Below, piece after piece: positions 1-64,000 of a stretch of DNA of 64,000 bases (positions within the stretch are counted from its first letter, which is position 1; every line of letters begins with the position of its first letter). This DNA comes from a virus. The notes below the pieces were generated by a model that saw only the letters and a list, made by a program, of their open reading frames with translations, made no database searches and was not told where the DNA came from. The position numbers and the translations under genes were made by a program. Location of the stretch: positions 1 through 64,000 of IMG/VR virus record IMGVR_UViG_3300023440_000004; one strand, given 5' to 3'.

Positions 1-140
1 GGCCAGGTGCGATCTTCGACCCGGACGGAGACGTAACGGCCATCCTCGGCCGCCAGGGTGACGGCCCCTACGGCCTCCTCGAGGTCCCACTTGGGGAGCA
101 GGAGTTTGGCGTCGGACAGGGATTCGATGGGGTAGCTCAT
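1..140 (-). CDS. hypothetical protein, N-terminal part (gene continues past the left window edge)
   Basis: ATG at 138-140 on the minus strand with AGGAGG (148-153) 7 nt upstream. Frame is open to position 1. Begins MSYPIESLSDAKLLLPKWDLEEAV. Confidence 0.55.
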   Translation of the reverse strand, partial: MSYPIESLSDAKLLLPKWDLEEAVGAVTLAAEDGRYVSVRVEDRTW

Positions 141-173
141 CGTAATACCTCCTGATGTGGGTTGTGGATAAGC

Positions 174-494
174 TCAATCCTCCGGCCAGATCCACCGGCC
201 ATTCTTGTGGACCCACTTGTCCGTTCGGTACGGCTGACCTGGAGCGGGTTGGGAGGTGATCTGGAGCCGGTCTTCGGGAGAGATGGTGACGTGCGCTTGG
301 GGGAGACGGACCTCCAGCGTGCCGTCGTCTTCTTCGATCACCTCCACCGCGAGGTCGGGGGGTGGGGGTTCGTTCGGGTCAGGGGCCTCAGTATTCCGGA
401 TAGCATACACGTAGGTAGCCCGGTCACCGTTGTCGTAACGGATCTGGACTTTAACGGTGGACTGCCGGAGATCGTAGAGAATGGAATCGTTCAT
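174..494 (-). CDS. hypothetical protein (106 aa)
   Basis: Internal ATG (492-494) of track ORF 174..593, preceded by AGGAGG with 7-nt spacing. Starts MNDSILYDLRQ. The stop of the upstream gene lies just before the RBS. Confidence 0.65.
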   Translation of the reverse strand: MNDSILYDLRQSTVKVQIRYDNGDRATYVYAIRNTEAPDPNEPPPPDLAVEVIEEDDGTLEVRLPQAHVTISPEDRLQITSQPAPGQPYRTDKWVHKNGRWIWPED

Positions 495-504
495 TGGGTA
501 CCTC

Positions 505-1089
505 CTAAGGAGTTGGGTTGTGAAATTCCGCCCAGGTATCGAACTCTTCTGGAGACAATGGGCCGATACGACCGTCCCAGGTAAATACTTCAACTATCCC
601 TGTGTCTTTACGCCGTCCGGTTTCTGTGACTACGTATCCGCCAGGGCGGAGACGGGCAACGATGTGGGCGGTCTGAACGCATTTCCCACCTGACCGCTTG
701 AGGAGTAAGCGGTCACCGTTCACGACATCAATCCGTGAGTACGACCCACGGAACCCTCCTTGGCTGGTGATGAATACGATTTTCTCATCCTCTTCTGGGG
801 TGGCGGGGACGAGGAGATCGGTACCTTTTTGGGTACGTATGACCCGACACGGGGTCAGAGAGGCGGCGGATGCATGGTATTGCCGATAATTCTGATAGAA
901 CAGGTGCATCTTCCTCGGGTCGGTCGGCTCCCACCCATCCCATTCCAGCTTCAGGGATGGGTGGAATGGAAAGAACGCTGTATGACGGAAACCCTCCCCA
1001 CGGAAAGCGGGGAACGGGTCTGTGGATAAGTGCCACGGGGTAGGGAAATAAGAGTTGGTTTTTGACTTGGATAGTAAGAATTTAAGCAT
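505..1089 (-). CDS. hypothetical protein (194 aa)
   Basis: Track ORF 505..1116. I prefer the ATG at 1087-1089 (MLKFLLSK), which has GGAG 8 nt upstream. GTG at 1116 is an alternative start. No motif recognised. Confidence 0.6.
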   Translation of the reverse strand: MLKFLLSKSKTNSYFPTPWHLSTDPFPAFRGEGFRHTAFFPFHPSLKLEWDGWEPTDPRKMHLFYQNYRQYHASAASLTPCRVIRTQKGTDLLVPATPEEDEKIVFITSQGGFRGSYSRIDVVNGDRLLLKRSGGKCVQTAHIVARLRPGGYVVTETGRRKDTGIVEVFTWDGRIGPLSPEEFDTWAEFHNPTP

Positions 1090-1151
1090 GAGTGTCACTC
1101 CAATTCCGAATTTCACTCAAAGGGGCTGGACGGTGTCGTGGTGACGACGGC

Positions 1152-1295
1152 TCACCACCACTCATCATCCCCCAGCAACCCCGCCCAGGCGTCCTCGATA
1201 GCCGGGTCGCTGGACGGGTAGAGCTCCCAGATACGAGAGGCGCCTTGAGACGATCGACTGCCTCCGGCGTCAAGGGGCGGCAAAAAGCAGGCCAT
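1152..1295 (-). CDS. small hypothetical protein (47 aa, below the ORF-track cutoff)
   Basis: ATG at 1293-1295 with AGGAGG 7 nt upstream. Hand translation gives MACFLPPLDAGGSRSSQGASRIWELYPSSDPAIEDAWAGLLGDDEWW*. Third codon positions are mostly G/C. Confidence 0.45.
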   Translation of the reverse strand: MACFLPPLDAGGSRSSQGASRIWELYPSSDPAIEDAWAGLLGDDEWW

Positions 1296-1359
1296 AAGAC
1301 ACCTCCTCAGTCAATTATAACAAAGGTATTGTAGCAGTACCAACGGACAGGTTGGAAAA

Positions 1360-1927
1360 GTTACAAAGGGTCCGCGCGGTTACACGGGGTTACATTATTA
1401 TTATTGACGGCGGGGCCACAAGAGACGCCAAGGGTTACAAAGGTTACAAAAATCTCTATATTCCAACACCAGTTTTCTATATTAGAATTTTCTAATATGA
1501 GAATGATTCTCATTTGCATTTGCAGCTCCAGAGCCCGTCAATCATATCGATACTCAGAGCGTTACTCAGAGCGGTCGAGGGGGTTGACTTGTTGGCGGGG
1601 TATGGATATGATTACATCGGGGAGGTATGTATGTACGTACATACCTATATATATTATATACGCGATTATTTCCTGTGAGTGAATAATTTTATACGCCCCT
1701 ATATGAGATTATATGAAAGCCGGATTTTTCTGTAACTTTTGTAACCTTGTTCAAAATCAACAAGTTACAGAAAAAACTTTGTAACCGACTTTGTAACCTT
1801 CCTTGGTTTTGTAACCCCCTCAACCAAAACCTCTTTAAAATCAACAAGTTACTCTCTGAGCGACTTTTTGTAGCCCAATTTGGATAACTTATTGATTTTA
1901 AAGGGATCTTGTCGATTCGGGTTACGG
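1360..1927. other. iteron-flanked AT-rich element (candidate replication origin or control region)
   Basis: GGTTACA motif in forward orientation at 1360, 1379, 1389, 1434, 1443. Its complement (CTT)TGTAAC(C) occurs at 1731, 1740, 1780, 1792, 1810. Between them is an AT-rich core with the perfect palindrome GTATGTACGTACATAC (1629-1644) and GAGAATGATTCTC (1499-1511). A 20-bp inverted repeat lies at 1833-1852 / 1884-1903. Confidence 0.4.
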
Positions 1928-1961
1928 ACCTGCCAAAAACAATCAGAAACAATAAGGCCCG

Positions 1962-3080
1962 ATTGTTCACTGGCAGTTAACAATTACAATCCTTTTGCTA
2001 CCGAAATCCCGGCAATCGTTGCCGAACATGCAACAATCATGCCTAGAATTTGGGGCACTTTGCGGCAATGGTTGCCGGCCAGCGCCCTCTCTCCTCGCGT
2101 CGGGTGTCGATCGGGGGCGAACCTGCGGTTAAAGGCCATCTCACACCCCGTCGGTGCTCCTTTCAGGGCGGATTCCGCCTAAGCGCCCCTCTCGCCGCGT
2201 CTGAGCTTGGTAACGGCCCTGGGACGGCTCTGGGCCTGCTACCGTCATCAGCGCCCCTCTCGCCGCGTCTGAGCCGGAATCAGGGGCATAACTGGGGATA
2301 AAGGCCCTCTCACTTAGCGTCGATACCAAAATCTGGGCCGATAGACCCCGACTGTTCACCAATAGTGGACAATCGGGGTAAATACCGGGAAAGACTCGTG
2401 CAGTTGCGCCGTCAGATCCAGAATCAAGGTGCCGGTTCGGCCGGAAATAGCCGCGATTATTCGCCGTCGTCTGACAATCAGGGCCTTGGACGACCTGAAA
2501 TAGCCCTATCGCACGTCCAACCGGTGACAATCGGGTCAAAAAAGCCTCGATTGTTCGCTATCGGTTAACAATCAGGACTCCATGCTTGCTGGCGGTTGGC
2601 AATCTGGGCCAGAATCAGGGGCAATCCTGTGACAAAAGGCCAATCTTGGCGCGCCAGAGCCTGGGTCTGGGCGCTAAAAACCCCGTTTGTTTCCTAATGA
2701 TTGCCAATCCGGGCATATATGTGCCCGTCAGAACCCGGAGTAAGGTGACAATCCTGGGGGATTTGGCCAGATTGTTCGCTATCGGTTAACAATCAGGACT
2801 CCATGCTGGTCCAAAAGGCTTCGATTGGGCCGTGGCGGGCGGCAACCGGGGCCAGGACCAGGGGCAAACTTGGCCATTCCAACGTTTGGTGACAACCGGG
2901 CGCCTCTTGCCGGCGTCAGGTTCTCAAGACCCCGTTAACAATCGGCCGAAAATAGACCGATTGTTTGCTATCGGTTAACAATAAGAACCTCGGGTTCGTT
3001 GGCAGCCAGATGGCACTCCAGTCAGCGTCGATTGACAATTTGCCTGAGGCCCTAGGTATTGTTCATAGGTAGTGAACAAT
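1962..3080. repeat. array of six 23-bp palindromic sites ATTGTTC-N9-GTTAACAAT within about 200-bp degenerate tandem units
   Basis: Sites at 1962-1984, 2351-2373, 2550-2572, 2771-2793, 2960-2982, 3058-3080. A 38-bp segment GATTGTTCGCTATCGGTTAACAATCAGGACTCCATGCT is identical at 2549-2586 and 2770-2807. Many extra (G/T)ACAATC half-sites are present. Confidence 0.75.
2081..2323 (+). repeat. five phased direct repeats (about 24 bp, consensus GCCCTCTC-N5/6-GCGTC)
   Basis: Copies start at 2081, 2132, 2182, 2250, 2301, giving spacings of 51, 50, 68, 51 bp. Copies 3 and 4 (2182-2206 and 2250-2274) are identical: AGCGCCCCTCTCGCCGCGTCTGAGC. Confidence 0.7.
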
Positions 3081-3188
3081 AGCCGCCAGAACCTCGGGGC
3101 AGACATGTGGCATCCTTGTCCTCAAGGACAGAGGGTATTAGTGAGTGAGTTGGTAGGTGCCTATCAACTTACTTAAAAGGAGAACACC

Positions 3189-3890
3189 ATGAGCGAACTG
3201 CGTTTGTTCCTAGAAACTTTTCGTGCTGAACAACTTATAGCTATTCGGGAAGCACTTACCTTCGAATCCGGAAGCTGCGAAGTCAGCTTCCGAGTCGGCA
3301 ACCGGCTCGTCACTCGGCGTATCGTCATGCCGGTCGCCGAACGAACTGTTTTGTCGGTCCGTGGCCTCAATGGAGTCGCTCACTCAGTCCGGGATACGGA
3401 ACCCGGACTGAGTGACTTTGCCAAATCCGTTACGGATTGGGCAATGGACGTTTTGTCCTATCCAGCTCAGGCTTTCGAGCCTGAGGAGAATGGACTCGAA
3501 TCGCCGGCCAAACAAGCTATAACGGAGCTGGAAGGACAGCTCCGAGACCCGAGAGCCATCAAACTACTGAAAAATTCTGGCCTCGGACATCAGTCCGAGC
3601 ACCGGCCCTCTGAGCCGGACCAAATCCGTCTAGAGGCCGCCGCATTGCGGTGGCTGCTCGGGAAACTGATAGCGTTTGCCGAGGACGATCGGACAGACTT
3701 AGCATACGTCAGATCCCAACACGTCCGACGCGCGTTAGACCGCGCCGGATTGAGCCTCCCAGCCTTCCGGGAGGCGCACCAACAGGCTCTCCAGAGCCTG
3801 TTGGAGAGCGTCGAGCCTCCGTATTGGGAGCTCGATGATCTCCTCATTGCGCCCGACACCTCGTCGGTGGACCACCGCTACTCAGAATAG
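3189..3890 (+). CDS. hypothetical protein (233 aa), first gene of the rightward block
   Basis: ATG 3189 with AAAGGAG upstream. Clean long ORF followed by stem-loops and a terminator. No motif recognised. Confidence 0.8.
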   Translation: MSELRLFLETFRAEQLIAIREALTFESGSCEVSFRVGNRLVTRRIVMPVAERTVLSVRGLNGVAHSVRDTEPGLSDFAKSVTDWAMDVLSYPAQAFEPEENGLESPAKQAITELEGQLRDPRAIKLLKNSGLGHQSEHRPSEPDQIRLEAAALRWLLGKLIAFAEDDRTDLAYVRSQHVRRALDRAGLSLPAFREAHQQALQSLLESVEPPYWELDDLLIAPDTSSVDHRYSE

Positions 3891-3900
3891 CGGTGGTCCA

Positions 3901-3936
3901 GCCCCCGTCCCGTCCTGGGGCGGGGGCATTCTTTTT
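3901..3936 (+). terminator. intrinsic terminator
   Basis: GCCCCCGTCCC / GGGGCGGGGGC stem (one G-U pair) with a 5-nt loop, followed by ATTCTTTTT. A 13-bp stem (3868-3900) spanning the stop codon precedes it. Confidence 0.7.
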
Positions 3937-3973
3937 GACCGGAGCCTTAATGGCACCATGGTGGCATACTCGC

Positions 3974-4022
3974 CCCGTGCCTGGCCCTGCTCCACCCACC
4001 CACCCGCAGGGCCAGGCACGGG
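3974..4022. other. perfect 17-bp-stem hairpin with a CCACCCACCCACCC loop
   Basis: CCCGTGCCTGGCCCTGC (3974-3990) is the exact reverse complement of GCAGGGCCAGGCACGGG (4006-4022). The site is intergenic. Confidence 0.7.
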
Positions 4023-4077
4023 ACTAAGTCATTGGTTGATTATGGGCGTCACTCAACAGACTTAGAAGGAGAGGACG

Positions 4078-4275
4078 ATGGAAGTAACAGAGACTTATAT
4101 TTCCTATGATGAGCTTTTGCGTCGGGCTGAGATTCGGCCTGGCGTCATTAGAGATTACGTCATCGATAAGTGCGGGTGCATCTGGGCACCTGAGTTTTGG
4201 GATGGATCTACTTTCTATGAGGGATTCTACCTTGACAGATGCCCGCAGTGCGCCGAGGAGGTATACTACGATTAA
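4078..4275 (+). CDS. small Cys-containing protein (65 aa), possible zinc-binding
   Basis: ATG 4078 with GAAGGAGAGG upstream. CGC...CPQC cysteine pairs are present. A terminator follows. Confidence 0.7.
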   Translation: MEVTETYISYDELLRRAEIRPGVIRDYVIDKCGCIWAPEFWDGSTFYEGFYLDRCPQCAEEVYYD

Positions 4276-4281
4276 TCCCTA

Positions 4282-4316
4282 CCCCCCGTCCCAAGCATGG
4301 GCGGGGGTTTCTTTTT
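4282..4316 (+). terminator. intrinsic terminator (sequence-related to the one at 3901)
   Basis: CCCCCGTCCC / GGGCGGGGG stem followed by TTTCTTTTT. Confidence 0.7.
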
Positions 4317-4412
4317 GGCCGGGTCCTTAGCAATATGGTACCTACGGGTCCCATACTGGGCTTTAGCAACGTTAAATCCGAAGTTGGGGGTGTGGTGGAG
4401 AGGGTGGTCATG

Positions 4413-4682
4413 TTTTACAACCCCACCCACAACCACAACCACAACCACAACCACAACCTCACCCACAACCTCACCCACAACCTCACCCACAACCTCACTC
4501 TCAACCCTCACTCTCAACCTCACCCACAACCTCACTCTCAACCCTCACTCTCAACCTCACCCACAAAATTAGTGTGGTTTTTACCCACAACCCCACCCAC
4601 AACCCCACCCACAACCACAACCCCACCCATAACCACAACCCCACCCATAACCACAACCCCACCCACACCCACACCCACAATC
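4413..4682 (+). repeat. G-free C/A-rich microsatellite-like tract (top strand)
   Basis: No G from 4413 to 4571 (159 nt) and from 4578 to 4682 (105 nt). Built of CACAAC, CTCACCCACAAC, CTCACTCTCAACC and CCCCACCCA(C/T)AACCACAA units. The complement has GGG/GGGG runs spaced 1-4 nt apart. An ORF from ATG 4410 to 4754 is also open through it. Confidence 0.85.
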
Positions 4683-4724
4683 GATTTATATCAGCTATAT
4701 GTTGTACCATCCCCACCTAGGGAC

Positions 4725-4754
4725 CATCTGAAGGAACTGGCCGAGAAGGTGTGA
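4725..4754 (+). repeat. 30-bp direct repeat, copy 1 (identical to 5429-5458)
   Basis: CATCTGAAGGAACTGGCCGAGAAGGTGTGA. In both copies it is read as HLKELAEKV-stop. Confidence 0.9.
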
Positions 4755-4765
4755 GCCTCGAAAAA

Positions 4766-4828
4766 CCCAATCAAGTGTTGATCCGATTTATATTTGTGGT
4801 ATATTTATTATCTCCACACTTGATTGGG
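4766..4828 (+). promoter_or_regulatory. sigma70-like promoter enclosed by a perfect 13-bp inverted repeat
   Basis: CCCAATCAAGTGT (4766-4778) and ACACTTGATTGGG (4816-4828) flank TTGATC (4778-4783), a 16-nt spacer, and TGgTATATT (extended -10, 4797-4805). The site lies 33 nt upstream of the KilA-N start codon. Confidence 0.5.
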
Positions 4829-4837
4829 AATTTAACG

Positions 4838-5458
4838 ATGGCAAAGACTGATTTTAAAATGACGGTACAATTTCTGAAAGGCGAGGTTCTCGCCACGACG
4901 AAGACCCACATGATCGACCTGCGACGTCTGTTCGATGTCGGGAACCGTTACCGGGGCGACGAGGATAAGCCCAGCCTCCGTATGGAGTCCTGGCTGGCTC
5001 TTCAACCCACCAAAGAGTTCATTCAGCGGGTGTCCGATCATATCGGACGTCCTGCGTTGGAGACCAAGCGAGGCAGGAACGGCTCCACTTGGGCGCACCT
5101 GCTGGTTGCCCTGGACGCAGCTATGTACCTGTCACCCTCAATGAAGCTGGAGGTGTTGGACACCTTCCTCAACCAGCGTATCCTCGACCTGCGGGACGAC
5201 TCTGCGAACAGGTTCATCGACCTGAACGCCGCATTGGCGCTGGCCGCTGAAGAAACGTTCGGAAAACCCACACACCGTGGACATTACACGACCATAGCCC
5301 GTATCATCAGGGACCGGCTTGGCGTGACCGATTGGAATCTGGCGGATGCGGCCACGCTGCGTGAGCGGGCTCGAATCGAGGAGACACTGACGACCATGCT
5401 CAAAGCCGGTGTCGTTCGTGATTGGGATCATCTGAAGGAACTGGCCGAGAAGGTGTGA
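4838..5458 (+). CDS. KilA-N domain DNA-binding protein
   Basis: Starts at MAKTDFKM, an internal ATG of track ORF 4751..5458. SWLALQPTKEFIQRV...GRNGSTWAHLLVALDAAMYLSPSMKLEVLDTF matches the KilA-N pattern (GTWxHxxLAxxxAxWLSPxF). Confidence 0.6.
   Translation: MAKTDFKMTVQFLKGEVLATTKTHMIDLRRLFDVGNRYRGDEDKPSLRMESWLALQPTKEFIQRVSDHIGRPALETKRGRNGSTWAHLLVALDAAMYLSPSMKLEVLDTFLNQRILDLRDDSANRFIDLNAALALAAEETFGKPTHRGHYTTIARIIRDRLGVTDWNLADAATLRERARIEETLTTMLKAGVVRDWDHLKELAEKV
5429..5458 (+). repeat. 30-bp direct repeat, copy 2
   Basis: Identical to 4725-4754. It forms the last 9 codons plus the stop of the KilA-N gene. Confidence 0.9.
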
Positions 5459-5461
5459 CGG

Positions 5462-7960
5462 ATGCTATATACCCTCGACTTCATCGAAGCCTCCCAACCT
5501 TGGCGCAAGGTCATCATCAAGCGCGGCGGTTCCCTGGAGATCAACAACCCGAAACCCTCCTGGCGCGTCACGTCCTACCGTGAGGAAGCCAACGACCTCC
5601 GCACCGTCTATAAACACATACTCCACCATGCCGACAGGGGCCGTGGGCTGCTTCGGGGTAACTTGAAGAAGCCTCTGGACGACGAACCTCGGGCCGGTAA
5701 GGTGGCATCCGACGCCAGAACCAGGCTCCTGGTATTCGACGTCGATGGGACCAGGACGACAGACGACCCGCACGAGTTCATCACCGGCGTCCTGGGTCTG
5801 CCCGACACCGATGCGATCTTCATCTACACCAGCTCGTACCGGATCAAGGAGGGGCTTCGGTTCCTGGCCCTGATCCCGCTGGCTGACCCACAGCCCTGGC
5901 AACGCCTGAAGGACCTCGTGTGGTGGCTCCAGGTATCGAACCCGCTCCTGAGCGCCGAGACGAGGCTGGACGTATCCGGCTCCGTCCTGGTCCCACCGAT
6001 AGATCTGGCGTCCTGTGTCCCGTCGCAAGTTTTCACCATAGCGGCGCCGAAGTTCGCCCCGTCGGGCCTGGACCCGTTCAAAGACCTGCCGAACGCCAGG
6101 TATGTCTACCATGAGGGGGCTAAGCCGTATCTGGACATAATCCCGTTGCTGCCGAAGGACAGGACTGAAATCGCCGAAGCGAAAGCGGCGCTGTTGACCC
6201 AGTTGCGTGCCGAGTCCGGCTATCGGACCAAAACCACTCCCGCGACCCAAACGTCGGTGGAAAGTGACGGTTCGGAGTGGACGTTGGTAAAGGACCCGCC
6301 GCCGGCGGAGGTTACGGAGGTGAAAGACTGCGGGCGGTATGTCCGGCTCAACCTGAACGGCGGGGACTCGGAAGCTTATTGGCACCCGAAGGATAAGCTG
6401 GCGTTCCTGTACTCCTTCAAGGGGATGGTCAAGTATCCGATGGAGAAGATCGTCCCGGAGTACTACATGTCCCTCGTCCAACAGCGCCGGGACGAGTCGG
6501 AGCGCCGCATGGCGGAGGCGATGGCCAAGCCCGCCGACAACGAATCGTCCGGGGAAGCGCCGGTCCCGATGGTGGTGCTGGAGGAATCGACTGAAGAGTA
6601 CCTGTGCTTCGAGCTGACGGCCGAAACGACATGGAAGGACGTCGTGCGGTTCGTGAAGAAGTCCAGCGCCATGTCGTGGCTGGCCACGCTCGGGTACGAC
6701 ACCGAGGCGGCCAAGAACCCTGTCCTGATGCGCTCCGTGTTCGACCCCAGCATCGGATTTCTGGACATCCGTACCCGGCGTATCAACCGCTTCACGCCTC
6801 CGGACGAACCTCACACGTTGCGGGAACCCGCAACCACGAGTAATCTCCCGCCCCAGTTTCTGAAGTTGCTCAGCCACGTTCTGGCCTATGACGACGAGAT
6901 GATCGAGACGATGCTGGATTGGCTGGCGTTCGTGTATCAGCGTCGGTGTCCGCCCCATTCGGCATGGCTATGGCACGGTACCACGGGTACAGGGAAGGAC
7001 CTGACTTGGCGGATATTGCGCTGGACGTTCGGTGAGGCGTATTGTAAGGTCGTCATGCCGCACCAGTTGGTGGAGAACTTCAACGCTTGGGTCGAGGATA
7101 CGAATCTGGTGTTCGTCAACGAGATCGACAGCCGGGTGTTCCAGCGGACCAACCTGACGGCGCGGCTGAACGATTACATCACCGCCGACAAGGTCGCCGT
7201 TCGGCGGATGCGCCAGGACTTGTACGAGGTCCCGAATTTCGCGGCGTATATCTTCACATCCAACCGCATGGACGCCATAGAACTCCCGCCCCACGACCGT
7301 CGGTTCCACGTCCCACCTCGCCAGGAGACGAAGCTTATCAACGTTCTGGGTCAGGACGAAATCGAGTTCCTTGTCTCGCCGCCGCCAGAGTTCATCTATG
7401 ACCTTCGCGCTTGGTTCCGGGCCAGGGTGTTCGACGAGGTCCGAGTACGCCGGCCGGCGATGACCGAAGCCAAGATTACGCTGGCGGATGCCGCCCAACC
7501 GGCGGCTCAGCGGGTGGTCGGCTATTTGCGCTACGGGTCGTGGGACGAGTTGGTGAAGGTGCTGGACCCGCTCGATAGGGTGATGAACGCCAAGGGGTTG
7601 CCCGACGAGGCTATGGTGCTGGCCGATATGTTCCAGAGTATCCTCCGCCACGCGGAGACGGCCCGATCCGGTCACGTGCCAGTGTCGATGACGGAGCTCA
7701 GGGCTCTGTTCGCCGTCACGTGCGACCGGGAGATCGCCCACATGGCCCCGGCGAAGTTTCGCCAGTGGCTGCTTCATCAGGGGCTTCACGAGGCGGACAA
7801 GTCGGTGGTCAAGAAACGCCTCAAGAAAGCGATTCGCGGGGTGGTGTTTCCTGTCCCACGGCCATCGGATACGCTCGACCGCGTACGGGAGCATCTGACG
7901 GGGCTGGGGTATTTGGCCAAGGGTAAGACTGGCAAAGTCGTCAATCTGCACGAGAAGTAG
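5462..7960 (+). CDS. bifunctional primase-polymerase / SF3 (D5-like) helicase
   Basis: 832 aa. The N-terminal LLVFDVDG is an AEP-type DxD motif. C-terminal motifs are Walker A GTTGTGKD, Walker B LVFVNEID and motif C IFTSN, followed by RRFHV. Confidence 0.75.
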   Translation: MLYTLDFIEASQPWRKVIIKRGGSLEINNPKPSWRVTSYREEANDLRTVYKHILHHADRGRGLLRGNLKKPLDDEPRAGKVASDARTRLLVFDVDGTRTTDDPHEFITGVLGLPDTDAIFIYTSSYRIKEGLRFLALIPLADPQPWQRLKDLVWWLQVSNPLLSAETRLDVSGSVLVPPIDLASCVPSQVFTIAAPKFAPSGLDPFKDLPNARYVYHEGAKPYLDIIPLLPKDRTEIAEAKAALLTQLRAESGYRTKTTPATQTSVESDGSEWTLVKDPPPAEVTEVKDCGRYVRLNLNGGDSEAYWHPKDKLAFLYSFKGMVKYPMEKIVPEYYMSLVQQRRDESERRMAEAMAKPADNESSGEAPVPMVVLEESTEEYLCFELTAETTWKDVVRFVKKSSAMSWLATLGYDTEAAKNPVLMRSVFDPSIGFLDIRTRRINRFTPPDEPHTLREPATTSNLPPQFLKLLSHVLAYDDEMIETMLDWLAFVYQRRCPPHSAWLWHGTTGTGKDLTWRILRWTFGEAYCKVVMPHQLVENFNAWVEDTNLVFVNEIDSRVFQRTNLTARLNDYITADKVAVRRMRQDLYEVPNFAAYIFTSNRMDAIELPPHDRRFHVPPRQETKLINVLGQDEIEFLVSPPPEFIYDLRAWFRARVFDEVRVRRPAMTEAKITLADAAQPAAQRVVGYLRYGSWDELVKVLDPLDRVMNAKGLPDEAMVLADMFQSILRHAETARSGHVPVSMTELRALFAVTCDREIAHMAPAKFRQWLLHQGLHEADKSVVKKRLKKAIRGVVFPVPRPSDTLDRVREHLTGLGYLAKGKTGKVVNLHEK

Positions 7961-7966
7961 AGGCTT

Positions 7967-8449
7967 ATGGTGGCCAGGACCAGAAGGGCCAGGACCAGAA
8001 GTCTGACCGGGACCTTGCTGACCGAAAAGGAGTCGCTGTTTCTGGCGCGTCTTGCCGAGGGGATGACACCAGCGGCAGCCGCAGCGGCCGCTGGGTACGC
8101 CAATCCGGCGTCGACTGCGAGGGCGTTGATGCTGCGCCCCCACATCCGTGACGAAGTGGCCAACATCCAGGCCAGGCTGCATGACGAACTGGGGGTATCC
8201 CGCGTCAAGGTGCTGCGTATGCTGAACGAGGCGTACCAGTTGGCGTTGGAGAAGGAAGACCCGAAGGCGATCGTGCGTGTTGCGGCGGAGATCAACAAGA
8301 TGTGCGGGTACTATCAGCAGGGGGACCAGGGCGGTGGCCAGGTGATCGAGCGTCTTCAGCGGGCGCTCGATCCTGACCCTGTCCAGGGGCTTCCGGACGA
8401 GGAGTTGATGAAACTCGCCAACGGCGTCCCGCCCGATGAAGAGCCTTGA
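7967..8449 (+). CDS. terS: terminase small subunit
   Basis: 160 aa. LTEKESLFLARLAEGMTPAAAAAAAGYANPASTARALMLRPHIRDEV is a typical TerS HTH pattern. It lies immediately upstream of, and overlaps, the large terminase. Confidence 0.7.
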   Translation: MVARTRRARTRSLTGTLLTEKESLFLARLAEGMTPAAAAAAAGYANPASTARALMLRPHIRDEVANIQARLHDELGVSRVKVLRMLNEAYQLALEKEDPKAIVRVAAEINKMCGYYQQGDQGGGQVIERLQRALDPDPVQGLPDEELMKLANGVPPDEEP

Positions 8450-9998
8450 CCTGCTAGCTCAAGCGGCTCGGCATGAGCTAGCCCGCCGGAGGTTCGAGCA
8501 CTTCATACCGCTGGTCGAGCCTTCGTACCAGATGGGCTGGGCGCAGAAGCTGGTCGCCAGGAAACTGGAGAAGTTCTTCGCTGCGGTCGAGCGGGGCGAA
8601 TCGCCCCGGTTGATGGTTCTGCTCCCGCCGCGTCATTCCAAGAGTCTCACCGTATCTCAGTTGTTCCCGGCCTGGGTGCTCGGGAAGGACCCGACCAGGG
8701 AGATCGTCGTCGCTTCGTACGGGATGTCCCTCCCAGCCAAGTTCTCTCGCCGGGTGCGTGAGATGGTGCGTAGCGACCAGACCTACCACCAGATTTTCCC
8801 GGACACCCGGCTACATCCCGATATCCAGGCGGTGGAGGAGTGGGAAACTACGTTGGGCGGTGGTTTTCGGCCGGTTGGCCGTGGTGGGCCGCTGACCGGA
8901 AAGGGTGCGGACGTCCTCATCATCGACGATATCCTCAAGGACTCGGAGGAGGCCGATTCTCCCACCATCCGGGAAGCGGCCATGGACTGGTATTCGTCGA
9001 CAGCCTATACCCGTCTCTACCCCGGCGCGGGGGTCATCATCGTGATGACCCGGTGGCACGTCGAGGACCTGGCGGGTATGCTCCTTCAGGAGCCCGAGGA
9101 CAAGACTCTGGCCGAGCTGCGGGACGAGTGGGACGTGCTGAAGCTGCCGGCGGTGGCGGAAGAGGACGAGTATGTCGATTGGGGTGCAGCCGTTCTGGCC
9201 AGGGGCGGCGCTCCTGCCGAGTCCTTCGAGAAGGTCAGGTCGCCAGGTGATGCGCTTCACCCGGAGCGCTACGACGAGCGCGCCCTACAGCGTATCAAAG
9301 CGACGCTGCAACCCAGGCACTGGCAAGCCCTTTATCAGCAAGAGCCCTTGCCGGACGGTGGGGCGTTCTTCGAGGTGGAGCGAATCCGCTACACGGCGCC
9401 GCCGTCAACCGAGTCGTTGCGTATCGTCATAGCCGCCGACACAGCGGCGGCCACCGACCAGGCCGCCGACGATTCTTGTATCATGGCCGTCGGGATGGAT
9501 GCTGGCCGGAACATGTGGGTGCTGGACGCTTTCGCTGCTCGGGTCAATGTCTTCGCGTTCGTGGAGACACTCCTGGACTTCTATGTTCGTTTTCCGTCCG
9601 CCGTCACGGTCGGGATCGAATCCGGCCCGCTACGTGAGGCGATCATGCCGGTCCTGGAGCAGCGAATGCTGGAGCGCGGCGTGTTCCTCCCGCTTGCCGA
9701 CAAGCAGGAGATGCGCCCGTTGGCGGCCAAGGAAATCCGTGCCCGCCCGCTCCAGGGGATCCTTCAGACAGATCGATTGTGGCTGCCCGACCCTAACATC
9801 GCTTGGGTGCGGAAGCTGGTCGGTCAGATGAAGACGTTTCCACAGTCGTCTCACGACGATATGGTCGATGCGCTGGCGTGGGCGGTTCGGTTGTTGTTGG
9901 CCAGAGGAACGCCGCAAATAAGGCGCCCCAGGAGCAAACTATCGTCGTGGCGTGATATGCTACGCCCGGCTAAACGAAAAACATTCATGAGTGCGTAA
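8436..9998 (+). CDS. terL: terminase large subunit
   Basis: 520 aa. ATPase region with LPPRHSKS and VLIIDDILKD. The C-terminal nuclease signature SSHDDMVDALAWAVRLL is typical of TerL. Confidence 0.85.
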   Translation: MKSLDLLAQAARHELARRRFEHFIPLVEPSYQMGWAQKLVARKLEKFFAAVERGESPRLMVLLPPRHSKSLTVSQLFPAWVLGKDPTREIVVASYGMSLPAKFSRRVREMVRSDQTYHQIFPDTRLHPDIQAVEEWETTLGGGFRPVGRGGPLTGKGADVLIIDDILKDSEEADSPTIREAAMDWYSSTAYTRLYPGAGVIIVMTRWHVEDLAGMLLQEPEDKTLAELRDEWDVLKLPAVAEEDEYVDWGAAVLARGGAPAESFEKVRSPGDALHPERYDERALQRIKATLQPRHWQALYQQEPLPDGGAFFEVERIRYTAPPSTESLRIVIAADTAAATDQAADDSCIMAVGMDAGRNMWVLDAFAARVNVFAFVETLLDFYVRFPSAVTVGIESGPLREAIMPVLEQRMLERGVFLPLADKQEMRPLAAKEIRARPLQGILQTDRLWLPDPNIAWVRKLVGQMKTFPQSSHDDMVDALAWAVRLLLARGTPQIRRPRSKLSSWRDMLRPAKRKTFMSA

Positions 9999-10612
9999 TG
10001 AACGGAGAAGAACTATTGGCGCGGACGAGGCGCCTGGTCCGGGACGATACGCCGGATTACTTGTTCTCGGACGATGAGATTTATCAGGCGCTGTCGGATG
10101 CTCAGTATGAAGCGTGCGAGCGCACCGGATTGCTGCGTGAACTGGTAGATCTAACCGTTCCGACGAGCGGAGCACCTGTCGAGTTGCCTATGCACGTTTA
10201 TCGACCTTTGGACGTCGAGTATCGTGGCAGGTCGTATTCGGTTCAGGACTTGTCCAGATACCCGGTGTCAACCCTGGCCGGTGCGTTGCCAGAAGGGGTT
10301 TATCATGACCTTGGGAGGCTGTATCTAGTCCCTAAGCCATTGGCTAACGAGGTTGTTCGCCTCAAAGCAATCGTCATCCCGAAGACGCCAATATCTGAGG
10401 ATCATCAAACAGTTGCGATTCCAGAGCGGTTCCACTACGCTTTGTGTGACGGCGCTGCGGCCAGGTTGATGCGCACGTTGGATGCCGACATGGAGGACGA
10501 CGCTCGGTTACGCCGTTTCGAGGCGCTGTGGGAACGGCATTTGCTCGACATGCGCCGCTATGCCGCACGCCATAATCGGACGAACTCAACTGTGAAATAC
10601 GGAGGCTACTGA
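9998..10612 (+). CDS. hypothetical virion protein (possible head-tail adaptor)
   Basis: 204 aa with a TAATG overlap to terL. The N-terminal pattern LARTRRLVRDDTPDYLFSDDEIYQALSDAQ resembles adaptor or connector families. This is recognised by pattern only. Confidence 0.35.
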   Translation: MNGEELLARTRRLVRDDTPDYLFSDDEIYQALSDAQYEACERTGLLRELVDLTVPTSGAPVELPMHVYRPLDVEYRGRSYSVQDLSRYPVSTLAGALPEGVYHDLGRLYLVPKPLANEVVRLKAIVIPKTPISEDHQTVAIPERFHYALCDGAAARLMRTLDADMEDDARLRRFEALWERHLLDMRRYAARHNRTNSTVKYGGY

Positions 10613-11043
10613 TGGCTAACGCATTGTATGACCGGGCGCGCAAGCTGTTTCTCGACGCCCAGATCAATTGGGCGCTGGACACGATCCACTGTTGTCTGGT
10701 AGAGCAGGGCGTGGCACCTAATCTGACGTCCGCTACGGCATCCATTGCCGACATCGCTACCACGCAACGGAACTATGGGACGGCTGGGTCTGCCGGGGTT
10801 GCGCTGATCAACAAAGTGTCTACTGCTGAGGGGGCGGCCGATGCCGATGACGTGACGTTCACTGCGGTATCCGGTACCACGATCGGGGCGGTCGTGCTCT
10901 ACAAGTTGATCAGTACGACCGACGAGACGCAGAACCCGACGATTCTGTGGCTGGACACGGCGACCGGTTTGCCGATCACGCCGAATACCGGTGACATCAT
11001 CGTCACTTGGGACAACGGTATCAACAAGATCTTCCGGCCATGA
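10612..11043 (+). CDS. hypothetical protein (143 aa)
   Basis: GGAGG 6 nt upstream and a TGATG overlap. Clean ORF. Confidence 0.8.
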   Translation: MANALYDRARKLFLDAQINWALDTIHCCLVEQGVAPNLTSATASIADIATTQRNYGTAGSAGVALINKVSTAEGAADADDVTFTAVSGTTIGAVVLYKLISTTDETQNPTILWLDTATGLPITPNTGDIIVTWDNGINKIFRP

Positions 11044-11231
11044 AGCAACGACTCGACATCAAAAAGGCCATAAAGCGGCCTGGTGCGTTGACGCGTAAGG
11101 CGAAGCGTCGCGGGATGTCGGTAGGCGAGATGATTCGTAATCCGCCTAAGAATATCGATACCCGTACCAAACGGCAGATCAATTTCGCCAAGCTGTTGCG
11201 CAAGTTAGCCAAGCGTCGTAAGCGGAGGTAA
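11040..11231 (+). CDS. small basic protein (63 aa)
   Basis: ATGA overlap with the previous gene. MKQRLDIKKAIKRPGALTRKAKRRGMSVGEM...KRRKRR. Confidence 0.6.
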   Translation: MKQRLDIKKAIKRPGALTRKAKRRGMSVGEMIRNPPKNIDTRTKRQINFAKLLRKLAKRRKRR

Positions 11232-11233
11232 TC

Positions 11234-13753
11234 ATGGTCGCACGGAATTGTGGTGCCCCGGCTCGTTACTGGCGATTCGGGCTGATCCATAAGTCGCGTC
11301 AGATCGTCGTCGGTACTTTTTCTGTCGCCGAACTTTGGGCAAGTGATACGCCCGATTTTCAAGCGACTAACATTCTGTCTACGGCGACGTTGACTGTCGA
11401 CCATGCTGTCGGGCTTTACGAAGTGACTGCCCCGCTAGACGCCACTAGCAACCCTATTCTAGACGGCGCCGTACTGGTCGACGGTGATCCTGCCACGTCG
11501 GTCACTGTCAGTGTCAAAGTGAATCCACAACCCAGGGCGTGGTTCGTCGATGCCGACTTTGGGGCGGCCACTCAGGTCGGTATCGAATCTGTCGGTATAA
11601 ATGTTGCTTCCATCCCTGGTGGTAGTTTGTCCGACTACCGGGTTCAGGTTTGGAGCTCTGACGACGGTGTGAATTGGCGGTTGATCGACGAGTATCCGTT
11701 GTTCGGGGCGACGTTAGGGTCTTTGGCCCAATGGCGAAATTACGGTCGTTCGACGTACCTACGCAATACGCAAGTCCCATTGACTGGCGGAGACGGATTC
11801 ATTCCCGGCATCGTCTCGGAAGACTCTGCCGTGAAACCGAATGCTCGGGTGTTCTGCTTCGAGCGGGACACGATGCGCCTGGTAGCCGAAGGTCGGGCGG
11901 ATATCAACGGTAACTACGTTTTCTATGGCCTTGATCCGAACAAGCCTTATCTTCTGATGGCCGTCGACGACGACGGTGCCCCTATGAAGCAGCCCGTCGC
12001 GTGGGACCACGTTTACCCGACGAGGGGGCCGTACTCCGGCACGTTTGCTATTCCTGAGGTCGGTAATCGGCTGGTTATCTCGGATTTGAACCTGACTGCC
12101 TATTACCGACCGGGGCTATCGCCTGATACGAGTATCTCTTTCGGGTTGGCGGATTTTCATCCAGCGACCCCGTGGTCAGAAAACCCGTTCCCCTCCGGGG
12201 GGTATTTCTTGTTCCGTGACCCGGCTCAGCGGGCGGTTTCTACGATAGCGCCGTTGCGCCCGGATCGCCCGTTGATTCATTTGAACGTTGATGGTGATAC
12301 GACCAGCACCCAGTCCCGCAACCTTAACTTGGTCGGCACGATGGCTCGTGTTGCCGAATCTGGTTTCTCGGTCGAATTCGTGTTGGCAAGAGACGCTTCG
12401 TTGGCTCACGATGTGTGGATCTCCGTGCTTGGTTACCCGGATGATTTTGATAACCTTTCGTGGGGGGAACGTTGGCTCAACGCTGCCTCGAAAGTAGGGT
12501 GGCGTGGGTATGGGTCTAATAACATCTCCACCCAAGAAACCGCACACATCGCCATCACTCAGGCTGGAGGCGTTCGCGTCGTAGCGAAGGGTAGCTTATC
12601 AGCCATGGTAGATCAGACGATTACACCTACGATCAATATTGTAGACGGGAACCCCCATCATTACGTTATCGTTCTTGAACCTGGTGTAGCTATTTCTGTT
12701 TACGTTGATGGTACGCTGGCCGGGACGATATCTATGTTAGGTAGTGGTTCGTTGGAGACGATGAAATGGCAATATACCAGTGGCTTTAATCACGTACAGC
12801 CTGCGGTGCTTGGGCAGATTAACGTATCGACGCAGCTCAACCCAGTAAGCAGCTATTTTTGGTGGGTAACGCCTTGTGATCTTGGGTTTATCGCATGTTA
12901 TAAAGCCGCGCTTACGGCCACTCAATGCGCCGATCTCTACAACGAGGTGCTTGGGAATCTGGCGGATAAGACGTCGCTCCTGTTATCAGGGTATGAGGCT
13001 AGCGTTTTGTTTCGTGTACCGGCGTTTTATATGCCAATGCAGGACGCCTCGACGGACTTCAATTCCACCGATACGCCCCCGCGTTGCTATCCTGCTCCTG
13101 GGCTGACCCTAACGCGCACGGTTTCCGACAATGCGGACGCCTACCTGACGGACGGGTCGTTGGTTCCGCAGACAAGCATTCCTGGTAGTACGCGATCGAC
13201 GTTCAAGTTGATTTCATCCACAACTGCCAAGACTCTGACATTTGGATATGGCGGCGTACCGGCTGTTGAGTCCCCACGTCAGCGGACATTCGCCGCTTGG
13301 GTGCGGACCGATGCTTACCCTACTACTGGGGTCGGAGCTATATCGATTAGGCGTACCCAATTACGGCAGGCAGCCTATTCAATAGACTACGGCGTGGCAA
13401 CGTATGTCGCCTGTTTCCAAATAGGTGCATCCGGTGCTGTCTCCGTCGTAGTATCCCTAGCGGCTTACCCGGCGTCGGAGTTCACTTGGAACACCTCTTA
13501 TACACTGCCACTAAATACGCTGGTGTTCCTAACGTGGAGGTACGACTTTGACCGCGGGGTGATGGAGCTGTTCGCTAACGGGGCTTTGGTCGATACGCTT
13601 ACTACCTCTTTATTTTTGTGGTTTGGATCGACAGGTCTTATCCGGTTGGAGGCCCCTGCCAATTCCGGGCCGTGGTATTTCAGGGATTTGATGGTCTTCG
13701 ACCGGGCGCTGACTGATACGGAGATTTCGGATCTGTATAACGCTGGTCTATGA
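11234..13753 (+). CDS. virion or fibre protein with two LamG (concanavalin-A-like lectin) domains
   Basis: 839 aa with GGAGG RBS. Two LamG-type endings are present: SVYVDGTLAG...ACYKAALTATQCADLYN and FAAWVR...LVFLTWRYD..MELFANGALV...YFRDLMVFDRALTDTEISDLYN. There is also a carboxypeptidase-regulatory-like stretch, ADINGNYVFYGLDPNKPYLLMAVDDDG. Confidence 0.65.
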   Translation: MVARNCGAPARYWRFGLIHKSRQIVVGTFSVAELWASDTPDFQATNILSTATLTVDHAVGLYEVTAPLDATSNPILDGAVLVDGDPATSVTVSVKVNPQPRAWFVDADFGAATQVGIESVGINVASIPGGSLSDYRVQVWSSDDGVNWRLIDEYPLFGATLGSLAQWRNYGRSTYLRNTQVPLTGGDGFIPGIVSEDSAVKPNARVFCFERDTMRLVAEGRADINGNYVFYGLDPNKPYLLMAVDDDGAPMKQPVAWDHVYPTRGPYSGTFAIPEVGNRLVISDLNLTAYYRPGLSPDTSISFGLADFHPATPWSENPFPSGGYFLFRDPAQRAVSTIAPLRPDRPLIHLNVDGDTTSTQSRNLNLVGTMARVAESGFSVEFVLARDASLAHDVWISVLGYPDDFDNLSWGERWLNAASKVGWRGYGSNNISTQETAHIAITQAGGVRVVAKGSLSAMVDQTITPTINIVDGNPHHYVIVLEPGVAISVYVDGTLAGTISMLGSGSLETMKWQYTSGFNHVQPAVLGQINVSTQLNPVSSYFWWVTPCDLGFIACYKAALTATQCADLYNEVLGNLADKTSLLLSGYEASVLFRVPAFYMPMQDASTDFNSTDTPPRCYPAPGLTLTRTVSDNADAYLTDGSLVPQTSIPGSTRSTFKLISSTTAKTLTFGYGGVPAVESPRQRTFAAWVRTDAYPTTGVGAISIRRTQLRQAAYSIDYGVATYVACFQIGASGAVSVVVSLAAYPASEFTWNTSYTLPLNTLVFLTWRYDFDRGVMELFANGALVDTLTTSLFLWFGSTGLIRLEAPANSGPWYFRDLMVFDRALTDTEISDLYNAGL

Positions 13754-13756
13754 CAC

Positions 13757-16700
13757 GTGGCCACCTCGCAGTTTATCGCTCCCGCGACTATCGGGGACCA
13801 GCTGTCCATAGGCGGACCTGTCGTAAGTACCGGACTTGGCCAGGTACTTCAACCTTCAGGAGTTCTTTACACGGGGTACGGTGCTCGTAAATATACGTAC
13901 GTCCTATTTACCACCGTACCGAGTTATGACCTCCTGTTAACTCAGACTTTTTGCCGGAGAGGGGCCGTCATCCTAGCCCTCTCCGGATCCGAATTGTTCC
14001 GCCCTATAAACCCAACCTCCCTTACGGACTACGGTAGTCCGATAGTTTGGAACTACTCCAGCTATTTATCCCCTCTAGGCGTCGAGTCATTCCGATATCT
14101 TAGGCCGTCGGTGGCGGATAAATCGGTAGCCCTAGACCTTTTAGATCAAATTTGCCGAGCTTCCGGCCCACAATTGTTGGACCTCAACGGAAACCGTACC
14201 CTCCGCGCCATTAGTTTCCGCGGATATGCTCAGGATTCTTGCGGTACCCCAGCGTTTATTATTGATCAGTTCGTTATTCTCATGGGCGAGGACCTCTCTA
14301 AGATTAGTCGCCCTAAATACATAAGTAGCTCTTTCACGTACTTAGGGTTGCTTCGACAGGTATGCCAACAGGGTTTCATGCGGATAAATCTGTCCATTCT
14401 AGATTTATCTGTCCGGTTGGTCCCATTTTTAGGCGAGGAACAAACTCGTTACGGGAGTGCGGCGCTGGTCCAAACCCCTAGATGGCTACAGATCAATGGC
14501 GATACACATGATTGGCTAGGCACGAGCCCTTTCGTGTCTAATTTACAGATCTGGCTGTACCTTAGCGAAACCCTATGTGTCCAGGGTACTGCGCTACAGC
14601 ATTACCTTGGTGAGAGTCGTGGCCTACATTTTGTCGGTGTCGCGGGAGAGGCGTATGGTTCTGTGACGTTCGTTCAGGGGCCGCCGAGGATCCTATTCAC
14701 TGGTCAGGACTTCGTCGGCTATGGGACATTGACTATCGCTGTTCCTCTCCCGCAGACGCTGACCCTTACTGGGTTAGATACCAATCAGTTTGGTCTGGTC
14801 GATGTTTTCCTACAGGATCAGTTCATTTATTTGAGTGGGCTTGGTACATTGCAGTTCGGTGGGCAAGCGCTGTCCATTCGAGAGCCGCCGCGCCCCGACG
14901 GGCTGGACGCGACCGAGTTCGGCACAGCGTTTGTTTCCCACTTTATACGCAGGTTATATCCGTCCGGTGCGGATTGGTTGTCTATCGGTAGCTCCGATTT
15001 GCAATTGTCGAAGCGATTTCTGTCCCCCGTTTGGGACGCTATGGACAGCATCTCGTCCCCTGTCGTTTGGGTAGCAGTGTGGGGCGGCCATGAAGCTTCA
15101 CAGTTCGGCGCGGCGTATCTTCAACACCTGCTTACGTCAATAGGCCCGTTTCCTGGTCAGGACTCGTTCGAGACTGTTACCACACATAAGTTCGAACACG
15201 GCCTTCGATTCGTCGATGGGTTCGATGCCGTGCCTAATCTACCAATCCCGGACCCATTAGTGTGGAACCATCGCCAGTACCTATACATGTACTCGGCTAC
15301 CGAGTTTTCCAAAGTCGGTGAGTACACGTCAGTAGCCAATCTCAATGTTCCAATATTCCCCGTAGGCGAGTCTTTATCATATATACCTTATACACATACG
15401 TTAGGGTTCAACCATAATCAGAAATTTTTCCAAGGGGTTGCTGCGACTAAGTACGGCGCCATAACCGTCGATTACCGCAATCGGCGACTGTATCCGATAT
15501 GGACACCGTTTCCTAACGTATTCAACCCGAATATGCGGGTCACGAAAACGCCTGTTGTGTTTCCTCCGAGCGTAAAGCAAGACGCCTACGGATACCCGCA
15601 CGTTCGTATATTGACCCAATGGATATCGACGACCGGGCAGAACCTCGACGAGATTGGCAGCGCGTTTGCCGGCGATGCTGTCCGGTCCTTACCCGTACAG
15701 GGTTTGGCAAGCTTCGAATCGATCGATGTCTTTCAGAAGGTTTATCTGGCCCAACAGTTCGTCGTCCCTGTAGGGCTGGACCATTTTGTTCAACCTTGGT
15801 CAACGACATACCTTGAAGAACGTTTCACCGAAATCGAACCGTTTCACCTCGGCAAGGCAGACTACGGTAACGCGGCTATCAAGAATCTGAACCGCGAACT
15901 CGGGTTCTATGGCTGGGGTTTATCCGCGTATGGTAGTTCCGAGATAACGTTGTTTACTCGCTATATCGAGCCCGCCGGAGTCTCTGGTAAGATCGGAAAT
16001 ATTTGGGCCGGAGACCCGACACAAATTCTGTATGGTTTGAAAGGGGGCGTCTTCTCCGAGTACGGGAGTCCATCGATTTATTGGGGGCAGCCATGGCTGC
16101 CTTATACACAGGTAGTGACGATTACCAAGGGGGCCAGCCCTGGTCCCATTGGCACCGTACGGGTTTCCAGGAATCCGCAGCTTATCGAACGCCCCGGTTT
16201 CCCGCTGAATCAGGCTACGAAGTATGGTACGGCATCAGCACAAGGGTTGTCTGCTGGGTTCGGTTTCCAACTGCCGTCAGAAGAATTTGGGATATTTGCT
16301 GTCTTGGCAGCAGTACCTAGGTCCGTAGTCTTCGGGGGGACTTTGTTCACTGGGTACGGCAAACCCAGAATGTCACCGTCGTATATTTACGCAAGACCTG
16401 ATTATCCTTCACCCCCGAATCCTTACGAGGGCACGAGACCTTGGTACCCTCCGGATAGGCCACTGTACGAGACGCTTGGGTATCCGATGGATCGAGACCC
16501 AGGCCCGGGTAGCCCTGTCGTGTCGAATTACATCCGCCAGGTTCGCCCTGTTGGCAGGACTTTTTCTGTGCTGGACGTGTATTTCGGTGTGTCATCTAAA
16601 ACACTAGACCTTGGATTTGTTCGCTTATACCCCACCACCAATCGTTTACCGAAATACGGGGTGCCGGACTTACTTGGTGGGGTTCGAACTGTGTCAGTCT

Positions 16701-17179
16701 GGGCCGGGGTAGACACTTTCGAATCAGGGTCGGCGTCCCTACAAATCCCGGCGGCTTCCGTACCGCTGCCCCCGGCAGTTCCGCAAGGCACCGACCAAAC
16801 TCAGTTCGGGGCTACGTTGGCTCAGCTTTTTATTAGGAACATCTATCCGATTTCCGTCGATGGTGCTATCGTGCCCGGCTTTTCCTCTACGGACCCAAAC
16901 GATCTATTCACTTCGCTCACAGTAAGCAGGTCTCCTCGATACGTAGAACAGTCGGGCATTTCCACCTCGTTTTTGCCGGACCATAGGGTGTCGTTCTTCA
17001 TTCGAGATATCTTTCCTGTCGGTGACGTATACACTAGGTCGACCGGGTTCAGCCCGAACGCTTTTCGCGAGAGGTTGGAGGTTATTCAAGGGTCGCCATC
17101 GTTAGCCTACCCGACTTATACTTTGGGAGTGTCGTCCCTTGTAGTCGGGGAGCCTGTCATCTCTGGAGGATGCTGCTGA
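13757..17179 (+). CDS. large repeat-containing virion protein (1140 aa)
   Basis: GTG start; the start codon is uncertain. At least 15 occurrences of a (Q/E/K)(F/Y)G-x3-(V/A/L) motif at roughly 30-60 aa spacing (TNQFGLVDV, TLQFGGQAL, ATEFGTAFV, ASQFGAAYL, TQFGATLAQ and others). Confidence 0.8.
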   Translation: MATSQFIAPATIGDQLSIGGPVVSTGLGQVLQPSGVLYTGYGARKYTYVLFTTVPSYDLLLTQTFCRRGAVILALSGSELFRPINPTSLTDYGSPIVWNYSSYLSPLGVESFRYLRPSVADKSVALDLLDQICRASGPQLLDLNGNRTLRAISFRGYAQDSCGTPAFIIDQFVILMGEDLSKISRPKYISSSFTYLGLLRQVCQQGFMRINLSILDLSVRLVPFLGEEQTRYGSAALVQTPRWLQINGDTHDWLGTSPFVSNLQIWLYLSETLCVQGTALQHYLGESRGLHFVGVAGEAYGSVTFVQGPPRILFTGQDFVGYGTLTIAVPLPQTLTLTGLDTNQFGLVDVFLQDQFIYLSGLGTLQFGGQALSIREPPRPDGLDATEFGTAFVSHFIRRLYPSGADWLSIGSSDLQLSKRFLSPVWDAMDSISSPVVWVAVWGGHEASQFGAAYLQHLLTSIGPFPGQDSFETVTTHKFEHGLRFVDGFDAVPNLPIPDPLVWNHRQYLYMYSATEFSKVGEYTSVANLNVPIFPVGESLSYIPYTHTLGFNHNQKFFQGVAATKYGAITVDYRNRRLYPIWTPFPNVFNPNMRVTKTPVVFPPSVKQDAYGYPHVRILTQWISTTGQNLDEIGSAFAGDAVRSLPVQGLASFESIDVFQKVYLAQQFVVPVGLDHFVQPWSTTYLEERFTEIEPFHLGKADYGNAAIKNLNRELGFYGWGLSAYGSSEITLFTRYIEPAGVSGKIGNIWAGDPTQILYGLKGGVFSEYGSPSIYWGQPWLPYTQVVTITKGASPGPIGTVRVSRNPQLIERPGFPLNQATKYGTASAQGLSAGFGFQLPSEEFGIFAVLAAVPRSVVFGGTLFTGYGKPRMSPSYIYARPDYPSPPNPYEGTRPWYPPDRPLYETLGYPMDRDPGPGSPVVSNYIRQVRPVGRTFSVLDVYFGVSSKTLDLGFVRLYPTTNRLPKYGVPDLLGGVRTVSVWAGVDTFESGSASLQIPAASVPLPPAVPQGTDQTQFGATLAQLFIRNIYPISVDGAIVPGFSSTDPNDLFTSLTVSRSPRYVEQSGISTSFLPDHRVSFFIRDIFPVGDVYTRSTGFSPNAFRERLEVIQGSPSLAYPTYTLGVSSLVVGEPVISGGCC

Positions 17180-18276
17180 TGCGTCGAAAAGAAATTGCTT
17201 ATGAAGCTTGGTTGAACGGTCTCGACAACGTATCCCCAGACGCTCCGTCTCCCGGTGCCGCCCACGAGGCCGAGAACGTGGTTTACCATCCCGATGGAGT
17301 GGTGCGCGCTCTCAAGGAACCCGTGATCTCTGGGCCGCATACGCGATTTTCTTGTCCGTTGGGAGAGGTCGGGTCTTTCGGATTCGTGGCGACGGGCGGG
17401 ACGTTTTCGGAGCCGGCCATGCAACTCCCGGCGTGGTATGACACGCTTGGTGGAGTTTCCGTTCTGACCGACGGCGTTACGGTGGTGTGGCACACCGAGC
17501 ACGGGTTTTCGGTCGCTCCCAAGACGCGGCCGTATATCGCGCTCAACCCGTTACCCCACGGCAATTTGCGGGGGCGTGTCGGTATTTGCGTTGTTCGGGA
17601 CGGGCTTCCGAGCACTCCGGGGTTCACCGAGGAGCCTGGCGTTTCGTTCATATGCCAAGAACGAGACGCCGTCTACGCCACGCAACAAGACGGGTCCCAG
17701 TTCTATCTTCATACGCCGCCAGAAAGTGACTCTGATAACTTGCGCACGGTTACGGTGACGACGGCACCTGACGGGGCCTTACTTCCTGAGCGCGTGTTAC
17801 AACGGTGGCCGATCTATGGACATGGACCTGCGTCTTTGATGGCTGCCCGGTTGCTTCTGGTCAGGGGAACCGACGTTTTCTACTCGGAGCCTTTTCTGTA
17901 CGGCACGACGACTCCCGCCAATTTCGTTCGTTTTCCTTTTCTCGTGAAGTTGGTCGTCGGTACCCACACGGGATTCTTCGTCGGCGGCGATGCTGGGGTG
18001 TATTTCGTATCAGGGGTCGGTACTGAAAACCAGTCACTGCGGCATGTTGCAGGTGATCGAGTACTATCTAGTAGTTTCGTTCGAGTGACTGAGGAAGACA
18101 CTGGTATTCAGGGCACGATTGCCGCCTGGGTAACTGAGCGCGGTCTAATGATCGGCTTGGATTCTGGTGAGGTCGTTCGCCCGAATGCTAAGCTTCTGAT
18201 TGTAAAGAGCCCCGAAGATGGTATCCTGTCTTTCGACAAGCGGTCGTCCACGTTCTTTTACTACCGGAGGTTGTGA
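17179..18276 (+). CDS. hypothetical virion protein
   Basis: Track ORF 17170..18276. The ATG at 17179 has GGAGG 9 nt upstream and a TGATG overlap. 17170 is an alternative start. Confidence 0.8.
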   Translation: MRRKEIAYEAWLNGLDNVSPDAPSPGAAHEAENVVYHPDGVVRALKEPVISGPHTRFSCPLGEVGSFGFVATGGTFSEPAMQLPAWYDTLGGVSVLTDGVTVVWHTEHGFSVAPKTRPYIALNPLPHGNLRGRVGICVVRDGLPSTPGFTEEPGVSFICQERDAVYATQQDGSQFYLHTPPESDSDNLRTVTVTTAPDGALLPERVLQRWPIYGHGPASLMAARLLLVRGTDVFYSEPFLYGTTTPANFVRFPFLVKLVVGTHTGFFVGGDAGVYFVSGVGTENQSLRHVAGDRVLSSSFVRVTEEDTGIQGTIAAWVTERGLMIGLDSGEVVRPNAKLLIVKSPEDGILSFDKRSSTFFYYRRL

Positions 18277-18878
18277 TGTTTCTTGAACGTCTAATCCACA
18301 AGCTGTCGTTCCGAGATCGGGTGTCATTCCGTAACGCTTTTCGACGGGAAAAGGTGGAGTTCAATCGTCCCGATGCCACCGTTTTGGTCAATGGCGTGTT
18401 TGGTATTCGCGGCGAGTACGTGCTCCCGGATGGCGAGGTGTGCCCTAACACCATTTCCGCTGAAGGTCAGTTGTATTTGCTGAGTGTCGGGCTTGCCGGG
18501 CAGACGGCCGAGGCGAACTGGTATCTGACCCTGTGGCAGAACGCCGTCACACCGGCGGAATCCTGGACGGCGGCCAACTTCGCCACCACCGCCGGGGAGA
18601 ATACCAGTACCACGGAGGGGTGGACCGGCAACCGCCAAGCCTGGACGCCGGACACGCCCTTGGCCGAGCCCATGGGCAACGATGCCAACCCGGCGGTGTT
18701 CAATATCGTCACCGCGTCTTCGGTAACTTTCCAAGGCGCGGCCTTATTGAGCTCTCCGACCCGTGGGGGTACGACCGGTGTTCTGATGTCAGCCGCCGTA
18801 TTCCCTAGCGGGGCGCGCACGCTGTACAACGGGGACACCTATCGGCTGGTGTACCGGGAGAGCTTGCAGCCCGTCTAA
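18276..18878 (+). CDS. hypothetical virion protein (200 aa)
   Basis: ATG 18276 (TGATG overlap, GGAGG 5 nt upstream). The track lists the GTG at 18273. Confidence 0.8.
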   Translation: MFLERLIHKLSFRDRVSFRNAFRREKVEFNRPDATVLVNGVFGIRGEYVLPDGEVCPNTISAEGQLYLLSVGLAGQTAEANWYLTLWQNAVTPAESWTAANFATTAGENTSTTEGWTGNRQAWTPDTPLAEPMGNDANPAVFNIVTASSVTFQGAALLSSPTRGGTTGVLMSAAVFPSGARTLYNGDTYRLVYRESLQPV

Positions 18879-21556
18879 TGGCTCGCGTCAAGGTAATCGG
18901 GGCCAGGACGGACTCCGAGCACGCGGAAGCGCTACGGCTGGCGAAGCGGTACGAGTCGCTGACCAACGACGTTCTCGGGTATCGGGTCGGGTATCACCCG
19001 GCCCGAACTCGTTCCGATGCTAGCTACGTCGTCCGTAAATTCCCGGATCGTATCGAAGTTCTGGTCCTCGGTCAGCCCGAAGATGACGTCGAGACCATCG
19101 ACGTCGATTACAGCTATTTGCGGCGGCCGGTTCATGGGTTCGTCGTTTCGACGCGAATTCGAAACGGGGCGAAGCGACTACCCGTCAAAGTGCGGGACCC
19201 TCTTCGTGGTTACCAGATACGGGACTCCTGGCAGATAACCCACCCGATATTTCGCCAGTATCCCAGGGGCTTTCAGAGTTTTCAAAATACCTCCAAGTGG
19301 GCCGGCTTATACAGCCACCTCGTTAAGGTTAGGCCGACAATGTATACCGGCCATATGCGTGAGGTCGTGCAACTTGGCAACGCGATTGGGTTCGGTGCGG
19401 AGGAAGAAGACCGTCGGCATGACTTCTACAAGCCGTTGTATCGTCTGACTTCGGATATTACGGACGGGATCGTTTTTGTACCTTATTACAGCGACAAGCC
19501 GATCGGATCCAAGCGGTATGGCCTATCATTTGAGGTCATGCGGCCGGTCGTCATTCGTATCGACCAGGCCCGCGGTAAAGTGTACGCTGCGCCGCTGACT
19601 TATTGGGACGAAGCGTGGGCAGACGACCCCGTGCTATCGTCTCCCGATTTACGGTATCTGGACCGTTGGGTGAAATGGGCGAGCGTCCTCAAGAAGGTTA
19701 AGCCGGACCCTGCTAAAGGGCGATACCCCGATCCGTTTTCGGAGCGTATCGTGTCGATCTATGGGGGGTGGCCATCCTCGGAGCCCCTGTTCGAGACAAA
19801 GATAAATTGCGTGACGAAAACTGGGAAATCGGATGTTGCAGAGACACTACGACAACGAGTTTCTGCCGGGTTGATCGCCGAGACCAGTATCGAGGAGGTT
19901 ACGCGGTATGGCCATGCTATCGGGCCTGGCATGGGGTGGGCGTTCTCTTACATGACGCCCGCCGCGTATTCTGTCCTGCATGACTATAGTAATCAGCACG
20001 GGGTCCCATACGCTAGGTTGGTTACCTTGGTGTTCGACGTCGCCATTAACGACCAAACAGCTCCAACGCCTGGGGGTGGGAGTCTTGTCGAGTTCGTCGA
20101 CTACTGGGTTGGTAAAGGCGTGCTGGACGGCCTGGCTTCGGAGCGGAAGCTGTCCTACTTGTCTGGAACAGATCTTCGCCAATTCGCTCGCGACGTTAGG
20201 GATCTGTTGGCCTCGGGGCGAGCGTATGCTGATATGGAGCATTTGGCCAAACGGTTCGCCAAGGCCGAGGTTCCGGGGTCCGCCAAGGTGCTGTCGCTAA
20301 GTACTAACATATCAGTGGGCTATTCTGGGTACGTTGACAACCCGGTTAGGTTCCCTCGTAAAGGCCCGCGACCGGATATAGAGGTGAAGTATCCTGAATA
20401 CGACCTCAAAGACGGGGCCGGGGATATATCGTGGATACCGACTGTAGAACCAGGCAGCCGCCCGCCGCGCAAGGAGGTGGCGCCGATCTCCGTTTTCGAG
20501 TCTCGGGAAAACGGCGTTGTCGTGACGTTCATTGCCAGCGCCGAGACGGACGAGGAGAGTCCGGAAGTGAACAATCCTGATGTGCCGTGTTGGGTCGATA
20601 GTAAGGATACTCAAACTAGGACGTATAAGAACAGCGCTCGGCATTTCGGTACTAATTTAGATAACGGGCATTTTTCTGACCGTACCTATACGCACACTAC
20701 TAAGATGTCAAGGAGGTGTGCGTTCTTGGCTGAGGTTGTGGGTGCTAGTGACTGGCTAATGGACTTGGATACGGGCACAGCGACTAAGACAAAAAGGTTT
20801 TTATGTACTTACACCACTGAGCAATACCAAGATGTAGCGCTATTTACGCATGGTATTTTTCCGTTGTTAGAGCGGGAGGGCGTGTATATCGGGTATCTAC
20901 CCCATGGTAAGGGCGCCGGGGTTCGTTCTGTATCGTATCAGAATGCATCTGTTTCGTATTATTGGGTAGCTCTTTACGGGAGGTGTTTCGGCGGATATTT
21001 GACTCCACCGATCGGGTACCATGATTGTGGGGATACTAAATATGTAGGTGGGCACTGTCCTGCTTACGCCTGGGATCCGGAGCCCGCTGGGGGTTTTCCA
21101 CGGAGAGTAACGGACCCGAAATACGCCTTTTTGCCGAGTCCGTGCCTCCACCACGTAGGTAATTATGCGCCTTGGGCTCATAAGTGCCTAGATATAGATG
21201 CCTTGTCCGAGAAAAATGTATCCGTGCCTGACGCGCCGCCGGGAAAAATCGAGACTACAGATCCGTTTCTCACAACGTTTGTGCGCTATACTGGCAGCTC
21301 TGTATCGGCTATCACTTTATATCGGGAGGGTAAGGACCCTCACATCTCCGGCTGGTGGCCGATCGTATCTCCAGACCCAGATACCAACCTTGTGGCCTTC
21401 ATTTACGCTTACGAGAATTGCTCCGGGGCGCCGGCGGCCATCGTGTGGCGGGACATTACGCACGGAGAAGAACCATTCCGTTCCGGGGCCGCCAAACGGT
21501 TCCCTTTGAGTTCAATGAACTATATACTCGCCGTAGGCGTACCCATCGACGATTAG
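18878..21556 (+). CDS. large hypothetical virion protein (892 aa)
   Basis: TAATG overlap and a clean long ORF. No motif recognised. Its size and its position after a 200-aa gene recall tail tubular protein pairs, but that is inference only. Confidence 0.8.
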   Translation: MARVKVIGARTDSEHAEALRLAKRYESLTNDVLGYRVGYHPARTRSDASYVVRKFPDRIEVLVLGQPEDDVETIDVDYSYLRRPVHGFVVSTRIRNGAKRLPVKVRDPLRGYQIRDSWQITHPIFRQYPRGFQSFQNTSKWAGLYSHLVKVRPTMYTGHMREVVQLGNAIGFGAEEEDRRHDFYKPLYRLTSDITDGIVFVPYYSDKPIGSKRYGLSFEVMRPVVIRIDQARGKVYAAPLTYWDEAWADDPVLSSPDLRYLDRWVKWASVLKKVKPDPAKGRYPDPFSERIVSIYGGWPSSEPLFETKINCVTKTGKSDVAETLRQRVSAGLIAETSIEEVTRYGHAIGPGMGWAFSYMTPAAYSVLHDYSNQHGVPYARLVTLVFDVAINDQTAPTPGGGSLVEFVDYWVGKGVLDGLASERKLSYLSGTDLRQFARDVRDLLASGRAYADMEHLAKRFAKAEVPGSAKVLSLSTNISVGYSGYVDNPVRFPRKGPRPDIEVKYPEYDLKDGAGDISWIPTVEPGSRPPRKEVAPISVFESRENGVVVTFIASAETDEESPEVNNPDVPCWVDSKDTQTRTYKNSARHFGTNLDNGHFSDRTYTHTTKMSRRCAFLAEVVGASDWLMDLDTGTATKTKRFLCTYTTEQYQDVALFTHGIFPLLEREGVYIGYLPHGKGAGVRSVSYQNASVSYYWVALYGRCFGGYLTPPIGYHDCGDTKYVGGHCPAYAWDPEPAGGFPRRVTDPKYAFLPSPCLHHVGNYAPWAHKCLDIDALSEKNVSVPDAPPGKIETTDPFLTTFVRYTGSSVSAITLYREGKDPHISGWWPIVSPDPDTNLVAFIYAYENCSGAPAAIVWRDITHGEEPFRSGAAKRFPLSSMNYILAVGVPIDD

Positions 21557-21557
21557 T

Positions 21558-22718
21558 ATGGCCTTATACACAGAAACCGTTTGCGATTGCGTAGCATCGG
21601 CCCAGCAGGTAGTGGCCGACTGGCGATATGCGCTCGACGATCTTGTCGCAAGCGCTCAGACGGTTTCGGCAAATCTGAGCGATTCCATCGCCGATACCGT
21701 AGGCGGGTCGGAAGTCGTTTCCGATATTCCCGTAGCCATCGCTGACGATTCGATCCGAGCGTCCCAGAACCTCTCGGCGTGGGGTGTGCTATCGGCTGTA
21801 CTACACGAGCAGGCCGCCGTCGGTGAGACGCTGGGTCGTCAGTATCATGAAACGCTAATAGACGCCATTTCCGTTACGGAAGCTTCGTCTGCTTCCGTAA
21901 CGGCCAATGTCGTCGAGTCGATTACGGACGCCATCCGGGTTTCCGAAGCGCTGGCGGACAATTCGCTCGCCCTGGTGACGGACGTCATAGCCAGTGGCGA
22001 GACCATCGCAGCGGTGCTATCCGACGCGATCGTGGATCGGATGGCAGTCGTCGAATCGGTAGGGTCTGGCTGGTTCGATTCCATCGCGGATACCGTCCTG
22101 GTCGGCGAAGGGATCTGGATCGGTATTGTTGGTAGTATTTCCGATACCGTCCGTGTATCCGAAACTCTCGTATCGACGTCGGTCGCCCCAGTAGATTTCT
22201 TGACCGACACCGTTTCGGCTAGCGAGGCCGTTCACGTATGGCTGACATCTGCCGATATCATAGCGGACGGTATCCTGGCTTACGAAACGCTAACGACGTC
22301 CGCTCCCTACGGATGGCTGTTCACGGTCGTCCGCAATAACGATGGGTACGCATTTCCGGCGGCCAAGCACACGGTCGAGCCTGTGGCTTGGGCTTACGGC
22401 GACCAAATCGGCCTGGCCGGAGGGTCGGCGACTGTTGATGCCGGCGCCCCGATGCCGAACCGATTCGGCATCGCTGTGGTTGATTCTCCTCAGGGCAATC
22501 TGTTCAACGTGGAGACGCTGTGGGCTAGAGGAGGATTGACCCGCAACAGTCGCGCTTCCGATGGGGTGCATACCCGCAGCCCGCTGATCCGAGGCGGGCA
22601 TGCGCGGTTCTCTTTCGGTAAGCGGTTGCAGCGTCATCATGTTAAGCTGACGCTGTCTGATTTCGAATGGTTGCGACAGGCGACCGTACGGGTAGCCTGG
22701 TCAAAACGGAGGTACTGA
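21558..22718 (+). CDS. repeat-containing virion protein (386 aa)
   Basis: About 8 copies of a roughly 20-aa motif of the form D-x-I-x-(V/D)-(S/T)-E (SDSIADTVGGSE, IDAISVTEAS, ITDAIRVSEAL, FDSIADTVLVGEG, ISDTVRVSETL, LTDTVSASEAV). Confidence 0.8.
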   Translation: MALYTETVCDCVASAQQVVADWRYALDDLVASAQTVSANLSDSIADTVGGSEVVSDIPVAIADDSIRASQNLSAWGVLSAVLHEQAAVGETLGRQYHETLIDAISVTEASSASVTANVVESITDAIRVSEALADNSLALVTDVIASGETIAAVLSDAIVDRMAVVESVGSGWFDSIADTVLVGEGIWIGIVGSISDTVRVSETLVSTSVAPVDFLTDTVSASEAVHVWLTSADIIADGILAYETLTTSAPYGWLFTVVRNNDGYAFPAAKHTVEPVAWAYGDQIGLAGGSATVDAGAPMPNRFGIAVVDSPQGNLFNVETLWARGGLTRNSRASDGVHTRSPLIRGGHARFSFGKRLQRHHVKLTLSDFEWLRQATVRVAWSKRRY

Positions 22719-22722
22719 GGCC

Positions 22723-24909
22723 GTGGTCGATACCGTCCCATACTCCAATTACGACCCGCTTCTAACCGGCGACGACAAGTTCGATCAGGCGTCGGCCGAT
22801 GCCCGTGGGTTGGTCGACAAGTACAATGCCCTGTTCGAGTCGGCCATGAACGGGCTGACCAACATCGCCAATACGGTGGCCGGGTTGATCACTCAACCAC
22901 CGGACCCGCTGGCGCCCCCGACCTTACCGACGTTCCAGGCACCCCCAGGTTTCGGCGATCTTCCGTCACTGCCGGACATCGTTACGTTCCCGACCGTTGG
23001 GGACTTCTCCGCGCCGGCTTGGGTCAACCTGCCAAAACCGGATCTTCCGGACCTATCGGGTATCGACCTGTCCGATATCGCCACGGCATTCCCTGACAAA
23101 CCGACGATCGACACGGACATCCCACTACTGACCGTACCGGATATACCGGCGTTCGATCCGGGGTTCACGTTGGCCTCGCCGCCGTCGATGCCAAACCCGA
23201 CCTACCCGACGGCTCCGAACGTAGAAGCGACGCTGCCGAGTTTTCCGGAGCCGCCAGACCTGAGCGCCTACCTGAAATCGGTCCCTGACGCACCGGTCAT
23301 CAATTATCCAACGCCGCCGTCGGCCTCGATACCAGAGCTCTCGGTATCACCACCCAGCCCCGCCCTGCCGTCACCTGCGCTGCCTGATGTGCCGAGCCTG
23401 TCAGCGTTTGAGAGCCGGGTGAAAACGGCCGTCGAGGATTCCATTCTCGATATGCTGGCTAGAGCACAACTAGACGCCGAATATGAGCGGGCGTCCTACG
23501 AAGCGATGCTCGACCGGGAGGCTCTAAGCGCTGGCCTGGCGCTTGGCCAGTTGCAGGACGTGTGGGCTTCGCAGGGATTTCTCATGCCACCTGGCGTGCA
23601 GTTCCAGCAGGAGATCAATCTTCGCGCGGACTTCGAGCGGAAAGCTCGGCAGGCCAGTCGGGAGATTTACGTCAAGCGAAAAGAGTTGGAACTTCAGGTC
23701 CGCCAGGCCGCGTTACAAGCCGGGAACCAGATGACCGATCTGGACGTTAGGTTGTACGACATTGCCAACCGATTGCTGTTCGAGGCCGCCTCCCAGGCAC
23801 GTCAGCATTCCCTCGCGGCTTACGATATTGCGGTCAAAGCAGCACAATTGGACGTATCCGTTTTCGAGGCCCAGATACGGGCGTTTTCCGCCAGGCTGGA
23901 GGGGTACCGCACACAATGGCAGGGGTATCAGGCGATCCTCCAAGGCGAAACGGCTAAGATCGACGCCTATCGTGCGCAGGTGGAGGCGATCGCTTCCCAG
24001 GCGCAGTTGGGCCGCGCCCAGGCGGAGCTGTATCGTGCCCAAGTCGGTGCTAAGACGGACATCGCCAAGGTGGCCGCCGAACTCGACCGCCTCCGGTTCG
24101 ACGCGTGGTCGACCATCGTGGAGGCCGAGGTCAAGAAACTCCAGGGGGTCGCATCGTGGGGCGCGATCATGCAAGCGCAGGCGAGCGCGATCAACGCCAA
24201 AGCTCAGGCGTATCGGGCTGAAGTGGACGGTGTGACCCGTCGTGCGGAAGCCGAAGCCCGGCTGGCCAATTTGAAGCTTGACGCGCAGAAATTGTTGATC
24301 CAGACCTACGAAGCGGCAGTTCGTGGGGAGTCCGCCAGAGTCCAGGCGAAAGCGACGATCCAACAATCGAGGGCGGGCATTTTCCGGGACCTGGCCCAGT
24401 ACGCCGTCCAGAAAGCACAAGCAGCCGCTACCACCGCGCAGGCCGAGGCCCAGGTCAACACGGCGCGGATTCAGGCTGTAGCTAGCGCCTACACGGCCAA
24501 GCTCAATGCACATGCCTCCACTGCCAACGCTCAAGCCGCTTACTACGGGGCCTTGTCGTCCCTCATTTCCGCACACAAGGCCAAGTCCGACATCGAGGTG
24601 GCCCACTATCGCGCTACGTTGGATGCGCAAGTCACCCTGTTCCGCGCGCAGGCAGAATACAACAACGCCTTGTACAGCCGGGCGTTAGCCGCCTGGTCCG
24701 ATGCCATGAACCGGGCGTATCGGGTAGCCGAGGCGTCCATCACGAAGCTCTCCGATGGAGCCCGACACGCTAGTACGATCGCGGCTGCTGCGCTGCAAGG
24801 GACGTTCGTGTCGTATCAGGTTCAAGAGTCCAAGACTCTACAGACTCTGCGTCGGTGGTCCTACGCGTTGACGAATTCTCTGTCCGAAAGTTATCAGGCG
24901 TCTATCTGA
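22723..24909 (+). CDS. virion protein with a Pro-rich N-terminal third and a long Ala/Gln-rich coiled coil
   Basis: GTG 22723 with ACGGAGG upstream. 728 aa. Residues from about 250 to 700 are heptad-like A/Q/R/E-rich sequence. Confidence 0.75.
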   Translation: MVDTVPYSNYDPLLTGDDKFDQASADARGLVDKYNALFESAMNGLTNIANTVAGLITQPPDPLAPPTLPTFQAPPGFGDLPSLPDIVTFPTVGDFSAPAWVNLPKPDLPDLSGIDLSDIATAFPDKPTIDTDIPLLTVPDIPAFDPGFTLASPPSMPNPTYPTAPNVEATLPSFPEPPDLSAYLKSVPDAPVINYPTPPSASIPELSVSPPSPALPSPALPDVPSLSAFESRVKTAVEDSILDMLARAQLDAEYERASYEAMLDREALSAGLALGQLQDVWASQGFLMPPGVQFQQEINLRADFERKARQASREIYVKRKELELQVRQAALQAGNQMTDLDVRLYDIANRLLFEAASQARQHSLAAYDIAVKAAQLDVSVFEAQIRAFSARLEGYRTQWQGYQAILQGETAKIDAYRAQVEAIASQAQLGRAQAELYRAQVGAKTDIAKVAAELDRLRFDAWSTIVEAEVKKLQGVASWGAIMQAQASAINAKAQAYRAEVDGVTRRAEAEARLANLKLDAQKLLIQTYEAAVRGESARVQAKATIQQSRAGIFRDLAQYAVQKAQAAATTAQAEAQVNTARIQAVASAYTAKLNAHASTANAQAAYYGALSSLISAHKAKSDIEVAHYRATLDAQVTLFRAQAEYNNALYSRALAAWSDAMNRAYRVAEASITKLSDGARHASTIAAAALQGTFVSYQVQESKTLQTLRRWSYALTNSLSESYQASI

Positions 24910-27092
24910 TGAACGACGAAGTGATGCAACATTGGGGCGCGTACCGTAGGGCCAGGGATTTCGGCCACAAACGTTACGTCGCCAAGGCCGAACGCTGTGA
25001 GAAGTACTTTCGCGGGGATCAGTGGGATCCCAGGGTCCTGGCCCAGTTGGGCGACCGTCCAGCGCTGACGGCCAATATGATCCTGGCGACGATGGCCACG
25101 GCTTTCGGACAGATGGCCGAGAACTACACCGAGGTCCTGTTCTACAGCAAGGACCCCCGGAACGCCGACATGAACGAGGTTCTTCGTAAGGTGTTCCGGC
25201 ATATTTACAACGAGAACCGCCTACGTTGGAAGGACCTGAGCATGGCCATGGACGGCCTGATCACGTCGCGCGGCTTCCTCGACGTTCGGATGGCGTTTGA
25301 TGAAAACCTGCACGGTGACGTGCGCATCACGCACCTGGACCCCAGGGACGTTCTGATCGACCCGGACGCGAGGGACTATTTGCCTACCGGGTGGAAAGAG
25401 GTGTTCATCAGCCGGTGGCTTACCCTTGATGAGATACGGGTGCTGTACGGCGAGCAGAAAGCCAAGCAAGTGGAGGCGTCCGTCGTCAACGGAATCGGCC
25501 CGGTCGAGGACATTATCTCCGACTTGTCGGTGGGCGGGGCTTTCTCCGGTGAAGCGGGCCCTGTTCCCATCGCCCCGGCGTACTATGGCGATTCGGTGCC
25601 CAAGCGGTACCGGGTCGTGGAGCGCCAGTACCGTAAGCTGGATCGGTCGTTGTACTTCGTCGATCTCGACACCGGCGAATCCCGTCCGGTCCCGGACCAA
25701 TGGGACGAAGCCAAAGTACACGACGTCATCGCTCGGGCCGCCGAGCGTGGAGCTCGGCTGACGGTCGTCCCGAGACTGGCCGAACGCATCCGTATGGTCG
25801 TGTTCGCCGGCAGTGTCGTTCTTCACGACGCCTGGAGCCCCTACGAAACGTTCACGATCGTCCCGTATTTTCCTTATTTTCGCTGGGGCGAGACGATCGG
25901 GGTCGTAGAGAATCTTCTTGACCTCCAGGATGCGACCAACAAAACGCTTTCTCAAACATTACACGTCATCAACACCACCGCCAATTCCGGCTGGATCGTC
26001 AAGTCCGGGGCGCTGGTCAATATGGCCATTGAGGATCTTGAAGAACGCGGTGCCGAGACTGGGCTTGTTCTGGAGGTCACTGATATGGGCGGCATCGACA
26101 AGATCGCCCCCAATCAGATACCGACAGGTTTGGACCGAATCACGCAGCAGTTGTCCGAATGGGTCAAGTACGTCTCCGGGATATCCGATTCCATGCGCGG
26201 GTTCGACCGGGCAGACGTGGCCGCCAAGGCGATCATCGCCAAGCAACAGGCCGGGGCCATCTCCCTCACGGTGCCGTTCGAGTCGCTGAACCTGACCCGC
26301 CGGTATCTGGCCGAGGTCATTCTTAAGATGGTCCAACGGTATTACACGGAACCCCGGATCATGCGCGTGGCGCCGGACGAGTTGAACGGCGAGGAGGCGG
26401 TCGTCGAGGTTAACATGCCCAACGTATACGGGCAGATCGTCAACGACCTGACGCTGGGGGAATACTCCGTCGTCGTCAAGTCCGTCCCGCCGAAGGAGCG
26501 TCAGGACGAGGCCACCTACCAGCGGGCGCTCAGTCTTCGAGAAGCTGGCGTCCCCGTGCCGGATTGGGTCCTGGTCGAAAGCGCCGGGCTGCCCGATCCG
26601 GGGCGTATCATGCGGGATATCGAACAGGCTCGACAGGCGCAGGAGCCGATGGCGCAGTTGGAGCAGGAGCTCAAGCAGCTTGAGGCCCGCAAGACGCAGG
26701 CCGAGATGGTCAAGACGCTCAGCGAAGCGGAGTTGCTCAGGGCGAGGTTGCAGGAAGTCCTGTCGAACGTTGTCGGTTCGAGTGCCAAGATGCGGCTACA
26801 GGATAAAAACCTTAGATTGAAATACCTTACCGAGTTGGATAAACTCTCCCAGAACGCGATGCTCGAACGTGAGCGTCTGCTGGCCCAACTCGAAAAGGAG
26901 GACTTACTCAATGTCGATCGAGGCGCAGGAACAGGTACCGGAGCAGCAGCCGGAAGTGGCGGAAACGCAGGAAGTGGAAACTCCGGAAACCGAGACTCAG
27001 GAGGCAGCAGCCCAAGAGGCGGAAACCCAGGAAGCGCAGGAGACTCCGGAGCCGGGCGGCAGTCCGGTAATGATACCCAAGTATCGGTATGA
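24909..27092 (+). CDS. portal protein
   Basis: ATGA overlap start (MNDEVMQHW). AERCEKYFRGDQWDPRVLAQLGDRPALTANMI is a typical portal N-terminal pattern. About 727 aa, located before scaffold and capsid. The Gly/Ser-rich tail overlaps the scaffold gene. Confidence 0.8.
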   Translation: MNDEVMQHWGAYRRARDFGHKRYVAKAERCEKYFRGDQWDPRVLAQLGDRPALTANMILATMATAFGQMAENYTEVLFYSKDPRNADMNEVLRKVFRHIYNENRLRWKDLSMAMDGLITSRGFLDVRMAFDENLHGDVRITHLDPRDVLIDPDARDYLPTGWKEVFISRWLTLDEIRVLYGEQKAKQVEASVVNGIGPVEDIISDLSVGGAFSGEAGPVPIAPAYYGDSVPKRYRVVERQYRKLDRSLYFVDLDTGESRPVPDQWDEAKVHDVIARAAERGARLTVVPRLAERIRMVVFAGSVVLHDAWSPYETFTIVPYFPYFRWGETIGVVENLLDLQDATNKTLSQTLHVINTTANSGWIVKSGALVNMAIEDLEERGAETGLVLEVTDMGGIDKIAPNQIPTGLDRITQQLSEWVKYVSGISDSMRGFDRADVAAKAIIAKQQAGAISLTVPFESLNLTRRYLAEVILKMVQRYYTEPRIMRVAPDELNGEEAVVEVNMPNVYGQIVNDLTLGEYSVVVKSVPPKERQDEATYQRALSLREAGVPVPDWVLVESAGLPDPGRIMRDIEQARQAQEPMAQLEQELKQLEARKTQAEMVKTLSEAELLRARLQEVLSNVVGSSAKMRLQDKNLRLKYLTELDKLSQNAMLERERLLAQLEKEDLLNVDRGAGTGTGAAAGSGGNAGSGNSGNRDSGGSSPRGGNPGSAGDSGAGRQSGNDTQVSV

Positions 27093-27789
27093 CGCCGTAC
27101 AGGCCCGCGCTCGCCAATTGGCTGAGGAGCTGGAAACTCTCAAGGCTCAATTGGAAAAATCGGGCGCTACTGCGGAAGAAGCACAAGCCGCGGTCACGGC
27201 TGTCTCGGATCAAGTTCAGCAAGGAGGCGAAGGCGCCGATGAGCTGAAGCGTCTCGCTGAGGAACACGCTGCCGCCATTCTGGAGGGTGATACCGCCAAA
27301 GCGGCCGAGTTGCAGGCCGAACTGATTTCCAAGGCGGCCAGCCTACAATCCACGCCGAAGGTCGATCCGAACGAAGTAGTATCCCAAGCTGTCACCCAGA
27401 TGCAGTTGCAGCAGGTGGTGGAGCAGCTTGAGACTCAGTATCCGGTGCTGGACCCGAACTCCAAGGAATTCGACCAGGACCTCAACGAGCGTGTTTACGC
27501 TTTCTTTCAGGGTCTAGTTTCCACCGGGAGGCCGCCAGTGGATGCGCTGGTCGAAGCAGCAGAGACTGTGATGGCCGCAAGCGGAAAGTCCCCGAACTCC
27601 CCAGTCGCCCGGCGTGGCCTGACCGACCGGGCCCAGGCTGCGGCCAACACACCTCCCGTCCTGTCGCCGGAGGTTGGTTCGACCGGAACGCCTCCCGACG
27701 TCACGCCCGAGCAGTTGGAGAACATGACGACCGACGAGTGGGCAGCGCTGCCAGAATCCACCCGTAAAAAGTTGCTCGGTATCGGGTAA
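26911..27789 (+). CDS. scaffolding protein
   Basis: ATG 26911 with AAGGAGG 9 nt upstream. Acidic E/Q/T-rich N-terminus, then coiled coil (RARQLAEELETLKAQLEKS). Sits between portal and capsid. Confidence 0.65.
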   Translation: MSIEAQEQVPEQQPEVAETQEVETPETETQEAAAQEAETQEAQETPEPGGSPVMIPKYRYDAVQARARQLAEELETLKAQLEKSGATAEEAQAAVTAVSDQVQQGGEGADELKRLAEEHAAAILEGDTAKAAELQAELISKAASLQSTPKVDPNEVVSQAVTQMQLQQVVEQLETQYPVLDPNSKEFDQDLNERVYAFFQGLVSTGRPPVDALVEAAETVMAASGKSPNSPVARRGLTDRAQAAANTPPVLSPEVGSTGTPPDVTPEQLENMTTDEWAALPESTRKKLLGIG

Positions 27790-27865
27790 GCTAGTAGAAT
27801 GTATCCAAAATCCTCCTCATCATTGGGACCTCCTTAGCTACCTCCAGAGGGTGGGTGCCATCGTT

Positions 27866-27890
27866 AGCGGCCTTCGGGCCGCTTCTTTTT
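27866..27890 (+). terminator. intrinsic terminator
   Basis: AGCGGCC-TTCG-GGCCGCT stem-loop followed by TCTTTTT. Confidence 0.7.
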
Positions 27891-27917
27891 GCCTGTAAGT
27901 ATTTGATGTGCTATAGT
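27889..27917 (+). promoter_or_regulatory. sigma70-like promoter with extended -10 upstream of the capsid gene
   Basis: TTGCCT (27889-27894), a 17-nt spacer, and TGcTATAGT (27909-27917). It lies about 128 nt upstream of the capsid ATG. Confidence 0.45.
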
Positions 27918-28044
27918 CGCCAATACGGGCCGGGGCACGACACGCCCCGCGTGGAACGATAACCACGTAAAAAACGGTCCTCCGCGTCGGCACCACGATA
28001 CGGTGTGAGGTTTAGTCAATCGTGACAACACTTGGAGGACTATC

Positions 28045-29160
28045 ATGGCTGTTACGAATTTCGCCGCCATGCAAGAGCACGAGAAGCTTGCATGGGCGCA
28101 AGATACCTGGCGGTTCCTTCGGGAACGCAGCTTCATCCTTTCTCGGGCGGGAACGTCCGCTGACTCCGGCATTCAGCGGATTTCCGAACTGAGTAGCCTG
28201 CCGACCGGCAACAAGGCGGTCATTAACCTTCTCCACGACCTGGTGGAAGACGGGGTCGTCGGTGACGAAACCCTGAAGGGCCGTGAGGAAGCGGCCAAGA
28301 TGTCGCAGATCGACATGGTGGTCGATCAAATCCGGCATGGTGTCACCAATACCGGACGGATGTCGGACCAGAAGTCCGTCATCAAAATCCGCCAGGAAGC
28401 CCGCGACTTGCTGGCTTATGCCATGGCCGACCGGATCGACCAGATGGCGTTCCTGACCATGGCCGGGGTGACGTATAACTACAAAACGGACGGAGCATTG
28501 CGTCCGTCTGATGCGTGGACTCGCCTCGAATTCGCGCCGTACGTCACGCCGCCGAGCGCCAACCGCCACGTCCGGTGGGATGCCGGCACCTCCAGCCTCC
28601 AGCCTGGCGACACGACTCAGGTCGCTCCCACCGACACCATCACCTACGATGCGTTGCTGCATCTGAAGGCGTTGGCCCATGACCTGTACATTCGTCCGTT
28701 GCGCTGGAACGGCGGGATGGAGTACTACGAGGTGTACTTGCATCCGCAGACGCTCTTGTCGCTGAAGCTGGACCCGAAGTTCCACGAGGCACTGAAGGTG
28801 GCGCTGCCACGTAGTCCCGACAACCCGATCTTCAAGGGTCAGGAGGTTTACTACGTGGACGGCATGGCCATTTACCCGTACCGACATTCATTCAATACCC
28901 GCAACGCTACCACCAAGTGGGGTGTTGCTGGTGACGTGGTTGGGAACCGGGTGACGCTCATGGGCGCGCAGGGGTTGGCGTATGCGGAACTTGGCGCACC
29001 CCGTTGGGACGAGGAACTGGACGACTACAACGCCCGTTGGGGTATCGCAATCTCCCGTATCCTTGGTTTTCTCAAACCCCAATTCCCCGACTATCGACTG
29101 CCCGGAGCGCCCAAAGAGGACTTCGGTATTCTGTCGATGGACGTGGCGATGCTGACCTAA
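28045..29160 (+). CDS. major capsid protein
   Basis: 371 aa with GGAGG 6 nt upstream. Position is after the scaffold. LHDLVEDGVVGDETLKGREEA...DQKSVIKIRQEARDLLAYAMADRIDQMAFLTMAG resembles the N4-gp56-type capsid family pattern (by memory). Confidence 0.75.
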   Translation: MAVTNFAAMQEHEKLAWAQDTWRFLRERSFILSRAGTSADSGIQRISELSSLPTGNKAVINLLHDLVEDGVVGDETLKGREEAAKMSQIDMVVDQIRHGVTNTGRMSDQKSVIKIRQEARDLLAYAMADRIDQMAFLTMAGVTYNYKTDGALRPSDAWTRLEFAPYVTPPSANRHVRWDAGTSSLQPGDTTQVAPTDTITYDALLHLKALAHDLYIRPLRWNGGMEYYEVYLHPQTLLSLKLDPKFHEALKVALPRSPDNPIFKGQEVYYVDGMAIYPYRHSFNTRNATTKWGVAGDVVGNRVTLMGAQGLAYAELGAPRWDEELDDYNARWGIAISRILGFLKPQFPDYRLPGAPKEDFGILSMDVAMLT

Positions 29161-29172
29161 TGAGGTGTAGCC

Positions 29173-29538
29173 ATGGCAAAACAGCTTGAGCGTCAATACC
29201 CCCTCACGGCGGTATTCGAGGTTACTCATCTCGATTTCGCTGGTGGTACTTCAGTCGTGGTCGGAACGCTTCCGGCCAACGCTATCATCACCGACGCCTT
29301 TTACGAAGTAGTGGAAGCCTTCGATACGTCGGTGTTGTCGGTTACCGCTACTGGGGCGGCGACCTTCGCCACTACCGCAGCGGCGACGACGGGCCGCACT
29401 GCGGGCACGGCGTTGGGCATTCTGGGCACGGCGGTCGATGTGACCGTATCTCGGTCGTTGACCACTGATACGACTGGTAAGGTGTACGTGGTCATCGAGT
29501 ACGTCATTCCGCGTCGGCAGAACGAAGTCCAACCGTGA
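29173..29538 (+). CDS. hypothetical protein (121 aa), possible capsid accessory or decoration protein
   Basis: GAGGTG RBS. Ala/Thr-rich beta-type sequence directly after the capsid gene. The function is inferred from position only. Confidence 0.4.
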   Translation: MAKQLERQYPLTAVFEVTHLDFAGGTSVVVGTLPANAIITDAFYEVVEAFDTSVLSVTATGAATFATTAAATTGRTAGTALGILGTAVDVTVSRSLTTDTTGKVYVVIEYVIPRRQNEVQP

Positions 29539-29546
29539 GGTGATCT

Positions 29547-29723
29547 ATGAAAGTGGTCGTATCTGACCGGGATCGGCGGGTGGTCCTTGGCCCCCATATC
29601 CTCAACCTGAAAGCCGGGGACAATAAGGTCCCCGCTGAGTTGGCCGACCAGCTGGTCGATTTGCCTGGGTTGAAGCTAAAGCGGGCTAAAGCGGAGTCGC
29701 CTGCCGAGAGTAAATCTTCCTGA
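29547..29723 (+). CDS. small hypothetical protein (58 aa, below the ORF-track cutoff)
   Basis: ATG 29547 with GAGGTG 5 nt upstream. MKVVVSDRDRRVVLGPHILNLKAGDNKVPAELADQLVDLPGLKLKRAKAESPAESKSS*. A terminator follows. Confidence 0.55.
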   Translation: MKVVVSDRDRRVVLGPHILNLKAGDNKVPAELADQLVDLPGLKLKRAKAESPAESKSS

Positions 29724-29729
29724 CGTACT

Positions 29730-29755
29730 GGGGCGGCGATGGCCGCCCCTTTTCC
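29730..29755 (+). terminator. intrinsic terminator
   Basis: GGGGCGGC-GATG-GCCGCCCC stem-loop followed by TTTTCC. Confidence 0.7.
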
Positions 29756-29767
29756 TTGGGTGCAATT

Positions 29768-30940
29768 ATGGCTATCGATAACCGTGAACGGGCCAGACGA
29801 AACCGGCGTCGCGGTATGCAGGACGTTGCATCGGCTTTACCGGAGCTACAGACGGGCCGAAATCGGTTCCGTGGCACACAACGTCCAGGATCTTCGAACT
29901 CCATGAGCTTCTTCTCCGACCTGCTCGCCACCGGCGAGGCGGCCCCGGAACCGAAGCAGCCGCAGGCCCCAGAACCGAAACCTAAGACGCTGACGGGACC
30001 GACCAACCCCCCGTCGCCTGGCGGGGTGCTTGGGCTCCGTGAGCTGATGGCCGCGATGGGGAAGGCGCCGGACCTGTCCGGCTATCGACAGGTGCGGATG
30101 TTGCAGGACATGGCCGCTACCGATATCGAAGCGCCCAACATGCGACGTGTGGCCCGACAGGCCAAGGACTATTTGAACCGTCTCGGCATTACTGGACCGT
30201 CGGACCTGGGCGGGCCGTCCAGCCGGTTCCAGAAGCTGGCGTATGCCAAACTGTTGTCACAGACCGCAGCCAATATCGCCAACCGTCAGTTGGGCACCAC
30301 CAAGACGCAGGCCGACGTTCTGCGGCAGTTGATCGGGACGTCCGGTAGCGTACTTGGCACTGGTCTAAGCGCCCAAGCCGCATACGCCAACGCCCGCAAC
30401 GCGGCGCTGCGTGGGCTAGCGGCGGCGCTGGCCAAGACGAATACGAAAACGAAGACGAGTAAATCATCGACGAGGGACCCAAACAAAATCGACTACAAGA
30501 AGTGGTTGAGCGTTCTGCAAGGGCGGTTGGGTGCGGACCCCGTTGCCAAGGTGGCGGCGAACACGGCCCTGGACGCTTACGCGCAGACCGGGCGTGAACC
30601 ACCACCAGAGCTACTGGCGCTCGCGAACCGGGAGTTTCTGCAAAAAGTGAAAGATGCCGCCGACAATGCCACGTTTTCCATCTTCCGTGCGGTACCGTGG
30701 TCCGACACGGCGATGCTCCGCAAAGCCAATCGCGGCCTGGAAGCGTCACAGAACCCGCTCATGTCCGCCGTCGCGTCCGGCCAGTGGGCCTTCGACCCCT
30801 CGCAGCACGCCTTGGTCCCTGTCGGGCCTCGGTTCGGGGTGGAGCAATCGGATAGAAAACCGATAAGTCTGGATTTGTCCGATCCGGTGCAGAAGCTGAT
30901 CGCCAACTTGTTTCGGTTGAGAGTCAATGGCCAACAATAA
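29768..30940 (+). CDS. hypothetical protein (390 aa), possible internal virion protein
   Basis: ATG 29768 within track ORF 29756..30940. Basic N-terminus, Pro/Gln-rich linker, Ala-rich body. Overlaps the start of the giant gene by 14 nt. Confidence 0.75.
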   Translation: MAIDNRERARRNRRRGMQDVASALPELQTGRNRFRGTQRPGSSNSMSFFSDLLATGEAAPEPKQPQAPEPKPKTLTGPTNPPSPGGVLGLRELMAAMGKAPDLSGYRQVRMLQDMAATDIEAPNMRRVARQAKDYLNRLGITGPSDLGGPSSRFQKLAYAKLLSQTAANIANRQLGTTKTQADVLRQLIGTSGSVLGTGLSAQAAYANARNAALRGLAAALAKTNTKTKTSKSSTRDPNKIDYKKWLSVLQGRLGADPVAKVAANTALDAYAQTGREPPPELLALANREFLQKVKDAADNATFSIFRAVPWSDTAMLRKANRGLEASQNPLMSAVASGQWAFDPSQHALVPVGPRFGVEQSDRKPISLDLSDPVQKLIANLFRLRVNGQQ

Positions 30941-33900
30941 CCAGGATCGTAAGCGCCCTTTCGGGGTCAGGGACATCCTTCAGGCGAACCTGGCCCGAGA
31001 TATGATGAACTACGCTGACCCGGCCCGGCGGCGGGCTCTGAACCAGGAGCTTGCCGGGGATTCCGATTTTGCGCTCGGGGTGCGGGCCGGACTGGGTCGT
31101 ACCATCGCCGGGCTCCAGGCGCTGACAGGATTTACCGGCAGCGCGCAGGACACCCTGAGCACGCTCGAAACGCTGCCCACTCCACGGGTTACGGACTACC
31201 GTAAGATCAAGTCCCTGAGCGACGCGATCGACTATATCCAAGGGCTCGCCGGGTCATCCGCCCCGCAATCGCTAGCCACCTTGGGGGCGTTGGTTGCCAA
31301 CCCGGCGTTGGGACTCGGCGTTAGCGCGGCGATGTTTGGCGGCGAGAACGTCCTCGAACAGATGCAGCGTGGCGTCGCGCCAGAAGACCTCGACCGTGCC
31401 AGGGCGCTGGGCACCGGGGCGATCCAGGCGATCCCGGATGTCATCGGTGCTGGCGTCATCGCCAAGAGCTTGCGAACGATCGGTAGGGCGGCCCGTACCG
31501 GCGGGGTAGCCAAGACTATCGCTAAAGAAGCGGCCAAGGGTGCCGTCGGCGAGGGCCTTCCGGAGCTGTTCCAGGAAGAACTAACGATGCGCCAGGCTAG
31601 CGGACTGCCCGGCGCCCGTGAGCTAACCCCAGAAGAAGTCGCCCGACGGCGATTGGACGCGCTTATCGGCGGCGCTGCGCTTGGTACGGCGATGGGTGGC
31701 GCCGCCGGCGTCGGGCACGCCGCCGCGAACGCCCTTTCCGCCCGTGCTGTGCCGGAACAACCCATGTCGGCTGGCGCTGGCCCAGAAGGTGGCGTAGGCG
31801 GCCAGTCCGCTACCGAGACGGTCGTACCGCCAGAGCCCCCGCTCGGTGCCCAGGGGCCGGCAGCAGCCCCGACGCCGGATGTGCAGGTCCGTCCGATGGC
31901 CGAGGGACAGGCTCCGAAGGTCATGGGTATGACGTACCCCATGCCAAAGGACCTGAAGGTGGGTAAGCGAGAGGACTCGACGACGTTCGACGAGATCTTA
32001 GCTGGACGCCGCACGGCGACTACAAGGGCTACCCTTCCCAAAGGAGTGGAACCCGGACAGACCGTCGTGTTTACGTCAGGCGATGGTCGTAAGTCGGGAA
32101 CGTACGTCGTCCAGGATATCATCCCGTCTCCTCTGCGGCCCATGTTTCACAAGCCGCTCAAGGAGTGGACCGGCGAGGAGCGCAAACGGGCGGCGGAGTG
32201 GGCACGTCGTGAGCAATGGAATCCGTTTGTCATCAAAAAGAAAGCCGAGGCGGGTGACAAGGCGGCCCAAAAGCTTTGGGATCAGGTTGCCGGCCCCAGA
32301 GCCAAGCAGATTATTTTCGCCCCCATCGAAGCCACTCAGCCGGCCACTCAGCCGGCCGCTCAGCAACCTGCGGTAAAGTTCCGCTGGAAACAGCACGAAA
32401 CCCGCACGGTTCCCAGCGAGTTCATCTCGGCACCTTTGAGGAAGCGAGTCGCCCCTACTGGAGATAGCGCTCACGCCCTGTTCCTTGGAGCTGAGACGGG
32501 AGCGGTCACGGCCGCCGCTTCGAAGGTTAAACCGGGCGATACGCTGTACGAACGCACGTTACCGGACGGGCGGGTCGAAAGACTTGTCGTCGAGGACAAG
32601 GCCAAGAAGACCGCCTGGTTGACCGAACAGATGCTCAACGCCCGTACACCCAAGGAGCAGCGGGCGGCCGTCGTTGAGTTCTTGCGGACCGACAAGGGCG
32701 CCAAGGTGGCGAATCGATTGGGCTTGAATCCTAAGTTCGTCGCCAAAGTGCGGGCCGGAGACCGAACGGCGGTCGATCTAGCGGCCCGGATGTTCAACCG
32801 GCACACGGCCCTTTACAAGGTACGCCGTGAGATTGCCAGGCAGACCCAGCCTCAGACCCAGGCTCATCCTCAGACCCAGGCTCAGCCTCAGACCCAGGCT
32901 CAGCCTCAGACCCAGGCTCAGCCTCAGACCCAGGCTCAGCCTCAGACCCAGGCTCAGCCTCAGACCCAGGCTCAGCCTCAGACCCAGGCTCAGCCTCAGA
33001 CCCAGACAACCCAAGGCGTCGCACGTATCGTGGCGGCGGCCAAGCCTCCGTCACGATACGTTCAGAAGGAGCTGACCAAGGCGCGCGTCGCCACCAAGAT
33101 TCTCGCCCCTAGGATCGATCGAGAAGGGGCCGACCAGTCCTTCGCCGTTCGTCTCGCTAAGGCGGCCCCTGACGAGGCTCGGGTCGTTCCGGGATCGAAC
33201 GCCGATAATGTGGCGAAGGACGACGTGGTGTACATCTCCAATCCGGGGGCGTCTCGGTTCAGCGACAAGGCAAAGGCGCGGGAGTACGTCCAGAAGTACG
33301 TCGTGCCGACGGTCAAGCGTATCTTCGCCAAGGGCGCTTCGATCGTCATGGACTCTCCGGAGCACGCCAACCGCACACACAACCGGGAGACGGAAGGCAT
33401 GCTGTCGAACATTCTGGAGAACCCGGACGAAGCTATGCGGGTGTTCGGCGGCGAGGTGGTCCGTAAAGACCTTGGCAATGGGGCCGTCCAGTATTCCCTG
33501 CGCCCCCGTAGGCAGGCGCCAAAACCACCACAGCCCAAGCCACAGCCCAAGCCACAGCCCAAGCCACCAGCCAAGCCGCGGCCGCGAGCGCGTCGGCGGG
33601 TGACGAGCGCTGAAGCCGAAGCGTCCGGCGTTACCGTCGAGCGCATCGCTTCGGACGAGCCTTCGGCGCAGACGGAGCCGGAGCCCGCCAACAACCTGGT
33701 CGAAACGCTGTCGTCACGGGCTACCGAGTACTTGCGCGGTATCTCTAAAGCGGCGGTCGATCGTATCATCAACAGCGTTGTGTCCGTCGAACCGGACACC
33801 AAGCTGGAGTCGCTGATACGGCAAAAAACATTACCGATTTCGCGCGAGGTGGCGACGGCTCGCCTTCGTGCGTTAGCACAGCACCTTGCGGAAGCGGAGC

Positions 33901-36900
33901 TCGCCCCGGCCTTGAAACGGGTGGATAAGATCCTCAAGCGTCTTGGGGATGATGGGATCGAAAACCTGTTGAATCGAGTGCCCGATGTTCCCAAAACCCC
34001 AGCGGCTACGGAAGGCCCGTCGCTCGAAGACCTGGCCGGAGAACTCGGTGTATCGCAGAAGGCCCGCAACGTTCTGGACGCGCTGATCCATCAGTTGTCC
34101 TTCGACGTCGAACTATCCGACACCGCCGAATGGGACAAGGCCGTAAGGACCGTGGCCCAGATGGTCGAGTCCGCCAAGCGAGACACTCCGGAAGCGCCTT
34201 ACGTGCTCGGGGTTCTCACGGCGCTCGGGCGTAGCTCTAACGAGCAAAAGGTCAAGTTCCTGTCCGATGTCGTCACCAACGGTATGCGGACGGAAACGGC
34301 CGACCACAAGCAGGCTAGGTTGGCCGCTGCCCGTGTAGCGCGCACGTTAAGGGAGTTGGCCACCGATCCCAAGTTGCTGCGGGCGGCGATGCGTATTCGG
34401 ACGTCCGACCTGACGTTGAACGAGTCGCTGCTGGATTTGCTGCTGAAGTTCTACGACCCGAATACGGAACCGGACGAACTGCCGGTCGACGCCCGCGCCA
34501 GGGCGATTCGGGCCACGGCGGAGATCGTTGGCGGCCGTCGGAGTGGTAAGGGCTCGCTCGATTTGAACAGCAGTCTGCGCGATCGGCTGGAAAGCCTGGC
34601 GTCCAATCCGCGATCGGATATCGGACGGAAGGCCGCACAAGTACTCCGCGTCGTCCGCTCCATGGCCAACCAGACTTTGAGTCGGGAACTGCACCCACAG
34701 GTCGATCCCTTCGAGGAATCGCCGGCGGCCACGCGCCCCATGGAGTCCGACGAAATCGGTACTGGCGAACTGAAACGCTCGGACGGGCCGGAAGGTGCCA
34801 CCGTCCAGGTTCGCAAGATGTCCCGTGACGTACCGGACCCGGAGGCCGCACCATTGTTGACCCGGCTGGCCGAAGCCTTCCGATCTAGAAAGCCGAGCGA
34901 GGTGCTCCGGGTCGCCAGCAACGATGGCTTCGTCCGGCTGCTTCACGAGGCCATGCTCTCGACGGAAACCATCCTGGTACCCGATCCTGCCGGCACGAAG
35001 AAGGAGGGCGGTGTCGAGTTCACCCCCGTGCTTCGAGCGCCTATTCTCCAGCGCGTGTATCGGGGCAAGAACACCCAAGAGGCCGCCGCTACCCGTAAGC
35101 TGGTACGTGCGCTGCTTGCCAGGCATGGCGCACTGGTACCTGAAAACACCAAGTACGTCCCGTTCGGGGCGATCAAGGTGCCCGGTATCGGTATCGTCAA
35201 GCCGTGGAAACTCCATAACATGGCGAAGTTGGTGGGTGAGTTCACATCCACGGTAGACGACGATGCCGAATTGCGAGCGCTCCAGAGTCTCATGGTGCTG
35301 GACCGTGTGCTGGCATTCGCGTCCGAGCCCGTCACCATCGACACGATCGCCGAGTCCGCTCCGGAAACGGTGTTGGCGGACCAGAATTCTTTCGACACCT
35401 TGCGGGCCAAGACGCTCGGAGAGCTGTACCACGGCATCGGATCGGCCTTGCATTTGCGGGCCAGGGCAGCGCAATGGCGGCGATTCAAGTCGGACAAGAT
35501 CACGCTGTCGCGGTTGGATAAGGAAGTGTTGAAGCATAGCGGGTACACGCCAAGCGGTGAGGGTACCGCCACGACCCGCGAAGGTAAGGAAGTCAAGATC
35601 ACCCAGGCCCTGATGACCAAGGTTTATCAGCGGGCCTATCACGATGCCACCGCATCGTACAAGGACCGGAAAGGTCGCCCGTTCCGAGGCTCGCTGGCCA
35701 GCACGATGGCGGAGGCCATGGACAACTACGCTCGGGGGCTCTATCGAAATCAGATAGAGCTAATGAAAGCTCAGGCTGAGAAAGGCAATCTTCGAGCCAA
35801 AGCTATTCTGGACGAGTGGCGCGCTTGGTACCGTGGTGGCCGTGGCGATCATCCCGTGTTCGCTGCTCTGGCACGGGCCGGCGTAGACATGTCCCCGAGC
35901 CTCAAGACGTCTGACATCGTGGAAGCTGAAAAGCGCCTGTTCGAATTGAAGCAGGCCGGCGATTTGCCCCCCGGTGTGTGGGAGTCCTATCGCACCGCCT
36001 TGAAAGACTGGTCCGAGCAACTGGATCCGATCGAGCGGTCGATGGATTACAAGGGCAGCGACCGTCTGAAGCGGTATCTCGGATACCGTCGGGCAGCCAA
36101 GTATTGGCGGGAGAAGGACCTGGAGACTTTCGTCAGGAACGCCGAGACGATGATCGCCCTGGACGACCCGTTGCGCGGCGATATGCCCGGATCAGCCGAC
36201 CAGCTCCGCCAGGCGATCGGGTTCGGGTACGAAGACTCGGTGGTGTCCGAGAAAGACCCGCTGTATATCGATAGGACTCGGGAGCAGGGGATCGTCACCT
36301 ACGTCCGTGGCGAGGAGTTTTACGACGCCACCGCACGATCCTACGTCGAATCCGTCGCCAAAGAGACGATAGCCCGGTCCAAGCTGGTATATCGGGCCAA
36401 GCAACGGCTTAAAGCCATCCCGACGTACAAGGAGATCGACGAGCAGCTTAGCGCTGCCAAAGACGAGCTTTCCAAGTACGAATCTGTCAGGGACGCGATC
36501 AAGCGGGACCTTTCGAAGCTGAAATCCAAGGTCGGCCCCGAGGTCCGGCGGCTTCGAGACGAGTTGGGCACCGAATTGGAGCGGGTGCTTACTGCTATCG
36601 ACGCCATGCGGGATCGCGTGGCTGAACTGGAACGTACGCGCCGACAACGGGCGTTTTGGGAATCGCTATCCAAAGGCCGCAAGGCACATCCGGCGCTGCC
36701 GTCGAGGTCCCAGGTCGCCATCGCCAAGCGTATCCTCGAACAGGGGCGGGATATGAGCCTCAAAGACTTGGGCTTGCTGGCCAAGGAAATGGGCGTCAAG
36801 GCCATCACGCCAGACCCGGAAATGAGAATCATTCTCATTTCCACGGGCGACGCTGCTACGACGGCCGCTCGGGAAGCCCGCTTGGTGAAGCTTGGGTTCT

Positions 36901-39900
36901 CGGAGGTCATCCCGATTTCCCAGAACGATCAGGAGTTCTCCAACAAATTCCTCTCGGCCGTGCGTACGGAGAAGCCTGTCATCGTCGTCGACTTCGACAA
37001 AACGATGAAGCGTGAAGAACTCGCCGCCATCATCCGGGAGCAGCGACCAATCCGAGCGAAACTTGCGAAGATGGACCGGGCCGCCCTGCGAGCGGCGAGA
37101 AAACTAGCTGCGAGCCAGTTGGCGATGTCGACACTGGACAAGCTGGTCGGCAATAAGCCGATCGGCGTCGCTATTCTCGACGATTTGGTCAGCGGATGGC
37201 GAGACGGGCGTGTCGATGCCGAGGAGGTGGCCTATGCCGTTATCGCAGATGATACTAAGGCGGCCGCCAAGCTCCGGGCGCGCTGGGGCAAAGCGCTGCG
37301 TGGCAGTCAGGCCGGCGTCAGGCTCGCCCGCATCTTCGACGTTGCCGACCGAATCAGACAGGTTCGGGCGCAGGTGGCTGAAGACGGCGGTTCGATCGAG
37401 CAGATCCGCGCGGCGGTCGAACGGGCGGCCAGCGTCGAAATTCGGTTTGCTTCCCAGGAAGAAGCGGAGGTCGCCAGGTCCGACGTGGCCGGTATCGTCC
37501 AGGCGTTCATTACCCGCGTTTTTTCGGACGCCTGGTTGAAATCCATCAACGTCGAATTCGTTTGGCCGGACGTCACCAAGGTTGGTGACGAATGGACGTT
37601 CACGGATAGCGAACAGTCTCGCGTTCTGTTCGAGTCCACGTTGGGGTCCGGCAGCAACTTTCTGGCGTTCTCCGTCAACCAGGACGGTGGTGTCCGAATC
37701 CACCTGTCGGCGAGATTCGTCAATAAGGTACTGGCGAACGGGAAAAGGCTCACCGCCTCCACTGCATATGCGCTTGTGCACGAGTTGGCCCATGCGTATG
37801 TCGATCGGATGGCAGACGCGAACGAGCCAGTGCGCTGGTGGCTGGAGGAGTTGAGTAAAGGGACGTTCGACTGGATGCGCGGTGGCGGGTTGGTCGGTAC
37901 TAGCGCTTGGGAGTCCCGGCTGGCCGCCCGGAAGAAACCCGGACGGAAGAAGGTGAACCATTACCTGGCGTTCGACGAGATGGCCGCCGATGCCATCGCG
38001 GCTTACGTGTTCGGCGCGGATGCCGAGGCGATCCCGCAGTGGGTCCGTGGTATCGACAACCTTTTCCGCGAGGACGCCTTCGAGCTCCTCCATACACTGA
38101 CGCAGCGGCAGGAGGCCGATGTCGCCGACGCGGCTACGGAAGCAACCATGGAAGCGAGCGAGGATACGCAGGACGCTGGCGTCGATGTCGGCCCCATGCC
38201 GTCCGGTGACATGTCCTTCGCGGATTGGGTCGCGGTGACCCGTGCTGGACAGTGGTATACCACCAAGTTCGTCGTCGGCTTGGCCACCCACCTGACCCGC
38301 GTGGTCGACAAGGATACCGCCAAGCTGCTGATGAACAACGCCACGCAGCCTAGGGTACTGTTCCAGCTACGCAAGTTCGTACAGGAAACCTATGCCGAAG
38401 CGCCGGACGTTCGAGACGCCCTACTGGAAAAGCTGAACGACAGTCCCGAGACGGCTGCCGCGCTGTGGGTACAGGCGCAGTTGCTCGGCGCCGGGGTCAC
38501 GGCGGTGTCTCCGAAGGCGTCGGTTCTCTATACCGGCTTCCAGAGGATCGTCGAGTCGCTGGGACGAATCCCTTCGGACAAGGCTGGCGATATGGCCGTG
38601 GAACTCTTGGCCGACCAGCTGACCCGCACGGATATCGGCACGTCGCACTTCTCACCCATCCGCTTGGATACCAAGCTTCGGGATCGGGTCCTTCAGCGCA
38701 TCGCCGGACGGGTCGAGTCGCTGATCGGCCCCATGGCTAAGAAGGCTAGGCTCCATGCCTGGTTCTTTACCGTCGCTGAGCGCTTGCACGGGTACAACAA
38801 CCCGCACATCAACGCGTTGGCTAGGCTGTTCACGACCGACAACAAGACGGGGCGAATCGGGGTGTTCTCCGAAGTCTCCCGTTTGCGTGGGCAGTACTTG
38901 ACCGAATACGACAGGATCGTCCGTGGGCTTAGTGCCGACCAGAAGCGCCGGATCTCCGAGGTTCTGTTGCGTTCGCAGCTATATGGCGACGATATCCATC
39001 AGGCCGGGCTTAGCCAGAAGGAGCTCGCTGCGGCGATCCGTCTGCGGCAGTTCTCCAAGACGGTGTACGACAACGTGGCCGAGTCTGGCGTGAACGTCGG
39101 TGATCGCCCGGACAATTACTTCCCCCTGATGTTCGACCTCGAATGGTTGATGGCTCACCGCAGCGAGCTGCGGGATATCCTGCTGGCTCATGCTCGGAAA
39201 GACGTCGAGGCGATCCTGAAAGAAACCAATAAAGCCAGAGCCCGCGCGGGTCGGGACCCGGTCAAGTCCGTCGAGGAAATGGCCGACACTATCGTCAGCG
39301 GGTTGCTGGCGGCGCATGGTCATGCCGACGACGCCAGCTTCGATATGCTGCCGGACGCCTATTCGCCACGCTTCATGTTCGGGTCGCGTCGGCTCATCAA
39401 CAAGCTATTGCTTTCGAAACCGGAGGTCGCTCGATTCGTCGAGACCGGCCTGTCCCGAGACTTGGACGCCATCATGGTCGCGTTTTCGTCTCAGGCCGGG
39501 CGACGGGAAGGCTTCGCCCGGATGCTCGGCCCCCGTGCCGAAAAGGTGCAGGAGCTGCTCACCAAGGCCCTTGAGCTGGAACCCGACCTTCCGGTAGACG
39601 AAATCATGCGGCTGTTGGACAGCCTATACGGTATCGGTGGGGCGCGTACCAACGAGGCGCTGCATCGTCTCCTCGGCAAGGAAGCTCCCGCCGGCGAGAC
39701 GATCAATCCGAAGCTCAGCTTCGCTACCAACCTGGCGAACGTCTATATCTACACGACCACGCTGGCGCTGGCCGCGCTGACGTCTTTTTCCGACGTCAGC
39801 GGTGTGATGGCTAGAATGAATGGAGACATGGATATCGCCTTCCGGGCACTGATGGACGGTATTCGTGGGGCGTTCGGCCGAGAATCCGGGCAACGCGCCA

Positions 39901-40805
39901 AGGACTTCGCCGAGACACTGGGTATCGTACAGTCGTCGACGCTGATTGAATTGCTCAATCGTTTCGATGCCGATACGCCTCAGCAACTCCCGAACCGTTT
40001 GGCGGCATTGTGGTTCCGGCTGACCTTCATGACCAAATGGGACCAAATCTCCCGCATCATGGCGGCATCGGCCGCTGAGCAATTCTTGATGCAAATACAC
40101 AACGGCAAAATTGCGGACGAGATGGCGTCCAGGTATTTGCAGGAGCTCGGCCTGACCCGCGACGACCTGGCTGCCGTCGCATCGGCTAACGGTAAGAAGA
40201 TCGAGCTTCTCACCCTGGACGAGATCGCCCGGCTTCGGGATACCGATCCGGCTCGGGTCGAGTTGGACCAGCGGATCAAGCAGGCTCTGGTCGAGGTGGC
40301 CGACAGTATGGTCGTGCGGCCCAACCCGGCTAACCGTCCCAGTTGGGCGAACGACGAACACTTCCGGCTGTTCTTCGCCCTCAAGAGCTTCGCCTACGCT
40401 TTCTTCCACCAAGTCGTGGCTCGGGCGTGGTACGAAGCGAAAGAGGGCAACTCGGTGGCACTGTTCACGCTGGTCGCCGTATCCGTTCCGATGACGATCA
40501 TGATCACGGCGATTCAGGACCTATTGAAAGGTTACGACGACACTGGGTGGCGGTTCGCCAAGTACGGGGTGTTCGGGTACACCTTGGACGCCTTCGGTAA
40601 AGCGGGTATATTAGGTCCGGCCGCGTTCCTCAACGACCTTGGCTCGGGGTGGGAATATGGCCTGTCGTCCGTGCTCGGTCCGTGGGTCAATACGGTCACG
40701 AACATCTACGAGGCCATGTTTGCGGGCGATCCTGAAGATAGGCTATCGGCGCAGCTTAGCCTGCTTCCGGGGGCGACGTTGATCCGCCCATGGGTTCTGT
40801 ATTGA
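30927..40805 (+). CDS. giant multidomain (polyvalent-type) virion or ejection protein, 3292 aa
   Basis: Single uninterrupted ORF. Gly/Ala-rich hydrophobic N-terminal segments. ASCH-like stretch TTFDEILAGRRTATTR...GQTVVF. QPQTQA and PKPQ tandem repeats. Zincin motif VHELAHAY (HELAH at 37779-37793). Predicted TM segments lie in the last 350 aa or so. Confidence 0.8.
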   Translation: MANNNQDRKRPFGVRDILQANLARDMMNYADPARRRALNQELAGDSDFALGVRAGLGRTIAGLQALTGFTGSAQDTLSTLETLPTPRVTDYRKIKSLSDAIDYIQGLAGSSAPQSLATLGALVANPALGLGVSAAMFGGENVLEQMQRGVAPEDLDRARALGTGAIQAIPDVIGAGVIAKSLRTIGRAARTGGVAKTIAKEAAKGAVGEGLPELFQEELTMRQASGLPGARELTPEEVARRRLDALIGGAALGTAMGGAAGVGHAAANALSARAVPEQPMSAGAGPEGGVGGQSATETVVPPEPPLGAQGPAAAPTPDVQVRPMAEGQAPKVMGMTYPMPKDLKVGKREDSTTFDEILAGRRTATTRATLPKGVEPGQTVVFTSGDGRKSGTYVVQDIIPSPLRPMFHKPLKEWTGEERKRAAEWARREQWNPFVIKKKAEAGDKAAQKLWDQVAGPRAKQIIFAPIEATQPATQPAAQQPAVKFRWKQHETRTVPSEFISAPLRKRVAPTGDSAHALFLGAETGAVTAAASKVKPGDTLYERTLPDGRVERLVVEDKAKKTAWLTEQMLNARTPKEQRAAVVEFLRTDKGAKVANRLGLNPKFVAKVRAGDRTAVDLAARMFNRHTALYKVRREIARQTQPQTQAHPQTQAQPQTQAQPQTQAQPQTQAQPQTQAQPQTQAQPQTQAQPQTQTTQGVARIVAAAKPPSRYVQKELTKARVATKILAPRIDREGADQSFAVRLAKAAPDEARVVPGSNADNVAKDDVVYISNPGASRFSDKAKAREYVQKYVVPTVKRIFAKGASIVMDSPEHANRTHNRETEGMLSNILENPDEAMRVFGGEVVRKDLGNGAVQYSLRPRRQAPKPPQPKPQPKPQPKPPAKPRPRARRRVTSAEAEASGVTVERIASDEPSAQTEPEPANNLVETLSSRATEYLRGISKAAVDRIINSVVSVEPDTKLESLIRQKTLPISREVATARLRALAQHLAEAELAPALKRVDKILKRLGDDGIENLLNRVPDVPKTPAATEGPSLEDLAGELGVSQKARNVLDALIHQLSFDVELSDTAEWDKAVRTVAQMVESAKRDTPEAPYVLGVLTALGRSSNEQKVKFLSDVVTNGMRTETADHKQARLAAARVARTLRELATDPKLLRAAMRIRTSDLTLNESLLDLLLKFYDPNTEPDELPVDARARAIRATAEIVGGRRSGKGSLDLNSSLRDRLESLASNPRSDIGRKAAQVLRVVRSMANQTLSRELHPQVDPFEESPAATRPMESDEIGTGELKRSDGPEGATVQVRKMSRDVPDPEAAPLLTRLAEAFRSRKPSEVLRVASNDGFVRLLHEAMLSTETILVPDPAGTKKEGGVEFTPVLRAPILQRVYRGKNTQEAAATRKLVRALLARHGALVPENTKYVPFGAIKVPGIGIVKPWKLHNMAKLVGEFTSTVDDDAELRALQSLMVLDRVLAFASEPVTIDTIAESAPETVLADQNSFDTLRAKTLGELYHGIGSALHLRARAAQWRRFKSDKITLSRLDKEVLKHSGYTPSGEGTATTREGKEVKITQALMTKVYQRAYHDATASYKDRKGRPFRGSLASTMAEAMDNYARGLYRNQIELMKAQAEKGNLRAKAILDEWRAWYRGGRGDHPVFAALARAGVDMSPSLKTSDIVEAEKRLFELKQAGDLPPGVWESYRTALKDWSEQLDPIERSMDYKGSDRLKRYLGYRRAAKYWREKDLETFVRNAETMIALDDPLRGDMPGSADQLRQAIGFGYEDSVVSEKDPLYIDRTREQGIVTYVRGEEFYDATARSYVESVAKETIARSKLVYRAKQRLKAIPTYKEIDEQLSAAKDELSKYESVRDAIKRDLSKLKSKVGPEVRRLRDELGTELERVLTAIDAMRDRVAELERTRRQRAFWESLSKGRKAHPALPSRSQVAIAKRILEQGRDMSLKDLGLLAKEMGVKAITPDPEMRIILISTGDAATTAAREARLVKLGFSEVIPISQNDQEFSNKFLSAVRTEKPVIVVDFDKTMKREELAAIIREQRPIRAKLAKMDRAALRAARKLAASQLAMSTLDKLVGNKPIGVAILDDLVSGWRDGRVDAEEVAYAVIADDTKAAAKLRARWGKALRGSQAGVRLARIFDVADRIRQVRAQVAEDGGSIEQIRAAVERAASVEIRFASQEEAEVARSDVAGIVQAFITRVFSDAWLKSINVEFVWPDVTKVGDEWTFTDSEQSRVLFESTLGSGSNFLAFSVNQDGGVRIHLSARFVNKVLANGKRLTASTAYALVHELAHAYVDRMADANEPVRWWLEELSKGTFDWMRGGGLVGTSAWESRLAARKKPGRKKVNHYLAFDEMAADAIAAYVFGADAEAIPQWVRGIDNLFREDAFELLHTLTQRQEADVADAATEATMEASEDTQDAGVDVGPMPSGDMSFADWVAVTRAGQWYTTKFVVGLATHLTRVVDKDTAKLLMNNATQPRVLFQLRKFVQETYAEAPDVRDALLEKLNDSPETAAALWVQAQLLGAGVTAVSPKASVLYTGFQRIVESLGRIPSDKAGDMAVELLADQLTRTDIGTSHFSPIRLDTKLRDRVLQRIAGRVESLIGPMAKKARLHAWFFTVAERLHGYNNPHINALARLFTTDNKTGRIGVFSEVSRLRGQYLTEYDRIVRGLSADQKRRISEVLLRSQLYGDDIHQAGLSQKELAAAIRLRQFSKTVYDNVAESGVNVGDRPDNYFPLMFDLEWLMAHRSELRDILLAHARKDVEAILKETNKARARAGRDPVKSVEEMADTIVSGLLAAHGHADDASFDMLPDAYSPRFMFGSRRLINKLLLSKPEVARFVETGLSRDLDAIMVAFSSQAGRREGFARMLGPRAEKVQELLTKALELEPDLPVDEIMRLLDSLYGIGGARTNEALHRLLGKEAPAGETINPKLSFATNLANVYIYTTTLALAALTSFSDVSGVMARMNGDMDIAFRALMDGIRGAFGRESGQRAKDFAETLGIVQSSTLIELLNRFDADTPQQLPNRLAALWFRLTFMTKWDQISRIMAASAAEQFLMQIHNGKIADEMASRYLQELGLTRDDLAAVASANGKKIELLTLDEIARLRDTDPARVELDQRIKQALVEVADSMVVRPNPANRPSWANDEHFRLFFALKSFAYAFFHQVVARAWYEAKEGNSVALFTLVAVSVPMTIMITAIQDLLKGYDDTGWRFAKYGVFGYTLDAFGKAGILGPAAFLNDLGSGWEYGLSSVLGPWVNTVTNIYEAMFAGDPEDRLSAQLSLLPGATLIRPWVLY
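32841..33008 (+). repeat. 18-bp tandem repeat (CAGACCCAGGCTCAGCCT) inside the giant gene
   Basis: Seven perfect copies from 32871 to 32996, plus degenerate flanking copies. It encodes (QPQTQA)n. Confidence 0.9.
33528..33575 (+). repeat. 12-bp tandem repeat (CCACAGCCCAAG), 3 perfect copies plus 1 variant
   Basis: Encodes PQPKPQPKPQPKPPAKP inside the giant gene. Confidence 0.85.
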
Positions 40806-40816
40806 TGGAGGTTACT

Positions 40817-41086
40817 ATGGAATTGAACGACAAAGCGCGTGAAGACATGTTGAAGGATACCGTCGTGGATATGATCATGCTAATCGCCACGACCGCCAAA
40901 GCACACCCGGAAACCGAGCAGGCTATGACCGTGCTCCGGGAAGCGTTGGGGCGTTTGCTGACGCTCACCGTCGGCCCTGAGTGGACGTCCCAGCATGAGG
41001 CCGACCTGGACACCCGGATAAAAGATGCTGTCGAGCGGCTTCGTAAAGCGGCATTGCAAGGGAGCGCCGATGTCAGTGCTGCATAA
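40817..41086 (+). CDS. hypothetical protein (89 aa)
   Basis: The ATG at 40817 has GGAGG 5 nt upstream. The in-frame ATG at 40805 (ATGA overlap with the giant gene) is an alternative start. Confidence 0.65.
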   Translation: MELNDKAREDMLKDTVVDMIMLIATTAKAHPETEQAMTVLREALGRLLTLTVGPEWTSQHEADLDTRIKDAVERLRKAALQGSADVSAA

Positions 41087-41390
41087 CTTCTTTGTTATCC
41101 ATAAAACACTTATAATCATGGCAGGGGCCGCCTTGCTAGGGCTGTTGACCGATTTCATTTCTCGGGCGCGCGACGGAAAAGTCAAGCCGCCTTTATGGCG
41201 GTCGTTCCTCTTGGACGCTCCGTCAGCGGCTTTGATGGGTATGATCGCTTATGGCGCCGGCTCTCACATCGGGCTCTCCGATGAAGCCCTGACGGCCCTA
41301 GTCGGCATTGCCGGACATATAGGCGGCCGTGGGCTTTACTTTTTGGAGCAGCTTGTATGGGAAACCGCAAAAAACAAAATCGGACGTTGA
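41070..41390 (+). CDS. holin (LydA-like, holin superfamily III pattern)
   Basis: 106 aa with AGGGAG RBS. Two or three hydrophobic segments (TLIIMAGAALLGLLTDFI, LLDAPSAALMGMIAYGAG). RARDGKVKPP...GLSDEALTALVGIAGHIGGRG resembles P1 LydA. It is adjacent to the amidase. Confidence 0.65.
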   Translation: MSVLHNFFVIHKTLIIMAGAALLGLLTDFISRARDGKVKPPLWRSFLLDAPSAALMGMIAYGAGSHIGLSDEALTALVGIAGHIGGRGLYFLEQLVWETAKNKIGR

Positions 41391-41536
41391 AGATCTTGCA
41401 TTGGGTCATCGCCGCACTTTCGGTCTCGGTATTGATGGCGGCCGCCATCGAGGCCGGACCGACCTGGGCAGCGGCGTTCTGGACGACAGCAGCCACGTTC
41501 GTCGTTTACGAGGTTCTTAAAGAGAGACGGACATGA
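41357..41536 (+). CDS. small membrane protein (59 aa, below cutoff); holin partner or antiholin candidate
   Basis: ATG 41357 with GGAG 8 nt upstream. MGNRKKQNRTLKILHWVIAALSVSVLMAAAIEAGPTWAAAFWTTAATFVVYEVLKERRT*. Overlaps the holin 3' end, and its stop overlaps the amidase ATG (ATGA). Confidence 0.55.
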   Translation: MGNRKKQNRTLKILHWVIAALSVSVLMAAAIEAGPTWAAAFWTTAATFVVYEVLKERRT

Positions 41537-42039
41537 GTACTTATCGTGACATCCGCAACATTCGTGGCGTGGTCGTACACTGCACGGCCACACAGAACCT
41601 TGAACCTGTTTCCATCTACTCGATCGACCTCTGGCACGCCAAACGAGGGTTCAGGCGGTCTCCGCAGATCAGTGATCTGTTCAACGATCATCTCAAAGCT
41701 TTTGGCTATCACTTCTTGATCCAGCCTGACGGGACGATCCAATCGGGGCGAGCTATCTGGGAGACGGGAGCGCATGCGAAAGGGTGGAACCGCTCCACCG
41801 TCGGAATTGCCCTCGCCGGTACGGACGCATTCACCGACGAAGCACTATCCCGTCTGTGGGAGGCGGTGACGTACCTCTCCCAGATCATCCCCCATGAACC
41901 CGTACCGTTCCTCTGCGGCCATCGGGACCTGCCCAACGTCCGTAAAATCTGCCCTGGGTTCGACGTTTGCAACACGGCTCCAGACTTCGTATTGGACCAT
42001 TATGTACCGTTCGACGAGGAAATCCACGGAAACCGATAA
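41533..42039 (+). CDS. N-acetylmuramoyl-L-alanine amidase (endolysin, T7-lysozyme/PGRP type)
   Basis: 168 aa. VVVHCTAT, WHAKRGF, GYHFLIQPDGTIQSGR, GAHAKGWNRSTVGIALAG, GHRDL...CPGFDV together form the canonical Amidase_2 motif set. Confidence 0.85.
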   Translation: MSTYRDIRNIRGVVVHCTATQNLEPVSIYSIDLWHAKRGFRRSPQISDLFNDHLKAFGYHFLIQPDGTIQSGRAIWETGAHAKGWNRSTVGIALAGTDAFTDEALSRLWEAVTYLSQIIPHEPVPFLCGHRDLPNVRKICPGFDVCNTAPDFVLDHYVPFDEEIHGNR

Positions 42040-42169
42040 GCTGCTTCGTGAGTATCGACCGAAAACGAAGCTTGGTGAGGTACTACTGGAGCTACGCCGG
42101 CGGTATATCGAGTCTGGCGGTAAACTCTTGACCGAAAAAGAATTGTTCGACGAGGAAATCCACCGATGA
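42002..42169 (+). CDS. small hypothetical protein (55 aa) sharing its last residues (FDEEIH) with the amidase
   Basis: Internal ATG of track ORF 41894..42169. MYRSTRKSTETDKLLREYRPKTKLGEVLLELRRRYIESGGKLLTEKELFDEEIHR*. Flanked by a 19-bp direct repeat (42009-42027 / 42145-42163). Stop overlaps the next ATG. Confidence 0.4.
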   Translation: MYRSTRKSTETDKLLREYRPKTKLGEVLLELRRRYIESGGKLLTEKELFDEEIHR

Positions 42170-42963
42170 AGATAACGCATTTCTGGTGCTGGGAGAATGG
42201 CATTCGCCACGTCCGTGCCGCTCGTATTGAAGGCGTCCCATACGACCGGGTACTTCAGCAGCTTACCCGTCACCGGTCGTTCGCCTATTCTGTTCAGTCT
42301 AGCCGGGCCTCGTCTCTCCCGCTCGATTGCCGCCCCGAGTGGTCCGTGGCGACGGGGAAACGGATGTTCGATAGCAAGCCCGCCTCCAATCTCCGAGCCA
42401 AACTTGCCAATGCCATTTTTGCTTATGGCCGCCTGCAAGCGCGGATCACCGCCACAGGTCTCCGTCTGCTTGGCCTCCACCGTCAAGATTGGCAAACGCC
42501 GCTCAAACCATATGCCACCTGCACGGTGATGATGATCGGGCCTGATTGGGCGTGGGAACATTTCTACGAGCTCCGGCGCCACGAGACGGTCCAACCGGAC
42601 GTGCGTAAATTGGCCCATTTGTTGTCGAAGGCCGATAGAGACACCGACCCGGTACAAACAGCCGTGGGGTGCGTCTACGGTCCTTTCCTTGACAATCAAC
42701 TGTACGTGCCGGATGGGGACATCCCGATAGAGGAGTGGCCAATTCGGTTGCTCCGGGCCATTTACCGAGTGTCGAGGACCTCGACGAACAAAACCACCCT
42801 CCCGAACGACGACGTTGTCCGCAAAGCGGTAGTGCGTCTATACAAAGACAAACACGCCAGCCCGTTCGAGTTTTTCGCTATAGCTCTGCCGTACGGAGCA
42901 CGCGGGGACGGTATCTACCAGTATGTTCCGTTTCTGTCACTCAGAGACTATTTGTCGTTATGA
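42166..42963 (+). CDS. ThyX-like (flavin-dependent thymidylate synthase fold) protein, divergent and N-terminally shortened
   Basis: 265 aa. RHVRAARIEG, then RHRSFAYSVQSSR (compare ThyX RHRxxSxxxxSxRY). Later PLKPYATCTVMM...WEHFYELRRHETVQPDVRKLA lines up with ThyX LPxxxxTxxxxTxNxRxLxxFxxLRxxxxAQxEI. The HxSPxEH segment before RHR appears to be missing. Confidence 0.45.
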   Translation: MKITHFWCWENGIRHVRAARIEGVPYDRVLQQLTRHRSFAYSVQSSRASSLPLDCRPEWSVATGKRMFDSKPASNLRAKLANAIFAYGRLQARITATGLRLLGLHRQDWQTPLKPYATCTVMMIGPDWAWEHFYELRRHETVQPDVRKLAHLLSKADRDTDPVQTAVGCVYGPFLDNQLYVPDGDIPIEEWPIRLLRAIYRVSRTSTNKTTLPNDDVVRKAVVRLYKDKHASPFEFFAIALPYGARGDGIYQYVPFLSLRDYLSL

Positions 42964-43355
42964 ACTGGCTCACGGCCATCTTCTCCAGCAAACGCATCGT
43001 CCAGCAGGCCGTCGATCTGGCGGACGATAGCATTCGCGGGATCGGCAGGTGGATCGACGAGCAGCAGCTCACGGACGAAGAGCGCGTCCAGTACCGCCTG
43101 AAGCGTCTGGAGATGTATGAGAATTTCCTTATACGGGCCGCAGAAGAATCGACGGCAAGAACGATCACCCGGCGCATCCTCGCCGTCGCCATCATCGCCG
43201 TCTATCTCCTTTTGCTCATCGCCGGAGCGGTATTGGGACTGGTCGATCATACTCTTGCCAAATGGCTCATCGAGTGGACCAGCGCCTTACAGTTTCACCT
43301 TCTGACGCTCGGGGTGGCCAGCTTCTACTTCGGGGTGCATCTGTTGAGGAAATGA
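42960..43355 (+). CDS. membrane protein (131 aa; two C-terminal TM segments)
   Basis: ATGA overlap start (MNWLTAIFSS). Coiled N-terminal half, then ILAVAIIAVYLLLLIAGAVLGLV and FHLLTLGVASFYFGVHLL. Confidence 0.65.
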   Translation: MNWLTAIFSSKRIVQQAVDLADDSIRGIGRWIDEQQLTDEERVQYRLKRLEMYENFLIRAAEESTARTITRRILAVAIIAVYLLLLIAGAVLGLVDHTLAKWLIEWTSALQFHLLTLGVASFYFGVHLLRK

Positions 43356-43666
43356 AACGGAAACCCCCAACGTTAGACCGGGTATTCATAGAAACCAGGA
43401 CCGAGGCGTCCAAGGCGCGAGTCCGGGAAACACTTGATCTTGCTAAACGGCTACGTACTGACCCCGATCGCAAGAAGCGTGTAGAACGAGCGGTTTGTAA
43501 AAACTGCTACTATTTGCCGATGTTCGCAGCCGCCGGCACGGTCGAAACCCAATGCGCAAACTGCAGCAAACCCCAATTATTCACGAGCCTAAGTGTGGAC
43601 GTGTTGTGCGAGGGATGCGCCGCCAAACTCGGGTTGTGTAAACATTGCGGGGGGAAATGGTTTTGA
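43352..43666 (+). CDS. Cys-rich zinc-ribbon protein (104 aa)
   Basis: ATGA overlap start. Four CxxC pairs (CKNC, CANC, CEGC, CKHC). Confidence 0.65.
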   Translation: MKRKPPTLDRVFIETRTEASKARVRETLDLAKRLRTDPDRKKRVERAVCKNCYYLPMFAAAGTVETQCANCSKPQLFTSLSVDVLCEGCAAKLGLCKHCGGKWF

Positions 43667-43806
43667 CCACCATCTCCTGGTTCGCCGCCTTTGCCATCAC
43701 CTTCGCCGCTATGATGCTGGAACGGGGGTTCGGCAAATTCACCTGGTTGTTCGTCGCTCTGACAGCCGTTTACCTTTGGGACTGGGCCAATGAGAGTGAG
43801 TCTTGA
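43657..43806 (+). CDS. small membrane protein (49 aa, below cutoff)
   Basis: MVLTTISWFAAFAITFAAMMLERGFGKFTWLFVALTAVYLWDWANESES* with two hydrophobic segments. The RBS is weak and the start is uncertain. Confidence 0.4.
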   Translation: MVLTTISWFAAFAITFAAMMLERGFGKFTWLFVALTAVYLWDWANESES

Positions 43807-44065
43807 ACCGTTGAAACCGAATTCGTTCATCCTCCGGGTTCATACCACGGATGACGGTGATTGGAAGCTGAAATCGCCGTACACCTGGTGTTGTACGGTG
43901 GTGATCGAACATGGCATCGCCGAGTTCAAGGGCGTCGACAAACCGCCGTCGGCAGCCGAGCTGTCCGCTATCAAGCGGTATTTCAAAAACGAACGGTTAG
44001 ATGTCCATACGGCATTCTGGGAGCGGCCCAATGGTACGGTATTCACGTTCAACATTCGCCATTAG
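43790..44065 (+). CDS. hypothetical protein (91 aa)
   Basis: Track ORF in the operon frame chain. No motif recognised. Confidence 0.6.
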   Translation: MRVSLEPLKPNSFILRVHTTDDGDWKLKSPYTWCCTVVIEHGIAEFKGVDKPPSAAELSAIKRYFKNERLDVHTAFWERPNGTVFTFNIRH

Positions 44066-44096
44066 TTCGATCGCCTTGCTGCTCGTCGTTCCGCTG

Positions 44097-44363
44097 ATGA
44101 CATTGCTGTTGTTGGCGACCTATGTCGTTCACGTCATAACGTTTTTCACTTCGTCCATGGCCAACGTCCTCTTCGGCCCCTTGCTCAATCTCGCCCTCCA
44201 CGGCCGCCCTCGTGGCCCGTTCGGCCACCTGGAGCCGGTCAGCGGCGGTCTGTATCGGGCCAAGATCGGAGGCTTTCTGGCCCATTCCCGAACGGCGACG
44301 TGGTTCTACCAGGCGTTGGAGTATTTCGACCCCGGACATTGCAGGAGGAACGTGGTATGGTGA
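44097..44363 (+). CDS. small membrane-associated protein, paralog of 44458..44751
   Basis: Internal ATG of track ORF 44001..44363. ...ANVLFGPLLNLAL...WFYQALEYFDPGHCRRNV parallels ...DQLANACLGWLFN...WLYRFLNWLEPDHCEKSI in the next gene but one. Confidence 0.55.
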   Translation: MTLLLLATYVVHVITFFTSSMANVLFGPLLNLALHGRPRGPFGHLEPVSGGLYRAKIGGFLAHSRTATWFYQALEYFDPGHCRRNVVW

Positions 44364-44461
44364 TGGTACAATTGCTGTTGTGGTTCATCGTCGCGGCCAT
44401 GCTGCCAGTGTCGATCCTGGCAGCGGTGTTGCTGTACCTGGGGTGGAGGGTCTGCAAATGA
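44357..44461 (+). CDS. 34-aa single-TM micropeptide (below cutoff)
   Basis: ATG 44357 with AGGAGG 7 nt upstream. MVMVQLLLWFIVAAMLPVSILAAVLLYLGWRVCK*. Its stop overlaps the next start. Confidence 0.5.
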   Translation: MVMVQLLLWFIVAAMLPVSILAAVLLYLGWRVCK

Positions 44462-44751
44462 TGGCAAGATTCGTCCTCATCGCCGTCGATCAGTTGGCCA
44501 ATGCGTGTCTCGGTTGGCTGTTCAATTGGATTCTTGGCGTCCATCCTGGCCCGTTCGGATACCCGGACGAGACGATATCCAGTGTTATCGGCAAGCTTCG
44601 GTATGCGGGTCGTCTTGGCCGATTCCAATGGCTGTACCGATTTCTGAACTGGCTCGAACCCGACCATTGCGAAAAGTCGATTGAGTGGTCAGAGGGCTGG
44701 ACGATTTACGAAATCGAAAAACATACGCGAGATCGCTATGCCGACCTATAG
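44458..44751 (+). CDS. small protein with a (E/D)PxHC motif, paralog of 44097..44363
   Basis: Starts MMARFVLIAVDQLANACLG. ETISSVIGKLR...LNWLEPDHCEKSIEW is a pattern I recall from a widespread phage small-protein family of unknown function. Confidence 0.6.
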   Translation: MMARFVLIAVDQLANACLGWLFNWILGVHPGPFGYPDETISSVIGKLRYAGRLGRFQWLYRFLNWLEPDHCEKSIEWSEGWTIYEIEKHTRDRYADL

Positions 44752-45163
44752 AGCGGTAAACACGGAGACTGGAGACGTTACTGAGTATTCGGCGTCCGCT
44801 CCAGACCCTGTGCATCTGTCTCCACCATGGGAGTGCTTCCTGGTAGAAAGCGCGACTGCTCCTAGCACGCCGCCGCCAACCACGACTCCGACATCGGTAT
44901 TCGGCGGACGTCGCCGGTTGACGAAACTCGAATTCATACAGCTCCTGGGGGCGGCATATACGGACATTCTGGCATTGGCCAAAACCAATATCCAGGTGGA
45001 GTCATGGGTGAAACGGCTAGAGTTGGCGACCCCCGATGCGGACGGGACCAGCGTCGATCTCGACGACCCCCGCACGCAAGCGGGGGTGCGCTGGATGGAG
45101 GGTGTTCTCATCGGGGCGGGGAAAGTATCCGCCGGATGGGCTGACGGGGTGCTAAATGGCTAA
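44738..45163 (+). CDS. hypothetical protein (141 aa)
   Basis: Internal ATG (MPTYRAVNTETG) of track ORF 44681..45163. Pro/Thr linker, then RRLTKLEFIQLLG... Confidence 0.6.
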   Translation: MPTYRAVNTETGDVTEYSASAPDPVHLSPPWECFLVESATAPSTPPPTTTPTSVFGGRRRLTKLEFIQLLGAAYTDILALAKTNIQVESWVKRLELATPDADGTSVDLDDPRTQAGVRWMEGVLIGAGKVSAGWADGVLNG

Positions 45164-46544
45164 CAAATACATCATCCATGGAGCAGCGATTGACGGGGAT
45201 GGGACACAACCGACGGAAGCCACGGTTGCTGGTGGCCCTGGCGCGTGGAACAACATCGCTATCTTCGAGGACACTGCACCTACGTACGGTACGTTGAGTC
45301 CTGGCGATAGAGTGTTCATACGCAGCAAGGCGGCCAGCGGTACGAATATCCTCCGTACAGCTGGCGTCAATACCAATATCGGGTCGTCCACGGTACAAAA
45401 TATCGAATGGGTCGTGGACGACGGAACTGTATGGGCCGGGGTCGTCGGGTCTATCGTTTACGAGACCTCCGCCACAGTGACGTTTCTCGTCCAGCCTGAC
45501 AACGTGGTGGTTGGGAATAACTTGCTCACGTTCCGTAACCCGACCAGTGTTACCGGTCTCAAAGACACCGGCCTGGTCTTGCTACATAACGGCTCTCAAT
45601 TGCGCAGCGCTACGGTTGACATGAGTGCGAAAACCGACACGACCAGTTATCCGAGCCTACGCTTGTTTGGAGGGGCAGAAGCGCACGGATTGTTCATCAG
45701 ACATGGCCGAACTTTTTACGGCCCGGTTATATCAATCAAGGCCAACTATCACAAAGCGTACCTAACCAACATTCACGTAGAGAAGACTTCTAGCGCCGCC
45801 GGTGCCCAAATCGTTTATTCACAGGGCGCTACCATCTTGGAGATCGATGGGCTGCGAATTTCGGGCGTAGGATCAGCCACGAGCCAAACTGTGTTCAAAA
45901 CAGATGCCGGCACTTCTGCCGGTTTCATCCGGGCACGGAATTGCGACTGGCCGCGGACCATGACGCCTGGTACTCGACCTACCTACCAGAACGGGTTCAT
46001 CCATATCCAATATACGAACCTGGATGCCGACATCGTAGAGGCTTGGGGTAGCGCCACAAGTCGAACCAACAACAATCCACCGACGCTGAACGCCAGATTG
46101 CCGGATGGCACTGCATGGTCATGGCGTATCATTCCGAACAATACGTCTCATATACTCCCATGCGTCATCCCTATCGAGACGTTGTACTCCGACGTACCGA
46201 CGGCAAAGACGATCCGTCTACATTTCCAGGTATCGACCGATTTCGCTGTAGCAGACGTCAATATGAACAACTGTTGGCTAAGTATATCGTACGTCGACAA
46301 CGCTACGGGACAGGTAAAAAGCCTCACTACCCGTAGGGACAGCTCGGTCTCGCTGCCTACCAGTACCGCAGCATGGTCCTCGAACAGTTGGGGTTTGGTG
46401 ACGTTAAATCCGTACTTTCTCGAACTGACGACCCCAACGGCTATCAAGCAACACTCCGTCATTACTGCTCGCTTCTTTTGGCAAGTAGCGCAACCGAACA
46501 GTAACGCCATCCTGTTCCTAGACCCTGCTTTGGAGCTCCTGTGA
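45156..46544 (+). CDS. tail, fibre or spike-like protein (462 aa)
   Basis: Clean ORF in the late operon. Gly/Thr/Asn-rich beta-type sequence. The function is inferred from context. Confidence 0.55.
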   Translation: MANKYIIHGAAIDGDGTQPTEATVAGGPGAWNNIAIFEDTAPTYGTLSPGDRVFIRSKAASGTNILRTAGVNTNIGSSTVQNIEWVVDDGTVWAGVVGSIVYETSATVTFLVQPDNVVVGNNLLTFRNPTSVTGLKDTGLVLLHNGSQLRSATVDMSAKTDTTSYPSLRLFGGAEAHGLFIRHGRTFYGPVISIKANYHKAYLTNIHVEKTSSAAGAQIVYSQGATILEIDGLRISGVGSATSQTVFKTDAGTSAGFIRARNCDWPRTMTPGTRPTYQNGFIHIQYTNLDADIVEAWGSATSRTNNNPPTLNARLPDGTAWSWRIIPNNTSHILPCVIPIETLYSDVPTAKTIRLHFQVSTDFAVADVNMNNCWLSISYVDNATGQVKSLTTRRDSSVSLPTSTAAWSSNSWGLVTLNPYFLELTTPTAIKQHSVITARFFWQVAQPNSNAILFLDPALELL

Positions 46545-46918
46545 TGGAGTACTTCACCCCGATCGCTGGTAAGTCGTACACGCCTCCGGCCACGTCGCAC
46601 GGGTACGGGCTGAACCTGATGCACGCCAGACTGGCGTCCGACCCTTTGTTCCTGGCGGATGTAACGATCGAAAATGCAGTAATCGGCTCACGTTATCTGC
46701 TATTGGACGCAGCCAATCCAAGTCGGGTATTGTCATCCGGGGTAGTATCTTCGGACCCGTTCATCGTCTCGAACGTCCCTGGGTACAGCAATCCGTTCTT
46801 GCTGGAGCTCAGATTGCGGAAAGCGTCCTCGACGCCGTTCTATAAACCATTGACGACGTTCGCCAATCACGTTCCGCAAGGTGTTAGAATTTACGTAGTT
46901 CAGGTGTTAGACGAGTAG
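46544..46918 (+). CDS. hypothetical protein (124 aa)
   Basis: TGATG overlap. The track lists the GTG at 46541. Confidence 0.7.
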   Translation: MEYFTPIAGKSYTPPATSHGYGLNLMHARLASDPLFLADVTIENAVIGSRYLLLDAANPSRVLSSGVVSSDPFIVSNVPGYSNPFLLELRLRKASSTPFYKPLTTFANHVPQGVRIYVVQVLDE

Positions 46919-46929
46919 GAGCGGGGGCA

Positions 46930-48633
46930 ATGGCTAGCTATACCGTATACGACGCGACGTCCAAGGCGGCGTTGGCGGCAGATATCACGATCACCCAGAA
47001 CGCGGGCAACTACGACATCCGTATGGTGGCAACCCCGAGTGGGAACACTTATTCGGTGTTGGTACTGTACCGATTCCTGCAAGACTTGGCGGACGACGCC
47101 AGTTACACCGGGGACGACCAGGTCGACATCGTGGCTCTGGTACCAGGTGACCGGAAGACCGATACCGTTATCGAGCTACTGAACGGCTACAACATCGACG
47201 ACGTTGTTGCCGAATACCTGTTCGGCGGTAGTATTCGCCAGTTCGCTGGAACCGCCAACGAGACGCTGTATTCCGGGCTCCGGGTGATCGGTTCCGTAGA
47301 GAACGGCACCGAGGTGCAAATCGTCCAGAACGGCGCGCTTCTGACGCCGCATTGGGGAGCGACCCCCACCGCCAAGAACGGTGGTGGCTCGATCATCATG
47401 CGCGTCCTGGTCAAAAGCATTGCCGCCGGTAGCCAGATCGACGGCGGGCGTATCCGCGTGATGGCCCGTGAATGGGGGCATACGTACAGCTACTTCGACG
47501 TGACTCTGGGAGAAGGCGAGGCGGTCGCAGCGCTGAATACGGCCCAGGATCCGAACAACACTAGTACCCTGGCCAATGCTGCTACGTGGTGGGGCAACCT
47601 GGTCATTACCCAGGGATACTCGACACAAGACGTCAATAACGACGGTACCGCCGAGCCTTATTACCTGATCGTCGACTATGGTACCAACACGGCGCAGCAG
47701 ACCTACGAAGCGTTGAAGTACGCCCAACGTAGGGGAAGTACAGCAACCCTGTTCGGCCTGAATGCCAACCTGTTCCTAGGTATCACGCACGAGTTCACTT
47801 ACAACACCGGGGCAGCGCTGACGACGGGGGAGGAAATCACCTGGACAGGAGGCTCTGGACGCGTCCTTGCCCAGTCGGGCACGACGACAGGCACGGTGTG
47901 GATGCAGTTGGTCACCGGGACTCCGCCGGCTACGGGCGACGTCGTTACGGGGACCACCAGCACCAACACCGTGACGCTGTCCGCCGATGCCACCAGCCGT
48001 ACGGCGCCGGCGTTTCTGGCGGGGCAGTTCACGGGTTCCGGCTGGATCGGTGCGTTCGGTTTCGCCATCGACGTCACCGATGTCACCGTGAACGACTCGT
48101 TCACCGACTTGACCGGCACGACGCTGTCTCCGCCCAACTTCCAGACCGGCCGTGTCGGCAACCTCACAGCCGGCGAGTTCTATGTGCTGGTGGCCCCGTC
48201 CACAGGGCCGGGCTCGACGACGATCGATTTCACGCAGCTCGCCGTCAGCGGGGCACACGCGGCTACGAGTACCACACTCACGGTCACCACGGCGATCCCA
48301 GCCGACACGCCAGCAAGTGGGACGATCCGCGTACAACGACCAGGTACGAGCGATTATGAGCGGCTGACGTACACGTCCTGGTCCGGGAGCACTTTCACGC
48401 TGTCTGCGGCGATCGGATTTGCACTGTCCGGTAACGAGAACGTGTTCATCACGTATATCGACAAGCTGGCCTCGGCCGCACAGGAGTCGTTCACGGCGGT
48501 TTACTCGGCCGATCGGAATATGGTGGTTCGCGTCCGGGACGGTGGAGCGACGCCTATCAAACCCTTCGAAGCGCCTGTGACTTTCTCGTCCAGCGGGTTC
48601 AACATTTCGGCTATCGTCATCGACGACGTGTAA
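46930..48633 (+). CDS. virion, tail or fibre-like protein (567 aa)
   Basis: AGGAG RBS. Gly/Thr-rich. No catalytic motif recognised. Confidence 0.6.
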   Translation: MASYTVYDATSKAALAADITITQNAGNYDIRMVATPSGNTYSVLVLYRFLQDLADDASYTGDDQVDIVALVPGDRKTDTVIELLNGYNIDDVVAEYLFGGSIRQFAGTANETLYSGLRVIGSVENGTEVQIVQNGALLTPHWGATPTAKNGGGSIIMRVLVKSIAAGSQIDGGRIRVMAREWGHTYSYFDVTLGEGEAVAALNTAQDPNNTSTLANAATWWGNLVITQGYSTQDVNNDGTAEPYYLIVDYGTNTAQQTYEALKYAQRRGSTATLFGLNANLFLGITHEFTYNTGAALTTGEEITWTGGSGRVLAQSGTTTGTVWMQLVTGTPPATGDVVTGTTSTNTVTLSADATSRTAPAFLAGQFTGSGWIGAFGFAIDVTDVTVNDSFTDLTGTTLSPPNFQTGRVGNLTAGEFYVLVAPSTGPGSTTIDFTQLAVSGAHAATSTTLTVTTAIPADTPASGTIRVQRPGTSDYERLTYTSWSGSTFTLSAAIGFALSGNENVFITYIDKLASAAQESFTAVYSADRNMVVRVRDGGATPIKPFEAPVTFSSSGFNISAIVIDDV

Positions 48634-48636
48634 TCC

Positions 48637-49173
48637 ATGATCGTCCAGGTCGATTGGTCGAACAAGATCGTCACCGTCCCCCAGACAGCTCTGACGCTGG
48701 TATCTGCCGGGGTATGGAACGTCTATCGCCTCGACCTGGACGCTTTCTGGAGGGCGTGTCGGGACGCCGAGGATTCGACGGCCGGTGCCATACATCCGCC
48801 AATCGTGGAGAATACCCCGCCGACGGCAGTCGATGCGGTGACCACGCTGGCCCGCGTCGTTCGTATCGTCAACGGTTACCGAGTCCGCTTCGACGATACG
48901 CCCGGACCATACCAGGTTCTTTTGAGTGGGGCCAACACCAACATTGCCGACCCGAGCGTGCTGTACCCCAACCAGGTGTCCGTACTGGCCGCCAACAGCG
49001 CCGGGATGGTCCACATCGAGGATCCACGGATTCAAGACATCCACGCGGCGCATTTCAACCGGCGGGTCTGGGACAAAGCGGCAAACGAATTGCGCATCTA
49101 CGAGGCTGACAAATCGACGGTGCGGAATCGGTTCACGACCAATGGCGACCTTAGCGAGATCGACCCGGTATGA
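48637..49173 (+). CDS. hypothetical virion-associated protein (178 aa)
   Basis: Clean ORF directly after the 567-aa gene. Confidence 0.7.
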   Translation: MIVQVDWSNKIVTVPQTALTLVSAGVWNVYRLDLDAFWRACRDAEDSTAGAIHPPIVENTPPTAVDAVTTLARVVRIVNGYRVRFDDTPGPYQVLLSGANTNIADPSVLYPNQVSVLAANSAGMVHIEDPRIQDIHAAHFNRRVWDKAANELRIYEADKSTVRNRFTTNGDLSEIDPV

Positions 49174-49476
49174 ACACGTTCGGCCTTGGCAATCGAGGGA
49201 TTTACACGTTTTGGCTCCGGCCGTTGGCTGGTCTTGTCAGCCGCCTGCGTGGGATATATCTCTCCGTCCGTAGCAGTTGGGTCCGGTTGGTGGTGCGCCA
49301 ATGAAAACAGGGATAGAATTGCGAGTGGTGCGTACCGGGATGGCCATGCTGGCCACGACCCGAAGCTTGCCAAAGCTTCGAGCGTCGCGCGGTGCCGCAC
49401 ACCTCTCCGTAGTAGCGGCGTCCGTCGCAGCGATGTCGGTACGCCGGTGGGATAAGATAAGCTTGGAGGTAAGGCA

Positions 49477-49821
49477 ATGACGTGTCCTACCACGCCTGAA
49501 CTTCGTCAGTTCGACTCGGGCATCCCGATCGACGTCACCATTCTGGACTGCCCGACCGACGCACCGGCCGATTTGACGGGCGCTACGACGGTGACGTTCG
49601 TGTTTCTGAAGCCGGACGGGACGGTGATGGAGAAGATCGGGACGATCGTCGATGCCGCCAACGGGCTGGTGCGGTATAACACCGTCGGCAACCCGTCCAC
49701 GGCGACTGGAGACCTCGACGTTCCTGGCACCTGGAAAGTGCAGGTCCGGGTCGCCGGCCCTGGTTCCGCCGTCTGGACCTCCAGCCCGGCGACGTTCAAA
49801 GTGAAACCGATCTATCAGTAA
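49477..49821 (+). CDS. Ig-like / beta-sandwich domain protein (114 aa)
   Basis: GGAGG RBS. IDVTILD...DLTGATTVTFVFLKPDGT...GLVRYNT...PGTWKVQVRV is a typical BppU-N / Ig-like strand pattern. Confidence 0.5.
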   Translation: MTCPTTPELRQFDSGIPIDVTILDCPTDAPADLTGATTVTFVFLKPDGTVMEKIGTIVDAANGLVRYNTVGNPSTATGDLDVPGTWKVQVRVAGPGSAVWTSSPATFKVKPIYQ

Positions 49822-50161
49822 GCAGATGCGCCAGCATCTGAAGAACGAAATCGTCGATGGACGCCAGCGTCATGGTGTCCTTACCGTGTTTGACTTTGAC
49901 CTTCCCGGTCTTCGGATAGTAAGTGGCCAGCCAGACTGGCTGGCCGTTCGCCCACGCCCGTCGTAGCCACGCCGTTTGCTTCTTCGATGGGCGGTTCGGG
50001 CTGACCTTGTACTCGACCCACAAGTGCCGTCCCTGGCTTTCGTAGTAGTAATCCGGCACACCACCGCCAGCCTCCATCGCTTGCCGAAACACCGCCCCCC
50101 GTGGCGTAAGACGGTCGATGCGATAATGCACCCGTCGTTTGAAGGATGTCTCCGGTTGCAC
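49796..50161 (-). CDS. VRR-NUC / PD-(D/E)xK nuclease
   Basis: GTG start overlapping the upstream stop (TAGTG). GVPDYYY...HLWVEYKV..NRPSKKQTAWL...G matches the VRR-NUC pattern (PD...ExK...Q..W). Its 3' end overlaps the convergent gene 49477..49821 by 26 nt. Confidence 0.5.
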   Translation of the reverse strand: MQPETSFKRRVHYRIDRLTPRGAVFRQAMEAGGGVPDYYYESQGRHLWVEYKVSPNRPSKKQTAWLRRAWANGQPVWLATYYPKTGKVKVKHGKDTMTLASIDDFVLQMLAHLLTDRSVSL

Positions 50162-50622
50162 TAGGAATCCACGTGGAAAAAATGGATCTGGCCGACGGGT
50201 TCTTCGGCGTTCAGGACGATGGTGTGGGCGGCAGAATAGTTTCGCAGTTCCAACAGCAGCCGACCTGTCCACCCAGGCCGTAGTACGAGCGACGTCACCT
50301 GGTCCAATCCGTTGCGGGCATAGACGGACCGAAGGGTGAACATGCCCGCCACCGACAACGGTATTTGGAAATGTTCGACCGTCTCCACCAGGAGCAACTG
50401 ACCAGGCCGCAAATGAAAACCGTGCTCCAGTGACACGGTTTTTGTCCGCATCCGTTGGTCAGCACCTAGATCGACTATCCGGCACGGAGTCCAGTAGTCC
50501 CGGTCCTCGACTTCGCCAACACCGGCGAGCCGGACATCGAGGGACACCGGGCCTACCAGCATCGGGTCATACCCGGTCACCGCCGTCCGAACGAGTTCTT
50601 GCAAGCGACGTCCACCGATCAT
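50161..50622 (-). CDS. dCTP deaminase / dUTPase-superfamily protein
   Basis: 153 aa. FTLRSVYARNGLDQVTSLVLRPGWTGRLLLELRN...VGQIHFF matches the Dcd pattern (SSxxRxGL...DPGWxGxxTLExxN...QL.F). Confidence 0.6.
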   Translation of the reverse strand: MIGGRRLQELVRTAVTGYDPMLVGPVSLDVRLAGVGEVEDRDYWTPCRIVDLGADQRMRTKTVSLEHGFHLRPGQLLLVETVEHFQIPLSVAGMFTLRSVYARNGLDQVTSLVLRPGWTGRLLLELRNYSAAHTIVLNAEEPVGQIHFFHVDS

Positions 50623-50843
50623 TTGTCCAAATCCTTCAGCAGCAAGTCCAGATAATTTCTCGCCTTCTCGACATCACGCCGATGGTTGTCGGTCTTCCAA
50701 CCACACCGGCATAGATACTTGAGCGCGTTACCGAGCAAGAATCCACGGAATTCTTCCGGGGTCAGTTTCGCTCGAATGATGTCGATCGTCTCGATCCCGC
50801 CAATATCGTAGTACACCGCTTCGTCGTCCAAGGCCATCATCAC
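50619..50843 (-). CDS. DUF3310-family protein
   Basis: 74 aa. YYDIGGIETIDIIRAKLTPEEFRGFLLGNALKYLCRCGWK...DVEKARNYLDLL is the characteristic DUF3310 pattern. Confidence 0.7.
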   Translation of the reverse strand: MMMALDDEAVYYDIGGIETIDIIRAKLTPEEFRGFLLGNALKYLCRCGWKTDNHRRDVEKARNYLDLLLKDLDK

Positions 50844-53077
50844 ACCTTTTTCAGTCTATCCAAAACGACCGCGTCGCCGAACACGGGAAGGTCCTCACAC
50901 CACGGTAACGGGGTTCGGAAAGCGTCTTGCAACGACTCCCGATAGCGCTCGGCGGCCGCTTCGGGAACCACTAGATTCGCCTCGTCATGGACCAACAGCC
51001 ACACCCATTGGGCGAGTTCCGGACGGCTGAGCAACTGGTAGAACACAACGTCGCGTGCGTACGCCTGCACCAGGTTCTCGACGAGGGAGCCATACCACAG
51101 CGTCGACCGGGCGCTGACCAGTTGACCGAATACGCGCTTCAGGCCACCGTAGGCGATGTAACGCCCGCTCGGCAACCACACCAGCAGGCCGTCTTCTTTG
51201 AACGGCTCCAGCTCCAAACCCCGAAACGAGACGTGTCGTCTAGCCAATGCCGCCGTCGTGAACGCCTGTTCGTATTCGTACCAGAAATCTACGATCGGTC
51301 CGTTTGCCGCTCGCCACCCGGTCCAGGCCCTCGCTACCGCGGTCGTGTCGGTCAATCCTACTTGCGCGGCGAATGTGACGAACTTCTTTAGACTCATACC
51401 GTACCCACAGTTGTGGACCACCCACCCCGACACCATGTAGCGATGCCGGGGGCCGGCGTTCAAGATGTCATAGACTCTAGCTTGGCGGCGGACGCGAATC
51501 AGTCCCTCGTCGATGTAGAGAGAAAACGGCGCAGAGGGAGGAATCCACCGCTTCGCCTCCCGGTCCATCGCTTCCCCAAGCGGCATTTCCCCTTCTTCGG
51601 TGAAGACGATATGGTCTGGGGTTGCGGTAAGTCCGTCATAGGTAATCACCTCCTTGACGCCTTGATAAATCACACCGTCGTGGGTTACGAACTCCTCGCC
51701 ATCCCACACTTTGTCATCGATCGATACTTGTTCGATCGGTTTCCACCCATGGTCAGTCAAGACCAACTGACCTTCGGCGATGCAGCCAAGCACCACGGCC
51801 TTTCCGAAGTCCCGACTTTCAGCGGACACCTTCTCCGCCATCACGGAATACACGTCCTTCCCGAGCTTCTTCGGGTCCTTACCCTGCCGGGACAGAGCGT
51901 CGGCTTCCCGGAAGATGTCGAGCAACTCCTCATGGCCCGCCACGTAGGCGAGCACCCTGGCCTCGATCTGGGCCGAGTCGCACACGAGAACTTTGAACCC
52001 CGGCTTCGGGACGAAAATCTGACGAAACTCCGCCGGCTTCTTCGGCATCGACTGGAAGTTCGTCGAGTCGCCACCGCTCGACCGCCCGGTATGCGCTCCG
52101 TAGTATGATAGGAACGGATGTGCGAACCCGCGCATCCGGTTGTGCATCAGCTCAAGCTTGTCGAGGCGGTTGGGGATCAGGTTCGAACTGGCCTTCGACC
52201 GACACTCCACCAACAGCTTCGCCCGTTCGCTTTTCTCGGCGAGGCGTCGAAACGGCACGTCCGTCTTCGAGAACGCATAGGTGATCTTGCCTGTCGTCGG
52301 GCTACGCTTACGTGGCGGGAGCAGACCCTCATCGACAATCAAGTTCGCCAGGAACGACTGCTTACGGAACATCTCCAGCACTTCGTCCGTGGACTTGCCC
52401 TCGAAGTGTTCCGGCCAGGTCTCCCGAGCTTTGGCGGCCAACTGATCCCGATGCTCACGATCAAGCTGCCGTACCCGGTTCAGCATGTCGAGATCGATAC
52501 GCATCAACCGTCGGAGATAGAGCTTGATATGCAGGTCCATCACGGCGTACTCACACGCCGGGAAATATTCCCGAAGCCGTTCGTACACGCCATACGTTTC
52601 TTCGACATCCCGAACAGCGTACACGGAGAGCTGCTCCTCCATCTCGGCAGGCAAGTCTCGGATACCGTCCGTCGATTCCAACGCGCCTTCGATCTTCCCG
52701 CGCATTCCAAGCCACTCGGTCACGGCGGCCAGCGACGACGAGTTGGTGAACGGGCGGACGACCGCGTTCGCCATGCCACGGGTGTCGATGAACGCCCCAG
52801 GCAGTACGTCGAAATGGTGCTGCATGATGAGGCCGTCGAAGTTCGCGTTCTGCATCAGGACCGTATGTCGGCGCCAGTCTTCGTCAGCGAAGAAGGCACC
52901 CAAGTCGCTATGGGTCACCCAAAACGCTTCGCCGCTGTCCGGGTACAGCACCGCCACGCCATGGGCTTTGAAACGCGGGTCGGTGACGTACTCGAAGTTG
53001 GCCAGATTCTTGAGGGAGTACTTGGCTTTGGTGTCCCAGTAGGTCTCGAAGTCCAGCACGATCGTCGGCCGCATCAA
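50840..53077 (-). CDS. family A DNA polymerase (T7-like, with 3'-5' exonuclease), interrupted by a mini-intein
   Basis: ExoI VLDFETY. Motif A VCDSAQIEARVLA. Motif B is split: RDFGKAVVLG | intein | CGYGMSLKKF. Motif C LLVHDEANL. Confidence 0.85.
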   Translation of the reverse strand: MMRPTIVLDFETYWDTKAKYSLKNLANFEYVTDPRFKAHGVAVLYPDSGEAFWVTHSDLGAFFADEDWRRHTVLMQNANFDGLIMQHHFDVLPGAFIDTRGMANAVVRPFTNSSSLAAVTEWLGMRGKIEGALESTDGIRDLPAEMEEQLSVYAVRDVEETYGVYERLREYFPACEYAVMDLHIKLYLRRLMRIDLDMLNRVRQLDREHRDQLAAKARETWPEHFEGKSTDEVLEMFRKQSFLANLIVDEGLLPPRKRSPTTGKITYAFSKTDVPFRRLAEKSERAKLLVECRSKASSNLIPNRLDKLELMHNRMRGFAHPFLSYYGAHTGRSSGGDSTNFQSMPKKPAEFRQIFVPKPGFKVLVCDSAQIEARVLAYVAGHEELLDIFREADALSRQGKDPKKLGKDVYSVMAEKVSAESRDFGKAVVLGCIAEGQLVLTDHGWKPIEQVSIDDKVWDGEEFVTHDGVIYQGVKEVITYDGLTATPDHIVFTEEGEMPLGEAMDREAKRWIPPSAPFSLYIDEGLIRVRRQARVYDILNAGPRHRYMVSGWVVHNCGYGMSLKKFVTFAAQVGLTDTTAVARAWTGWRAANGPIVDFWYEYEQAFTTAALARRHVSFRGLELEPFKEDGLLVWLPSGRYIAYGGLKRVFGQLVSARSTLWYGSLVENLVQAYARDVVFYQLLSRPELAQWVWLLVHDEANLVVPEAAAERYRESLQDAFRTPLPWCEDLPVFGDAVVLDRLKKV
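51410..51784 (-). mobile_element. 125-aa mini-intein (Hint domain, no homing endonuclease) in polymerase motif B
   Basis: Block A CIAEGQLVLTDHG. Block B LTATPDHIVFT (TxxH). Block F RVYDILNAGPRHRYMVSG. Block G WVVHN followed by the +1 Cys. It is in frame, 375 nt long, and removal restores a canonical motif B. Confidence 0.8.
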
Positions 53078-53676
53078 AACGCCTCCGTTCTATCGGCCGC
53101 TGCGGGGTTGAACGGGCAATCCACCACGGCGCAATACCGGCAGAACCATGACGGGTTCGGTTCGTATGGCCCGGAGCCCAAACGCTCCAACCGGGTACGC
53201 CACACGCGATCGAGCGCGTCGGTGTACTCGATCTCAGCGGTGAACTCCGCTCGGTTGCGTGGGTGCTCGACCCATGCAAGCGTGCACACGGCCGACTCCT
53301 TCAGCAACCAGACGTAGAACCGCAACTGCTCCCGCTTGCCAAGGTCGTGCACCTTGGGCTTGCCGGTTTTGAAGTCCACGATCCTGGCAGGCACGTAGGC
53401 GTCGATGACCCCCACCGCAATGTCGTTACTCACGCGACGTTCCGGTTGCAATCCCGGTGCGTTACGGAGCTCGTCGAGATAGTCATACCACGACGCGTGG
53501 ACCTCTTCTGGCAGGGCGTCGGTTTGTCGGAGTAAATAGGCTTCGATGCCCGCATGGATACGTGAGCCCCGTTCCATGGCCTCCGATTCCCGCTTCGGCA
53601 CGTCCCTGGAAACATAATGGCGCTCGAAGGCGTAGGGGCAGTGTTTGAACAGGTCGTATTGGGAAAAGGAATACAT
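53074..53676 (-). CDS. Cas4/RecB-like PD-(D/E)xK exonuclease with Fe-S-type cysteines
   Basis: 200 aa. N-terminal KHCPYAF, IDAY...IVDFKTGK (D...DxK), QLRFYVW (QxxxY), C-terminal CRYCAVVDC. Confidence 0.65.
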   Translation of the reverse strand: MYSFSQYDLFKHCPYAFERHYVSRDVPKRESEAMERGSRIHAGIEAYLLRQTDALPEEVHASWYDYLDELRNAPGLQPERRVSNDIAVGVIDAYVPARIVDFKTGKPKVHDLGKREQLRFYVWLLKESAVCTLAWVEHPRNRAEFTAEIEYTDALDRVWRTRLERLGSGPYEPNPSWFCRYCAVVDCPFNPAAADRTEAF

Positions 53677-53690
53677 CGGGCACCTCCCCG

Positions 53691-54173
53691 TTAATGCACG
53701 GTCGAGGGACCTGATACCGTCGGTGCCGGCGACTCCGGATGGACCTCCAGCATCGGCGGACGCACTTGAATCTTGCTACCAGTCGGTATCAGTCCATTCC
53801 TCTCGGCAACGAATTGAGCGATGTGCTGCAACCCTCTTACGGGAAGGATACCGATGACCTGGGTGGTCAATACGCAATCCTTCAGCACGTCTTCGGGGTC
53901 ATCCAGCGTTTCGGCCACATGAAGCGCATGCTGCTGCAAACACATGTCCAGTGCGTTCGCCAGGACGATCGCGGCATAGCTGTGGATATTACGCGCTTTC
54001 GATTGGTTAAGTTTCCGCAAAACCTCCGGATCGGAGCCAAGCTCTTCTTCTAACAGCGAAATAATCGTGTCGGCCATGCTCGGCCCACGGGAGAATCCAG
54101 CTTCATCCGCGTGTTCTTGAATCGCTTCCCGAAGCGCATCTAGCGCATCGCGCAGGTCGGTCACATCCATCAT
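53691..54173 (-). CDS. hypothetical protein (160 aa)
   Basis: Clean ORF in the operon. No motif recognised. Confidence 0.75.
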   Translation of the reverse strand: MMDVTDLRDALDALREAIQEHADEAGFSRGPSMADTIISLLEEELGSDPEVLRKLNQSKARNIHSYAAIVLANALDMCLQQHALHVAETLDDPEDVLKDCVLTTQVIGILPVRGLQHIAQFVAERNGLIPTGSKIQVRPPMLEVHPESPAPTVSGPSTVH

Positions 54174-54562
54174 TCACCTCCAGATTGAATGAGTGTTGGT
54201 TGTCCCAGACGAGCGAGCATTAGTTGCTCGTCCTTGACCTTGCGGTCCATTTCCTGTGTCAGCGTAAGGATCGCCACTTTCACATCTTCCAGGGCGGCCA
54301 TGATGTTCACGTTGTGCGACGCCAGCACCGCTCGCGTCGCTTCCCACAGTAGATCGACCAGCCTGTCGCCCCACGGCGTCTGGAAGCCTACCGCCGTTTG
54401 CGTGTTCCAGACGCCGACCCGATATCGGCCGGCGTCGTACTCGATCTTGGCCATGTAGACATGACCGTTGTCCGGGTTGGCAAATATCGGCCCCATGTGG
54501 GCAGTATAATCCTTCGGCTCGTGGAACGTCCGCCCACCGATGAATGTGCGCGTATCAGACAT
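54170..54562 (-). CDS. hypothetical protein (130 aa)
   Basis: ATGA-type overlaps on both sides. No motif recognised. Confidence 0.75.
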   Translation of the reverse strand: MSDTRTFIGGRTFHEPKDYTAHMGPIFANPDNGHVYMAKIEYDAGRYRVGVWNTQTAVGFQTPWGDRLVDLLWEATRAVLASHNVNIMAALEDVKVAILTLTQEMDRKVKDEQLMLARLGQPTLIQSGGE

Positions 54563-54930
54563 CAGGCCACCCTCGATTTCAGAGTCTTGATAGTAACAGG
54601 TTTGACACCATCGGGCAAATCGCCAGCGTCCAGCAGTTCATCCAACGCCCGCTTGCTCACCCGCCGGTGCAGGATCATCGGGGCACGGTTCTCGACGATC
54701 CATCCGTACAACGCTTCCCAGTCTTCCACCTGGTAGACGGCGTCTTCCGACAGGTAATAGACACGCCCGTCGATACGTACCATGTCGACGCCAAGATTCT
54801 CCAGGATTTCCAGAATCTGTCGCTCATGGTCCGAGATCAACTTCTTGATCGTGTCGGCGCGTTTGCTGAGATAGGCTTGCTCACGTTTGAGCGCCACCAA
54901 CATGTTGTGGATACGTTCGAGTTCGGACAT
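54562..54930 (-). CDS. Gp157-like protein (122 aa)
   Basis: Start MSELERIHNML (ATGA overlap with the helicase stop, AGGAGG upstream). N-terminal coiled coil plus C-terminal ...VSKRALDELLDAGDLPDGVKPVTIKTLKSR resembles the siphovirus Gp157 architecture. It is adjacent to the helicase. Confidence 0.4.
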   Translation of the reverse strand: MSELERIHNMLVALKREQAYLSKRADTIKKLISDHERQILEILENLGVDMVRIDGRVYYLSEDAVYQVEDWEALYGWIVENRAPMILHRRVSKRALDELLDAGDLPDGVKPVTIKTLKSRVA

Positions 54931-56291
54931 CAGGCACCTCCTAGTTTCTGTAAATAGTTGACGAACGTCTCGTTCACGTCGCAATTGCTCTGAATGGCTT
55001 CGTATACGCTACGCTCCAAGGTCCCCGGCGCGTACAACAGGATCGTCTCGGTTTTGCTGTCCTGTCCGCCACGCACGATACGGGCGATGCCCTGCTCCAT
55101 CCAGTCTGGCCGGTCCGCCGGGGGGCAGGTGAAAATCACCGTCTTGGCACGAGTGAGGGTCAACCCGTGTGCGCCCGTGGCCGGGTGCAACAGGATAGCC
55201 CGGTACTTGCCCTTCTGGAATTCCTCCACCAGTCGGCCACGCTCGCTCCGGTTCACCGTGCCATCGATGACGGCGTATGGTAGCTTACGCTTCTTCAACG
55301 CCCGCTCCATTCCTTCCCGTTGATGACGCCAAACGAAGAACACGACGCTGGCCTCCCTGGCGTCGATCAAGTCTGCGGTCAGCTCATACCGCTCGTCGCT
55401 CACCAGCCCGGCCTCGCCATCCCCCGTATAGACGGCACCAGAGCAAAGCTGGAGCAGCTTGTTGCGTAAGCCATTGAGGACCAGAAGATCTACCTTCTCC
55501 CCGGACGCCAGCAGAACACGGGATTCCTTGGCCAACGTATCGTAAGCCTTGTGCAGCTTCGGTGACAGCTTGGCCGGGAGATACTCGACATGGTTGGGTG
55601 GGATGTCGAGACACTCGTCGATCCGGAACCGCAAGGTGATGTCGGCGACCAGTTCGGCCACCTCGTCCATCGCACCGTCACGATCGAGCCATTTGATCAC
55701 GCCCTGCGGTGCACCGGGCGGACGGAACGGTTTACAGAACCGGTACCGGAAACGGGTGATGCTCGGCCCTAACCGCTGGCCATGATCCAGTAGAAAGTAC
55801 TGGTGCCACAAGTCCTGGACCGACGACACCCGTGGCGTTCCCGACATGCAGATCGCTTTCGGCACTCGATCGAACACCCCCCTGGCGTTCTTGCTCCGCA
55901 TCGACGACGGCACTCGGAATGCCGTCGCCTCGTCGCACACGACGAGATCGAACCGCCGTAGGTGGTGCAGGTTCTCCCGCTTCGCCAGCCAGTTGACCGC
56001 TTCGATGTTCGTGATGACGCTCGGCGTCCCTAGGTTGAACGCCTTCTCGCGGTTGCTGGCCCAGGCTATCGTCACCTCGTCCTCCGGCAGGATTTTCTTC
56101 CAATCCGCCAGCCAGGCCGGCTCCAAGAGGGTTTTCGGGGCTAGGATCAGGGACTTCAGGTTATGCTTGGCGATGTAGCCCAAGATAGCCAGCGTCTTGC
56201 CGGTGCCAGGATCGCTGGCGTTGTACCAGCGCTCCCGCGACTCGGCATATGCAATGGTCTTAAGCTGATGTTTCCAGAATTTTATCGACAT
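54930..56291 (-). CDS. SNF2-family helicase
   Basis: Start MSIKFWKHQ (GGAG 7 nt upstream). Motif I DPGTGKT, motif II VVCDEATAF, C-terminal helicase motifs ILLHPATGAHGLTLT and QGIARIVRGGQ. Confidence 0.8.
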   Translation of the reverse strand: MSIKFWKHQLKTIAYAESRERWYNASDPGTGKTLAILGYIAKHNLKSLILAPKTLLEPAWLADWKKILPEDEVTIAWASNREKAFNLGTPSVITNIEAVNWLAKRENLHHLRRFDLVVCDEATAFRVPSSMRSKNARGVFDRVPKAICMSGTPRVSSVQDLWHQYFLLDHGQRLGPSITRFRYRFCKPFRPPGAPQGVIKWLDRDGAMDEVAELVADITLRFRIDECLDIPPNHVEYLPAKLSPKLHKAYDTLAKESRVLLASGEKVDLLVLNGLRNKLLQLCSGAVYTGDGEAGLVSDERYELTADLIDAREASVVFFVWRHQREGMERALKKRKLPYAVIDGTVNRSERGRLVEEFQKGKYRAILLHPATGAHGLTLTRAKTVIFTCPPADRPDWMEQGIARIVRGGQDSKTETILLYAPGTLERSVYEAIQSNCDVNETFVNYLQKLGGA

Positions 56292-56673
56292 CGTTAGTCT
56301 CCAGAAGGTACACCAGAATCGCGCAACCGACGCCAAGGGAAACACCGACATCGCCTTGTAGGAATCGGCTGACGAACACGCTACTCAATCCCAGTCGAGA
56401 CGCCAGTATCGGCAACGGCGTCTCGTCGAGAACCTTCTTCAACGCCTGGCGAAGCTGGTTCTGAGTCGGAAGCGCTTCCAATCCCGACACGTACGGAAAC
56501 AGCTTTTCCGCCATATGATAATCTGGATTGAAGAACGCCGGGTCGAGACGCTGAATACGTCTCGCCGCATGGATCGGGATGGGTAGCAAACTCCAGTCGG
56601 ACGTGTGTCGGACCATTTCAACGATCCGCTTGGCGATTTCCCGTCGCATCCCAAGTGCCATCAAACTTCGCAT
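56260..56673 (-). CDS. putative HTH DNA-binding protein (137 aa)
   Basis: Start MRSLMALG with AGGAGG 4 nt upstream. C-terminal LPILASRLGLSSVFVSRFLQGDVGVSLG looks like an XRE-type helix-turn-helix. Confidence 0.5.
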   Translation of the reverse strand: MRSLMALGMRREIAKRIVEMVRHTSDWSLLPIPIHAARRIQRLDPAFFNPDYHMAEKLFPYVSGLEALPTQNQLRQALKKVLDETPLPILASRLGLSSVFVSRFLQGDVGVSLGVGCAILVYLLETNDVDKILETSA

Positions 56674-56732
56674 AAGACCTCCTATTGCTATAATATGCCT
56701 CGCACTATCATAAAACCACACGCAGGCGAGGG
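56674..56732. promoter_or_regulatory. divergent promoter region
   Basis: A 59-bp gap between divergent genes. TGcTATAAT (extended -10, 56686-56694) faces right. TATGAT (complement of 56707-56712) faces left. Confidence 0.4.
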
Positions 56733-57014
56733 ATGAACGTCATTCGAATCGATATCGAGAAGCTCCGGGGTATTCTGAGACAGATCCACCAGGCTGGACG
56801 GCCGGTTCCGGCCCATCAGATCGCGGCCAAGCTGGACCTATCCCCAGGCACGGTCCGGAATATCCTCGATACAGCCGAGCGGACGCTCAAAGTAAAAGTG
56901 GCCCGACACCCAAGGCAGGGTATCGGGCCGGAGATGGAGCTTGGCCATCTCAATCCGTCGTTTCTCGGTGAGGAAGCGCCTCAGAACGGCATGTCGTCGT
57001 CGGAGACTTCCTGA
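56733..57014 (+). CDS. winged-helix/HTH regulator (93 aa), the only rightward gene inside the leftward block
   Basis: G/C-rich third codon positions. VPAHQIAAKLDLSPGTVRNILD is an HTH pattern. The SD-like GAGGG sits very close to the ATG. Its 3' end overlaps the convergent gene 56981..57658 by 34 nt. Confidence 0.5.
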   Translation: MNVIRIDIEKLRGILRQIHQAGRPVPAHQIAAKLDLSPGTVRNILDTAERTLKVKVARHPRQGIGPEMELGHLNPSFLGEEAPQNGMSSSETS

Positions 57015-57658
57015 ACCAGATCCCGAAACTCCTCGGCGTTCATGTCCACCTCGCGGACGAACCGGAAGCCCCAGGGCCGGAACTTGTTACCGCCCGCCCC
57101 GGTGACAGGGTCTTCGAGATAGAACTCCGTGACCGCCTGCCAGGGCTGGAGGCGACGCTGCCGAGCGAGCTCCAATTTGATGTACGCCCGACACCGTTCC
57201 ACCGAGCGGGGGCTGATCGTCACCAGCGCCAACGCGTTCCTGGCTTCGTCCGGCGTGAGCATCAACACCGTGAGCTGGAGGTAGGGCTGCTCGATGTAGG
57301 AACAACCGTCTTCCTGCCACATCTTGACGACGTCGGCGATCGGCTCACCCCGTGAGGTGGTCTCCTTGTCGTAGGTATAGACGCCAGGAATGGCGTGCTC
57401 CGAGTTGGAGCACTTGAAGTACCAGTACTTCTTCCCGGTGAGGATGATGGCTTCGAACGCCTTGGCGCCGAGCAGAGTCGGCCAGGACGTGCCGCGAACC
57501 TTGAACATGTCCCCATCGTTGACGACGACGGGGAGTGAAGTATAGTCGAACTCCGCCAGTTCGTGGGCCGGCAATCCGGCAATCTGTTCGACGCTGATGG
57601 GCAGCGCGACGTTGGTCATCGCGGTCGTGGTCTTCTTGGTCATGGCTTTCTCGGTCAT
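56981..57658 (-). CDS. ssDNA-binding protein candidate with an SSB-type acidic tail (…SDDDMPF)
   Basis: 225 aa with AGGAGA RBS. The C-terminus DDDMPF copies the bacterial SSB tail (DDDIPF). Size and terminal Phe also recall T7 gp2.5. It lies in the replication block. Confidence 0.55.
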   Translation of the reverse strand: MTEKAMTKKTTTAMTNVALPISVEQIAGLPAHELAEFDYTSLPVVVNDGDMFKVRGTSWPTLLGAKAFEAIILTGKKYWYFKCSNSEHAIPGVYTYDKETTSRGEPIADVVKMWQEDGCSYIEQPYLQLTVLMLTPDEARNALALVTISPRSVERCRAYIKLELARQRRLQPWQAVTEFYLEDPVTGAGGNKFRPWGFRFVREVDMNAEEFRDLVQEVSDDDMPF

Positions 57659-57690
57659 GGTCGTCTCCTATGTTGATAGTGATAACGAAG

Positions 57691-57891
57691 TTACAACATA
57701 TCATCCTTGACTGGAACGGTCAATACGAACCTGTCCTTGAAAATCATAGTTTCATCGACGTCGCCGGGCATTCGCCGCTCGATGTCGGTAGTCGGCTTTC
57801 CACGGAACGTCAACCGGAAGCTCAGGGTATCGTAAGCGCCACGGCGAGGATGGCGTATCGCCCACAACCCCCCTACTCTACGGAAGCGCAC
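57691..57891 (-). CDS. hypothetical protein (66 aa)
   Basis: GTG start with GAGGGG 5 nt upstream. It fills the gap between neighbouring genes. The call is modest. Confidence 0.4.
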   Translation of the reverse strand: MRFRRVGGLWAIRHPRRGAYDTLSFRLTFRGKPTTDIERRMPGDVDETMIFKDRFVLTVPVKDDML

Positions 57892-58247
57892 GGCCGCCCC
57901 TCGATGTTCAGTCCGTCACCGTCACTCCAACTACGCTTCTGGGCGAGGTCGGCGTAGTTAATTGCGCCAAGGCGCCTGGCAGCCTCGTCCAGCGCCTCTT
58001 TCCTCGATGGGGCTTCAATGATTTCATCGAACGACTTGTCGTTCGTCCATACCCGATAACGCCTCGGCAGCAATATCTTTGGCGGATACTCTCGCCACCA
58101 GGGATCGTCGTCGCCATACTTCCCTTCGTCGTCAGCTTCCTCCGTGATTCCCAATCGGTCGAGCCATTCCTCGTAAGGTTCGATGTTCATCCCAGCCCAC
58201 GCTGCGTTGCTGGCATGATGGTTCCAAAAATCTTTCAATCGGTTCAT
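57873..58247 (-). CDS. hypothetical protein (124 aa)
   Basis: Start MNRLKDFWNHH with GGAGG 7 nt upstream and an ATGA overlap with the upstream stop. Confidence 0.7.
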   Translation of the reverse strand: MNRLKDFWNHHASNAAWAGMNIEPYEEWLDRLGITEEADDEGKYGDDDPWWREYPPKILLPRRYRVWTNDKSFDEIIEAPSRKEALDEAARRLGAINYADLAQKRSWSDGDGLNIEGRPCASVE

Positions 58248-58570
58248 TTGAGTACCTCCGGGTGGATCGTTTCGTTGGCTACGGCGTCGGCCCACAGGCG
58301 GATCGCCTGGAACAACTTGATCGCCCGTGGCCAGTCCTTGTACAAGATCGCCTGCCAGAGATCTTTCTGAAGCAGAATGAGCGTCGTGACATCCAGCCCG
58401 AATGCAGTTTGAAGCCCTGCGGCCATCCCGGTGACGAAGCCGTAGTCCCGATGGAACCAGGCTTCGTCGATCAGGAGCAGATCGTTCGAGTCCTTACCGG
58501 CGATGTGACTGACACCACCCGCCAGTTGGGCGGCCATGACGCGAAGTTCGAGTGGGTAGCGATATGCCAT
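58244..58570 (-). CDS. hypothetical protein (108 aa)
   Basis: GGAGG RBS immediately after a terminator hairpin. Confidence 0.7.
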   Translation of the reverse strand: MAYRYPLELRVMAAQLAGGVSHIAGKDSNDLLLIDEAWFHRDYGFVTGMAAGLQTAFGLDVTTLILLQKDLWQAILYKDWPRAIKLFQAIRLWADAVANETIHPEVLK

Positions 58571-58582
58571 GAGTACCTCCAG

Positions 58583-58612
58583 TGAAAAGACGGCCCCGCA
58601 AATACGGGGCCG
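58583..58612 (-). terminator. intrinsic terminator (minus strand) abutting the next RBS
   Basis: The minus-strand RNA reads CGGCCCCG-UAUUUG-CGGGGCCG followed by UCUUUUCAC, then GGAGG and the ATG of 58570. Confidence 0.6.
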
Positions 58613-58741
58613 GGTCGATGGTCAAGCGACGAGGAGTGGATTCCCAGGGTGGCGACTGCTGGTTTTCTAGCAAGATCTTTACCCATGGGCTATCTTCTTT
58701 AGTTGTGGATCGATAATCGAAGCCGGATTCACACCCGAAAT

Positions 58742-58957
58742 TCACTCTTCAGGAGAATCGACGGTGACCCCCATTTCTTGTAACGCTGCGACGATCCGAT
58801 AGATGGTATCGTAGCGGGGAGAAGTACTCCGCTTTCCACTACGGATGAGCCGGAGTGCTTGCTCGGAGAGGAAGGTTCGATCCGCCAGTTTAGACAGACG
58901 AACCTGTTTCATCGCCTGGCGGACGACGTTCAATTCTGGAAGATGGTATCGATGCAT
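58742..58957 (-). CDS. XRE/Cro-type HTH regulator (71 aa)
   Basis: AAGGAGG RBS. VRLSKLADRTFLSEQALRLIRSGKRSTSPRYDTIYRI is an HTH pattern. Confidence 0.65.
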   Translation of the reverse strand: MHRYHLPELNVVRQAMKQVRLSKLADRTFLSEQALRLIRSGKRSTSPRYDTIYRIVAALQEMGVTVDSPEE

Positions 58958-59108
58958 GGCACCTCCTTAGCGGGTTCGAGAAAGAATTCCCAGAGCCAGG
59001 CGCGACAAGGTCACGCCGGCTTCGACATCCCGTCTTCCACGAAACCGACTTACCCGGTTGGTGTTGTGGAAGAGGAGTCGGTATTGTAAACGAAACAGTT
59101 GTACCGAA

Positions 59109-59333
59109 TCAAATCTTTCGTTCTTCGGGTCTCGCCTCAGTTTCACGGCTGATGTCCAACATGAAATGGTTGAAAGATTCGTACAGGGACACCTGGTGGT
59201 GAAAAATAGTTTCCCCGACTACGTGTTTCCTCGCCCGAAACTGCTTCTGGCCTGTGGTAAAAGACAGAACGGAGCCCCTCGGTCGGTGAGGGGCTTCGAT
59301 ACTGAAACCGGAGTTGACACGTCGTAACTTCAT
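59109..59333 (-). CDS. small MKL-start protein A (74 aa)
   Basis: ATGA overlap with the upstream gene. MKLRRVNSGF... Confidence 0.5.
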   Translation of the reverse strand: MKLRRVNSGFSIEAPHRPRGSVLSFTTGQKQFRARKHVVGETIFHHQVSLYESFNHFMLDISRETEARPEERKI

Positions 59334-59848
59334 ATCGTCGCCGCTATCTCCTGGATCACATAATCATCACAGACGGGAGCCCCAGTCGTGGTCCGGCCCC
59401 AGACCCACCAGGAATCACCGGCAGGGCAAGGGAACACCGTCTCGTCATATCGAGCCAGCTTCATCGCGAACCATTCTGTGACGGCCCAGTACTCGAAGAT
59501 CTCTTGAGTGGACAGTTCGTCCCAGTCCAAATTAAGAATCTGGGAAACGATGTATTCAATTTCTTTCGGGTTCTCACTGGCCAGATAATGCAGCTCCTCC
59601 AAAATCGCCTCAGCGTCCCATTCCAGGCGCCCGTCGGGCTCGGAATCTGGGTCTATGCCCAAATATTCCATAAGCTCTTCCCGATACCGTTCCAGTTCAT
59701 GGAGTGGAATGTCCTCGACGATGTCCTCCAGGGGGCGCTCGGCGTACAGCGGGATTTCCTCTTCGAACTCCGACATCTGCCGGAGTGCGTCCATGGTGCA
59801 AGACACATTGCAGAGAATTTCCCGATCGACAAGGTCTTGTGGTTTCAT
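59330..59848 (-). CDS. strongly acidic hypothetical protein (172 aa)
   Basis: GGAGG RBS. About a quarter of residues are D/E and there are few K/R (hand count). Confidence 0.75.
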   Translation of the reverse strand: MKPQDLVDREILCNVSCTMDALRQMSEFEEEIPLYAERPLEDIVEDIPLHELERYREELMEYLGIDPDSEPDGRLEWDAEAILEELHYLASENPKEIEYIVSQILNLDWDELSTQEIFEYWAVTEWFAMKLARYDETVFPCPAGDSWWVWGRTTTGAPVCDDYVIQEIAATI

Positions 59849-59868
59849 CAGGTTACCTCCGTTGGTGG

Positions 59869-60087
59869 TTATGCAGGGATCGTTCCAGGATCGCTCATGA
59901 CTGATAACGAATTGAGACGTAGCTCCAACCGAGAACAGTCTATCCCTATCAGAGGGTTGGAGGTCAATACGTATGGCTCTGGACTATCCAAACTACACAG
60001 AAACACCTTTCGTCTGGTTCGCTCCGTCGTATACCAACGATCCAACGAATGAGCGATTCCCGTAGATTTATATAGCCTTAGTTTCAT
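59869..60087 (-). CDS. small MKL-start protein B (72 aa), paralog of C
   Basis: MKLRLYKSTGIAHSLDR...NSLSVMSDP compared with C: MKLKIYNLAGIAQSVNR...NSLTFVRDP. ATGA overlap. Confidence 0.6.
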   Translation of the reverse strand: MKLRLYKSTGIAHSLDRWYTTERTRRKVFLCSLDSPEPYVLTSNPLIGIDCSRLELRLNSLSVMSDPGTIPA

Positions 60088-60278
60088 GGATCTCTCACGA
60101 AGGTCAGTGAATTTCGACGCAAAACCATAACATTACGCGCAAAACCTGCCGCAGGGTTCGAGATATCGAGTCGAATAACCGGGTCGGGCAGGGACGCTAT
60201 TTGTATAGTGCCTACCGTCGAGTCACACCGATTCACCGATTGAGCGATTCCTGCGAGGTTGTATATCTTCAGCTTCAT
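60084..60278 (-). CDS. small MKL-start protein C (64 aa), paralog of B
   Basis: Internal ATG (residue 88) of track ORF 60084..60539. ATGA overlaps at both ends. Confidence 0.6.
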   Translation of the reverse strand: MKLKIYNLAGIAQSVNRCDSTVGTIQIASLPDPVIRLDISNPAAGFARNVMVLRRNSLTFVRDP

Positions 60279-60544
60279 GGCGCACTCCCAAGCTCCAGAA
60301 ACAATACAGGAACGTCTCGGACTCTGACCTCGACGCCATAGTCGGCAACGTCTTCGAGCTCCGTCTCCGACACGGCGCCCTTGCGTAAGTAGCCCTGGTC
60401 GATCAGCCAGATGAGCAACCGTTTGTCGTCCTCCCAAACGGCAGAGTCGATGACGGTCTCCGTTATTCTGGTCTTGTCGTTCCAGGTCCATTGACCGTCG
60501 TACAGTTGGGCGTCGATGGCCCAGATTGTGATTGGGCATTTCAT
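60275..60544 (-). CDS. hypothetical protein (89 aa)
   Basis: AAAGGAGG RBS. MKCPITIWAIDAQLYDGQWTWNDK... Confidence 0.7.
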   Translation of the reverse strand: MKCPITIWAIDAQLYDGQWTWNDKTRITETVIDSAVWEDDKRLLIWLIDQGYLRKGAVSETELEDVADYGVEVRVRDVPVLFLELGSAP

Positions 60545-60556
60545 GGGTTACCTCCT

Positions 60557-60763
60557 TTAGTAGAATTTGACCAAATAGAAAGCCCCATCAGAAACAGCCA
60601 CTTTATTCTGGGCTTGGTCAACAGGTATTCTGTATTGAAAAACTAATGGGGTCCCAGCAATGCCGGATCTAAAACTCAATATATCGATGGTTTTTACCTT
60701 GCGCTTCTCCAACTTCGATGTCGCTAAACGATGTCCTGGTTCAGTCAGCAACGTGAGTTTCAT
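60557..60763 (-). CDS. small MKL-start protein D (68 aa)
   Basis: Lies in a lower-GC segment, with a weak RBS and a weaker codon signal. Confidence 0.4.
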   Translation of the reverse strand: MKLTLLTEPGHRLATSKLEKRKVKTIDILSFRSGIAGTPLVFQYRIPVDQAQNKVAVSDGAFYLVKFY

Positions 60764-60947
60764 GAACTTTCCAGACCCAAAGTTCGTTTCGATTCAAATA
60801 GAAATTGACGAATCCGTAGAAGTCCCGAAATCCGGCCTTGGCTCGGGGAGCCCGCACCACTCTGACGCCTACTGACATGCTTGGCGGGATCTCCTTTTCG
60901 GTAAAGCTGAAGATCGGATTGTTGTTATTCTCAAACCGCACTTTCAT
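60741..60947 (-). CDS. small MKV-start protein E (68 aa), paralog of G
   Basis: SVGVRVVRAPRAKAGFRDFYGFVNFYLNRNELWVWK compared with G: SVGLTVGLHPAAKRGKRFLNGYVMAYLSKKEIWLWRK. Confidence 0.55.
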   Translation of the reverse strand: MKVRFENNNNPIFSFTEKEIPPSMSVGVRVVRAPRAKAGFRDFYGFVNFYLNRNELWVWKVHETHVAD

Positions 60948-61146
60948 GACGCTCCTCTTGGAACAAATGGATCGAGTCCCTCGAAAGACGGACGGCGTCG
61001 AACGCCAACCCTTTCGTTGGGGTATACGAACAAGCTACAGTGTTTTCTACTTCGAGATACAATTTTCTGGATCCTTGTTTCGCCCTAAGAATTCGAGGTG
61101 TCACGGCTTCCTGTGGCACTGCGTCTTCCAGTAAAAGAAGTCTCAT
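60931..61146 (-). CDS. small MRL-start protein F (71 aa)
   Basis: Internal ATG (residue 8) of the track ORF, giving an ATGA overlap with the stop of G. Confidence 0.45.
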   Translation of the reverse strand: MRLLLLEDAVPQEAVTPRILRAKQGSRKLYLEVENTVACSYTPTKGLAFDAVRLSRDSIHLFQEERHESAV

Positions 61147-61334
61147 TTTGCCTTTCTCCACAACCATATTTCTTTCTTGGACAAGTAAGCCATAACGTAA
61201 CCGTTCAGGAAACGCTTTCCCCTCTTCGCGGCCGGGTGTAAACCTACCGTCAACCCGACCGACACGCAGTCAGGTACCGGCGGGTCTTGACCGACCGCAT
61301 AGGTGGGGTAGTTATCGACTCTAACCAGCTTCAT
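61143..61334 (-). CDS. small MKL-start protein G (63 aa), paralog of E
   Basis: Internal ATG (residue 26) of the track ORF. ATGA overlap with the stop of the VWA gene. GGAGG upstream. Confidence 0.6.
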   Translation of the reverse strand: MKLVRVDNYPTYAVGQDPPVPDCVSVGLTVGLHPAAKRGKRFLNGYVMAYLSKKEIWLWRKAK

Positions 61335-62452
61335 AGCGCCACCACCTCCACTCCTTTGGGAGCGTTCCTGGCCTGGCTCGGGTCGTCCACAGCTACGACG
61401 ACAGGGCACGACGCCAGCCCGTAAGCTTCTTCGGCATCGTGGGTCTCCAAATCGGTGATGTGGACGATACAGTCTGGCTTTAACGTGCGGGCCAGCTTGA
61501 ACGCCGGTACGAAGGCCGTCCCACCGCCTGGTGGCAAGTCTTTGCCCGGCTCCAACAGGACGGCATCGACATCGTGGACGATCGTCTCGGCCTCGAAGCG
61601 ATCTCTACAGGCGTCGACCAGCGCTTGGGAAACGTCAAGCCGCTCGGCACGCGAGCCCGATACATCGACGATGACCAGGAGCCTCGGCCTGGGGAGATAG
61701 GCCCCGCCGCGCAGGTTCGTGTTCGTGCCCAGACGGCGGGGTCGGACCCAGGTCCTGGAGAACTGCCGTCGGCCGTCGATACCGTCGAGGCGGGACAGAA
61801 TGGCGTCGATCTTCGCCAACGGTTCCGGGCTGAACTCGACCGACCGGGTCTTGCGGTGGTGCAGCTTGCCGATGTCCCCCACGGCTCGGGAGACGTCCGG
61901 ATGTTTCTGCAAAGCCCTTCGGGCCCTGACGAGCGTCTCGGCGTGCCGCTTCTTCAACTCGTCCGGATCGCCGGTTCCGGGGTGAAGTTCGTCATGCGCC
62001 TGTCCGGGGCCTGAGGAAGCCGAGGAACGTTTCTTGAGCGTCTCGAAGATCATCGGGGCCGGAGGGACGTGGTCGGCAGGCAGCTCGGACGCGAACGACA
62101 GAAGCGTTTCGTAGACTATCGGTCGGGCCTTCTCGCCTTGGAGTTGCCGAACTACGCTGGTGAGTGGAGGCACCAGCTCCGAGCGGTTGATTCTGGCGTC
62201 ACACGCCACGTTCCAGAGCCTCGGGTCCTCCTTGGCCTGCTTCGCCAGAAGGTCACCATGAAGCACGTGAGCGAACTCATGGAGGAGCACCGCCTTGTGT
62301 TCTTCGTTGGATATATCGTTCAGCTGTTTAGGAATATGGATCGTGTAGCCTTTCCGATCGTCGAGAGTGACAGAGGGTGCCGGTGTATCGGTCCAGCGGA
62401 TCTTGATACCGCTGTCTTTGATGATGCAGTACAGGTCGCTAAGGGTGGTCAT
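61331..62452 (-). CDS. VWA-domain protein with an N-terminal putative zinc metallopeptidase domain (DUF2201-type)
   Basis: 373 aa. LLHEFAHVLHGD...WNVACDARIN matches the HExxH...NxAxDxxIN pattern of DUF2201_N. C-terminal MIDAS motif VIVDVSGS. AAGGAGG RBS. Confidence 0.75.
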   Translation of the reverse strand: MTTLSDLYCIIKDSGIKIRWTDTPAPSVTLDDRKGYTIHIPKQLNDISNEEHKAVLLHEFAHVLHGDLLAKQAKEDPRLWNVACDARINRSELVPPLTSVVRQLQGEKARPIVYETLLSFASELPADHVPPAPMIFETLKKRSSASSGPGQAHDELHPGTGDPDELKKRHAETLVRARRALQKHPDVSRAVGDIGKLHHRKTRSVEFSPEPLAKIDAILSRLDGIDGRRQFSRTWVRPRRLGTNTNLRGGAYLPRPRLLVIVDVSGSRAERLDVSQALVDACRDRFEAETIVHDVDAVLLEPGKDLPPGGGTAFVPAFKLARTLKPDCIVHITDLETHDAEEAYGLASCPVVVAVDDPSQARNAPKGVEVVAL

Positions 62453-62471
62453 CGGGTTACCTCCTTCGTTT

Positions 62472-63515
62472 TCACAGCCCCTTCTCTTGTAAACGCTTCA
62501 CCACCGGTTCCATGGCGTCATACAGATCGTCAGGCTCGACGCCCGGCAGGAACTCCACCTCGGGGTCTCCGGTACGATTGTACTGCTCTTCAAGAGCGTC
62601 GAAGAGTCCTGAGAGGAACCGGGAGCACAGGTCGGCGTTTCGCGTCTCCCACAACCGCTCGGTGAAGCGAGCGAAGGTCTCCGCCGCCTTGGGTCCGGAC
62701 AGATGCTCGGGGATGACGGCGGTAAGGGCGATGACCTCCTCCAGCTCGATGTCGTCCGGGTCGATGGTGCCCTCTCCCAACGCCTGGCAGATGGCTTTCG
62801 AGTCGAGGGTCTGATGACTGTCCAACGCTTCCAGGAATGGCTCCACCAGCGGCTTGGGCAGGACGCCGCCGGCGATCGCCTGACGGGTATCCTGAGGAAC
62901 CTCTTCAGGCAAGTGCGTGAGCAGGCGGTAGAGCAGCGTCACCTGACGAGGCGAAGGCTCCTCCAGGACCGGGAGCTTGGGAGACGGACCTGCCGGGAGG
63001 AAGGACAAGTCCATGCCGATCTGCTGCTGGACGTAGTTCCAGTCATAAGCCACCGGCAGGAACACGCACCGAGCGGCGATGGCCCGCCCAGTTTCGTCGG
63101 CGAGGAACTGGGCGGGCGGCACCGGCTGCATGGCCAGGATGAGCACGGTGTCGGGGTGCAGGGCGACGTTCCCCACCTTGAGCTCCCACAGGAGGGTCAG
63201 TACGGCGCCCATGACGTCCCGTCGGGCCTTGTCGAACTCGTCCAGGAACAGGACGTGAGGCTCCTTGGCGAGCCGGGTGGCCCACTCTGGGGCGGGCCAA
63301 GCGGTGCGTTTGGCGGTCACGTGCGGGATACCGGAGATCTCTTCCGGCATCATGTGGGCCAGGAGCATGGTATGCACCGGCAGGTTCAGCGCCTCGGCCA
63401 CCTGGTGCACCCGTGCGGTCTTGCCCGCACCCGTGGGGCCGACCAGACAGGGGCGGAGAGCGTGGGGGCCTTTGGTGAGATTGGCCAGGTGGGTGAGGGT
63501 GTCGGTGATGTTCAT
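62472..63515 (-). CDS. MoxR-like AAA+ ATPase (AAA_5 type)
   Basis: 347 aa. Walker A GPTGAGKT, Walker B VLFLDEFD. Paired with the VWA gene 19 nt downstream. Confidence 0.8.
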   Translation of the reverse strand: MNITDTLTHLANLTKGPHALRPCLVGPTGAGKTARVHQVAEALNLPVHTMLLAHMMPEEISGIPHVTAKRTAWPAPEWATRLAKEPHVLFLDEFDKARRDVMGAVLTLLWELKVGNVALHPDTVLILAMQPVPPAQFLADETGRAIAARCVFLPVAYDWNYVQQQIGMDLSFLPAGPSPKLPVLEEPSPRQVTLLYRLLTHLPEEVPQDTRQAIAGGVLPKPLVEPFLEALDSHQTLDSKAICQALGEGTIDPDDIELEEVIALTAVIPEHLSGPKAAETFARFTERLWETRNADLCSRFLSGLFDALEEQYNRTGDPEVEFLPGVEPDDLYDAMEPVVKRLQEKGL

Positions 63516-63727
63516 GTGCTACCTCCTTTCAGGTCGTCGGGATCTTCGAGCGCCAAATAGCGACGCCGTATGGTGACTTTGGCGAAAACTCGCTGACTCC
63601 TGGCGCTCGCGATGGTCGGTGAGACTATTCTAAATACAGTCACACGCCCCGAGACGGGGTGTCGTAGCGGCTCCGCCTCGAAGCGTTGGTATTGAGGGTC
63701 GGTCGGGTTCTGGAAATACAGTTTCAT
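63512..63727 (-). CDS. small MKL-start protein H (71 aa)
   Basis: MKLYFQNPTDP... The stop overlaps the MoxR ATG (ATGA). Confidence 0.55.
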   Translation of the reverse strand: MKLYFQNPTDPQYQRFEAEPLRHPVSGRVTVFRIVSPTIASARSQRVFAKVTIRRRYLALEDPDDLKGGST

Positions 63728-63909
63728 TTCTTTCTACGCAGGACCATACAGTCTCGCGCCAGGATCGTACACTTTCGATAGTTGATGTTCCTTTCGCCCA
63801 GCGCTACCGAAACTGGTAACACATCGATGATGATTTCGTGACGGCATGAATCGGTCGTCGGGAGCCAGGTCTCATACCAGCGGTATTCCGGTGTGTATTT
63901 GAGTCGCAT
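63724..63909 (-). CDS. small MRL-start protein I (61 aa)
   Basis: MRLKYTPEYRWYETW... The stop overlaps the ATG of H. Confidence 0.5.
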   Translation of the reverse strand: MRLKYTPEYRWYETWLPTTDSCRHEIIIDVLPVSVALGERNINYRKCTILARDCMVLRRKK

Positions 63910-63910
63910 C

Positions 63911-64000
63911 TCAATCTCCGTTCGTCAGCCATTCCTTCGCCGGGACGAAGCGCCACTGGCCACCGGCCTGACGGTAGGCGATGTACTCGTCTTCCGTCAT
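63911..64000 (-). CDS. C-terminal part of a gene running off the right window edge
   Basis: The open frame reads ...MTEDEYIAYRQAGGQWRFVPAKEWLTNGD*. The ATG at 63998-64000 may be internal. Confidence 0.4.
   Translation of the reverse strand: MTEDEYIAYRQAGGQWRFVPAKEWLTNGD

Follow-up and report, generated by a model that had tools for sequence, protein, structure and literature searches.

The window analysed here is a 64,000-nt stretch of viral DNA (IMG/VR record IMGVR_UViG_3300023440_000004). Near its left end lies a region without recognisable genes that carries two inverted clusters of the heptamer GGTTACA around an AT-rich core, followed on the right by a second repeat array and, further downstream, by the gene of a D5-like primase-helicase (Table 1). 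Open reading frames of up to 132 aa occur in the region, with codon scores near zero or negative; none of them matched Pfam or PHROG, and Rfam and tRNA searches of the region gave no match. These searches confirm that the region is gene-free, as the initial annotation had described it, and argue against its caveat that the region might simply be coding. Its placement between divergent operons was also borne out, as the region is the divergence point of two gene blocks. A blastn search against 50,697 phage records returned no match, and the lineage has no close cultured relative. Sequencing runs in which the phage is present include SRR9849954.

Repeat clusters, core and neighbouring elements

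GGTTACA occurs in eight exact copies in the window, every one of them within positions 1378-1816; by our own arithmetic, the probability that all eight would fall inside 439 bp of 64,000 is about 6e-15. The copies lie first on the + and then on the - strand with mirrored spacing (inside outwards, 9, 45, 10 and 19 on the left and 9, 40, 12 and 18 on the right), so the inverted iteron clusters are real. The five facing copies per side that had been reported comprise four exact copies on each side, whereas the fifth is a one-mismatch variant in both cases, namely the outermost copy on the left (AGTTACA, 1359-1365) and the innermost on the right (TGTAACT, 1731-1737). With these variants counted there are 5 + 5 copies. 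The coordinates first assigned to the iterons are starts of the 6-mer GTTACA rather than of the heptamer. GTTACA is present 11 times in 1359-1816, eight of them within exact GGTTACA, and includes one copy of opposite orientation (+ strand) at 1763, inside the right cluster. The 5-mer GTTAC reaches 13 copies per 500 bp vs 0.62 expected (Poisson 1.7e-13). When the left and right arms were aligned, conservation was limited to the iterons; the arms are therefore not a recent duplication. The left inner iteron pair, GGTTACAAAGGTTACAAAAA, is 90% complementary to 1727-1746, and a perfect 14-nt inverted repeat in the right cluster (1725-1738/1762-1775) holds one iteron in each arm.

Table 1. Coordinates of the features of the candidate origin region and of the associated elements
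Feature	Position	Strand	Description
Likely leftward early promoter	1314..1343	-	TTGGTA-18-TATAAT with TG extension; consensus match only
Left iteron cluster	1359..1448	+	AGTTACA at 1359 and four GGTTACA, all facing the core
Exact GGTTACA	1378, 1388, 1433, 1442	+	motif search of the 64-kb window
AT-rich block 1	1449..1530	no strand	29% GC
Normal-GC island in core	1531..1620	no strand	52% GC
Sigma-70-like site	1584-1612	+	TTGACT-17-TATGAT; promoter scan; inside the normal-GC island
AT-rich block 2, candidate DNA unwinding element	1621..1730	no strand	33% GC
Right iteron cluster	1731..1816	-	TGTAACT at 1731 and TGTAACC at 1740, 1780, 1792 and 1810, facing the core
Exact GGTTACA	1740, 1780, 1792, 1810	-	motif search of the 64-kb window
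IHF consensus WATCAANNNNTTR	1755-1767, 1839-1851, 1885-1897	+, +, -	consensus match; copies of the 20-bp element
Second repeat array	1939..3080	+	six composite units GTGACAATC-N17-GATTGTTC-N7-GTTAACAATC
D5-like primase-helicase, candidate initiator, 832 aa	5462..7960	+	SF3 helicase, DUF5906

The gap between the clusters (1449-1730) measures 282 bp and has 37.9% GC, against 58.2% for the window. This agrees with the AT-rich separation of about 280 bp described in the initial annotation, but the gap is not uniform, since an island of normal GC content divides it into two AT-rich blocks. Nearest-neighbour energies place the least stable 100-, 200- and 300-bp duplexes of the 64 kb within 1601-1900 (z 4.6-5.0), with the 100-bp minimum at 1645-1744 and the 200-bp minimum at 1601-1800; the next least stable duplex window is 1433-1532. 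AT-rich block 1 carries a 16-nt tandem repeat (1473-1504) and the odd palindrome GAGAATGATTCTC (1499-1511). The island holds two copies of TACTCAGAGCGT (1551-1573), an inverted repeat (1540-1553/1600-1613) and a sigma-70-like site, which could serve transcriptional activation of an origin. In AT-rich block 2 are found TATATATATTATATA and the perfect 16-bp palindrome GTATGTACGTACATAC (1629-1644), which has an alternating purine-pyrimidine sequence and lies between the inverted repeats. The palindromes pointed out earlier are thus all present, but the 16-bp one is unexceptional by itself because the window has three perfect palindromes of this length, and it stands about 47 bp away from the midpoint between the clusters.

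The 20-bp element of the initial annotation was recovered at 1833-1852 and, inverted and with one mismatch, at 1884-1903, with its 16-bp core at 1753-1768. Its copies are also the only three matches to the IHF consensus in the whole window, where 0.86 would be expected, and these IHF-like sites are assigned to a third AT-rich block (1817-1915, 36% GC). Across 47 other heptamer clusters (see below) the IHF consensus is about 5x denser within +/-300 bp, a figure that AT-richness inflates. IHF may bind at the three sites. Perfect DnaA boxes occur at 1021 and 163, outside the cluster by 340 and 1200 bp, and a one-mismatch box at 1879. The likely leftward promoter lies just outside the left cluster and is followed by AGGAGG and then by the ATG, at 1295, of a 47-aa ORF. 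The promoter scan yielded 5 promoter-like sites vs 2.3 +/- 1.4 in shuffles, a count that is not significant alone. On both sides GTTACA forms the -35 hexamer of a sigma-70-like site, and the two sites face each other (GTTACA-17-TATATT at 1434-1462 on the + strand and GTTACA-17-TATAAT at 1736-1708 on the - strand).

The second repeat array lies 200-1300 bp from the origin-like region, spans 1.1 kb and contains ACAAT 15 times, on the + strand throughout. Its motif gave 9 matches vs 0.98 expected, all in 1665-3080. It was not found in 159 other loci, apart from L038, which is this same phage, and one isolated site in L140, and a viral scan with it recovered three isolated, unrelated palindromes only; the array is private to this phage. 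A further, C-rich tandem repeat array is present at 4417-4680. Both arrays are alternative or additional cis-elements and were counted against reading the heptamer region as the origin. N4-like hairpin promoters, used by a virion RNA polymerase, were considered on account of the palindromic ATTGTT-N11-AACAAT units and of a 3292-aa virion protein. This idea was dropped as unsupported: the protein has no PDB sequence match, and its only PHROG match is to 'virion structural protein'.

The GC-skew profile proposed as a check is compatible with an origin in this region but is not diagnostic, as the cumulative minimum falls at 6.25 kb rather than at the clusters, within a broad trough from 62 kb to 6 kb. 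The skew tracks gene orientation and is also confounded by the C-rich tandem repeat.

Recurrence of the clusters beside replication genes

A scan pattern consisting of three heptamers matched at least 120 contigs each in IMG/VR and in bacterial or archaeal genomes, with chance matches estimated at <1 and about 4, respectively. Among the matches listed, 47 viral and 23 genomic loci hold non-coding, mixed-orientation clusters of at least five copies. An 80-bp window within the lowest 2% GC of the locus was found within 300 bp of the cluster in 41 of the 47 viral cases. Primase/SF3-helicase families predominate among the nearest flanking ORFs. Those of the viral clusters (75 proteins) include DUF5906 (11), VapE (7), DUF927 (6), HTH_56 (5) and D5_N (4), together with DnaG, Toprim, PriCT and NrS-1 domains; those of the genomic clusters (42 proteins) include DUF927 (6), VapE (5), DUF5906 (5) and HTH_56 (4). 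By hand count, about 18/47 viral and about 12/23 genomic clusters are positioned directly 3' of a helicase gene, the families directly 5' of such clusters being the primases or SF3 helicases DUF5906/D5, VapE and DUF927/Cch. Large ORFs that abut a cluster by their 3' end, tested singly, were primases or helicases in 10/10 cases, and the first set of loci gave the same result.

The GC content of phages with the heptamer design spans 29-66%, and the design also occurs in genomes from almost every phylum. Conservation between loci is confined to the 7-mer, the flanks and cores being different. A shared C-terminal DNA-binding domain in the cluster-adjoining helicases was sought with BLAST and phmmer and rejected, as neither detected a common domain; the C-terminal 220 residues of these helicases fall into many unrelated sequence groups, so no recognition domain common to them is shown. 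A literature search for GGTTACA or TGTAACC iterons returned only primers and the unrelated RA3 RepA operator.

Four loci (L015, L029, L002 and L008) that have TerL, DNA polymerase A and MoxR in common with the window carry a GGTTACA cluster in the same place, between the MoxR/VWA block and TerS/TerL. The motif is thus conserved in relatives, contrary to the outcome that the initial annotation had named as refuting its proposal. Basic helical proteins of about 200 aa are encoded next to the cluster in these four loci and in L024. The possibility that they are a conserved origin-binding protein with a counterpart in the window was set aside, as they have neither a Pfam family nor detectable similarity to the 203-aa or 233-aa proteins of the window. 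Homologues of the 203-aa neighbour are located on contigs of 1.3-1.8 kb that do not include the region, and a metagenome scan with the 233-aa neighbour gave no matches.

Relatives of the primase-helicase itself were examined in metagenomic loci. In 52/60 of them the lowest-GC 300-bp window of the locus is situated no more than 1.2 kb upstream of the gene, and this AT-rich region next to the primase-helicase gene is in line with the origin reading. Four relatives that were read contain inverted clusters of lineage-specific short repeats (ATTCCA, TGTTCCA, GTTACAC and TTACACTT) around an AT core, and by a cruder count a locus-specific hexamer is found on both strands of the AT-rich upstream region in 26/60 relatives. 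GTTAC clusters as a feature common to the helicase relatives were rejected: few were present within +/-8 kb among the 46 relatives with loci of at least 9 kb, and a de novo search gave other lineage-specific repeats in some. L030, the one close relative (50% identity in the primase-helicase), was unusable for phylogenetic footprinting because its contig stops 231 nt upstream of the primase gene.

Salmonella phage Arash has at least 4 dispersed GGTTACA elements (at about 26.6, 66.4, 138.5 and 173.3 kb) that are 87-90% identical over 215-245 bp. They hold one orientation regardless of how the genes beside them are directed, and convergent genes flank one of the copies. Such multiple copies fit several origins and also a mobile or structural element.

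Candidate replication origin and alternative explanations

We propose that positions 1359-1816, with flanks to about 1915, are probably the replication origin of this phage, of the type served by a self-loading SF3 (D5-like) primase-helicase. The support is comparative, not experimental: this reading is favoured because heptamer clusters with an AT-rich core recur beside primase/SF3-helicase genes in numerous viral contigs and bacterial genomes that are unrelated to one another, a recurrence that also supports the initial annotation's suggestion that iterons flanking an unwinding element mark an origin.

The initiator would most likely be the 832-aa primase-helicase, which matches Pfam DUF5906 (4.6e-15) and, by sequence in the PDB, the NrS-1 helicase. 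A Foldseek search with its AlphaFold model matched the NrS-1 CTR, poxvirus D5/E5, SaPI5 PriRep (7OLA) and SaPI1 PriRep1-dsDNA (7PDS). The C-terminal domain (about residues 661-832) is modelled (pLDDT 77) with a beta-alpha-alpha-beta-beta order, a winged-helix-like topology; it has no Pfam match, and its best Foldseek hits (E about 1-6), mostly wHTH proteins, were not significant. GGTTACA might be read by this C-terminal domain. The primase-helicase would bind both opposed iteron clusters, with one hexamer assembled per side as a putative double hexamer, and would melt the AT-rich stretches (1449-1530, 1621-1730) that lie between the clusters and next to them. Bidirectional synthesis, presumed to begin at the region, would be started with the initiator's own primase. 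The three IHF-like sites of the right flank may bend the DNA, and promoter-like sites reading into the core may aid opening or priming by transcription.

A wider proposal is that the GGTTACA box is a single ancient and very widespread origin type. One heptamer, in inverted clusters about an AT core, would then be used by primase-helicases with four or more different architectures (D5_N/DUF5906, VapE, DUF927/Cch+HTH_56, and Toprim or DnaG fusions). Its carriers would be phages, prophages and islands from almost all bacterial phyla and from some archaea, and large phages, e.g. Salmonella phage Arash, would have several copies. We regard this as a tentative idea that is somewhat doubtful at present.

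Among the alternatives, a transcriptional control hub is the one with most in its favour, although we consider it unlikely. The heptamers would be operators that switch divergent early operons, the AT-rich core would be promoter DNA, and a phage protein such as the KilA-N protein, the 233-aa protein or some other small protein would act as the regulator. The divergence of two gene blocks at the region, the facing GTTACA -35 hexamers and the good leftward promoter all fit such a hub, as do the Sigma70_r4 and GcrA-like proteins that were each found beside 3/47 viral clusters. However, the count of promoter-like sites is not significantly above that in shuffles, and the iterons do not include the best leftward promoter. 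Clusters elsewhere usually adjoin a primase-helicase gene on its 3' side and are not placed between divergent genes, the copies in Arash keep their orientation whatever their neighbours, and neither KilA-N nor classic repressor families are enriched beside viral or genomic clusters. A regulatory role could also coexist with an origin, the site being between divergent operons.

It is improbable that the clusters are a selfish or mobile cassette, either a MITE-like element or a horizontally spread portable origin module, and not the resident origin. The breadth of GC contents and phyla in which the design occurs would be accounted for by such a cassette, as would its position beside helicases of unrelated families, the near-identical copies in Arash and a local GC content far under that of the genome. 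Against this, the 7-mer alone is conserved between loci, and the GC content of a cluster follows that of the genome carrying it rather than being fixed. In the window there is a single copy, syntenic with that of the relatives and with no adjacent transposase.

The initial annotation had also allowed for a packaging (pac/cos) or partition site, which would be bound by the small terminase subunit (TerS) or a ParB-like protein. This has less support than the origin and is very improbable. The cluster is a few kb upstream of TerS/TerL in the phage group of the window, and IHF-like sites occur in cos and partition sites too; still, TerS is the nearest ORF in 3/47 clusters, which is rare compared with primase-helicase adjacency, and the ORFs scanned include neither ParA nor ParB. 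No genome end is marked here; the 64,170-nt contig reads through, and where this phage's other contig is broken, at 2047, the position belongs to the second array and not to the iterons.

The region might also be a site of telomere resolution as in linear plasmid-prophages (N15 telRL type), with the alternating purine-pyrimidine palindrome between the inverted repeats as its centre. This was rejected with near certainty, as the palindrome has 16 bp where at least 22 bp would be expected, is one of three of its size and lies off the symmetry centre, no protelomerase family matched among the proteins scanned (part of the ORFs), and the heptamer clusters associate with primase-helicases.

Significance and comparison with known origins

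Very few phages have a mapped replication origin, and origins are hardly ever annotated in viral genomes from metagenomes. If the origin reading is true, an origin is placed and a likely initiator named for a lineage without close cultured relatives, and a design known from Staphylococcus aureus pathogenicity islands (SaPIs) reaches 64-kb virulent-type podophage-like genomes. GGTTACA clusters beside primase-helicase genes would then be a signature, with dozens of candidate origins among the matches listed, and could be tested in the cultured Salmonella phage Arash, which has the same heptamer, and Pseudomonas phage KPP25, which has a one-base variant. Possibly novel are the heptamer common to C-terminally unrelated helicases, the multiple copies in Arash and the private 1.1-kb second array. 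Should the wider proposal of a single origin type hold, there would be either an unrecognised heptamer-reading module in divergent C-terminal domains or a portable origin cassette, and origins would be predictable by sequence alone in many uncultured viruses.

By terminase and primase-helicase, the nearest cultured relatives are phages such as KPP25 (Kochitakasuvirus), with a genome of about 64 kb and the same replication genes (TerL 36% and primase-helicase 27% identical). In KPP25, GTTACG/CGTAAC repeats surround an AT core at 26.32-26.82 kb, in a region unannotated in the record, and are followed by tandem repeats of about 85 bp (read by eye) that are analogous to the second array of the window. 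The KPP25 iteron, GTTACG, is one base off, and the region is within a co-directional early gene block, about 12 kb from the primase-helicase gene.

Origins of the lambda and plasmid type (ori lambda, pSC101, R6K, P1 oriR) likewise have repeated initiator sites beside an AT-rich unwinding element, with IHF sites and DnaA boxes as common accessories. Their iterons are 17-22 bp long and mostly direct, and a dedicated Rep or O protein recruits the host helicase, whereas the window has 7-bp repeats in two inverted clusters and a phage-encoded SF3 helicase; no Rep/O family was found among the proteins scanned.

The SF3 helicases of SV40 and papillomaviruses (LTag, E1) bind inverted short repeats of the core origin through their origin-binding domain, and a double hexamer forms beside an AT tract and an easily melted palindrome. 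The likeness is architectural only: these viruses infect eukaryotes, their compact origins measure about 64 bp, and the origin-binding domain has another fold.

In satellite phage P4 the initiator is the D5-like alpha primase-helicase, whose C-terminal winged helix binds 8-bp iterons (TGTTCACC), and replication needs a second, distant iteron-bearing cis region (crr) besides ori. The second repeat array of the window recalls crr, although a crr-like action of the array would be speculative; iteron sequence, phage type and genome size are different.

The window shares its architecture with the pri-rep-ori module of SaPIs and related islands (PICI). SaPI origins contain 6-12 short iterons, with at least two opposed iterons per side of an AT-rich centre; a self-loading SF3 helicase, which is often joined to a primase by fusion or pairing, acts as initiator, and the C-terminal winged helix of Rep recognises the iterons (PMC9371898). 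In the window, the 5 + 5 opposed heptamers agree with this pattern in number and length (about 6-12 iterons of 5-8 bp) and in flanking an AT-rich centre that the computed duplex stability identifies as easily melted. In contrast to the islands, where the origin is directly 3' of the rep/helicase gene, the cluster in this phage is separated from the helicase gene, upstream of which it lies, by 3.6 kb that hold three genes and two repeat arrays, and its core is long and divided by the GC-normal island. SaPI iterons are described as Rep-specific, whereas GGTTACA is common to several helicase families, and SaPI Rep and the phage helicase are alike in fold without sequence homology. The phage nevertheless encodes an SF3 helicase as candidate initiator, as judged by DUF5906 and by the match of its model to the SaPI5 and SaPI1 PriRep structures, and in many other loci the GGTTACA clusters do lie directly 3' of the helicase gene, as in the islands.

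Architecture of the candidate origin region

The window represents nearly all of a 64,170-nt contig with a phage-like genome, which had no nucleotide matches among 50,697 phage records. The candidate origin is located inside a 1.9-kb stretch (1296-3188), where the minus- and plus-strand gene blocks diverge. The initial annotation described the region as gene-free, which is in line with codon scores near zero or negative for its ORFs; these had no Pfam or PHROG match, and neither an Rfam family nor a tRNA was detected in the candidate origin region.

All eight exact GGTTACA copies in the window fall within 1378-1816, four on the plus strand followed by four on the minus strand. The inverted clusters of five plus five copies noticed at first were recovered by counting the one-mismatch copies AGTTACA (1359) and TGTAACT (1731), while an extra copy at 1763 has the opposite orientation. 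GTTAC is present 13 times per 500 bp (0.62 expected). Counted outwards from the core, iteron spacing is 9, 45, 10 and 19 in the left arm and 9, 40, 12 and 18 in the right arm. Alignment of the arms showed conservation restricted to the heptamers, which argues that their mirror symmetry is kept by selection and does not stem from a recent duplication.

The reported AT-rich separation of about 280 bp was measured as 282 bp with 37.9% GC (58.2% overall), consisting of two AT-rich blocks (29% and 33% GC) with a 90-bp island of normal GC between them. Using windows of 100, 200 and 300 bp, the lowest duplex stability of the 64 kb was assigned to 1601-1900, with 1433-1532 in second place. The perfect palindrome at 1629-1644 is real but off-centre, and the window has two more perfect palindromes of 16 bp. 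The 20-bp element is also present, but the IHF consensus WATCAANNNNTTR describes it better: the element amounts to three matches, and the window has no others.

Positions of gene blocks, a plausible promoter and the repeated elements of Salmonella phage Arash
Feature	Position	Strand or orientation	Remark
Minus-strand gene block	1-1295 and about 49.8-64 kb	-	
DNA polymerase A, PD-(D/E)XK nuclease, SNF2 helicase, dCTP deaminase, MoxR-AAA/VWA proteins	within minus-strand block	-	
Plausible leftward promoter with extended -10 and strong ribosome-binding site	1343-1295		outside iterons
Plus-strand gene block	3189 to about 49.8 kb	+	
233-aa protein (function not assigned), KilA-N protein, 832-aa DUF5906 primase-helicase	within plus-strand block	+	
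TerS, TerL, structural genes, 3292-aa virion protein	within plus-strand block	+	
Arash element copies (OQ632216.1)	about 26.63-26.87, 66.38-66.59, 138.48-138.72 and 173.25-173.46 kb	one orientation	none annotated

To the right of the candidate origin, a second array (1939-3080) contains six composite units, GTGACAATC-N17-GATTGTTC-N7-GTTAACAATC, 98-390 bp apart, with 15 copies of ACAAT, all on the plus strand. ATTGTT-N11-AACAAT has nine matches (0.98 expected), all within 1665-3080, and a perfect TTGACA in the last unit (3032) precedes the first rightward gene by about 150 bp. None of the 159 other loci compared carries the motif of this array; candidate roles for the array are copy control, a P4 crr-like enhancer, tandem regulated promoters or a centromere. 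A 1,740-nt locus from Logan (SRR9849954) is 100% identical to window positions 308-2047, meaning that either the phage was present in a second sequencing run or SRR9849954 is the window's own source run. It ends within the second array, which indicates that short-read assemblies are interrupted by the repeats at this point.

In its GC-rich part (about 65-67%), the non-coding region holds a perfect 25-nt direct repeat, AGCGCCCCTCTCGCCGCGTCTGAGC (2182-2206 and 2250-2274), accompanied by other, degenerate repeats about 40 nt long (D3, D9). About 21 copies of the 12-nt tandem repeat ACAACCTCACCC (4417-4680), C-rich on the plus strand, are situated upstream of the KilA-N and primase-helicase genes, and the 171-aa ORF that overlaps them, whose codon score is negative, matched no family. 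Perfect DnaA boxes (TTATCCACA) occur only twice in the window, at 163-171 and 1021-1029 (minus strand), no more than 1.2 kb left of the iterons; allowing one mismatch, 18 boxes were counted window-wide against 7.5 expected, and none of 100 shuffles reached 18. The 3292-aa ORF (30927-40805), whose span includes an 18-nt tandem repeat (32847-33005), gave a 'virion structural protein' PHROG as its sole match, to the C-terminal 700 residues, and no match to PDB sequences. Giant virion proteins are also encoded in Pseudomonas phage KPP25 and Aeromonas phage phiA008.

Comparative evidence from relatives and other genomes

Comparison with other genomes supports the interpretation of the region as a replication origin, and on this basis we consider that it probably is one. 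The motif is conserved in relatives: four loci (L015, L029, L002 and L008) with TerL, DNA polymerase A and MoxR in common with the window have a GGTTACA cluster at the same position, the MoxR/VWA block being on one side and TerS/TerL on the other. Judged by TerL, the nearest cultured relatives are phiA008 (40% identity), KPP25 and Pseudomonas phage phiR18 (both 36%). An unannotated part of KPP25 (26.32-26.82 kb) has 9 GTTAC per 500 bp (p 1e-8). Between gp30 and gp31 of this phage (NC_024123.1, 26,320-26,890), an AT core separates GTTACG repeats from CGTAAC repeats that face them in an ori-like arrangement, and three tandem units of ~85 bp follow, each with GTTACGAAATTTTTTGA and CGTGACAA.

A profile scan of metagenomes with the primase-helicase returned 80 loci, often on contigs 60-68 kb long; 60 loci were usable. 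In 52 of these 60, the 300-bp window with the lowest GC of the entire locus was no more than 1.2 kb upstream of the start of the primase-helicase gene. The four relatives that were read have an AT core between inverted clusters of short, lineage-specific repeats (ATTCCA, TGTTCCA, GTTACAC and TTACACTT), and by a cruder criterion a locus-specific hexamer is found on both strands of the upstream region at 26/60 loci. An AT core and inverted repeats tied to the helicase gene, with a drifting repeat sequence, are what co-evolution of initiator and origin would produce. Between the candidate origin and the helicase gene, the window contains three genes and the 12-nt tandem repeat. L030, the closest relative (50% identity), also has a copy of that repeat, with no KilA-N gene between this copy and its primase gene; the L030 contig end (1-110) is inside the reverse-complement repeat, about 120 nt upstream of the primase gene.

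A first IMG/VR scan, an exact search for GGTTACAAAGGTTACAAA, returned 29 loci, many with TATATA-rich cores surrounded by 5-18 heptamers of both orientations (contigs with 33-54% GC), and the cluster adjoins a primase-helicase gene in several independent groups. A stricter three-heptamer pattern gave at least 120 loci each in IMG/VR and in the genome collection, the latter covering nearly all bacterial phyla and two archaea, with estimated chance matches of less than 1 and about 4, respectively. The matches listed form two classes, single-orientation arrays within ORFs and non-coding clusters of mixed orientation; the former are coding repeats unrelated to the latter. Such tandem arrays occur in large ORFs of L047, L079, L130, L149, L152 and other IMG/VR loci and of a Rhodobacterales MAG (L229), reach 52 copies per 600 bp, and would contaminate naive motif-based origin searches.

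Non-coding, mixed-orientation clusters with at least five copies were found at 47 viral and 23 genomic loci among the matches listed, and 41 of 47 have an 80-bp window within the lowest 2% of locus GC no more than 300 bp away. Across the listed clusters, conservation is limited to (G)GTTACA, and neighbour spacing peaks at 9 bp, the seed triple being fixed at 9-12 bp by the scan. Primase and SF3-helicase families predominate in the ORFs nearest to the listed clusters, namely DUF5906, VapE (counts not additive with DUF5906, as the same protein is frequently matched by both), DUF927/Cch with HTH_56, D5_N, Pox_D5, DnaG/Toprim, PriCT and NrS-1 HBD. These enzymes account for about 22 of 75 viral and at least 11 of 42 genomic flanking proteins among the matches listed. 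All ten large ORFs tested singly whose 3' end abuts a cluster were primases or helicases, and by hand count of the matches listed the gene 3' end leads into the cluster at about 18 viral and 12 genomic loci. No papers describing GGTTACA iterons were found in the literature searched, where absence is not proof of novelty.

Counter-evidence and alternative explanations

Several points count against an origin. In neither the window nor KPP25 does the helicase gene adjoin the cluster, no common C-terminal sequence accounts for unrelated helicases beside the same heptamer, and use of GTTAC is rare among relatives of the window's own helicase. The GC-skew profile proposed as a check reaches its minimum at 6.25 kb, in a broad trough; gene orientation and the C-rich repeat at 4417-4680, which causes a local dip, both confound it. 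The multiple dispersed GGTTACA elements of Arash are a further point; they could be several origins or a mobile element. At least four copies (87-90% identical, about 215-245 bp) were counted outside 90-130 kb, and BLAST gave five places in the record. Each has TGTAACC, an AT core and GGTTACAaagGTTACA, in that order. Their orientation is constant whatever the direction of neighbouring genes, and one copy lies between convergent genes, which argues against promoters.

A regulatory hub, which could coexist with an origin, is suggested by the location and by promoter matches that are non-significant, and we regard it as unlikely. Even less probable is a mobile or portable cassette: breadth of distribution and the Arash copies would fit it, whereas conservation confined to the heptamer, local GC that follows each genome and the syntenic position speak against it. 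There is little support for a packaging or partition site, which is very improbable, or for a telomere-resolution site, whose likelihood is negligible.

Candidate initiator and comparison with the SaPI origin

The core of the 832-aa protein is an SF3 helicase (DUF5906). In sequence the protein matches the NrS-1 helicase, and its model (pLDDT 63) matches NrS-1 CTR, poxvirus D5/E5, ASFV PrimPol, SaPI5 PriRep (7OLA) and SaPI1 PriRep1 with dsDNA (7PDS). Residues 661-832 were modelled (pLDDT 77, pTM 0.73) as a helical bundle followed by beta-alpha-alpha-beta-beta, in winged-helix order; Foldseek on this model gave nothing significant, the weak top matches being mostly wHTH proteins.

Among described systems, the SaPI origin comes closest, with 6-12 short iterons directly 3' of rep and an AT-rich centre flanked on each side by at least two iterons in opposite orientation (PMC9371898). 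Rep recognises the iterons through a winged helix of its C-terminal domain, and it loads and melts without ATP, probably as one hexamer per side (PMC9371898). By analogy, we propose that the primase-helicase of this phage would bind both GGTTACA clusters and load as a pair of opposed hexamers; it would then open the AT blocks and prime synthesis. IHF-like sites and promoter-like sites directed into the core may, we infer, assist. What is added by the window is a sequence signature, widely recurrent among the matches listed in the two scans, together with the questions it raises, in a system that is of a known type and not a new kind.

Follow-up and report, generated by a model that had tools for sequence, protein, structure and literature searches.

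The DNA between positions 1962 and 3080 of the window, which denotes the whole 64,000-nucleotide stretch of viral DNA analysed here, raises the question of what 1.1 kb filled with copies of one palindromic site may do in a phage; lytic tailed phages, to our knowledge, rarely give >1 kb to non-coding DNA. A preliminary description had proposed a looping or spreading complex assembled on many sites for a dimeric binder. This proposal is supported by the present analysis and strengthened by a 10.5-bp helical register, which is a new result: the strongly ordered array (about ten palindrome copies, in helical register and with phased bends), located by a probable origin and by a promoter of replication and packaging genes, points to one large wrapped protein-DNA complex beside that likely origin. 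The features of the region are collected in Table 1, where L190 and L001 denote two relatives of the window phage.

Composition of the Array

All six matches to ATTGTT-N11-AACAAT with at most one mismatch found in the 64 kb lie in 1962-3080 (starts 1962, 2015, 2550, 2771, 2960 and 3058), where 0.05 were expected, and none of 100 shuffled sequences gave six. When up to three mismatches in the 12 arm positions were allowed, sites at 2351, 2456, 2686 and 2920 were added, giving ten in 1900-3100 against a background of 0.175 per kb outside these limits, with consecutive spacings of 53, 336, 105, 94, 136, 85, 149/189 and 98 bp. The palindrome extends over ~31 bp as CCGATTGTTyAC-N5-GTkAACAATCGG. The consensus given before, ATTGTTC-N9-GTTAACAAT, was miscounted (7+7+9), the actual arms being 6 bp and the spacer 11 bp. 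The family of six sites reported earlier is thus real and confined to 1962-3080, except that its copy at 2351 is degenerate; the extended arms of this copy, CCCCGACTGTTCAC and GTGGACAATCGGGG, display the full 13-14-bp half-site. About 10 more half-sites are present in 1962-3080 beyond the palindromes, the bases ACAAT/ATTGT never varying among half-sites and the CAC part appearing as CAC, CGC, TGC, AAC or CAT, and weak half-sites of the form xGCAATC (2600, 2622, 2641 and 2705) flank site 2686. The half-site (G/T/A)ACAAT(C), said to precede every listed site, lies 22-23 bp before five of the six and is absent before 2351.

Table 1. Positions of the palindromic array and of the neighbouring features in the window.
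Feature	Position	Strand	Remarks
Probable origin and early-promoter region	1359..1875		TTTGTAACC iterons around an AT-rich core
Palindromic site 1, ATTGTTCACTGGCAGTTAACAAT	1962..1984		Arms perfect; in register, phase 0.90
Degenerate site, ATCGTTGCCGAACATGCAACAAT	2015..2037		1 mismatch; in register, phase 0.95
Second direct-repeat family, interleaved	2080..2324	+	Five copies of RGCSCCyCTC-N4-8-CGTC at 2086, 2137, 2188, 2256 and 2306
Degenerate site, ACTGTTCACCAATAGTGGACAAT	2351..2373		2 mismatches (ACTGTT...GACAAT); in register, phase 0.95
Degenerate site, ATTATTCGCCGTCGTCTGACAAT	2456..2478		2 mismatches; in register, phase 0.95
Core module	2526..2572		Half-site GACAATC 2526-2532, A6 tract, palindrome ATTGTTCGCTATCGGTTAACAAT 2550-2572
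Weak site, TTTGTTTCCTAATGATTGCCAAT	2686..2708		3 mismatches; in register, phase 0.86
Core module	2747..2793		Half-site GACAATC 2747-2753 and palindrome 2771-2793, identical to that at 2550
Core module	2934..2982		Half-site GTTAACAATC 2934-2943, A-tract, palindrome ATTGTTTGCTATCGGTTAACAAT 2960-2982
Last module	3034..3080		Half-site GACAAT 3034-3039 and palindrome ATTGTTCATAGGTAGTGAACAAT 3058-3080
Promoter-like motif, GGCAGACATGTGG...CAAGGACAGAGGGTATTAG	3098..3141	+	Same motif before 233-aa-family genes in L190
5' leader hairpin	3144..3173	+	Immediately before the Shine-Dalgarno sequence of 3189
First rightward gene, 233 aa	3189..3890	+	Directly downstream of the palindrome in both site-carrying genomes
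Primase-helicase	5462..7960	+	DUF5906 / SF3 helicase; weak match to the P4-family primase C-terminal domain
Small terminase subunit	7967..8449	+	N-terminal helix-turn-helix near-identical in the window, L190 and L001

Degenerate internal duplications were detected as blastn self-matches (E 2e-10 to 4e-12). The identical 38-bp block (2549-2586 = 2770-2807) and the homology claimed between sites were borne out, the latter at 80% for 2590-2629 and 2833-2872. The characterization of the region as a long-period tandem repeat holds for these duplicated units but not for a uniform ~200-bp array, as the units differ in length and are interspersed with a second repeat family, which has a period of ~51 bp (five copies of CCyCTC-N4-8-CGTC), two copies of which are identical across 25 bp (2182-2206 = 2250-2274). 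The non-coding status asserted at the outset was confirmed, as the ORFs in 1962-3080 have TTG or GTG starts, with neither ATG nor Shine-Dalgarno sequence, and no conservation between units; the sole peptide common to them, RLFAIG*, is encoded by the palindrome itself. An array of protein-coding mini-genes was rejected for this lack of start codons and ribosome-binding sites, in contrast to the true MKLK... paralogues of another relative, L187. A CRISPR-like or integron-like array was rejected as well, since the spacing and motifs do not fit and no integrase was found in the Pfam scans described below. No similarity match was obtained for the window DNA against 50,697 phage records.

Probable Duplex Recognition and Helical Register

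The arms stay ATTGTT/AACAAT through the family, the degenerate copies lose pairing with no covariation, and DNA hairpins at the palindromes are weak (-4 to -12 kcal/mol, AT-rich stems). Conserved arms free of compensatory changes, together with weak hairpins, fit protein recognition of duplex DNA and not of an RNA or DNA hairpin. Structured RNA, an intrinsic terminator and REP-like hairpins were rejected on these grounds and for want of a T-run and of any Rfam match; neither Rfam families nor tRNAs were found in the stretch.

Eight of the ten palindromes have their centres at phase 0.86-0.95 of a 10.5-bp repeat. They are separated by 53, 336, 105, 94, 136, 85 and 189 bp, or 5, 32, 10, 9, 13, 8 and 18 turns, and site 3058 is the sole strong site out of register (phase 0.29). 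The same register was observed for CAATC on the + strand (n=15; R=0.74; best period 10.50 in a scan of 9-12 bp; Monte Carlo p=5e-5), for CAAT (n=22; p=2e-5) and for the A-tracts that accompany most sites (n=11; R=0.73; best period 10.54; p=0.0016). Taken together, sites, half-sites and A-tracts keep register across 1.1 kb with p about 1e-3 to 2e-5, statistics that hinge on the exact period across long distances, the R of the palindrome centres being much lower at 10.4 or 10.6 bp. With only the six strict sites, p=0.03 at 10.5 bp, and significance is lost (p=0.42) once periods of 10-11 bp are scanned. Because sites, half-sites and A-tracts share one register of 10.5 bp, the sequences to be recognised are presented on a single side of the helix. 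The DNA of the array is predicted to be intrinsically curved, and the register agrees with a protein that binds cooperatively along one face and wraps or loops the DNA.

Genomic Neighbourhood

The TTTGTAACC iterons to the left of the array, with three copies on the - strand (1359-1450) and five on the + strand (1738-1875), enclose an AT-rich core (1450-1737) that carries sigma70-like promoters, including one at 1584-1612. This iteron and AT-rich build recurs in relatives, and it is a probable origin. To the right, 29 bp separate the centre of site 3058 from the conserved promoter-like motif downstream of it, and the end of this site is 109 bp short of the ATG at 3189, in agreement with the distance first described. 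Hairpins of different sequence occupy the same leader position in relatives. A sigma54 promoter with enhancer sites was rejected, the GG-N10-GC element being absent near 3189 by eye, and N4-type hairpin promoters for a virion RNA polymerase were rejected because the 3292-aa virion protein matches a structural-protein family only.

The 233-aa family comprises 4 clusters among 1.84 billion representatives and is restricted to a small clade; its window member shows no recognisable DNA-binding domain and no family match, and its structure model (pLDDT 44) is unusable. The adjacent 65-aa protein likewise has no family match, and its model (pLDDT 71.5) displays a winged-helix-like topology, for which the best structural match is not significant (E=0.66). 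The match of the primase-helicase to the P4-family primase C-terminal domain (TIGR01613) has E=1.9e-7 and 30 bits, where the cut-off is 109 bits. The rightward block headed by the array also includes terS and terL.

Pfam scans of about 70 ORFs, which are most of the ORFs of the window, revealed no ParA/ParM/TubZ, no ParB, no integrase or recombinase and no CI-type repressor. The phage therefore looks lytic, and the suggestions that the array might be a partition centromere or an immunity region are both unlikely, the former for the missing partition NTPase and ParB, the latter for the missing integrase and CI-type repressor. A sub-threshold Cro/C1-type helix-turn-helix, the sole such match, was seen in a 71-aa ORF (58742-58957) about 7 kb off around the circle.

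Conservation of the Site in Relatives

L190 is syntenic with the window (primase 47.5% and large terminase 68% identical) and carries GATTGTT-N11-AACAATC twice, where 0.01 would be expected. The palindrome thus occurs there in one or two copies at the matching place, one of them 275 bp upstream of the 237-aa homologue of the 233-aa protein; the two copies are 2.5 kb apart and both overlap stop codons of + strand genes. The short iterons of L190 have diverged from TTTGTAACC to TTTTGTAGT, whereas the palindrome is unchanged. No palindrome array was found in about 180 relatives recovered through the primase (25-30% identity), nor the palindrome in 80 intermediate relatives recovered through a 143-aa protein. 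Retention of the array in relatives had been put forward as a check: the site is kept in L190, but it is absent from these about 260 more distant relatives, and the array is present only in the window genome. Since the same palindrome occurs in L190 in one or two copies and the more distant relatives are without it, these sequence comparisons show that the palindrome is ancestral to a small clade and was amplified in the window genome by tandem duplication.

In IMG/VR, an exact-pattern scan for the palindrome gave chance-like single matches and one unrelated array (L280), single-protein searches with the primase and the 233-aa protein found no close relatives, and a search with the alignment of the 233-aa family returned nothing. 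The closest homologue of the 233-aa protein, encoded in L189 (39% identical by phmmer; 33-36% by blastp and MAFFT), has different repeats in its 610 bp of upstream DNA. The sequence of L001 (primase 50% identical) stops 232 bp upstream of the primase gene, short of the control region. The repeat cluster of L083 was rejected as a comparable array, being coding DNA for coiled-coil proteins, and the relatives found through MoxR (L183, L185, L187 and L314) were rejected as comparators because they are other phage types. Around the primase gene of KPP25 there is no large non-coding region, and the literature on KPP25-like phages yielded nothing on genome ends or origins.

Proposed Function of the Array

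The reading that we favour, tentatively and at somewhat less than an even chance, is that a putative dimeric binder forms a wrapped or looped complex on the array, which would serve as an accessory control platform by the probable origin and the rightward promoter. A candidate sequence-specific dimeric protein would occupy the strong palindromes and then, cooperatively, the weaker in-phase half-sites; this cooperative occupancy would wrap or loop the 1.1 kb into a single large complex located between the origin and early-promoter region (1359-1875) and the promoter of the rightward block (3098-3141). The platform would concentrate the binder beside origin and promoter, where loading or titration of the SF3 primase-helicase may determine how the origin is used, and it may also govern when rightward transcription takes place. 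The candidate binders are, in order of preference, the primase-helicase, the 233-aa protein, the small terminase and a host protein. The 233-aa gene lies directly downstream of the palindrome in both site-carrying genomes; its clade-specific product is therefore a candidate binder, possibly an E2-like loader or regulator, or else the gene is itself a candidate for regulation. The KilA-N protein, also named early on as one to try for binding, is an unlikely binder, as L190 keeps the palindrome and no KilA-N gene was called in 17.6 kb of L190.

Some observations run against the platform. The TTTGTAACC family is a better origin-iteron candidate than the palindrome, and the divergence of the L190 iterons beside an undiverged palindrome is contrary to a co-evolving initiator-site pair. 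One or two copies suffice in L190, so that the array may add little function, and the position of the L190 copies on stop codons could instead indicate boundary or packaging functions. A bolder form of the idea, which we consider quite unlikely, is a nucleosome-like particle beside the origin, in which the in-phase palindromes, half-sites and A-tracts would wrap the 1.1 kb round several copies of one clade-restricted protein, for which the 233-aa product is a candidate. By setting timing or by insulating, the particle would keep early transcription and replication apart from the packaging and structural gene block. We know of no described equivalent of such a particle in lytic tailed phages.

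Alternative Explanations

A purely transcriptional role is rather unlikely: the array would consist of operators on which the 233-aa protein, or some other regulator, would silence or insulate the rightward promoter, act as a roadblock to early read-through and delay the middle and late genes. It is in keeping with the closeness of the last site to the conserved promoter-like motif, with the position of the array between the sigma70-like early promoter (1584-1612) and gene 3189, with the occurrence of 233-aa-family genes and palindrome side by side in each of the two genomes with upstream DNA, and with an L190 site that has an early gene on one side and the next unit's promoters on the other. 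Nevertheless, site and promoter are not a constant distance apart (29 bp in the window, 96-180 bp in L190), the second L190 copy stands at a convergent gene junction with no promoter, the closest 233-aa homologue has other upstream repeats, and the 233-aa protein itself offers neither a recognisable DNA-binding domain nor a usable model. The main rival to the platform, an unlikely one in our estimate, is a terminase recognition region (pac, or the edges of a terminal repeat), in which an oligomeric small terminase would bind the phased sites, wrap the curved DNA and position the large subunit for the first cut; the L190 copies, 2.5 kb apart, would then mark the edges of a terminal repeat holding the earliest genes. 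Intrinsically bent phased repeats are typical of terminase sites, and in lambda cosB, with its R sites and IHF bend, and SPP1 pacL/pacR oligomeric proteins of the helix-turn-helix type bind such repeated sites, which head the genes for packaging and morphogenesis. The window resembles these systems in that the array stands at the head of the terS/terL gene block and the near-identical helix-turn-helix of the small terminase (window, L190, L001) matches the unchanged site while other early features diverged; in L190, moreover, the last late gene ends exactly where site 1 is found, and site 2 shortly precedes the middle/late block. However, the AGY...NPA...ARAL motif of this domain is general to the Terminase_2 fold and thus weak evidence of shared specificity, and the known pac and cos regions span <=200 bp within or beside terS, whereas the array has ten sites over 1.1 kb and is separated by 4.9 kb (3080 to 7967) from terS.

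The array could also be a sink or decoy whose site is the consensus of a host DNA-binding protein, which would be titrated or recruited after infection. Two phages that differ in G+C by eye, and whose own proteins share 27-68% identity, have exactly the same site, and its copy number is amplified in one lineage; such a sink is nonetheless improbable, since no bacterial consensus fits the ATTGTT arms in an informal by-eye comparison (DnaA, IHF, CRP, LexA types, CtrA, parS, LacI family and LysR T-N11-A) and the motif is absent at the about 260 other related phage loci. A small probability is likewise given to neutral expansion, by which only one or two copies matter and the rest are a minisatellite that arose through replication slippage or unequal recombination. 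L190 manages with one or two copies, the two units identical across 38 bp indicate recent duplication, and several copies are decaying; yet unit lengths range from 53 to 336 bp while spacings stay within about 1 bp of whole turns and the A-tracts are phased. Neutral indels would scramble the register, so its preservation counts against this explanation, as does the cost of 1.1 kb of dead DNA in a packaged genome of 64 kb. Very improbable, finally, is an RNA-level element, with hairpins on an early rightward transcript for an RNA-binding protein, or a plasmid-type partition centromere. The sigma70-like promoter at 1584-1612 could transcribe the array and copies 2351 and 3058 can fold (z-scores -4.7 and -4.9), but a register of 10.5 bp is characteristic of duplex DNA, and the compensatory changes, strong stems and Rfam family of a structured RNA are all missing. 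As for a centromere, F sopC, R1 parC and P1 parS consist of tandem dimer-binder units in helical register that form one higher-order complex, and the window array resembles them, sopC in particular, in its tandem palindromic sites and its register; it differs in its long, irregular units, and the scans of the window revealed no ParB/ParR-type gene and no partition NTPase, which appears to be truly absent.

Comparison with Known Control Regions

Compared with other systems, the platform reading finds partial counterparts. The family of repeats of EBV oriP and the long control region of papillomaviruses, the latter with E2 sites and the ATTGTT origin palindrome of E1, are gene-free regions of 0.6-1 kb with palindromic dimer sites by an origin, act on both replication and transcription, and belong to viruses that replicate with, or recruit, a hexameric helicase. 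The window region is similarly gene-free and packed with palindromic sites, here for a putative dimeric binder, by a probable origin; it differs in that EBV and papillomaviruses are eukaryotic viruses whose proteins have no detectable relation to those of the window, and a lytic phage has nothing that would correspond to their role in tethering or segregation. The copy-control iteron arrays of P1 incA, R6K and RK2 oriV have many in-phase initiator sites by an AT-rich origin, in copy numbers that vary between relatives, but these iterons are short direct repeats 20-23 bp apart, whereas the window sites are long palindromes 50-340 bp apart, and the window already has a separate short-iteron family at 1359-1875. 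Papillomavirus E1, likewise an SF3 helicase, has as its target ATTGTT hexamers in inverted orientation (PMC1779811). Its hexamers overlap or are spaced by 3 bp, whereas 11 bp lie between those of the window.

The cis replication region (crr) and ori of satellite phage P4 are bound by the alpha primase-helicase. Alpha combines a primase domain, an SF3 helicase and, at the C-terminus, a winged helix that binds DNA (PMC2777425), and crr in the P4 record consists of two 120-bp direct repeats, each with five TGTTCACC sites in both orientations. The likeness lies in a non-coding cis element of long direct repeats (here degenerate duplicated units) with short sites, in a replicon with a primase-SF3 helicase. 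The differences are that the core here is ATTGTT/AACAAT in a fixed 23-31-bp palindrome and not the octamer TGTTCACC, and that the window array is 3-4 times longer and lies beside an AT-rich region, whereas P4 crr is 4.5 kb away. The most conserved bases here are ATTGTT and not the TTCACC part of the P4 octamer, and TGTTCAC was found in just 3 of about 20 half-sites. In an hhalign comparison of the clade primase profile with P4 alpha, only the SF3 core was aligned (probability 28%) and nothing over the C-terminal domain. The 10-mer GATTGTTCAC is present in both P4 crr and window site 1962, which could be chance (p about 0.01, our own post hoc estimate).

Should the wrapped complex be true, the array would offer a tractable bacterial-virus model of an architectural control region of the EBV and papillomavirus kind, and cis elements would be defined for a large, almost uncultured group of environmental podophages. 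The relative with one or two copies and the window phage with about 10 represent a natural experiment on binding-site amplification. The podophage group comprises hundreds of metagenomic relatives, and its nearest isolates are the KPP25-like phages.

Gene Organization and Architecture of the Array

The window makes up nearly the whole of a JGI metagenome contig of 64,170 bp, with which two window proteins agree at 100% identity. The two divergent gene blocks are separated by a gene-free 1.9 kb (1296–3188) that contains the array. The phage looks lytic, since Pfam scans covering the majority of the window's ORFs (about 70) revealed no integrase, ParA/ParB or CI-type repressor; Rfam families and tRNAs were not found in the window either. 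No DNA-level relatives were detected among 50,697 phage records, and among cultured isolates the closest are Pseudomonas podophages of the KPP25/phiR18 group and Aeromonas phage phiA008, with large terminases 36–40% and primases 27% identical to those of the window.

The palindrome ATTGTT-N11-AACAAT, with at most one mismatch, was observed six times in 64 kb against 0.05 expected, and all six copies lie inside 1962–3080. With up to three mismatches in the 12 arm positions, ten sites were found in the array, the background elsewhere being 0.175 per kb. Alignment of the 20 half-sites yields the consensus RGTkAACAATCrGG, longer than in the preliminary description, where the consensus spacing was miscounted, and copy 2351 exhibits 14-bp arms (CCCCGACTGTTCAC / GTGGACAATCGGGG); on these grounds the full site is read as about 31 bp, CCGATTGTTyAC-N5-GTkAACAATCGG. 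ACAAT occurs 20 times in 1900–3120 (15 on the + strand), where 1.3 copies would be expected if its 66 window occurrences were spread evenly. In most cases a strong site is part of a 53-bp module, in which a half-site is followed by about 17 bp with an A-tract and then by the palindrome. The HpaI-type sequence GTTAAC has five of its seven window copies in the array (1976, 2564, 2785, 2934 and 2974), and the two outside fall below the roughly 10 predicted from base composition, itself a rough estimate.

The identical 38-bp block, the homology of the DNA between sites and the gap from the last site to the first rightward gene (109 bp to the ATG at 3189) were borne out, but the proposed uniform array of ~200-bp units resolved on self-alignment into several degenerate duplications (offsets 169, 189–221, 335 and 411 bp), with a second family interleaved at 2080–2324. 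Its five direct repeats, RGCSCCyCTC-N4-8-CGTC, recur roughly every 51 bp, and one pair matches perfectly across 25 bp. Similar CTCTCAC..CGT copies were seen by eye at the left end (positions 1–60) of L189, a relative through the 233-aa family, upstream of its 233-aa-gene homologue.

The array is genuine and highly ordered, and it does not encode protein. Its ORFs have TTG or GTG starts, appear random and lack Shine-Dalgarno sequences, and the sole peptide common to the units, RLFAIG*, is encoded by the palindrome itself. The sites are read as duplex-DNA targets of a protein, because the arms are kept as sequence, variant copies 2351 and 2456 lose pairing without compensation, and the stems are weak, AT-rich and devoid of a T-run. 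The long-period repeats at 1–1690 of L187, a phage contig with a MoxR 38% identical, are in contrast truly coding, being tandem paralogous mini-genes of 46–58 aa (MKLK...) upstream of MoxR.

Coordinates of the main features in the window and in the related contig L190
Feature	Position	Strand	Sequence or content
Ten sites (≤3 arm mismatches), starts	1962, 2015, 2351, 2456, 2550, 2686, 2771, 2920, 2960, 3058		
Rightward block	3189 to ~49.8 kb	+	233-aa protein of unknown function, 65-aa protein, KilA-N protein, DUF5906 / SF3 primase-helicase, small and large terminase, SU10-type adaptor, portal, capsid, 3292-aa virion protein, lysis genes
DUF5906 / SF3 primase-helicase	5462–7960	+	
Leftward block	49.8–64 kb and 1–1295	−	includes family A DNA polymerase, PD-(D/E)XK nuclease, SNF2 helicase, MoxR and VWA proteins
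Promoter-like motif and hairpin before 233-aa-family and neighbouring small genes	window 3098–3173; L190 6816–6900, 7696–7775		GGCAGACA...CAAGGAyAGAG...GGTAT
L190 palindrome, 275 bp upstream of the 237-aa gene	6617–6651		CCGCCGATTGTTTAC-TCCTG-GTTAACAATCGGCGG
L190 second palindrome, where the last late gene ends	4104–4128		TGATTGTTTCC-AAATA-AGAAACAATCA
18-bp tandem repeat in the 3292-aa virion protein gene (8.8 copies, 98% matches)	32847–33005; shorter repeats nearby at 32331, 33528		CAGCCTCAGACCCAGGCT

Helical Register of the Sites

Of the ten site centres, eight have a phase of 0.86–0.95 in a 10.5-bp repeat, and the gaps among these eight (53, 336, 105, 94, 136, 85 and 189 bp) correspond to 5, 32, 10, 9, 13, 8 and 18 turns within about 1 bp, while the last site, 3058, is out of register by one third of a turn. 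The register was tested several times, with a statistic that over 100 turns is very sensitive to the exact period chosen, and these tests gave R = 0.74 and a best period of exactly 10.50 in the 9–12 bp range for + strand CAATC (n = 15; Monte Carlo p = 5e-5), the same register for + strand CAAT (n = 22; p = 2e-5), R = 0.73 and a best period of 10.54 for the A-tracts (n = 11; p = 0.0016), and a marginal result when only the six strict sites were used (p = 0.03 at 10.5 bp; p = 0.42 after scanning periods of 10–11 bp). Because the units vary in length by about 10, 21 and 32 bp, simple copying fails to explain the register, which must have been kept through insertions and deletions. Recognition sequences on one face together with bends are what cooperative binding that loops or wraps the DNA would be expected to produce, and the array almost certainly represents duplex-DNA binding sites on which one cooperative, wrapped or looped complex would assemble.

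Conservation among Relatives

When 1.84 billion representatives were searched in full with HMMER, only three relatives of the 233-aa protein came up, so that its family is a very small one of four clusters. One is the 237-aa protein of L190, a 61-kb contig with identities to the window of 47.5% (primase), 52% (small terminase), 68% (large terminase) and 83% (143-aa protein) and a syntenic gene order (237-aa gene, small gene, primase, terS, terL, adaptor), and L190 is a true relative. Its two palindromes (0.01 matches expected) bracket an early region with its own AT-rich stretch and short iterons, TTTTGTAGT in L190 versus TTTGTAACC in the window; as the iterons differ and the palindrome is alike, the former have diverged while the latter has not. 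Both L190 palindromes overlap stop codons of + strand genes, at 4103–4105 (last late gene) and 6639–6641 (88-aa Cys-rich early gene); separated by 2.5 kb, they flank the whole early region, and terminal-repeat edges would fit too.

Neither the palindrome nor a similar array was present in about 180 primase relatives (25–30% identity) or in 80 relatives found through the 143-aa protein, and the surroundings of the KPP25 primase include no large gene-free region. Because L190 carries the site and these distant relatives do not, the site is ancestral to a small clade and was amplified in the window genome from 1–2 copies to about ten. The preliminary description had raised conservation of the array in relatives; in L190 the site is conserved and the array is not. 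The interest of the array lies in its helical register and in this natural contrast of 1–2 copies (L190) versus about ten (window).

Surroundings of the Array

Eight copies of TTTGTAACC were found in 1359–1875, three on the − strand (1359–1450) and five on the + strand (1738–1875), separated by an AT-rich core that carries sigma70-like promoters. This layout recurs with different 8–9-mers in L190 and, near primase or early genes, in the distant relatives L012, L035, L049, L070 and L043; 1359–1875 is probably an origin and early-promoter region. Three copies of AAAATCAACAAGTTAC also lie there, forming large inverted repeats. Directly downstream of the array, a promoter-like motif, GGCAGACATGTGG...CAAGGACAGAGGGTATTAG (3098–3141), which recurs upstream of the L190 233-aa-family genes, is followed by a hairpin abutting the Shine-Dalgarno sequence; the leader hairpin sequence differs from phage to phage (TGTTTACGGCC/GGCCGTAAACA in L189), and the pattern suggests a distinct promoter class with structured 5' leaders. 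The array is thus flanked on one side by the probable origin with its early promoters and on the other by the conserved promoter-like motif of the rightward block.

The 233-aa gene is followed by a 66–80-aa gene and canonical terminators in three relatives with downstream DNA. A second gene-free stretch at 4310–4837 harbors a CA-rich tandem array (4417–4680; ACAACCTCACCC, about 21 copies), of which ORF 4239–4754 (HNHNHN..., TTPP...) is an artefact; comparable repeats occur directly upstream of the primase gene in L001, a relative through the primase (1–100, contig break), and in L190 (8250–8320). The KilA-N gene (4838–5458) is flanked by a 35-bp direct repeat with one base differing (4721–4755 and 5425–5459; GGGAyCATCTGAAGGAACTGGCCGAGAAGGTGTGA) and has the look of an inserted cassette; in L001 and L190, the interval from the small genes to the primase has no called KilA-N gene.

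Candidate Binders and Possible Roles

The 233-aa family co-occurs with the palindrome and adjoins it; the 233-aa protein has no recognisable DNA-binding domain, and its structure model was unusable. The 65-aa protein model shows winged-helix-like topology with no significant structural match. The KilA-N protein is an unlikely binder: gene calling over 17.6 kb of L190, a stretch that includes its palindrome region, yielded no KilA-N gene. A host factor is possible. The primase-helicase, an SF3 enzyme, gives a weak P4-family signal, and in profile comparison with P4 alpha the helicase core alone aligns. P4 alpha itself combines a primase and an SF3 helicase with a winged-helix domain at the C-terminus that binds DNA (PMC2777425). 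In the P4 record, two 120-bp direct repeats make up the cis replication region; each carries five TGTTCACC sites in both orientations, and the region contains GATTGTTCAC, as does window site 1962; however, the conserved bases of the window array are ATTGTT, not TTCACC, and the 10-mer match could be due to chance. Papillomavirus E1, likewise an SF3 helicase, targets inverted ATTGTT hexamers (PMC1779811), but with a site geometry unlike the window palindromes. Both resemblances are regarded as functional parallels and leads, not as demonstrated homology.

The favoured reading of the array's role, held tentatively, is an accessory control platform that would act on origin use and on rightward transcription. 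A purely transcriptional silencer or insulator is rather unlikely, and so is a terminase recognition region: the small-terminase helix-turn-helix is near-identical in the window, L190 and L001, consistent with the unchanged palindrome and making this protein a candidate binder, the L190 palindromes could be terminal-repeat edges, and terminase sites share phased repeats and bends with the array, but the helix-turn-helix motif tends to be conserved across the Terminase_2 fold and known terminase sites are much shorter and located at terS. A host-factor sink seems improbable, as does neutral expansion of one functional site. Least probable are an RNA element, against which stand the sequence-conserved, uncompensated arms and weak stems, and a centromere, since plasmid centromeres have tandem phased palindromes as in the array but the Pfam scans of most window ORFs found no partition genes. 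Elsewhere, 4–5 tandem palindromes (GATTGTTATTTTTTTMACAACAATC) with the same outer arms were observed in an intergenic stretch (3088–3333) of the IMG/VR contig L280, which has no shown relation to the phage, and TTGTT-N11-AACAA arrays may recur in other phages.

Follow-up and report, generated by a model that had tools for sequence, protein, structure and literature searches.

The gp16 protein of T7-like phages resides in the internal core above the portal. At infection, it is expelled unfolded through the tail and rebuilds part of a trans-envelope conduit at the inner membrane. The ejectosome of phage PhiM1 (PDB 8VB2) comprises tetrameric and octameric ejection proteins, and the corresponding paper terms T7 gp16 a tetrameric ejection protein. 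In phage N4, the late module ends with gp50, which serves as an exemplar of polyvalent proteins; the hub of these proteins is a metallopeptidase (MPTase) domain that is also present in N4 gp50 (Iyer et al. 2017). Phage phi24B gp47 is a 2811-aa protein with LPD domains plus MuF-C that is abundant in virions according to proteomics and is a proposed ejection protein; its metallopeptidase domain, in the view of the phi24B authors, may have a role at the peptidoglycan. For ORF088 of phage KPP25, a cultured homologue of the protein described here, the annotation reads structural or virion structural protein.

The giant protein described here is encoded by a short-tailed phage (podovirus), within a window of 64,000 nucleotides (positions 1 to 64,000 of IMG/VR record IMGVR_UViG_3300023440_000004; Table 1). 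It is probably a virion-packaged ejection ('pilot') protein of the polyvalent type, in which a gp16-like chassis carries an unusually expanded cargo. As the initial annotation reported, the 9.9-kb gene is uninterrupted; it runs in one frame through 3292 codons from an ATG start, and it is a real gene for a single protein. It has 0 in-frame stops, versus 86 and 81 in the other two frames, and the probability of a random open frame of this length is about 5e-45, as calculated from base composition. GC3 is 0.69-0.78 across the ORF, and the order GC3 > GC1 > GC2 holds in every 600-nt interval, so no frameshift or fusion artefact is indicated. That sequencing or assembly errors joined several genes, an idea whose sole attraction is the unusual length, is hardly credible, as the same order of modules is found within single ORFs of 117 full-length relatives and at four independent IMG/VR loci.

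Table 1. Features of the giant gene and its upstream neighbours (positions in the window)
Feature	Position (nt)	Strand	Residues (aa)	Remarks
Terminator-like hairpin	29730-29749	+		Strong; 8 G-C pairs, TTTTCC tail; sets the capsid unit apart from the next two genes (394-aa and giant)
394-aa gene	29756-30940	+		Upstream of the giant gene; no Cys
Giant gene	30927-40805	+		Whole gene; 3292-aa protein, zero cysteines
N-module	31065-31763	+	47-279	Gly/Ala-rich helical bundle
ASCH-like (PUA-like) small domain	31980-32246	+	352-440	
Low-complexity QPQTQA linker	32847-33005	+		18-nt tandem repeat, 8.8 copies, 98% identity
Low-complexity Pro/Lys/Gln (PKPQ) linker	33528-33577	+		12-nt repeat, 4.2 copies
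Variable 'cargo' region	33594-36701	+	890-1925	Mostly helical
Conserved stretch before zincin	36702-36992	+	1926-2022	Shared with relative P0002 (E 2e-5)
Zincin-like metallopeptidase (MPTase)	37494-38036	+	~2190-2370	
C-module	38292-40793	+	2456-3289	~830 aa, all-helical; predicted gp16/tetrameric-ejection-protein fold
Strongly hydrophobic helix VALFTLVAVSVPMTIMITAI	40455-40514	+	3177-3196	Kyte-Doolittle 2.17-2.27

The giant protein is no orphan but a member of a large and almost unstudied family of giant, predicted virion proteins. When its last 1192 aa served as the query, an exhaustive HMMER search recovered 1619 protein clusters at E<=1e-3, including 104 at E<=1e-30. The matched clusters are mostly 2000-3800 aa long and align to the query through their C-terminal part. 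Family members share an order of parts consisting of an N-terminal Gly/Ala-rich helical module (N-module), a variable middle, an HExxH zincin and an all-helical C-terminal module (C-module). The only cultured carriers of the family are KPP25-like Pseudomonas phages and one Aeromonas phage.

The conserved C-module defines the family. In the giant protein, it matches PHROG 30152, 'virion structural protein' in the category 'head and packaging' (E 2e-30), and is 24% identical to KPP25 ORF088 over ~825 aa. Its AF2 model has pLDDT mostly >90. Among 350,542 PDB chains, the sole Foldseek matches at E<=1e-3 are the PhiM1 pre-infection ejectosome (8vb2_A, E 3.6e-5) and the T7 core protein (9jyy_I, E 6e-4). 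The 90 matches in BFVD include many internal virion protein D entries, with internal virion protein D or internal core proteins of RSB3, LKA1, LIMElight, JG068, VP2 and BB8 among them. The predicted link to gp16 derives from Foldseek 3Di scores, which may be inflated for long helical proteins, and the TM-scores are low (0.16-0.20 for PDB, 0.3-0.5 for BFVD). By sequence profile, the C-module connects neither to T7 gp16 (hhalign E 0.03) nor to any PDB sequence. The initial annotation had likened the protein to fused ejection proteins of the T7 gp14-16 type. The gp16 part of this likeness persists, in that the C-terminal 830 aa have a predicted internal virion protein D fold, but a gp14-15-16 fusion was rejected because no part of the giant protein resembles T7 gp14 or gp15.

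At least three TM-like segments had also been proposed near the C-terminus, with VYIYTTTLALAALTSF (aa 2939-2954), VALFTLVAVSVPMTIMITAI and GILGPAAFLNDLG (aa 3227-3239) as examples. One of these is convincing: residues 3178-3196 have a Kyte-Doolittle value of 2.17 over 19 aa and form the sole strongly hydrophobic segment in the last 350 aa, versus values of 1.27-1.38 and 0.96 for the other two named segments. The convincing helix sits in a conserved block with the family consensus GN..P...L...P.M.A.D.LR.

The zincin was recognized initially from the motif VHELAHAYVDR, and HELAH is indeed located at nt 37779-37793 (aa 2285-2289; H2285-E2286-x-x-H2289). The predicted third ligand is E2351 in FDEMAA (nt 37971-37988). 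The HExxH motif is conserved and syntenic across the family, as it occurs in 117 of 117 full-length relatives at a median of 211 aa upstream of the C-module. The domain of the giant protein is divergent, with HELAH where the family has HExGH. Its Pfam matches are sub-threshold (BSP peptidase, 21.4 versus 23.8 bits; also Aspzincin), it yields no score against the family HMM when used alone, and the region is modelled with pLDDT <50. When the giant protein is combined in a sub-profile with the two relatives closest to it, the family zincin profile is matched (prob 98.4%, E 5e-15), and the conserved stretch before the zincin is the counterpart of N-terminal strands in that profile. The family profile also matches the HExxH domain of N4 gp50 (aa 2157-2348; prob 91%, E 1e-6). 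The predicted zincin of the giant protein could be inactive.

The N-module (14% Gly, 20% Ala) is a conserved N-terminal feature, present in 114 of the 152 family sequences according to an iterated HMM (E 6e-45 for the giant protein), and its AF2 model has pLDDT >90 over aa ~35-260. Helices at aa 119-137 (Kyte-Doolittle 1.59), 160-178 and 245-263 are moderately hydrophobic. Weak links were found to the PHROGs phrog_6958 ('virion structural protein') and DarB-like phrog_10089, to a gp47-like protein of an Stx phage (domain E 2e-6), and to the N-termini of N4-like virion RNA polymerases (hhalign E 4e-4, prob 34%). Weak Foldseek matches in BFVD include N-terminal pieces of LPD proteins and an 'RNA polymerase (fragment)'.

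A divergent N4-type virion RNA polymerase, which would transcribe early genes after injection, is an alternative that the initial annotation named as an example of a single known family. The giant gene does have the position of gp50 in an N4-like late module and an N4-type capsid neighbour, and its product is of similar size (3292 versus 3500 aa) and has a zincin and possibly part of the N-terminal domain in common with N4 gp50. However, no RNA polymerase family is matched in Pfam, PHROGs or NCBIfam. The T7/N4-type motif B (R...K...YG) was not found in the giant protein, whereas the same pattern recovers that of N4 at aa 1663. Moreover, hhalign of the middle region against the N4 polymerase domain gave E 0.6, and the C-module is unrelated to the CTD-C2 of N4, with its predicted gp16-like fold instead. 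A polymerase is thus highly improbable.

The ASCH-like stretch starts at aa 352 (nt 31980) with TTFDEILAGRR and has the motif G-x-R-T-A-T-T-R ... W..(E/R)(G/E)(Q)W. Four relatives (P0005, P0058, P0116 and P0148) carry the motif elsewhere in the protein, and the domain appears to be a mobile cargo domain. Pfam ASCH matched three of five copies (top match for two) with E 0.004-0.1, all below the gathering score, and pLDDT over this stretch is only 30-79. The original ASCH-like call is consistent with these data and correctly placed, but it falls below the Pfam cut-off (18.2 versus 21.2 bits) and has a low-confidence model. The measured copy numbers of the two linkers mean that the counts first given, nine and four, were approximately right. 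The cargo proper has no recognizable family in Pfam, PHROGs or NCBIfam, and only P0001 and P0002, the two closest relatives, give collinear matches, which are short (aa 1380-1512, E 3e-6, and aa 853-1149, E 0.07, respectively).

The reading as a polyvalent protein, offered from the outset, gains from the zincin hub domain and the late context, but Pfam LPD domains are absent from the giant protein and from the 19 relatives scanned. Likewise, no enzymatic effector domain was identified in ~1900 aa of cargo, and because no effector activity can be assigned there, we treat the multi-effector role as a hypothesis. Perhaps the giant protein is instead a purely structural ejectosome or core protein that delivers no effectors, with the middle as a helical spacer or volume filler and with a zincin that is dead or acts on the cell wall in place of the lytic transglycosylase of T7 gp16. 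Predicted helices and low-complexity sequence account for most of the middle, for which no enzyme family was matched. Also, several gp16-like BFVD matches bear wall-degrading or peptidase domains ('Transglycosylase SLT', 'Matrixin' or 'toxin homologue of phage lysozyme') in front of this fold, and the role proposed for the phi24B domain would fit. We nevertheless consider this combination unlikely. Between N-module and zincin lie about 650 aa in typical members and about 1900 aa in the giant protein, and a spacing so variable is hard to reconcile with a fixed structural role of the middle. The varied positions of the ASCH-like domain are as expected of mobile cargo. Such HExxH...E zincins, to our knowledge, do not belong to the usual classes of peptidoglycan hydrolase.

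Gene order bears out the supposed late, virion-module setting: TerL, tail genes, Hc3-type connector, portal, major capsid protein, giant gene, holin and amidase. In this, the locus parallels the N4 late module with gp50 at its end. The major capsid protein is N4-type and has 46% identity to that of KPP25. The giant gene lies downstream of the capsid unit as initially described, but not directly, since a 121-aa gene, the hairpin and the 394-aa gene intervene. The stop codon of the 394-aa gene overlaps the giant ATG (ATGGCCAACAATAA), and its product, for which no family was matched, is likely a co-translated partner of the giant protein. No gp14- or gp15-like partners were recognized nearby.

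The giant protein has 0 Cys, versus ~19 expected from the other proteins in the window. Cysteines are also absent from 113 of 117 relatives, N4 gp50 (0/3500), T7 gp15 (0/747) and T7 gp16 (0/1318). This avoidance, common to the giant and ejected proteins, argues against an external tail, fibre or tape-measure-like protein, a role that might be suggested by the large size, the largely helical content, the location within the structural module and weak coiled-coil-type matches around aa 1810-1905. Such a role is very unlikely, in that the fold matches are confined to proteins of the internal core and ejection type, the giant protein showed no beta-rich domains of the receptor-binding or fibre kind, and candidate tail genes are located elsewhere in the window (11234-24909).

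As an ejection protein, the giant would combine a T7 gp16-type module, its C-terminal ~830 aa, with three elements fused upstream in one polypeptide. By homology, it is predicted to be packaged in the virion. The N-module might dock in the capsid core, insert into the membrane, or both, in the manner of the N4 gp50 N-terminal domain. Variable cargo, including the ASCH-like domain, would be strung by low-complexity linkers as 'beads on a string'. The zincin, directly before the gp16-like module, may cut the polypeptide and so release or activate cargo in the head or after delivery, where the cargo might act as effectors.

Among known systems, phi24B gp47 and the large LPD polyvalent proteins (Iyer et al. 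2017) are similarly giant single polypeptides of podoviruses with an N4-type capsid and a zincin. The gp47 orthologue of Stx phage vB_EcoP_phi296 distantly matches the family N-module, as noted above, and the family zincin (E 3.5e-7). However, it has Pfam LPD5, LPD1, LPD38 and MuF_C, which the giant protein and its scanned relatives lack, and it is not matched by the C-module HMM. N4 gp50 likewise ends an N4-type late module, has zero cysteines, and is arranged in the same way: a membrane-associated domain at the N-terminus is followed by a low-complexity linker, a central body, the HExxH domain and a large helical domain at the C-terminus. The zincins are homologous at the profile level and the N-terminal similarity is only suggestive, whereas the RNA polymerase domain and CTD-C2 of gp50 have no counterpart in the giant protein.

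T7 gp16 and the PhiM1 tetrameric ejection protein (internal virion protein D of Autographiviridae) probably correspond to the C-module at the level of predicted fold, with sequence-profile similarity below detection for T7 gp16. T7 gp16 is also a cysteine-free late gene product with an enzymatic domain immediately before the helical body, but that domain is an N-terminal lytic transglycosylase, in contrast to the zincin plus about 2200 further residues of the giant protein. KPP25 ORF088 and its Kochitakasuvirus orthologues (PHROG 30152) share a homologous C-module (Foldseek E 1.7e-26, TMq 0.5), an N-terminal N-module and a related capsid gene. The KPP25 protein is smaller (about 2000-2300 versus 3292 aa), its region between N-module and zincin is about 1200 aa shorter, and its gene follows the tail genes, whereas the giant gene follows the capsid unit.

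The giant protein of 3292 residues is best explained as an ejection protein of the polyvalent type, presumably packaged in the virion and ejected from it. It would comprise a gp16-like channel or anchor module at the C-terminus (C-module, aa 2456-3289), a zincin domain just upstream (an HExxH domain with H2285, E2286, H2289 and E2351) and an N-terminal helical module (N-module, aa 47-279), and its cargo appears to be unusually long and exchangeable, joined by low-complexity linkers. Perhaps the zincin cleaves the protein itself and the cargo has effector activity. The initial annotation invoked a zincin, the polyvalent concept and a likeness to T7-type ejection proteins, and was largely right in spirit, although details were wrong or unproven.

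The reading of the gene as one uninterrupted ORF is borne out. Its frame is open for 3292 codons, whereas the remaining two frames contain 86 and 81 stops, and the base composition gives a probability of about 5e-45 for an open frame of this length. GC content at the third codon position (0.69-0.78) exceeds that at the first, which exceeds that at the second, in 16 of 16 windows of 600 nt. Because this order is identical throughout, nothing points to a frameshift, to fused genes or to sequencing errors that could have made several genes appear as one, and an ORF created by faulty assembly is unlikely. All of the motifs initially listed occur at the positions assigned to them. The QPQTQA spacer, like the PKPQ spacer (12 nt x 4.2), is a tandem DNA repeat, and its copies are uniform enough to suggest that this linker between cargo domains expanded recently and may be polymorphic in length. 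No internal sequence repeats were found in the giant beyond the low-complexity linkers, and a reading based on such repeats was rejected. Three TM-like segments had been proposed near the C-terminus; aa 3178-3196 (Kyte-Doolittle 2.17) is the only strongly hydrophobic one, and the other two score about 1.3 and 1.0. Pfam, NCBIfam and whole-protein library searches returned almost nothing for the giant as a whole, with NCBIfam giving noise only.

The window represents a podovirus-like phage genome, in which replication genes flank the late module on both sides, with the primase-like gene upstream and, encoded on the opposite strand further downstream, a DNA polymerase and a helicase. The giant is encoded among late or virion genes, which is a hallmark of polyvalent proteins (Iyer et al. 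2017). The capsid protein is nearest to that of Pseudomonas phage KPP25 (46% identity), and a 20-kb megablast query had no match among isolate phages, so no isolate is close at the DNA level.

Features of the window relating to the giant protein and its surroundings
Feature	Position	Strand	Remarks
Primase-like gene	5462-7960	+	upstream of late genes
Large terminase	8436-9998
Tail-type genes	11234-24909		one with lectin-like domain, one Hc3-type connector
Portal	24855-27092
Scaffold-like ORF			between portal and major capsid protein
Major capsid protein	28045-29160		N4 / Stx-phage type
Terminator-like hairpin	29730-29749	+	8 G-C pairs, loop of 4, TTTTCC tail; 3' of capsid unit
394-aa gene	29756-30940	+	stop overlaps the giant's ATG; Cys-free
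Giant protein	30927-40805	+	ATG start
QPQTQA linker repeat	32847-33005	+	18-nt unit, 8.8 copies, 98% identity
Holin	41025-41390		after giant
Amidase	41533-42039		after holin

The giant does not follow the capsid unit directly, as had been stated: a 121-aa gene, the terminator-like hairpin and the 394-aa gene intervene. This strong hairpin behind the capsid unit suggests that the 394-aa gene and the giant make up a unit with its own regulation or attenuation. The 394-aa protein matches no family, shows no similarity to N4 gp51-gp55, T7 gp14 or gp15, or KPP25 ORF001, and may be a partner ejection protein. Immediately 5' of the hairpin is a short ORF (about 29547-29690). Just past the lysis genes and on the late-gene strand, an ORF at 42166-42963 (+) shows a weak match to a thymidylate-synthase PHROG (E 6e-11). 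The 728-aa ORF just before the portal gene (22723-24909, +) has homologues in three IMG/VR contigs (L016-L018, E 1e-24 to 7e-26), where they sit two genes upstream of the giant-family gene. In those contigs the family gene is part of a tail or ejection cluster and is not placed behind the capsid gene as in the window; the modules have thus changed their order.

The giant belongs to a large family, defined by the C-module, that is almost exclusively metagenomic. Its PHROGs match is confined to the last ~700 aa (2585-3290), which correspond to phrog_30152, 'virion structural protein' (E 2e-30). This group consists of KPP25 ORF088 and its orthologues, with 24% identity over ~825 aa, and the virion evidence for KPP25 is the depositors' label 'structural protein' for ORF088. 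An iterated HMM recovers the C-module of the giant with E 2e-189. Exhaustive HMMER searching of 1.84 billion representatives with aa 2101-3292 yielded 1619 clusters at E<=1e-3, 1078 at <=1e-10 and 104 at <=1e-30. Of the best 150 matches, 115 reach 1800 aa or more (median 2133, maximum 3812), with the aligned part at the C-terminus. Set against these 1619 clusters, the isolates carrying a C-module among 50,697 phage genomes are only four KPP25-like phages and Aeromonas phage phiA008, so the family is known nearly only from metagenomes. Other searches found nothing: a word-indexed database of 5.8 billion proteins, whose index is blind at ~30% identity, queried with aa 2101-3292 and aa 335-640; tblastn with aa 1-1000; an IMG/VR scan with the C-terminal 792 aa as single query; and tblastn of the giant within 10 kb of the nine IMG/VR loci found via the capsid protein (L002-L010).

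Iterated HMMs built on the 150 best HMMER hits define three conserved parts. The C-module is found in all family sequences, and the N-module occupies the N-terminus in 114 of 152. An HExxH motif lies upstream of the C-module in every one of the 117 full-length members, at a median distance of 211 aa (172 aa in the giant). Its usual context is LAHExGH, and 66 of the 117 have an F(D/E)EW(F/A)A-like motif a median of 79 aa downstream; the giant has FDEMAA at +64. The giant thus combines N-module, HExxH and C-module in one ORF, as is characteristic of KPP25 ORF088-type proteins, and four IMG/VR contigs likewise carry all three parts in a single ORF, in typical members that are 2018-2353 aa long. 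These four have ~650 aa between N-module and zincin, compared with ~1900 aa in the giant, so the extra length of the giant represents an expanded middle. Its nearest relatives, P0001 (2793 aa) and P0002 (3524 aa), have only short collinear pieces of the middle in common with it. KPP25 ORF088 itself seems to be annotated ~280 aa too short (NC_024123.1, ~551-1400, minus strand; loci L011 and L001). Upstream of the GTG start given in the record, its frame stays open across a gap without annotation as far back as 'MATTPFDETRPV...', and this extension holds a complete N-module (family HMM positions 5-240, E 5.7e-40).

An AlphaFold2 model of aa 2101-3292, based on an alignment of 57 sequences, is all helical from aa ~2450 to 3292, with pLDDT mostly >90. 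When this model was compared by Foldseek with 350,542 PDB chains, only two matches had E<=1e-3, both with probability 1.0: chain A of 8VB2, the pre-infection ejectosome of PhiM1 (E 3.6e-5), and chain I of 9JYY, 1223 residues of the mature T7 core (E 6e-4). According to the authors of 8VB2, the PhiM1 ejectosome is built from tetrameric and octameric ejection proteins, and T7 gp16 is the tetrameric ejection protein. Predicted viral structures (BFVD) gave 90 matches at E<=1e-3, headed by the KPP25 protein together with several uncultured-phage proteins named 'large polyvalent protein associated domain-containing'. These are followed by many Autographiviridae entries named 'internal virion protein D / internal core protein' (E 1e-10 to 1e-8, TMq 0.3-0.4). 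The specificity of this match list for ejection proteins is striking, and it is unlikely that the giant is instead an external tail protein.

TM-scores against solved structures are low, so the global conformation must differ from that of T7 gp16-type structures. Sequence profiles reveal no similarity to T7 gp16 (hhalign E 0.03, probability 2%; HMM E 0.04), and a C-module profile (alignment A2) matched only low-complexity artefacts among PDB sequences. Because sequence profiles are blind to the relationship and TM-scores are low, the homology to gp16-type proteins, as judged from the model, appears to be one of fold. Neither T7 gp14 nor gp15 matched the N-module, the C-module or the neighbouring ORFs. 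The proposed fusion of T7 gp14-16-like proteins therefore keeps its gp16-type part, but has no gp14 or gp15 part.

The zincin of the giant is a divergent copy. Pfam searches of 400-aa windows gave only sub-threshold hits at the HELAH site, to BSP peptidase (E 2.5e-4; 21.4 bits where the cut-off requires 23.8) and to Aspzincin M35 (E 0.018), and 4 of 16 relatives match Peptidase_M78. The motif has Ala where the family has its usual Gly. The giant's region alone does not score against the family zincin HMM and has no sequence matches in the PDB, and this part is poorly modelled by AlphaFold2 (aa 2101-3292). A sub-profile of the giant, P0001 and P0002 does match the family zincin profile over 151 columns (probability 98.4%, E 5e-15), in register, with HExxH on HExxH and FDEMAAD on FeEWFAD. 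The family profile in turn matches N4 gp50 aa 2157-2348 (probability 91%, E 1e-6) with both metal-binding elements in register. Iyer et al. (2017) identified this region of gp50 as a zincin-like MPTase, the hub of polyvalent proteins and probably responsible for self-processing, and the 2026 N4 structure designates the HExxH region as CTD-C1. This chain of profile matches supports the zincin assignment for the giant, and with it the motif first recognized by eye.

The N-module is seen as a confident helical bundle (aa ~35-260) in an AlphaFold2 model of aa 1-1200, in which little else is confident. It is rich in Gly (14%) and Ala (20%) and includes three moderately hydrophobic helices. Weak sequence matches connect it to phrog_6958 ('virion structural protein'), a DarB-like giant anti-restriction PHROG and a Stx-phage gp47-like protein (domain E 2e-6). 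By fold, Foldseek weakly links it to N-terminal segments of proteins with LPD domains (E 3.7e-4 and 2.7e-3) as well as to an 'RNA polymerase (fragment)' from a podovirus (E 7e-3, probability 0.95). Seven N4-like polymerase N-termini, combined into a profile, match N-module positions 160-232 (N4 aa 372-444) at hhalign E 4e-4, with a probability of only 34%. In N4, the gp50 N-terminal domain has predicted membrane-spanning helices and inserts into nanodiscs; by analogy, it is reasonable to infer a membrane role for the N-module.

The cargo region is largely without recognizable domains. The initially noted ASCH-like stretch (aa 352-440) carries a signature, G-x-R-T-A-T-T-R ... W..EGW, that recurs at quite different positions in four relatives, but the score of the giant's copy (PF04266, 18.2 bits, E 0.004) is below the gathering threshold of 21.2 bits. 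ASCH is a Pfam hit in three of five copies and the top hit in two, all below threshold (E 0.004-0.1), with 15.8 and 13.7 bits in two homologous copies of relatives. AlphaFold2 gives aa 350-450 a pLDDT of 30-79 and two short strands only. Judged by its recurrence, the segment is probably a real mobile cargo domain, PUA/ASCH-like in character. A short domain at aa ~700-860 (33000-33530; ...DDVVYISNPGASRF...KGASIVMDSPEH...) is common to P0002 aa ~380-500. A YAcAr/SLOG assignment for it was rejected, because the YAcAr SLOG family matches only 1 of 16 relatives scanned (E 3e-8) and the giant's own copy has no Pfam hit. No family could be assigned to aa 480-2150. The domains recognized in the giant are the zincin, the sub-threshold ASCH-like domain and the gp16-like module, and the cargo yielded no further enzymatic one. 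None of the cargo could be linked to an effector activity, and the initial multi-effector description stays a hypothesis.

Cysteine is avoided throughout the family. At the Cys content of the window's other large proteins (0.57%), the giant would have ~19; the observed number is zero. There are likewise none in 113 of 117 full-length relatives (maximum 2), nor in N4 gp50 (0/3500), T7 gp15 (0/747), T7 gp16 (0/1318) and KPP25 ORF088 (0/2009). This absence fits travel of an unfolded protein through the tail and the oxidizing periplasm, and may mark ejected, periplasm-crossing proteins in general. Seen family-wide and in the T7 and N4 proteins, it is a simple, testable signature of unfolded periplasm crossing.

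A broader and, taken as a whole, rather doubtful possibility is that the family is a general protein-delivery chassis with fixed modules and an exchangeable cargo slot, to which N4 gp50 and Stx gp47 are sister solutions. Two modules would be fixed in an abundant, almost uncultured group of podoviruses, one N-terminal for docking or membrane association and the other a gp16-like channel, with the zincin as release device. The cargo slot, here perhaps grown to ~1900 aa of domains without known relatives except the ASCH-like one, might hold novel effectors, injected to act against the defence or physiology of the host. N4 gp50, with an RNA polymerase as cargo, and Stx-phage gp47, with LPD domains, would share the N-module and zincin. 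Giant packaged podovirus proteins are only now being characterized, through N4 gp50 and phi24B gp47, and they raise the question of the storage of a 300-400 kDa polypeptide, its passage through a tail channel of ~35 Å and its deployment. Expanded cargo is a defined place to search for new injected effectors.

The late module of coliphage N4 ends with the 3500-aa virion RNA polymerase gp50, and the window has the N4 order of terminase, tail, portal, capsid and giant. The giant and gp50 also share the HExxH domain (CTD-C1). However, the C-module is unrelated to the helical CTD-C2 (profile versus N4 aa 2400-3500, not significant). A T7-like single-subunit RNA polymerase domain (motifs A, B and C) is absent from the giant by Pfam, PHROGs and motif search. 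The middle has no similarity to the N4 polymerase domain and lacks the T7/N4-type motif B, when sought with a pattern that recovers N4's own motif. A cryptic RNA polymerase was therefore rejected, and an N4-type polymerase is an unlikely identity for the giant. T7 gp16 differs in having an N-terminal lytic transglycosylase and adjacent gp14/gp15-type partners, which were not found with the giant (no Pfam hit to SLT).

The giant has the zincin-like MPTase hub described by Iyer et al. (2017), with HExxH and a downstream Glu. The original polyvalent label is upheld by this hub and the late-gene setting, but no Pfam LPD domain was detected in the giant (400-aa windows, E<=5) or in 19 relatives scanned, whereas a Stx phage control gave strong LPD5, LPD1 and LPD38 hits. 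A 2026 preprint describes phi24B gp47 (2811 aa; LPD5, LPD1, LPD38 and MuF-C) as abundant in virions by proteomics and invisible in maps, and its authors propose an ejection protein. The gp47 orthologue of Stx phage vB_EcoP_phi296 (PV189400.1), whose LPD domains were confirmed, has no C-module match, but distantly resembles the present family in N-module and zincin. Through a family of >1600 metagenomic clusters that lacks a Pfam model and is barely represented in culture, the giant connects T7-type ejectosomes, N4-type giant ejected enzymes and 'polyvalent' multi-effector proteins, which are usually handled separately.
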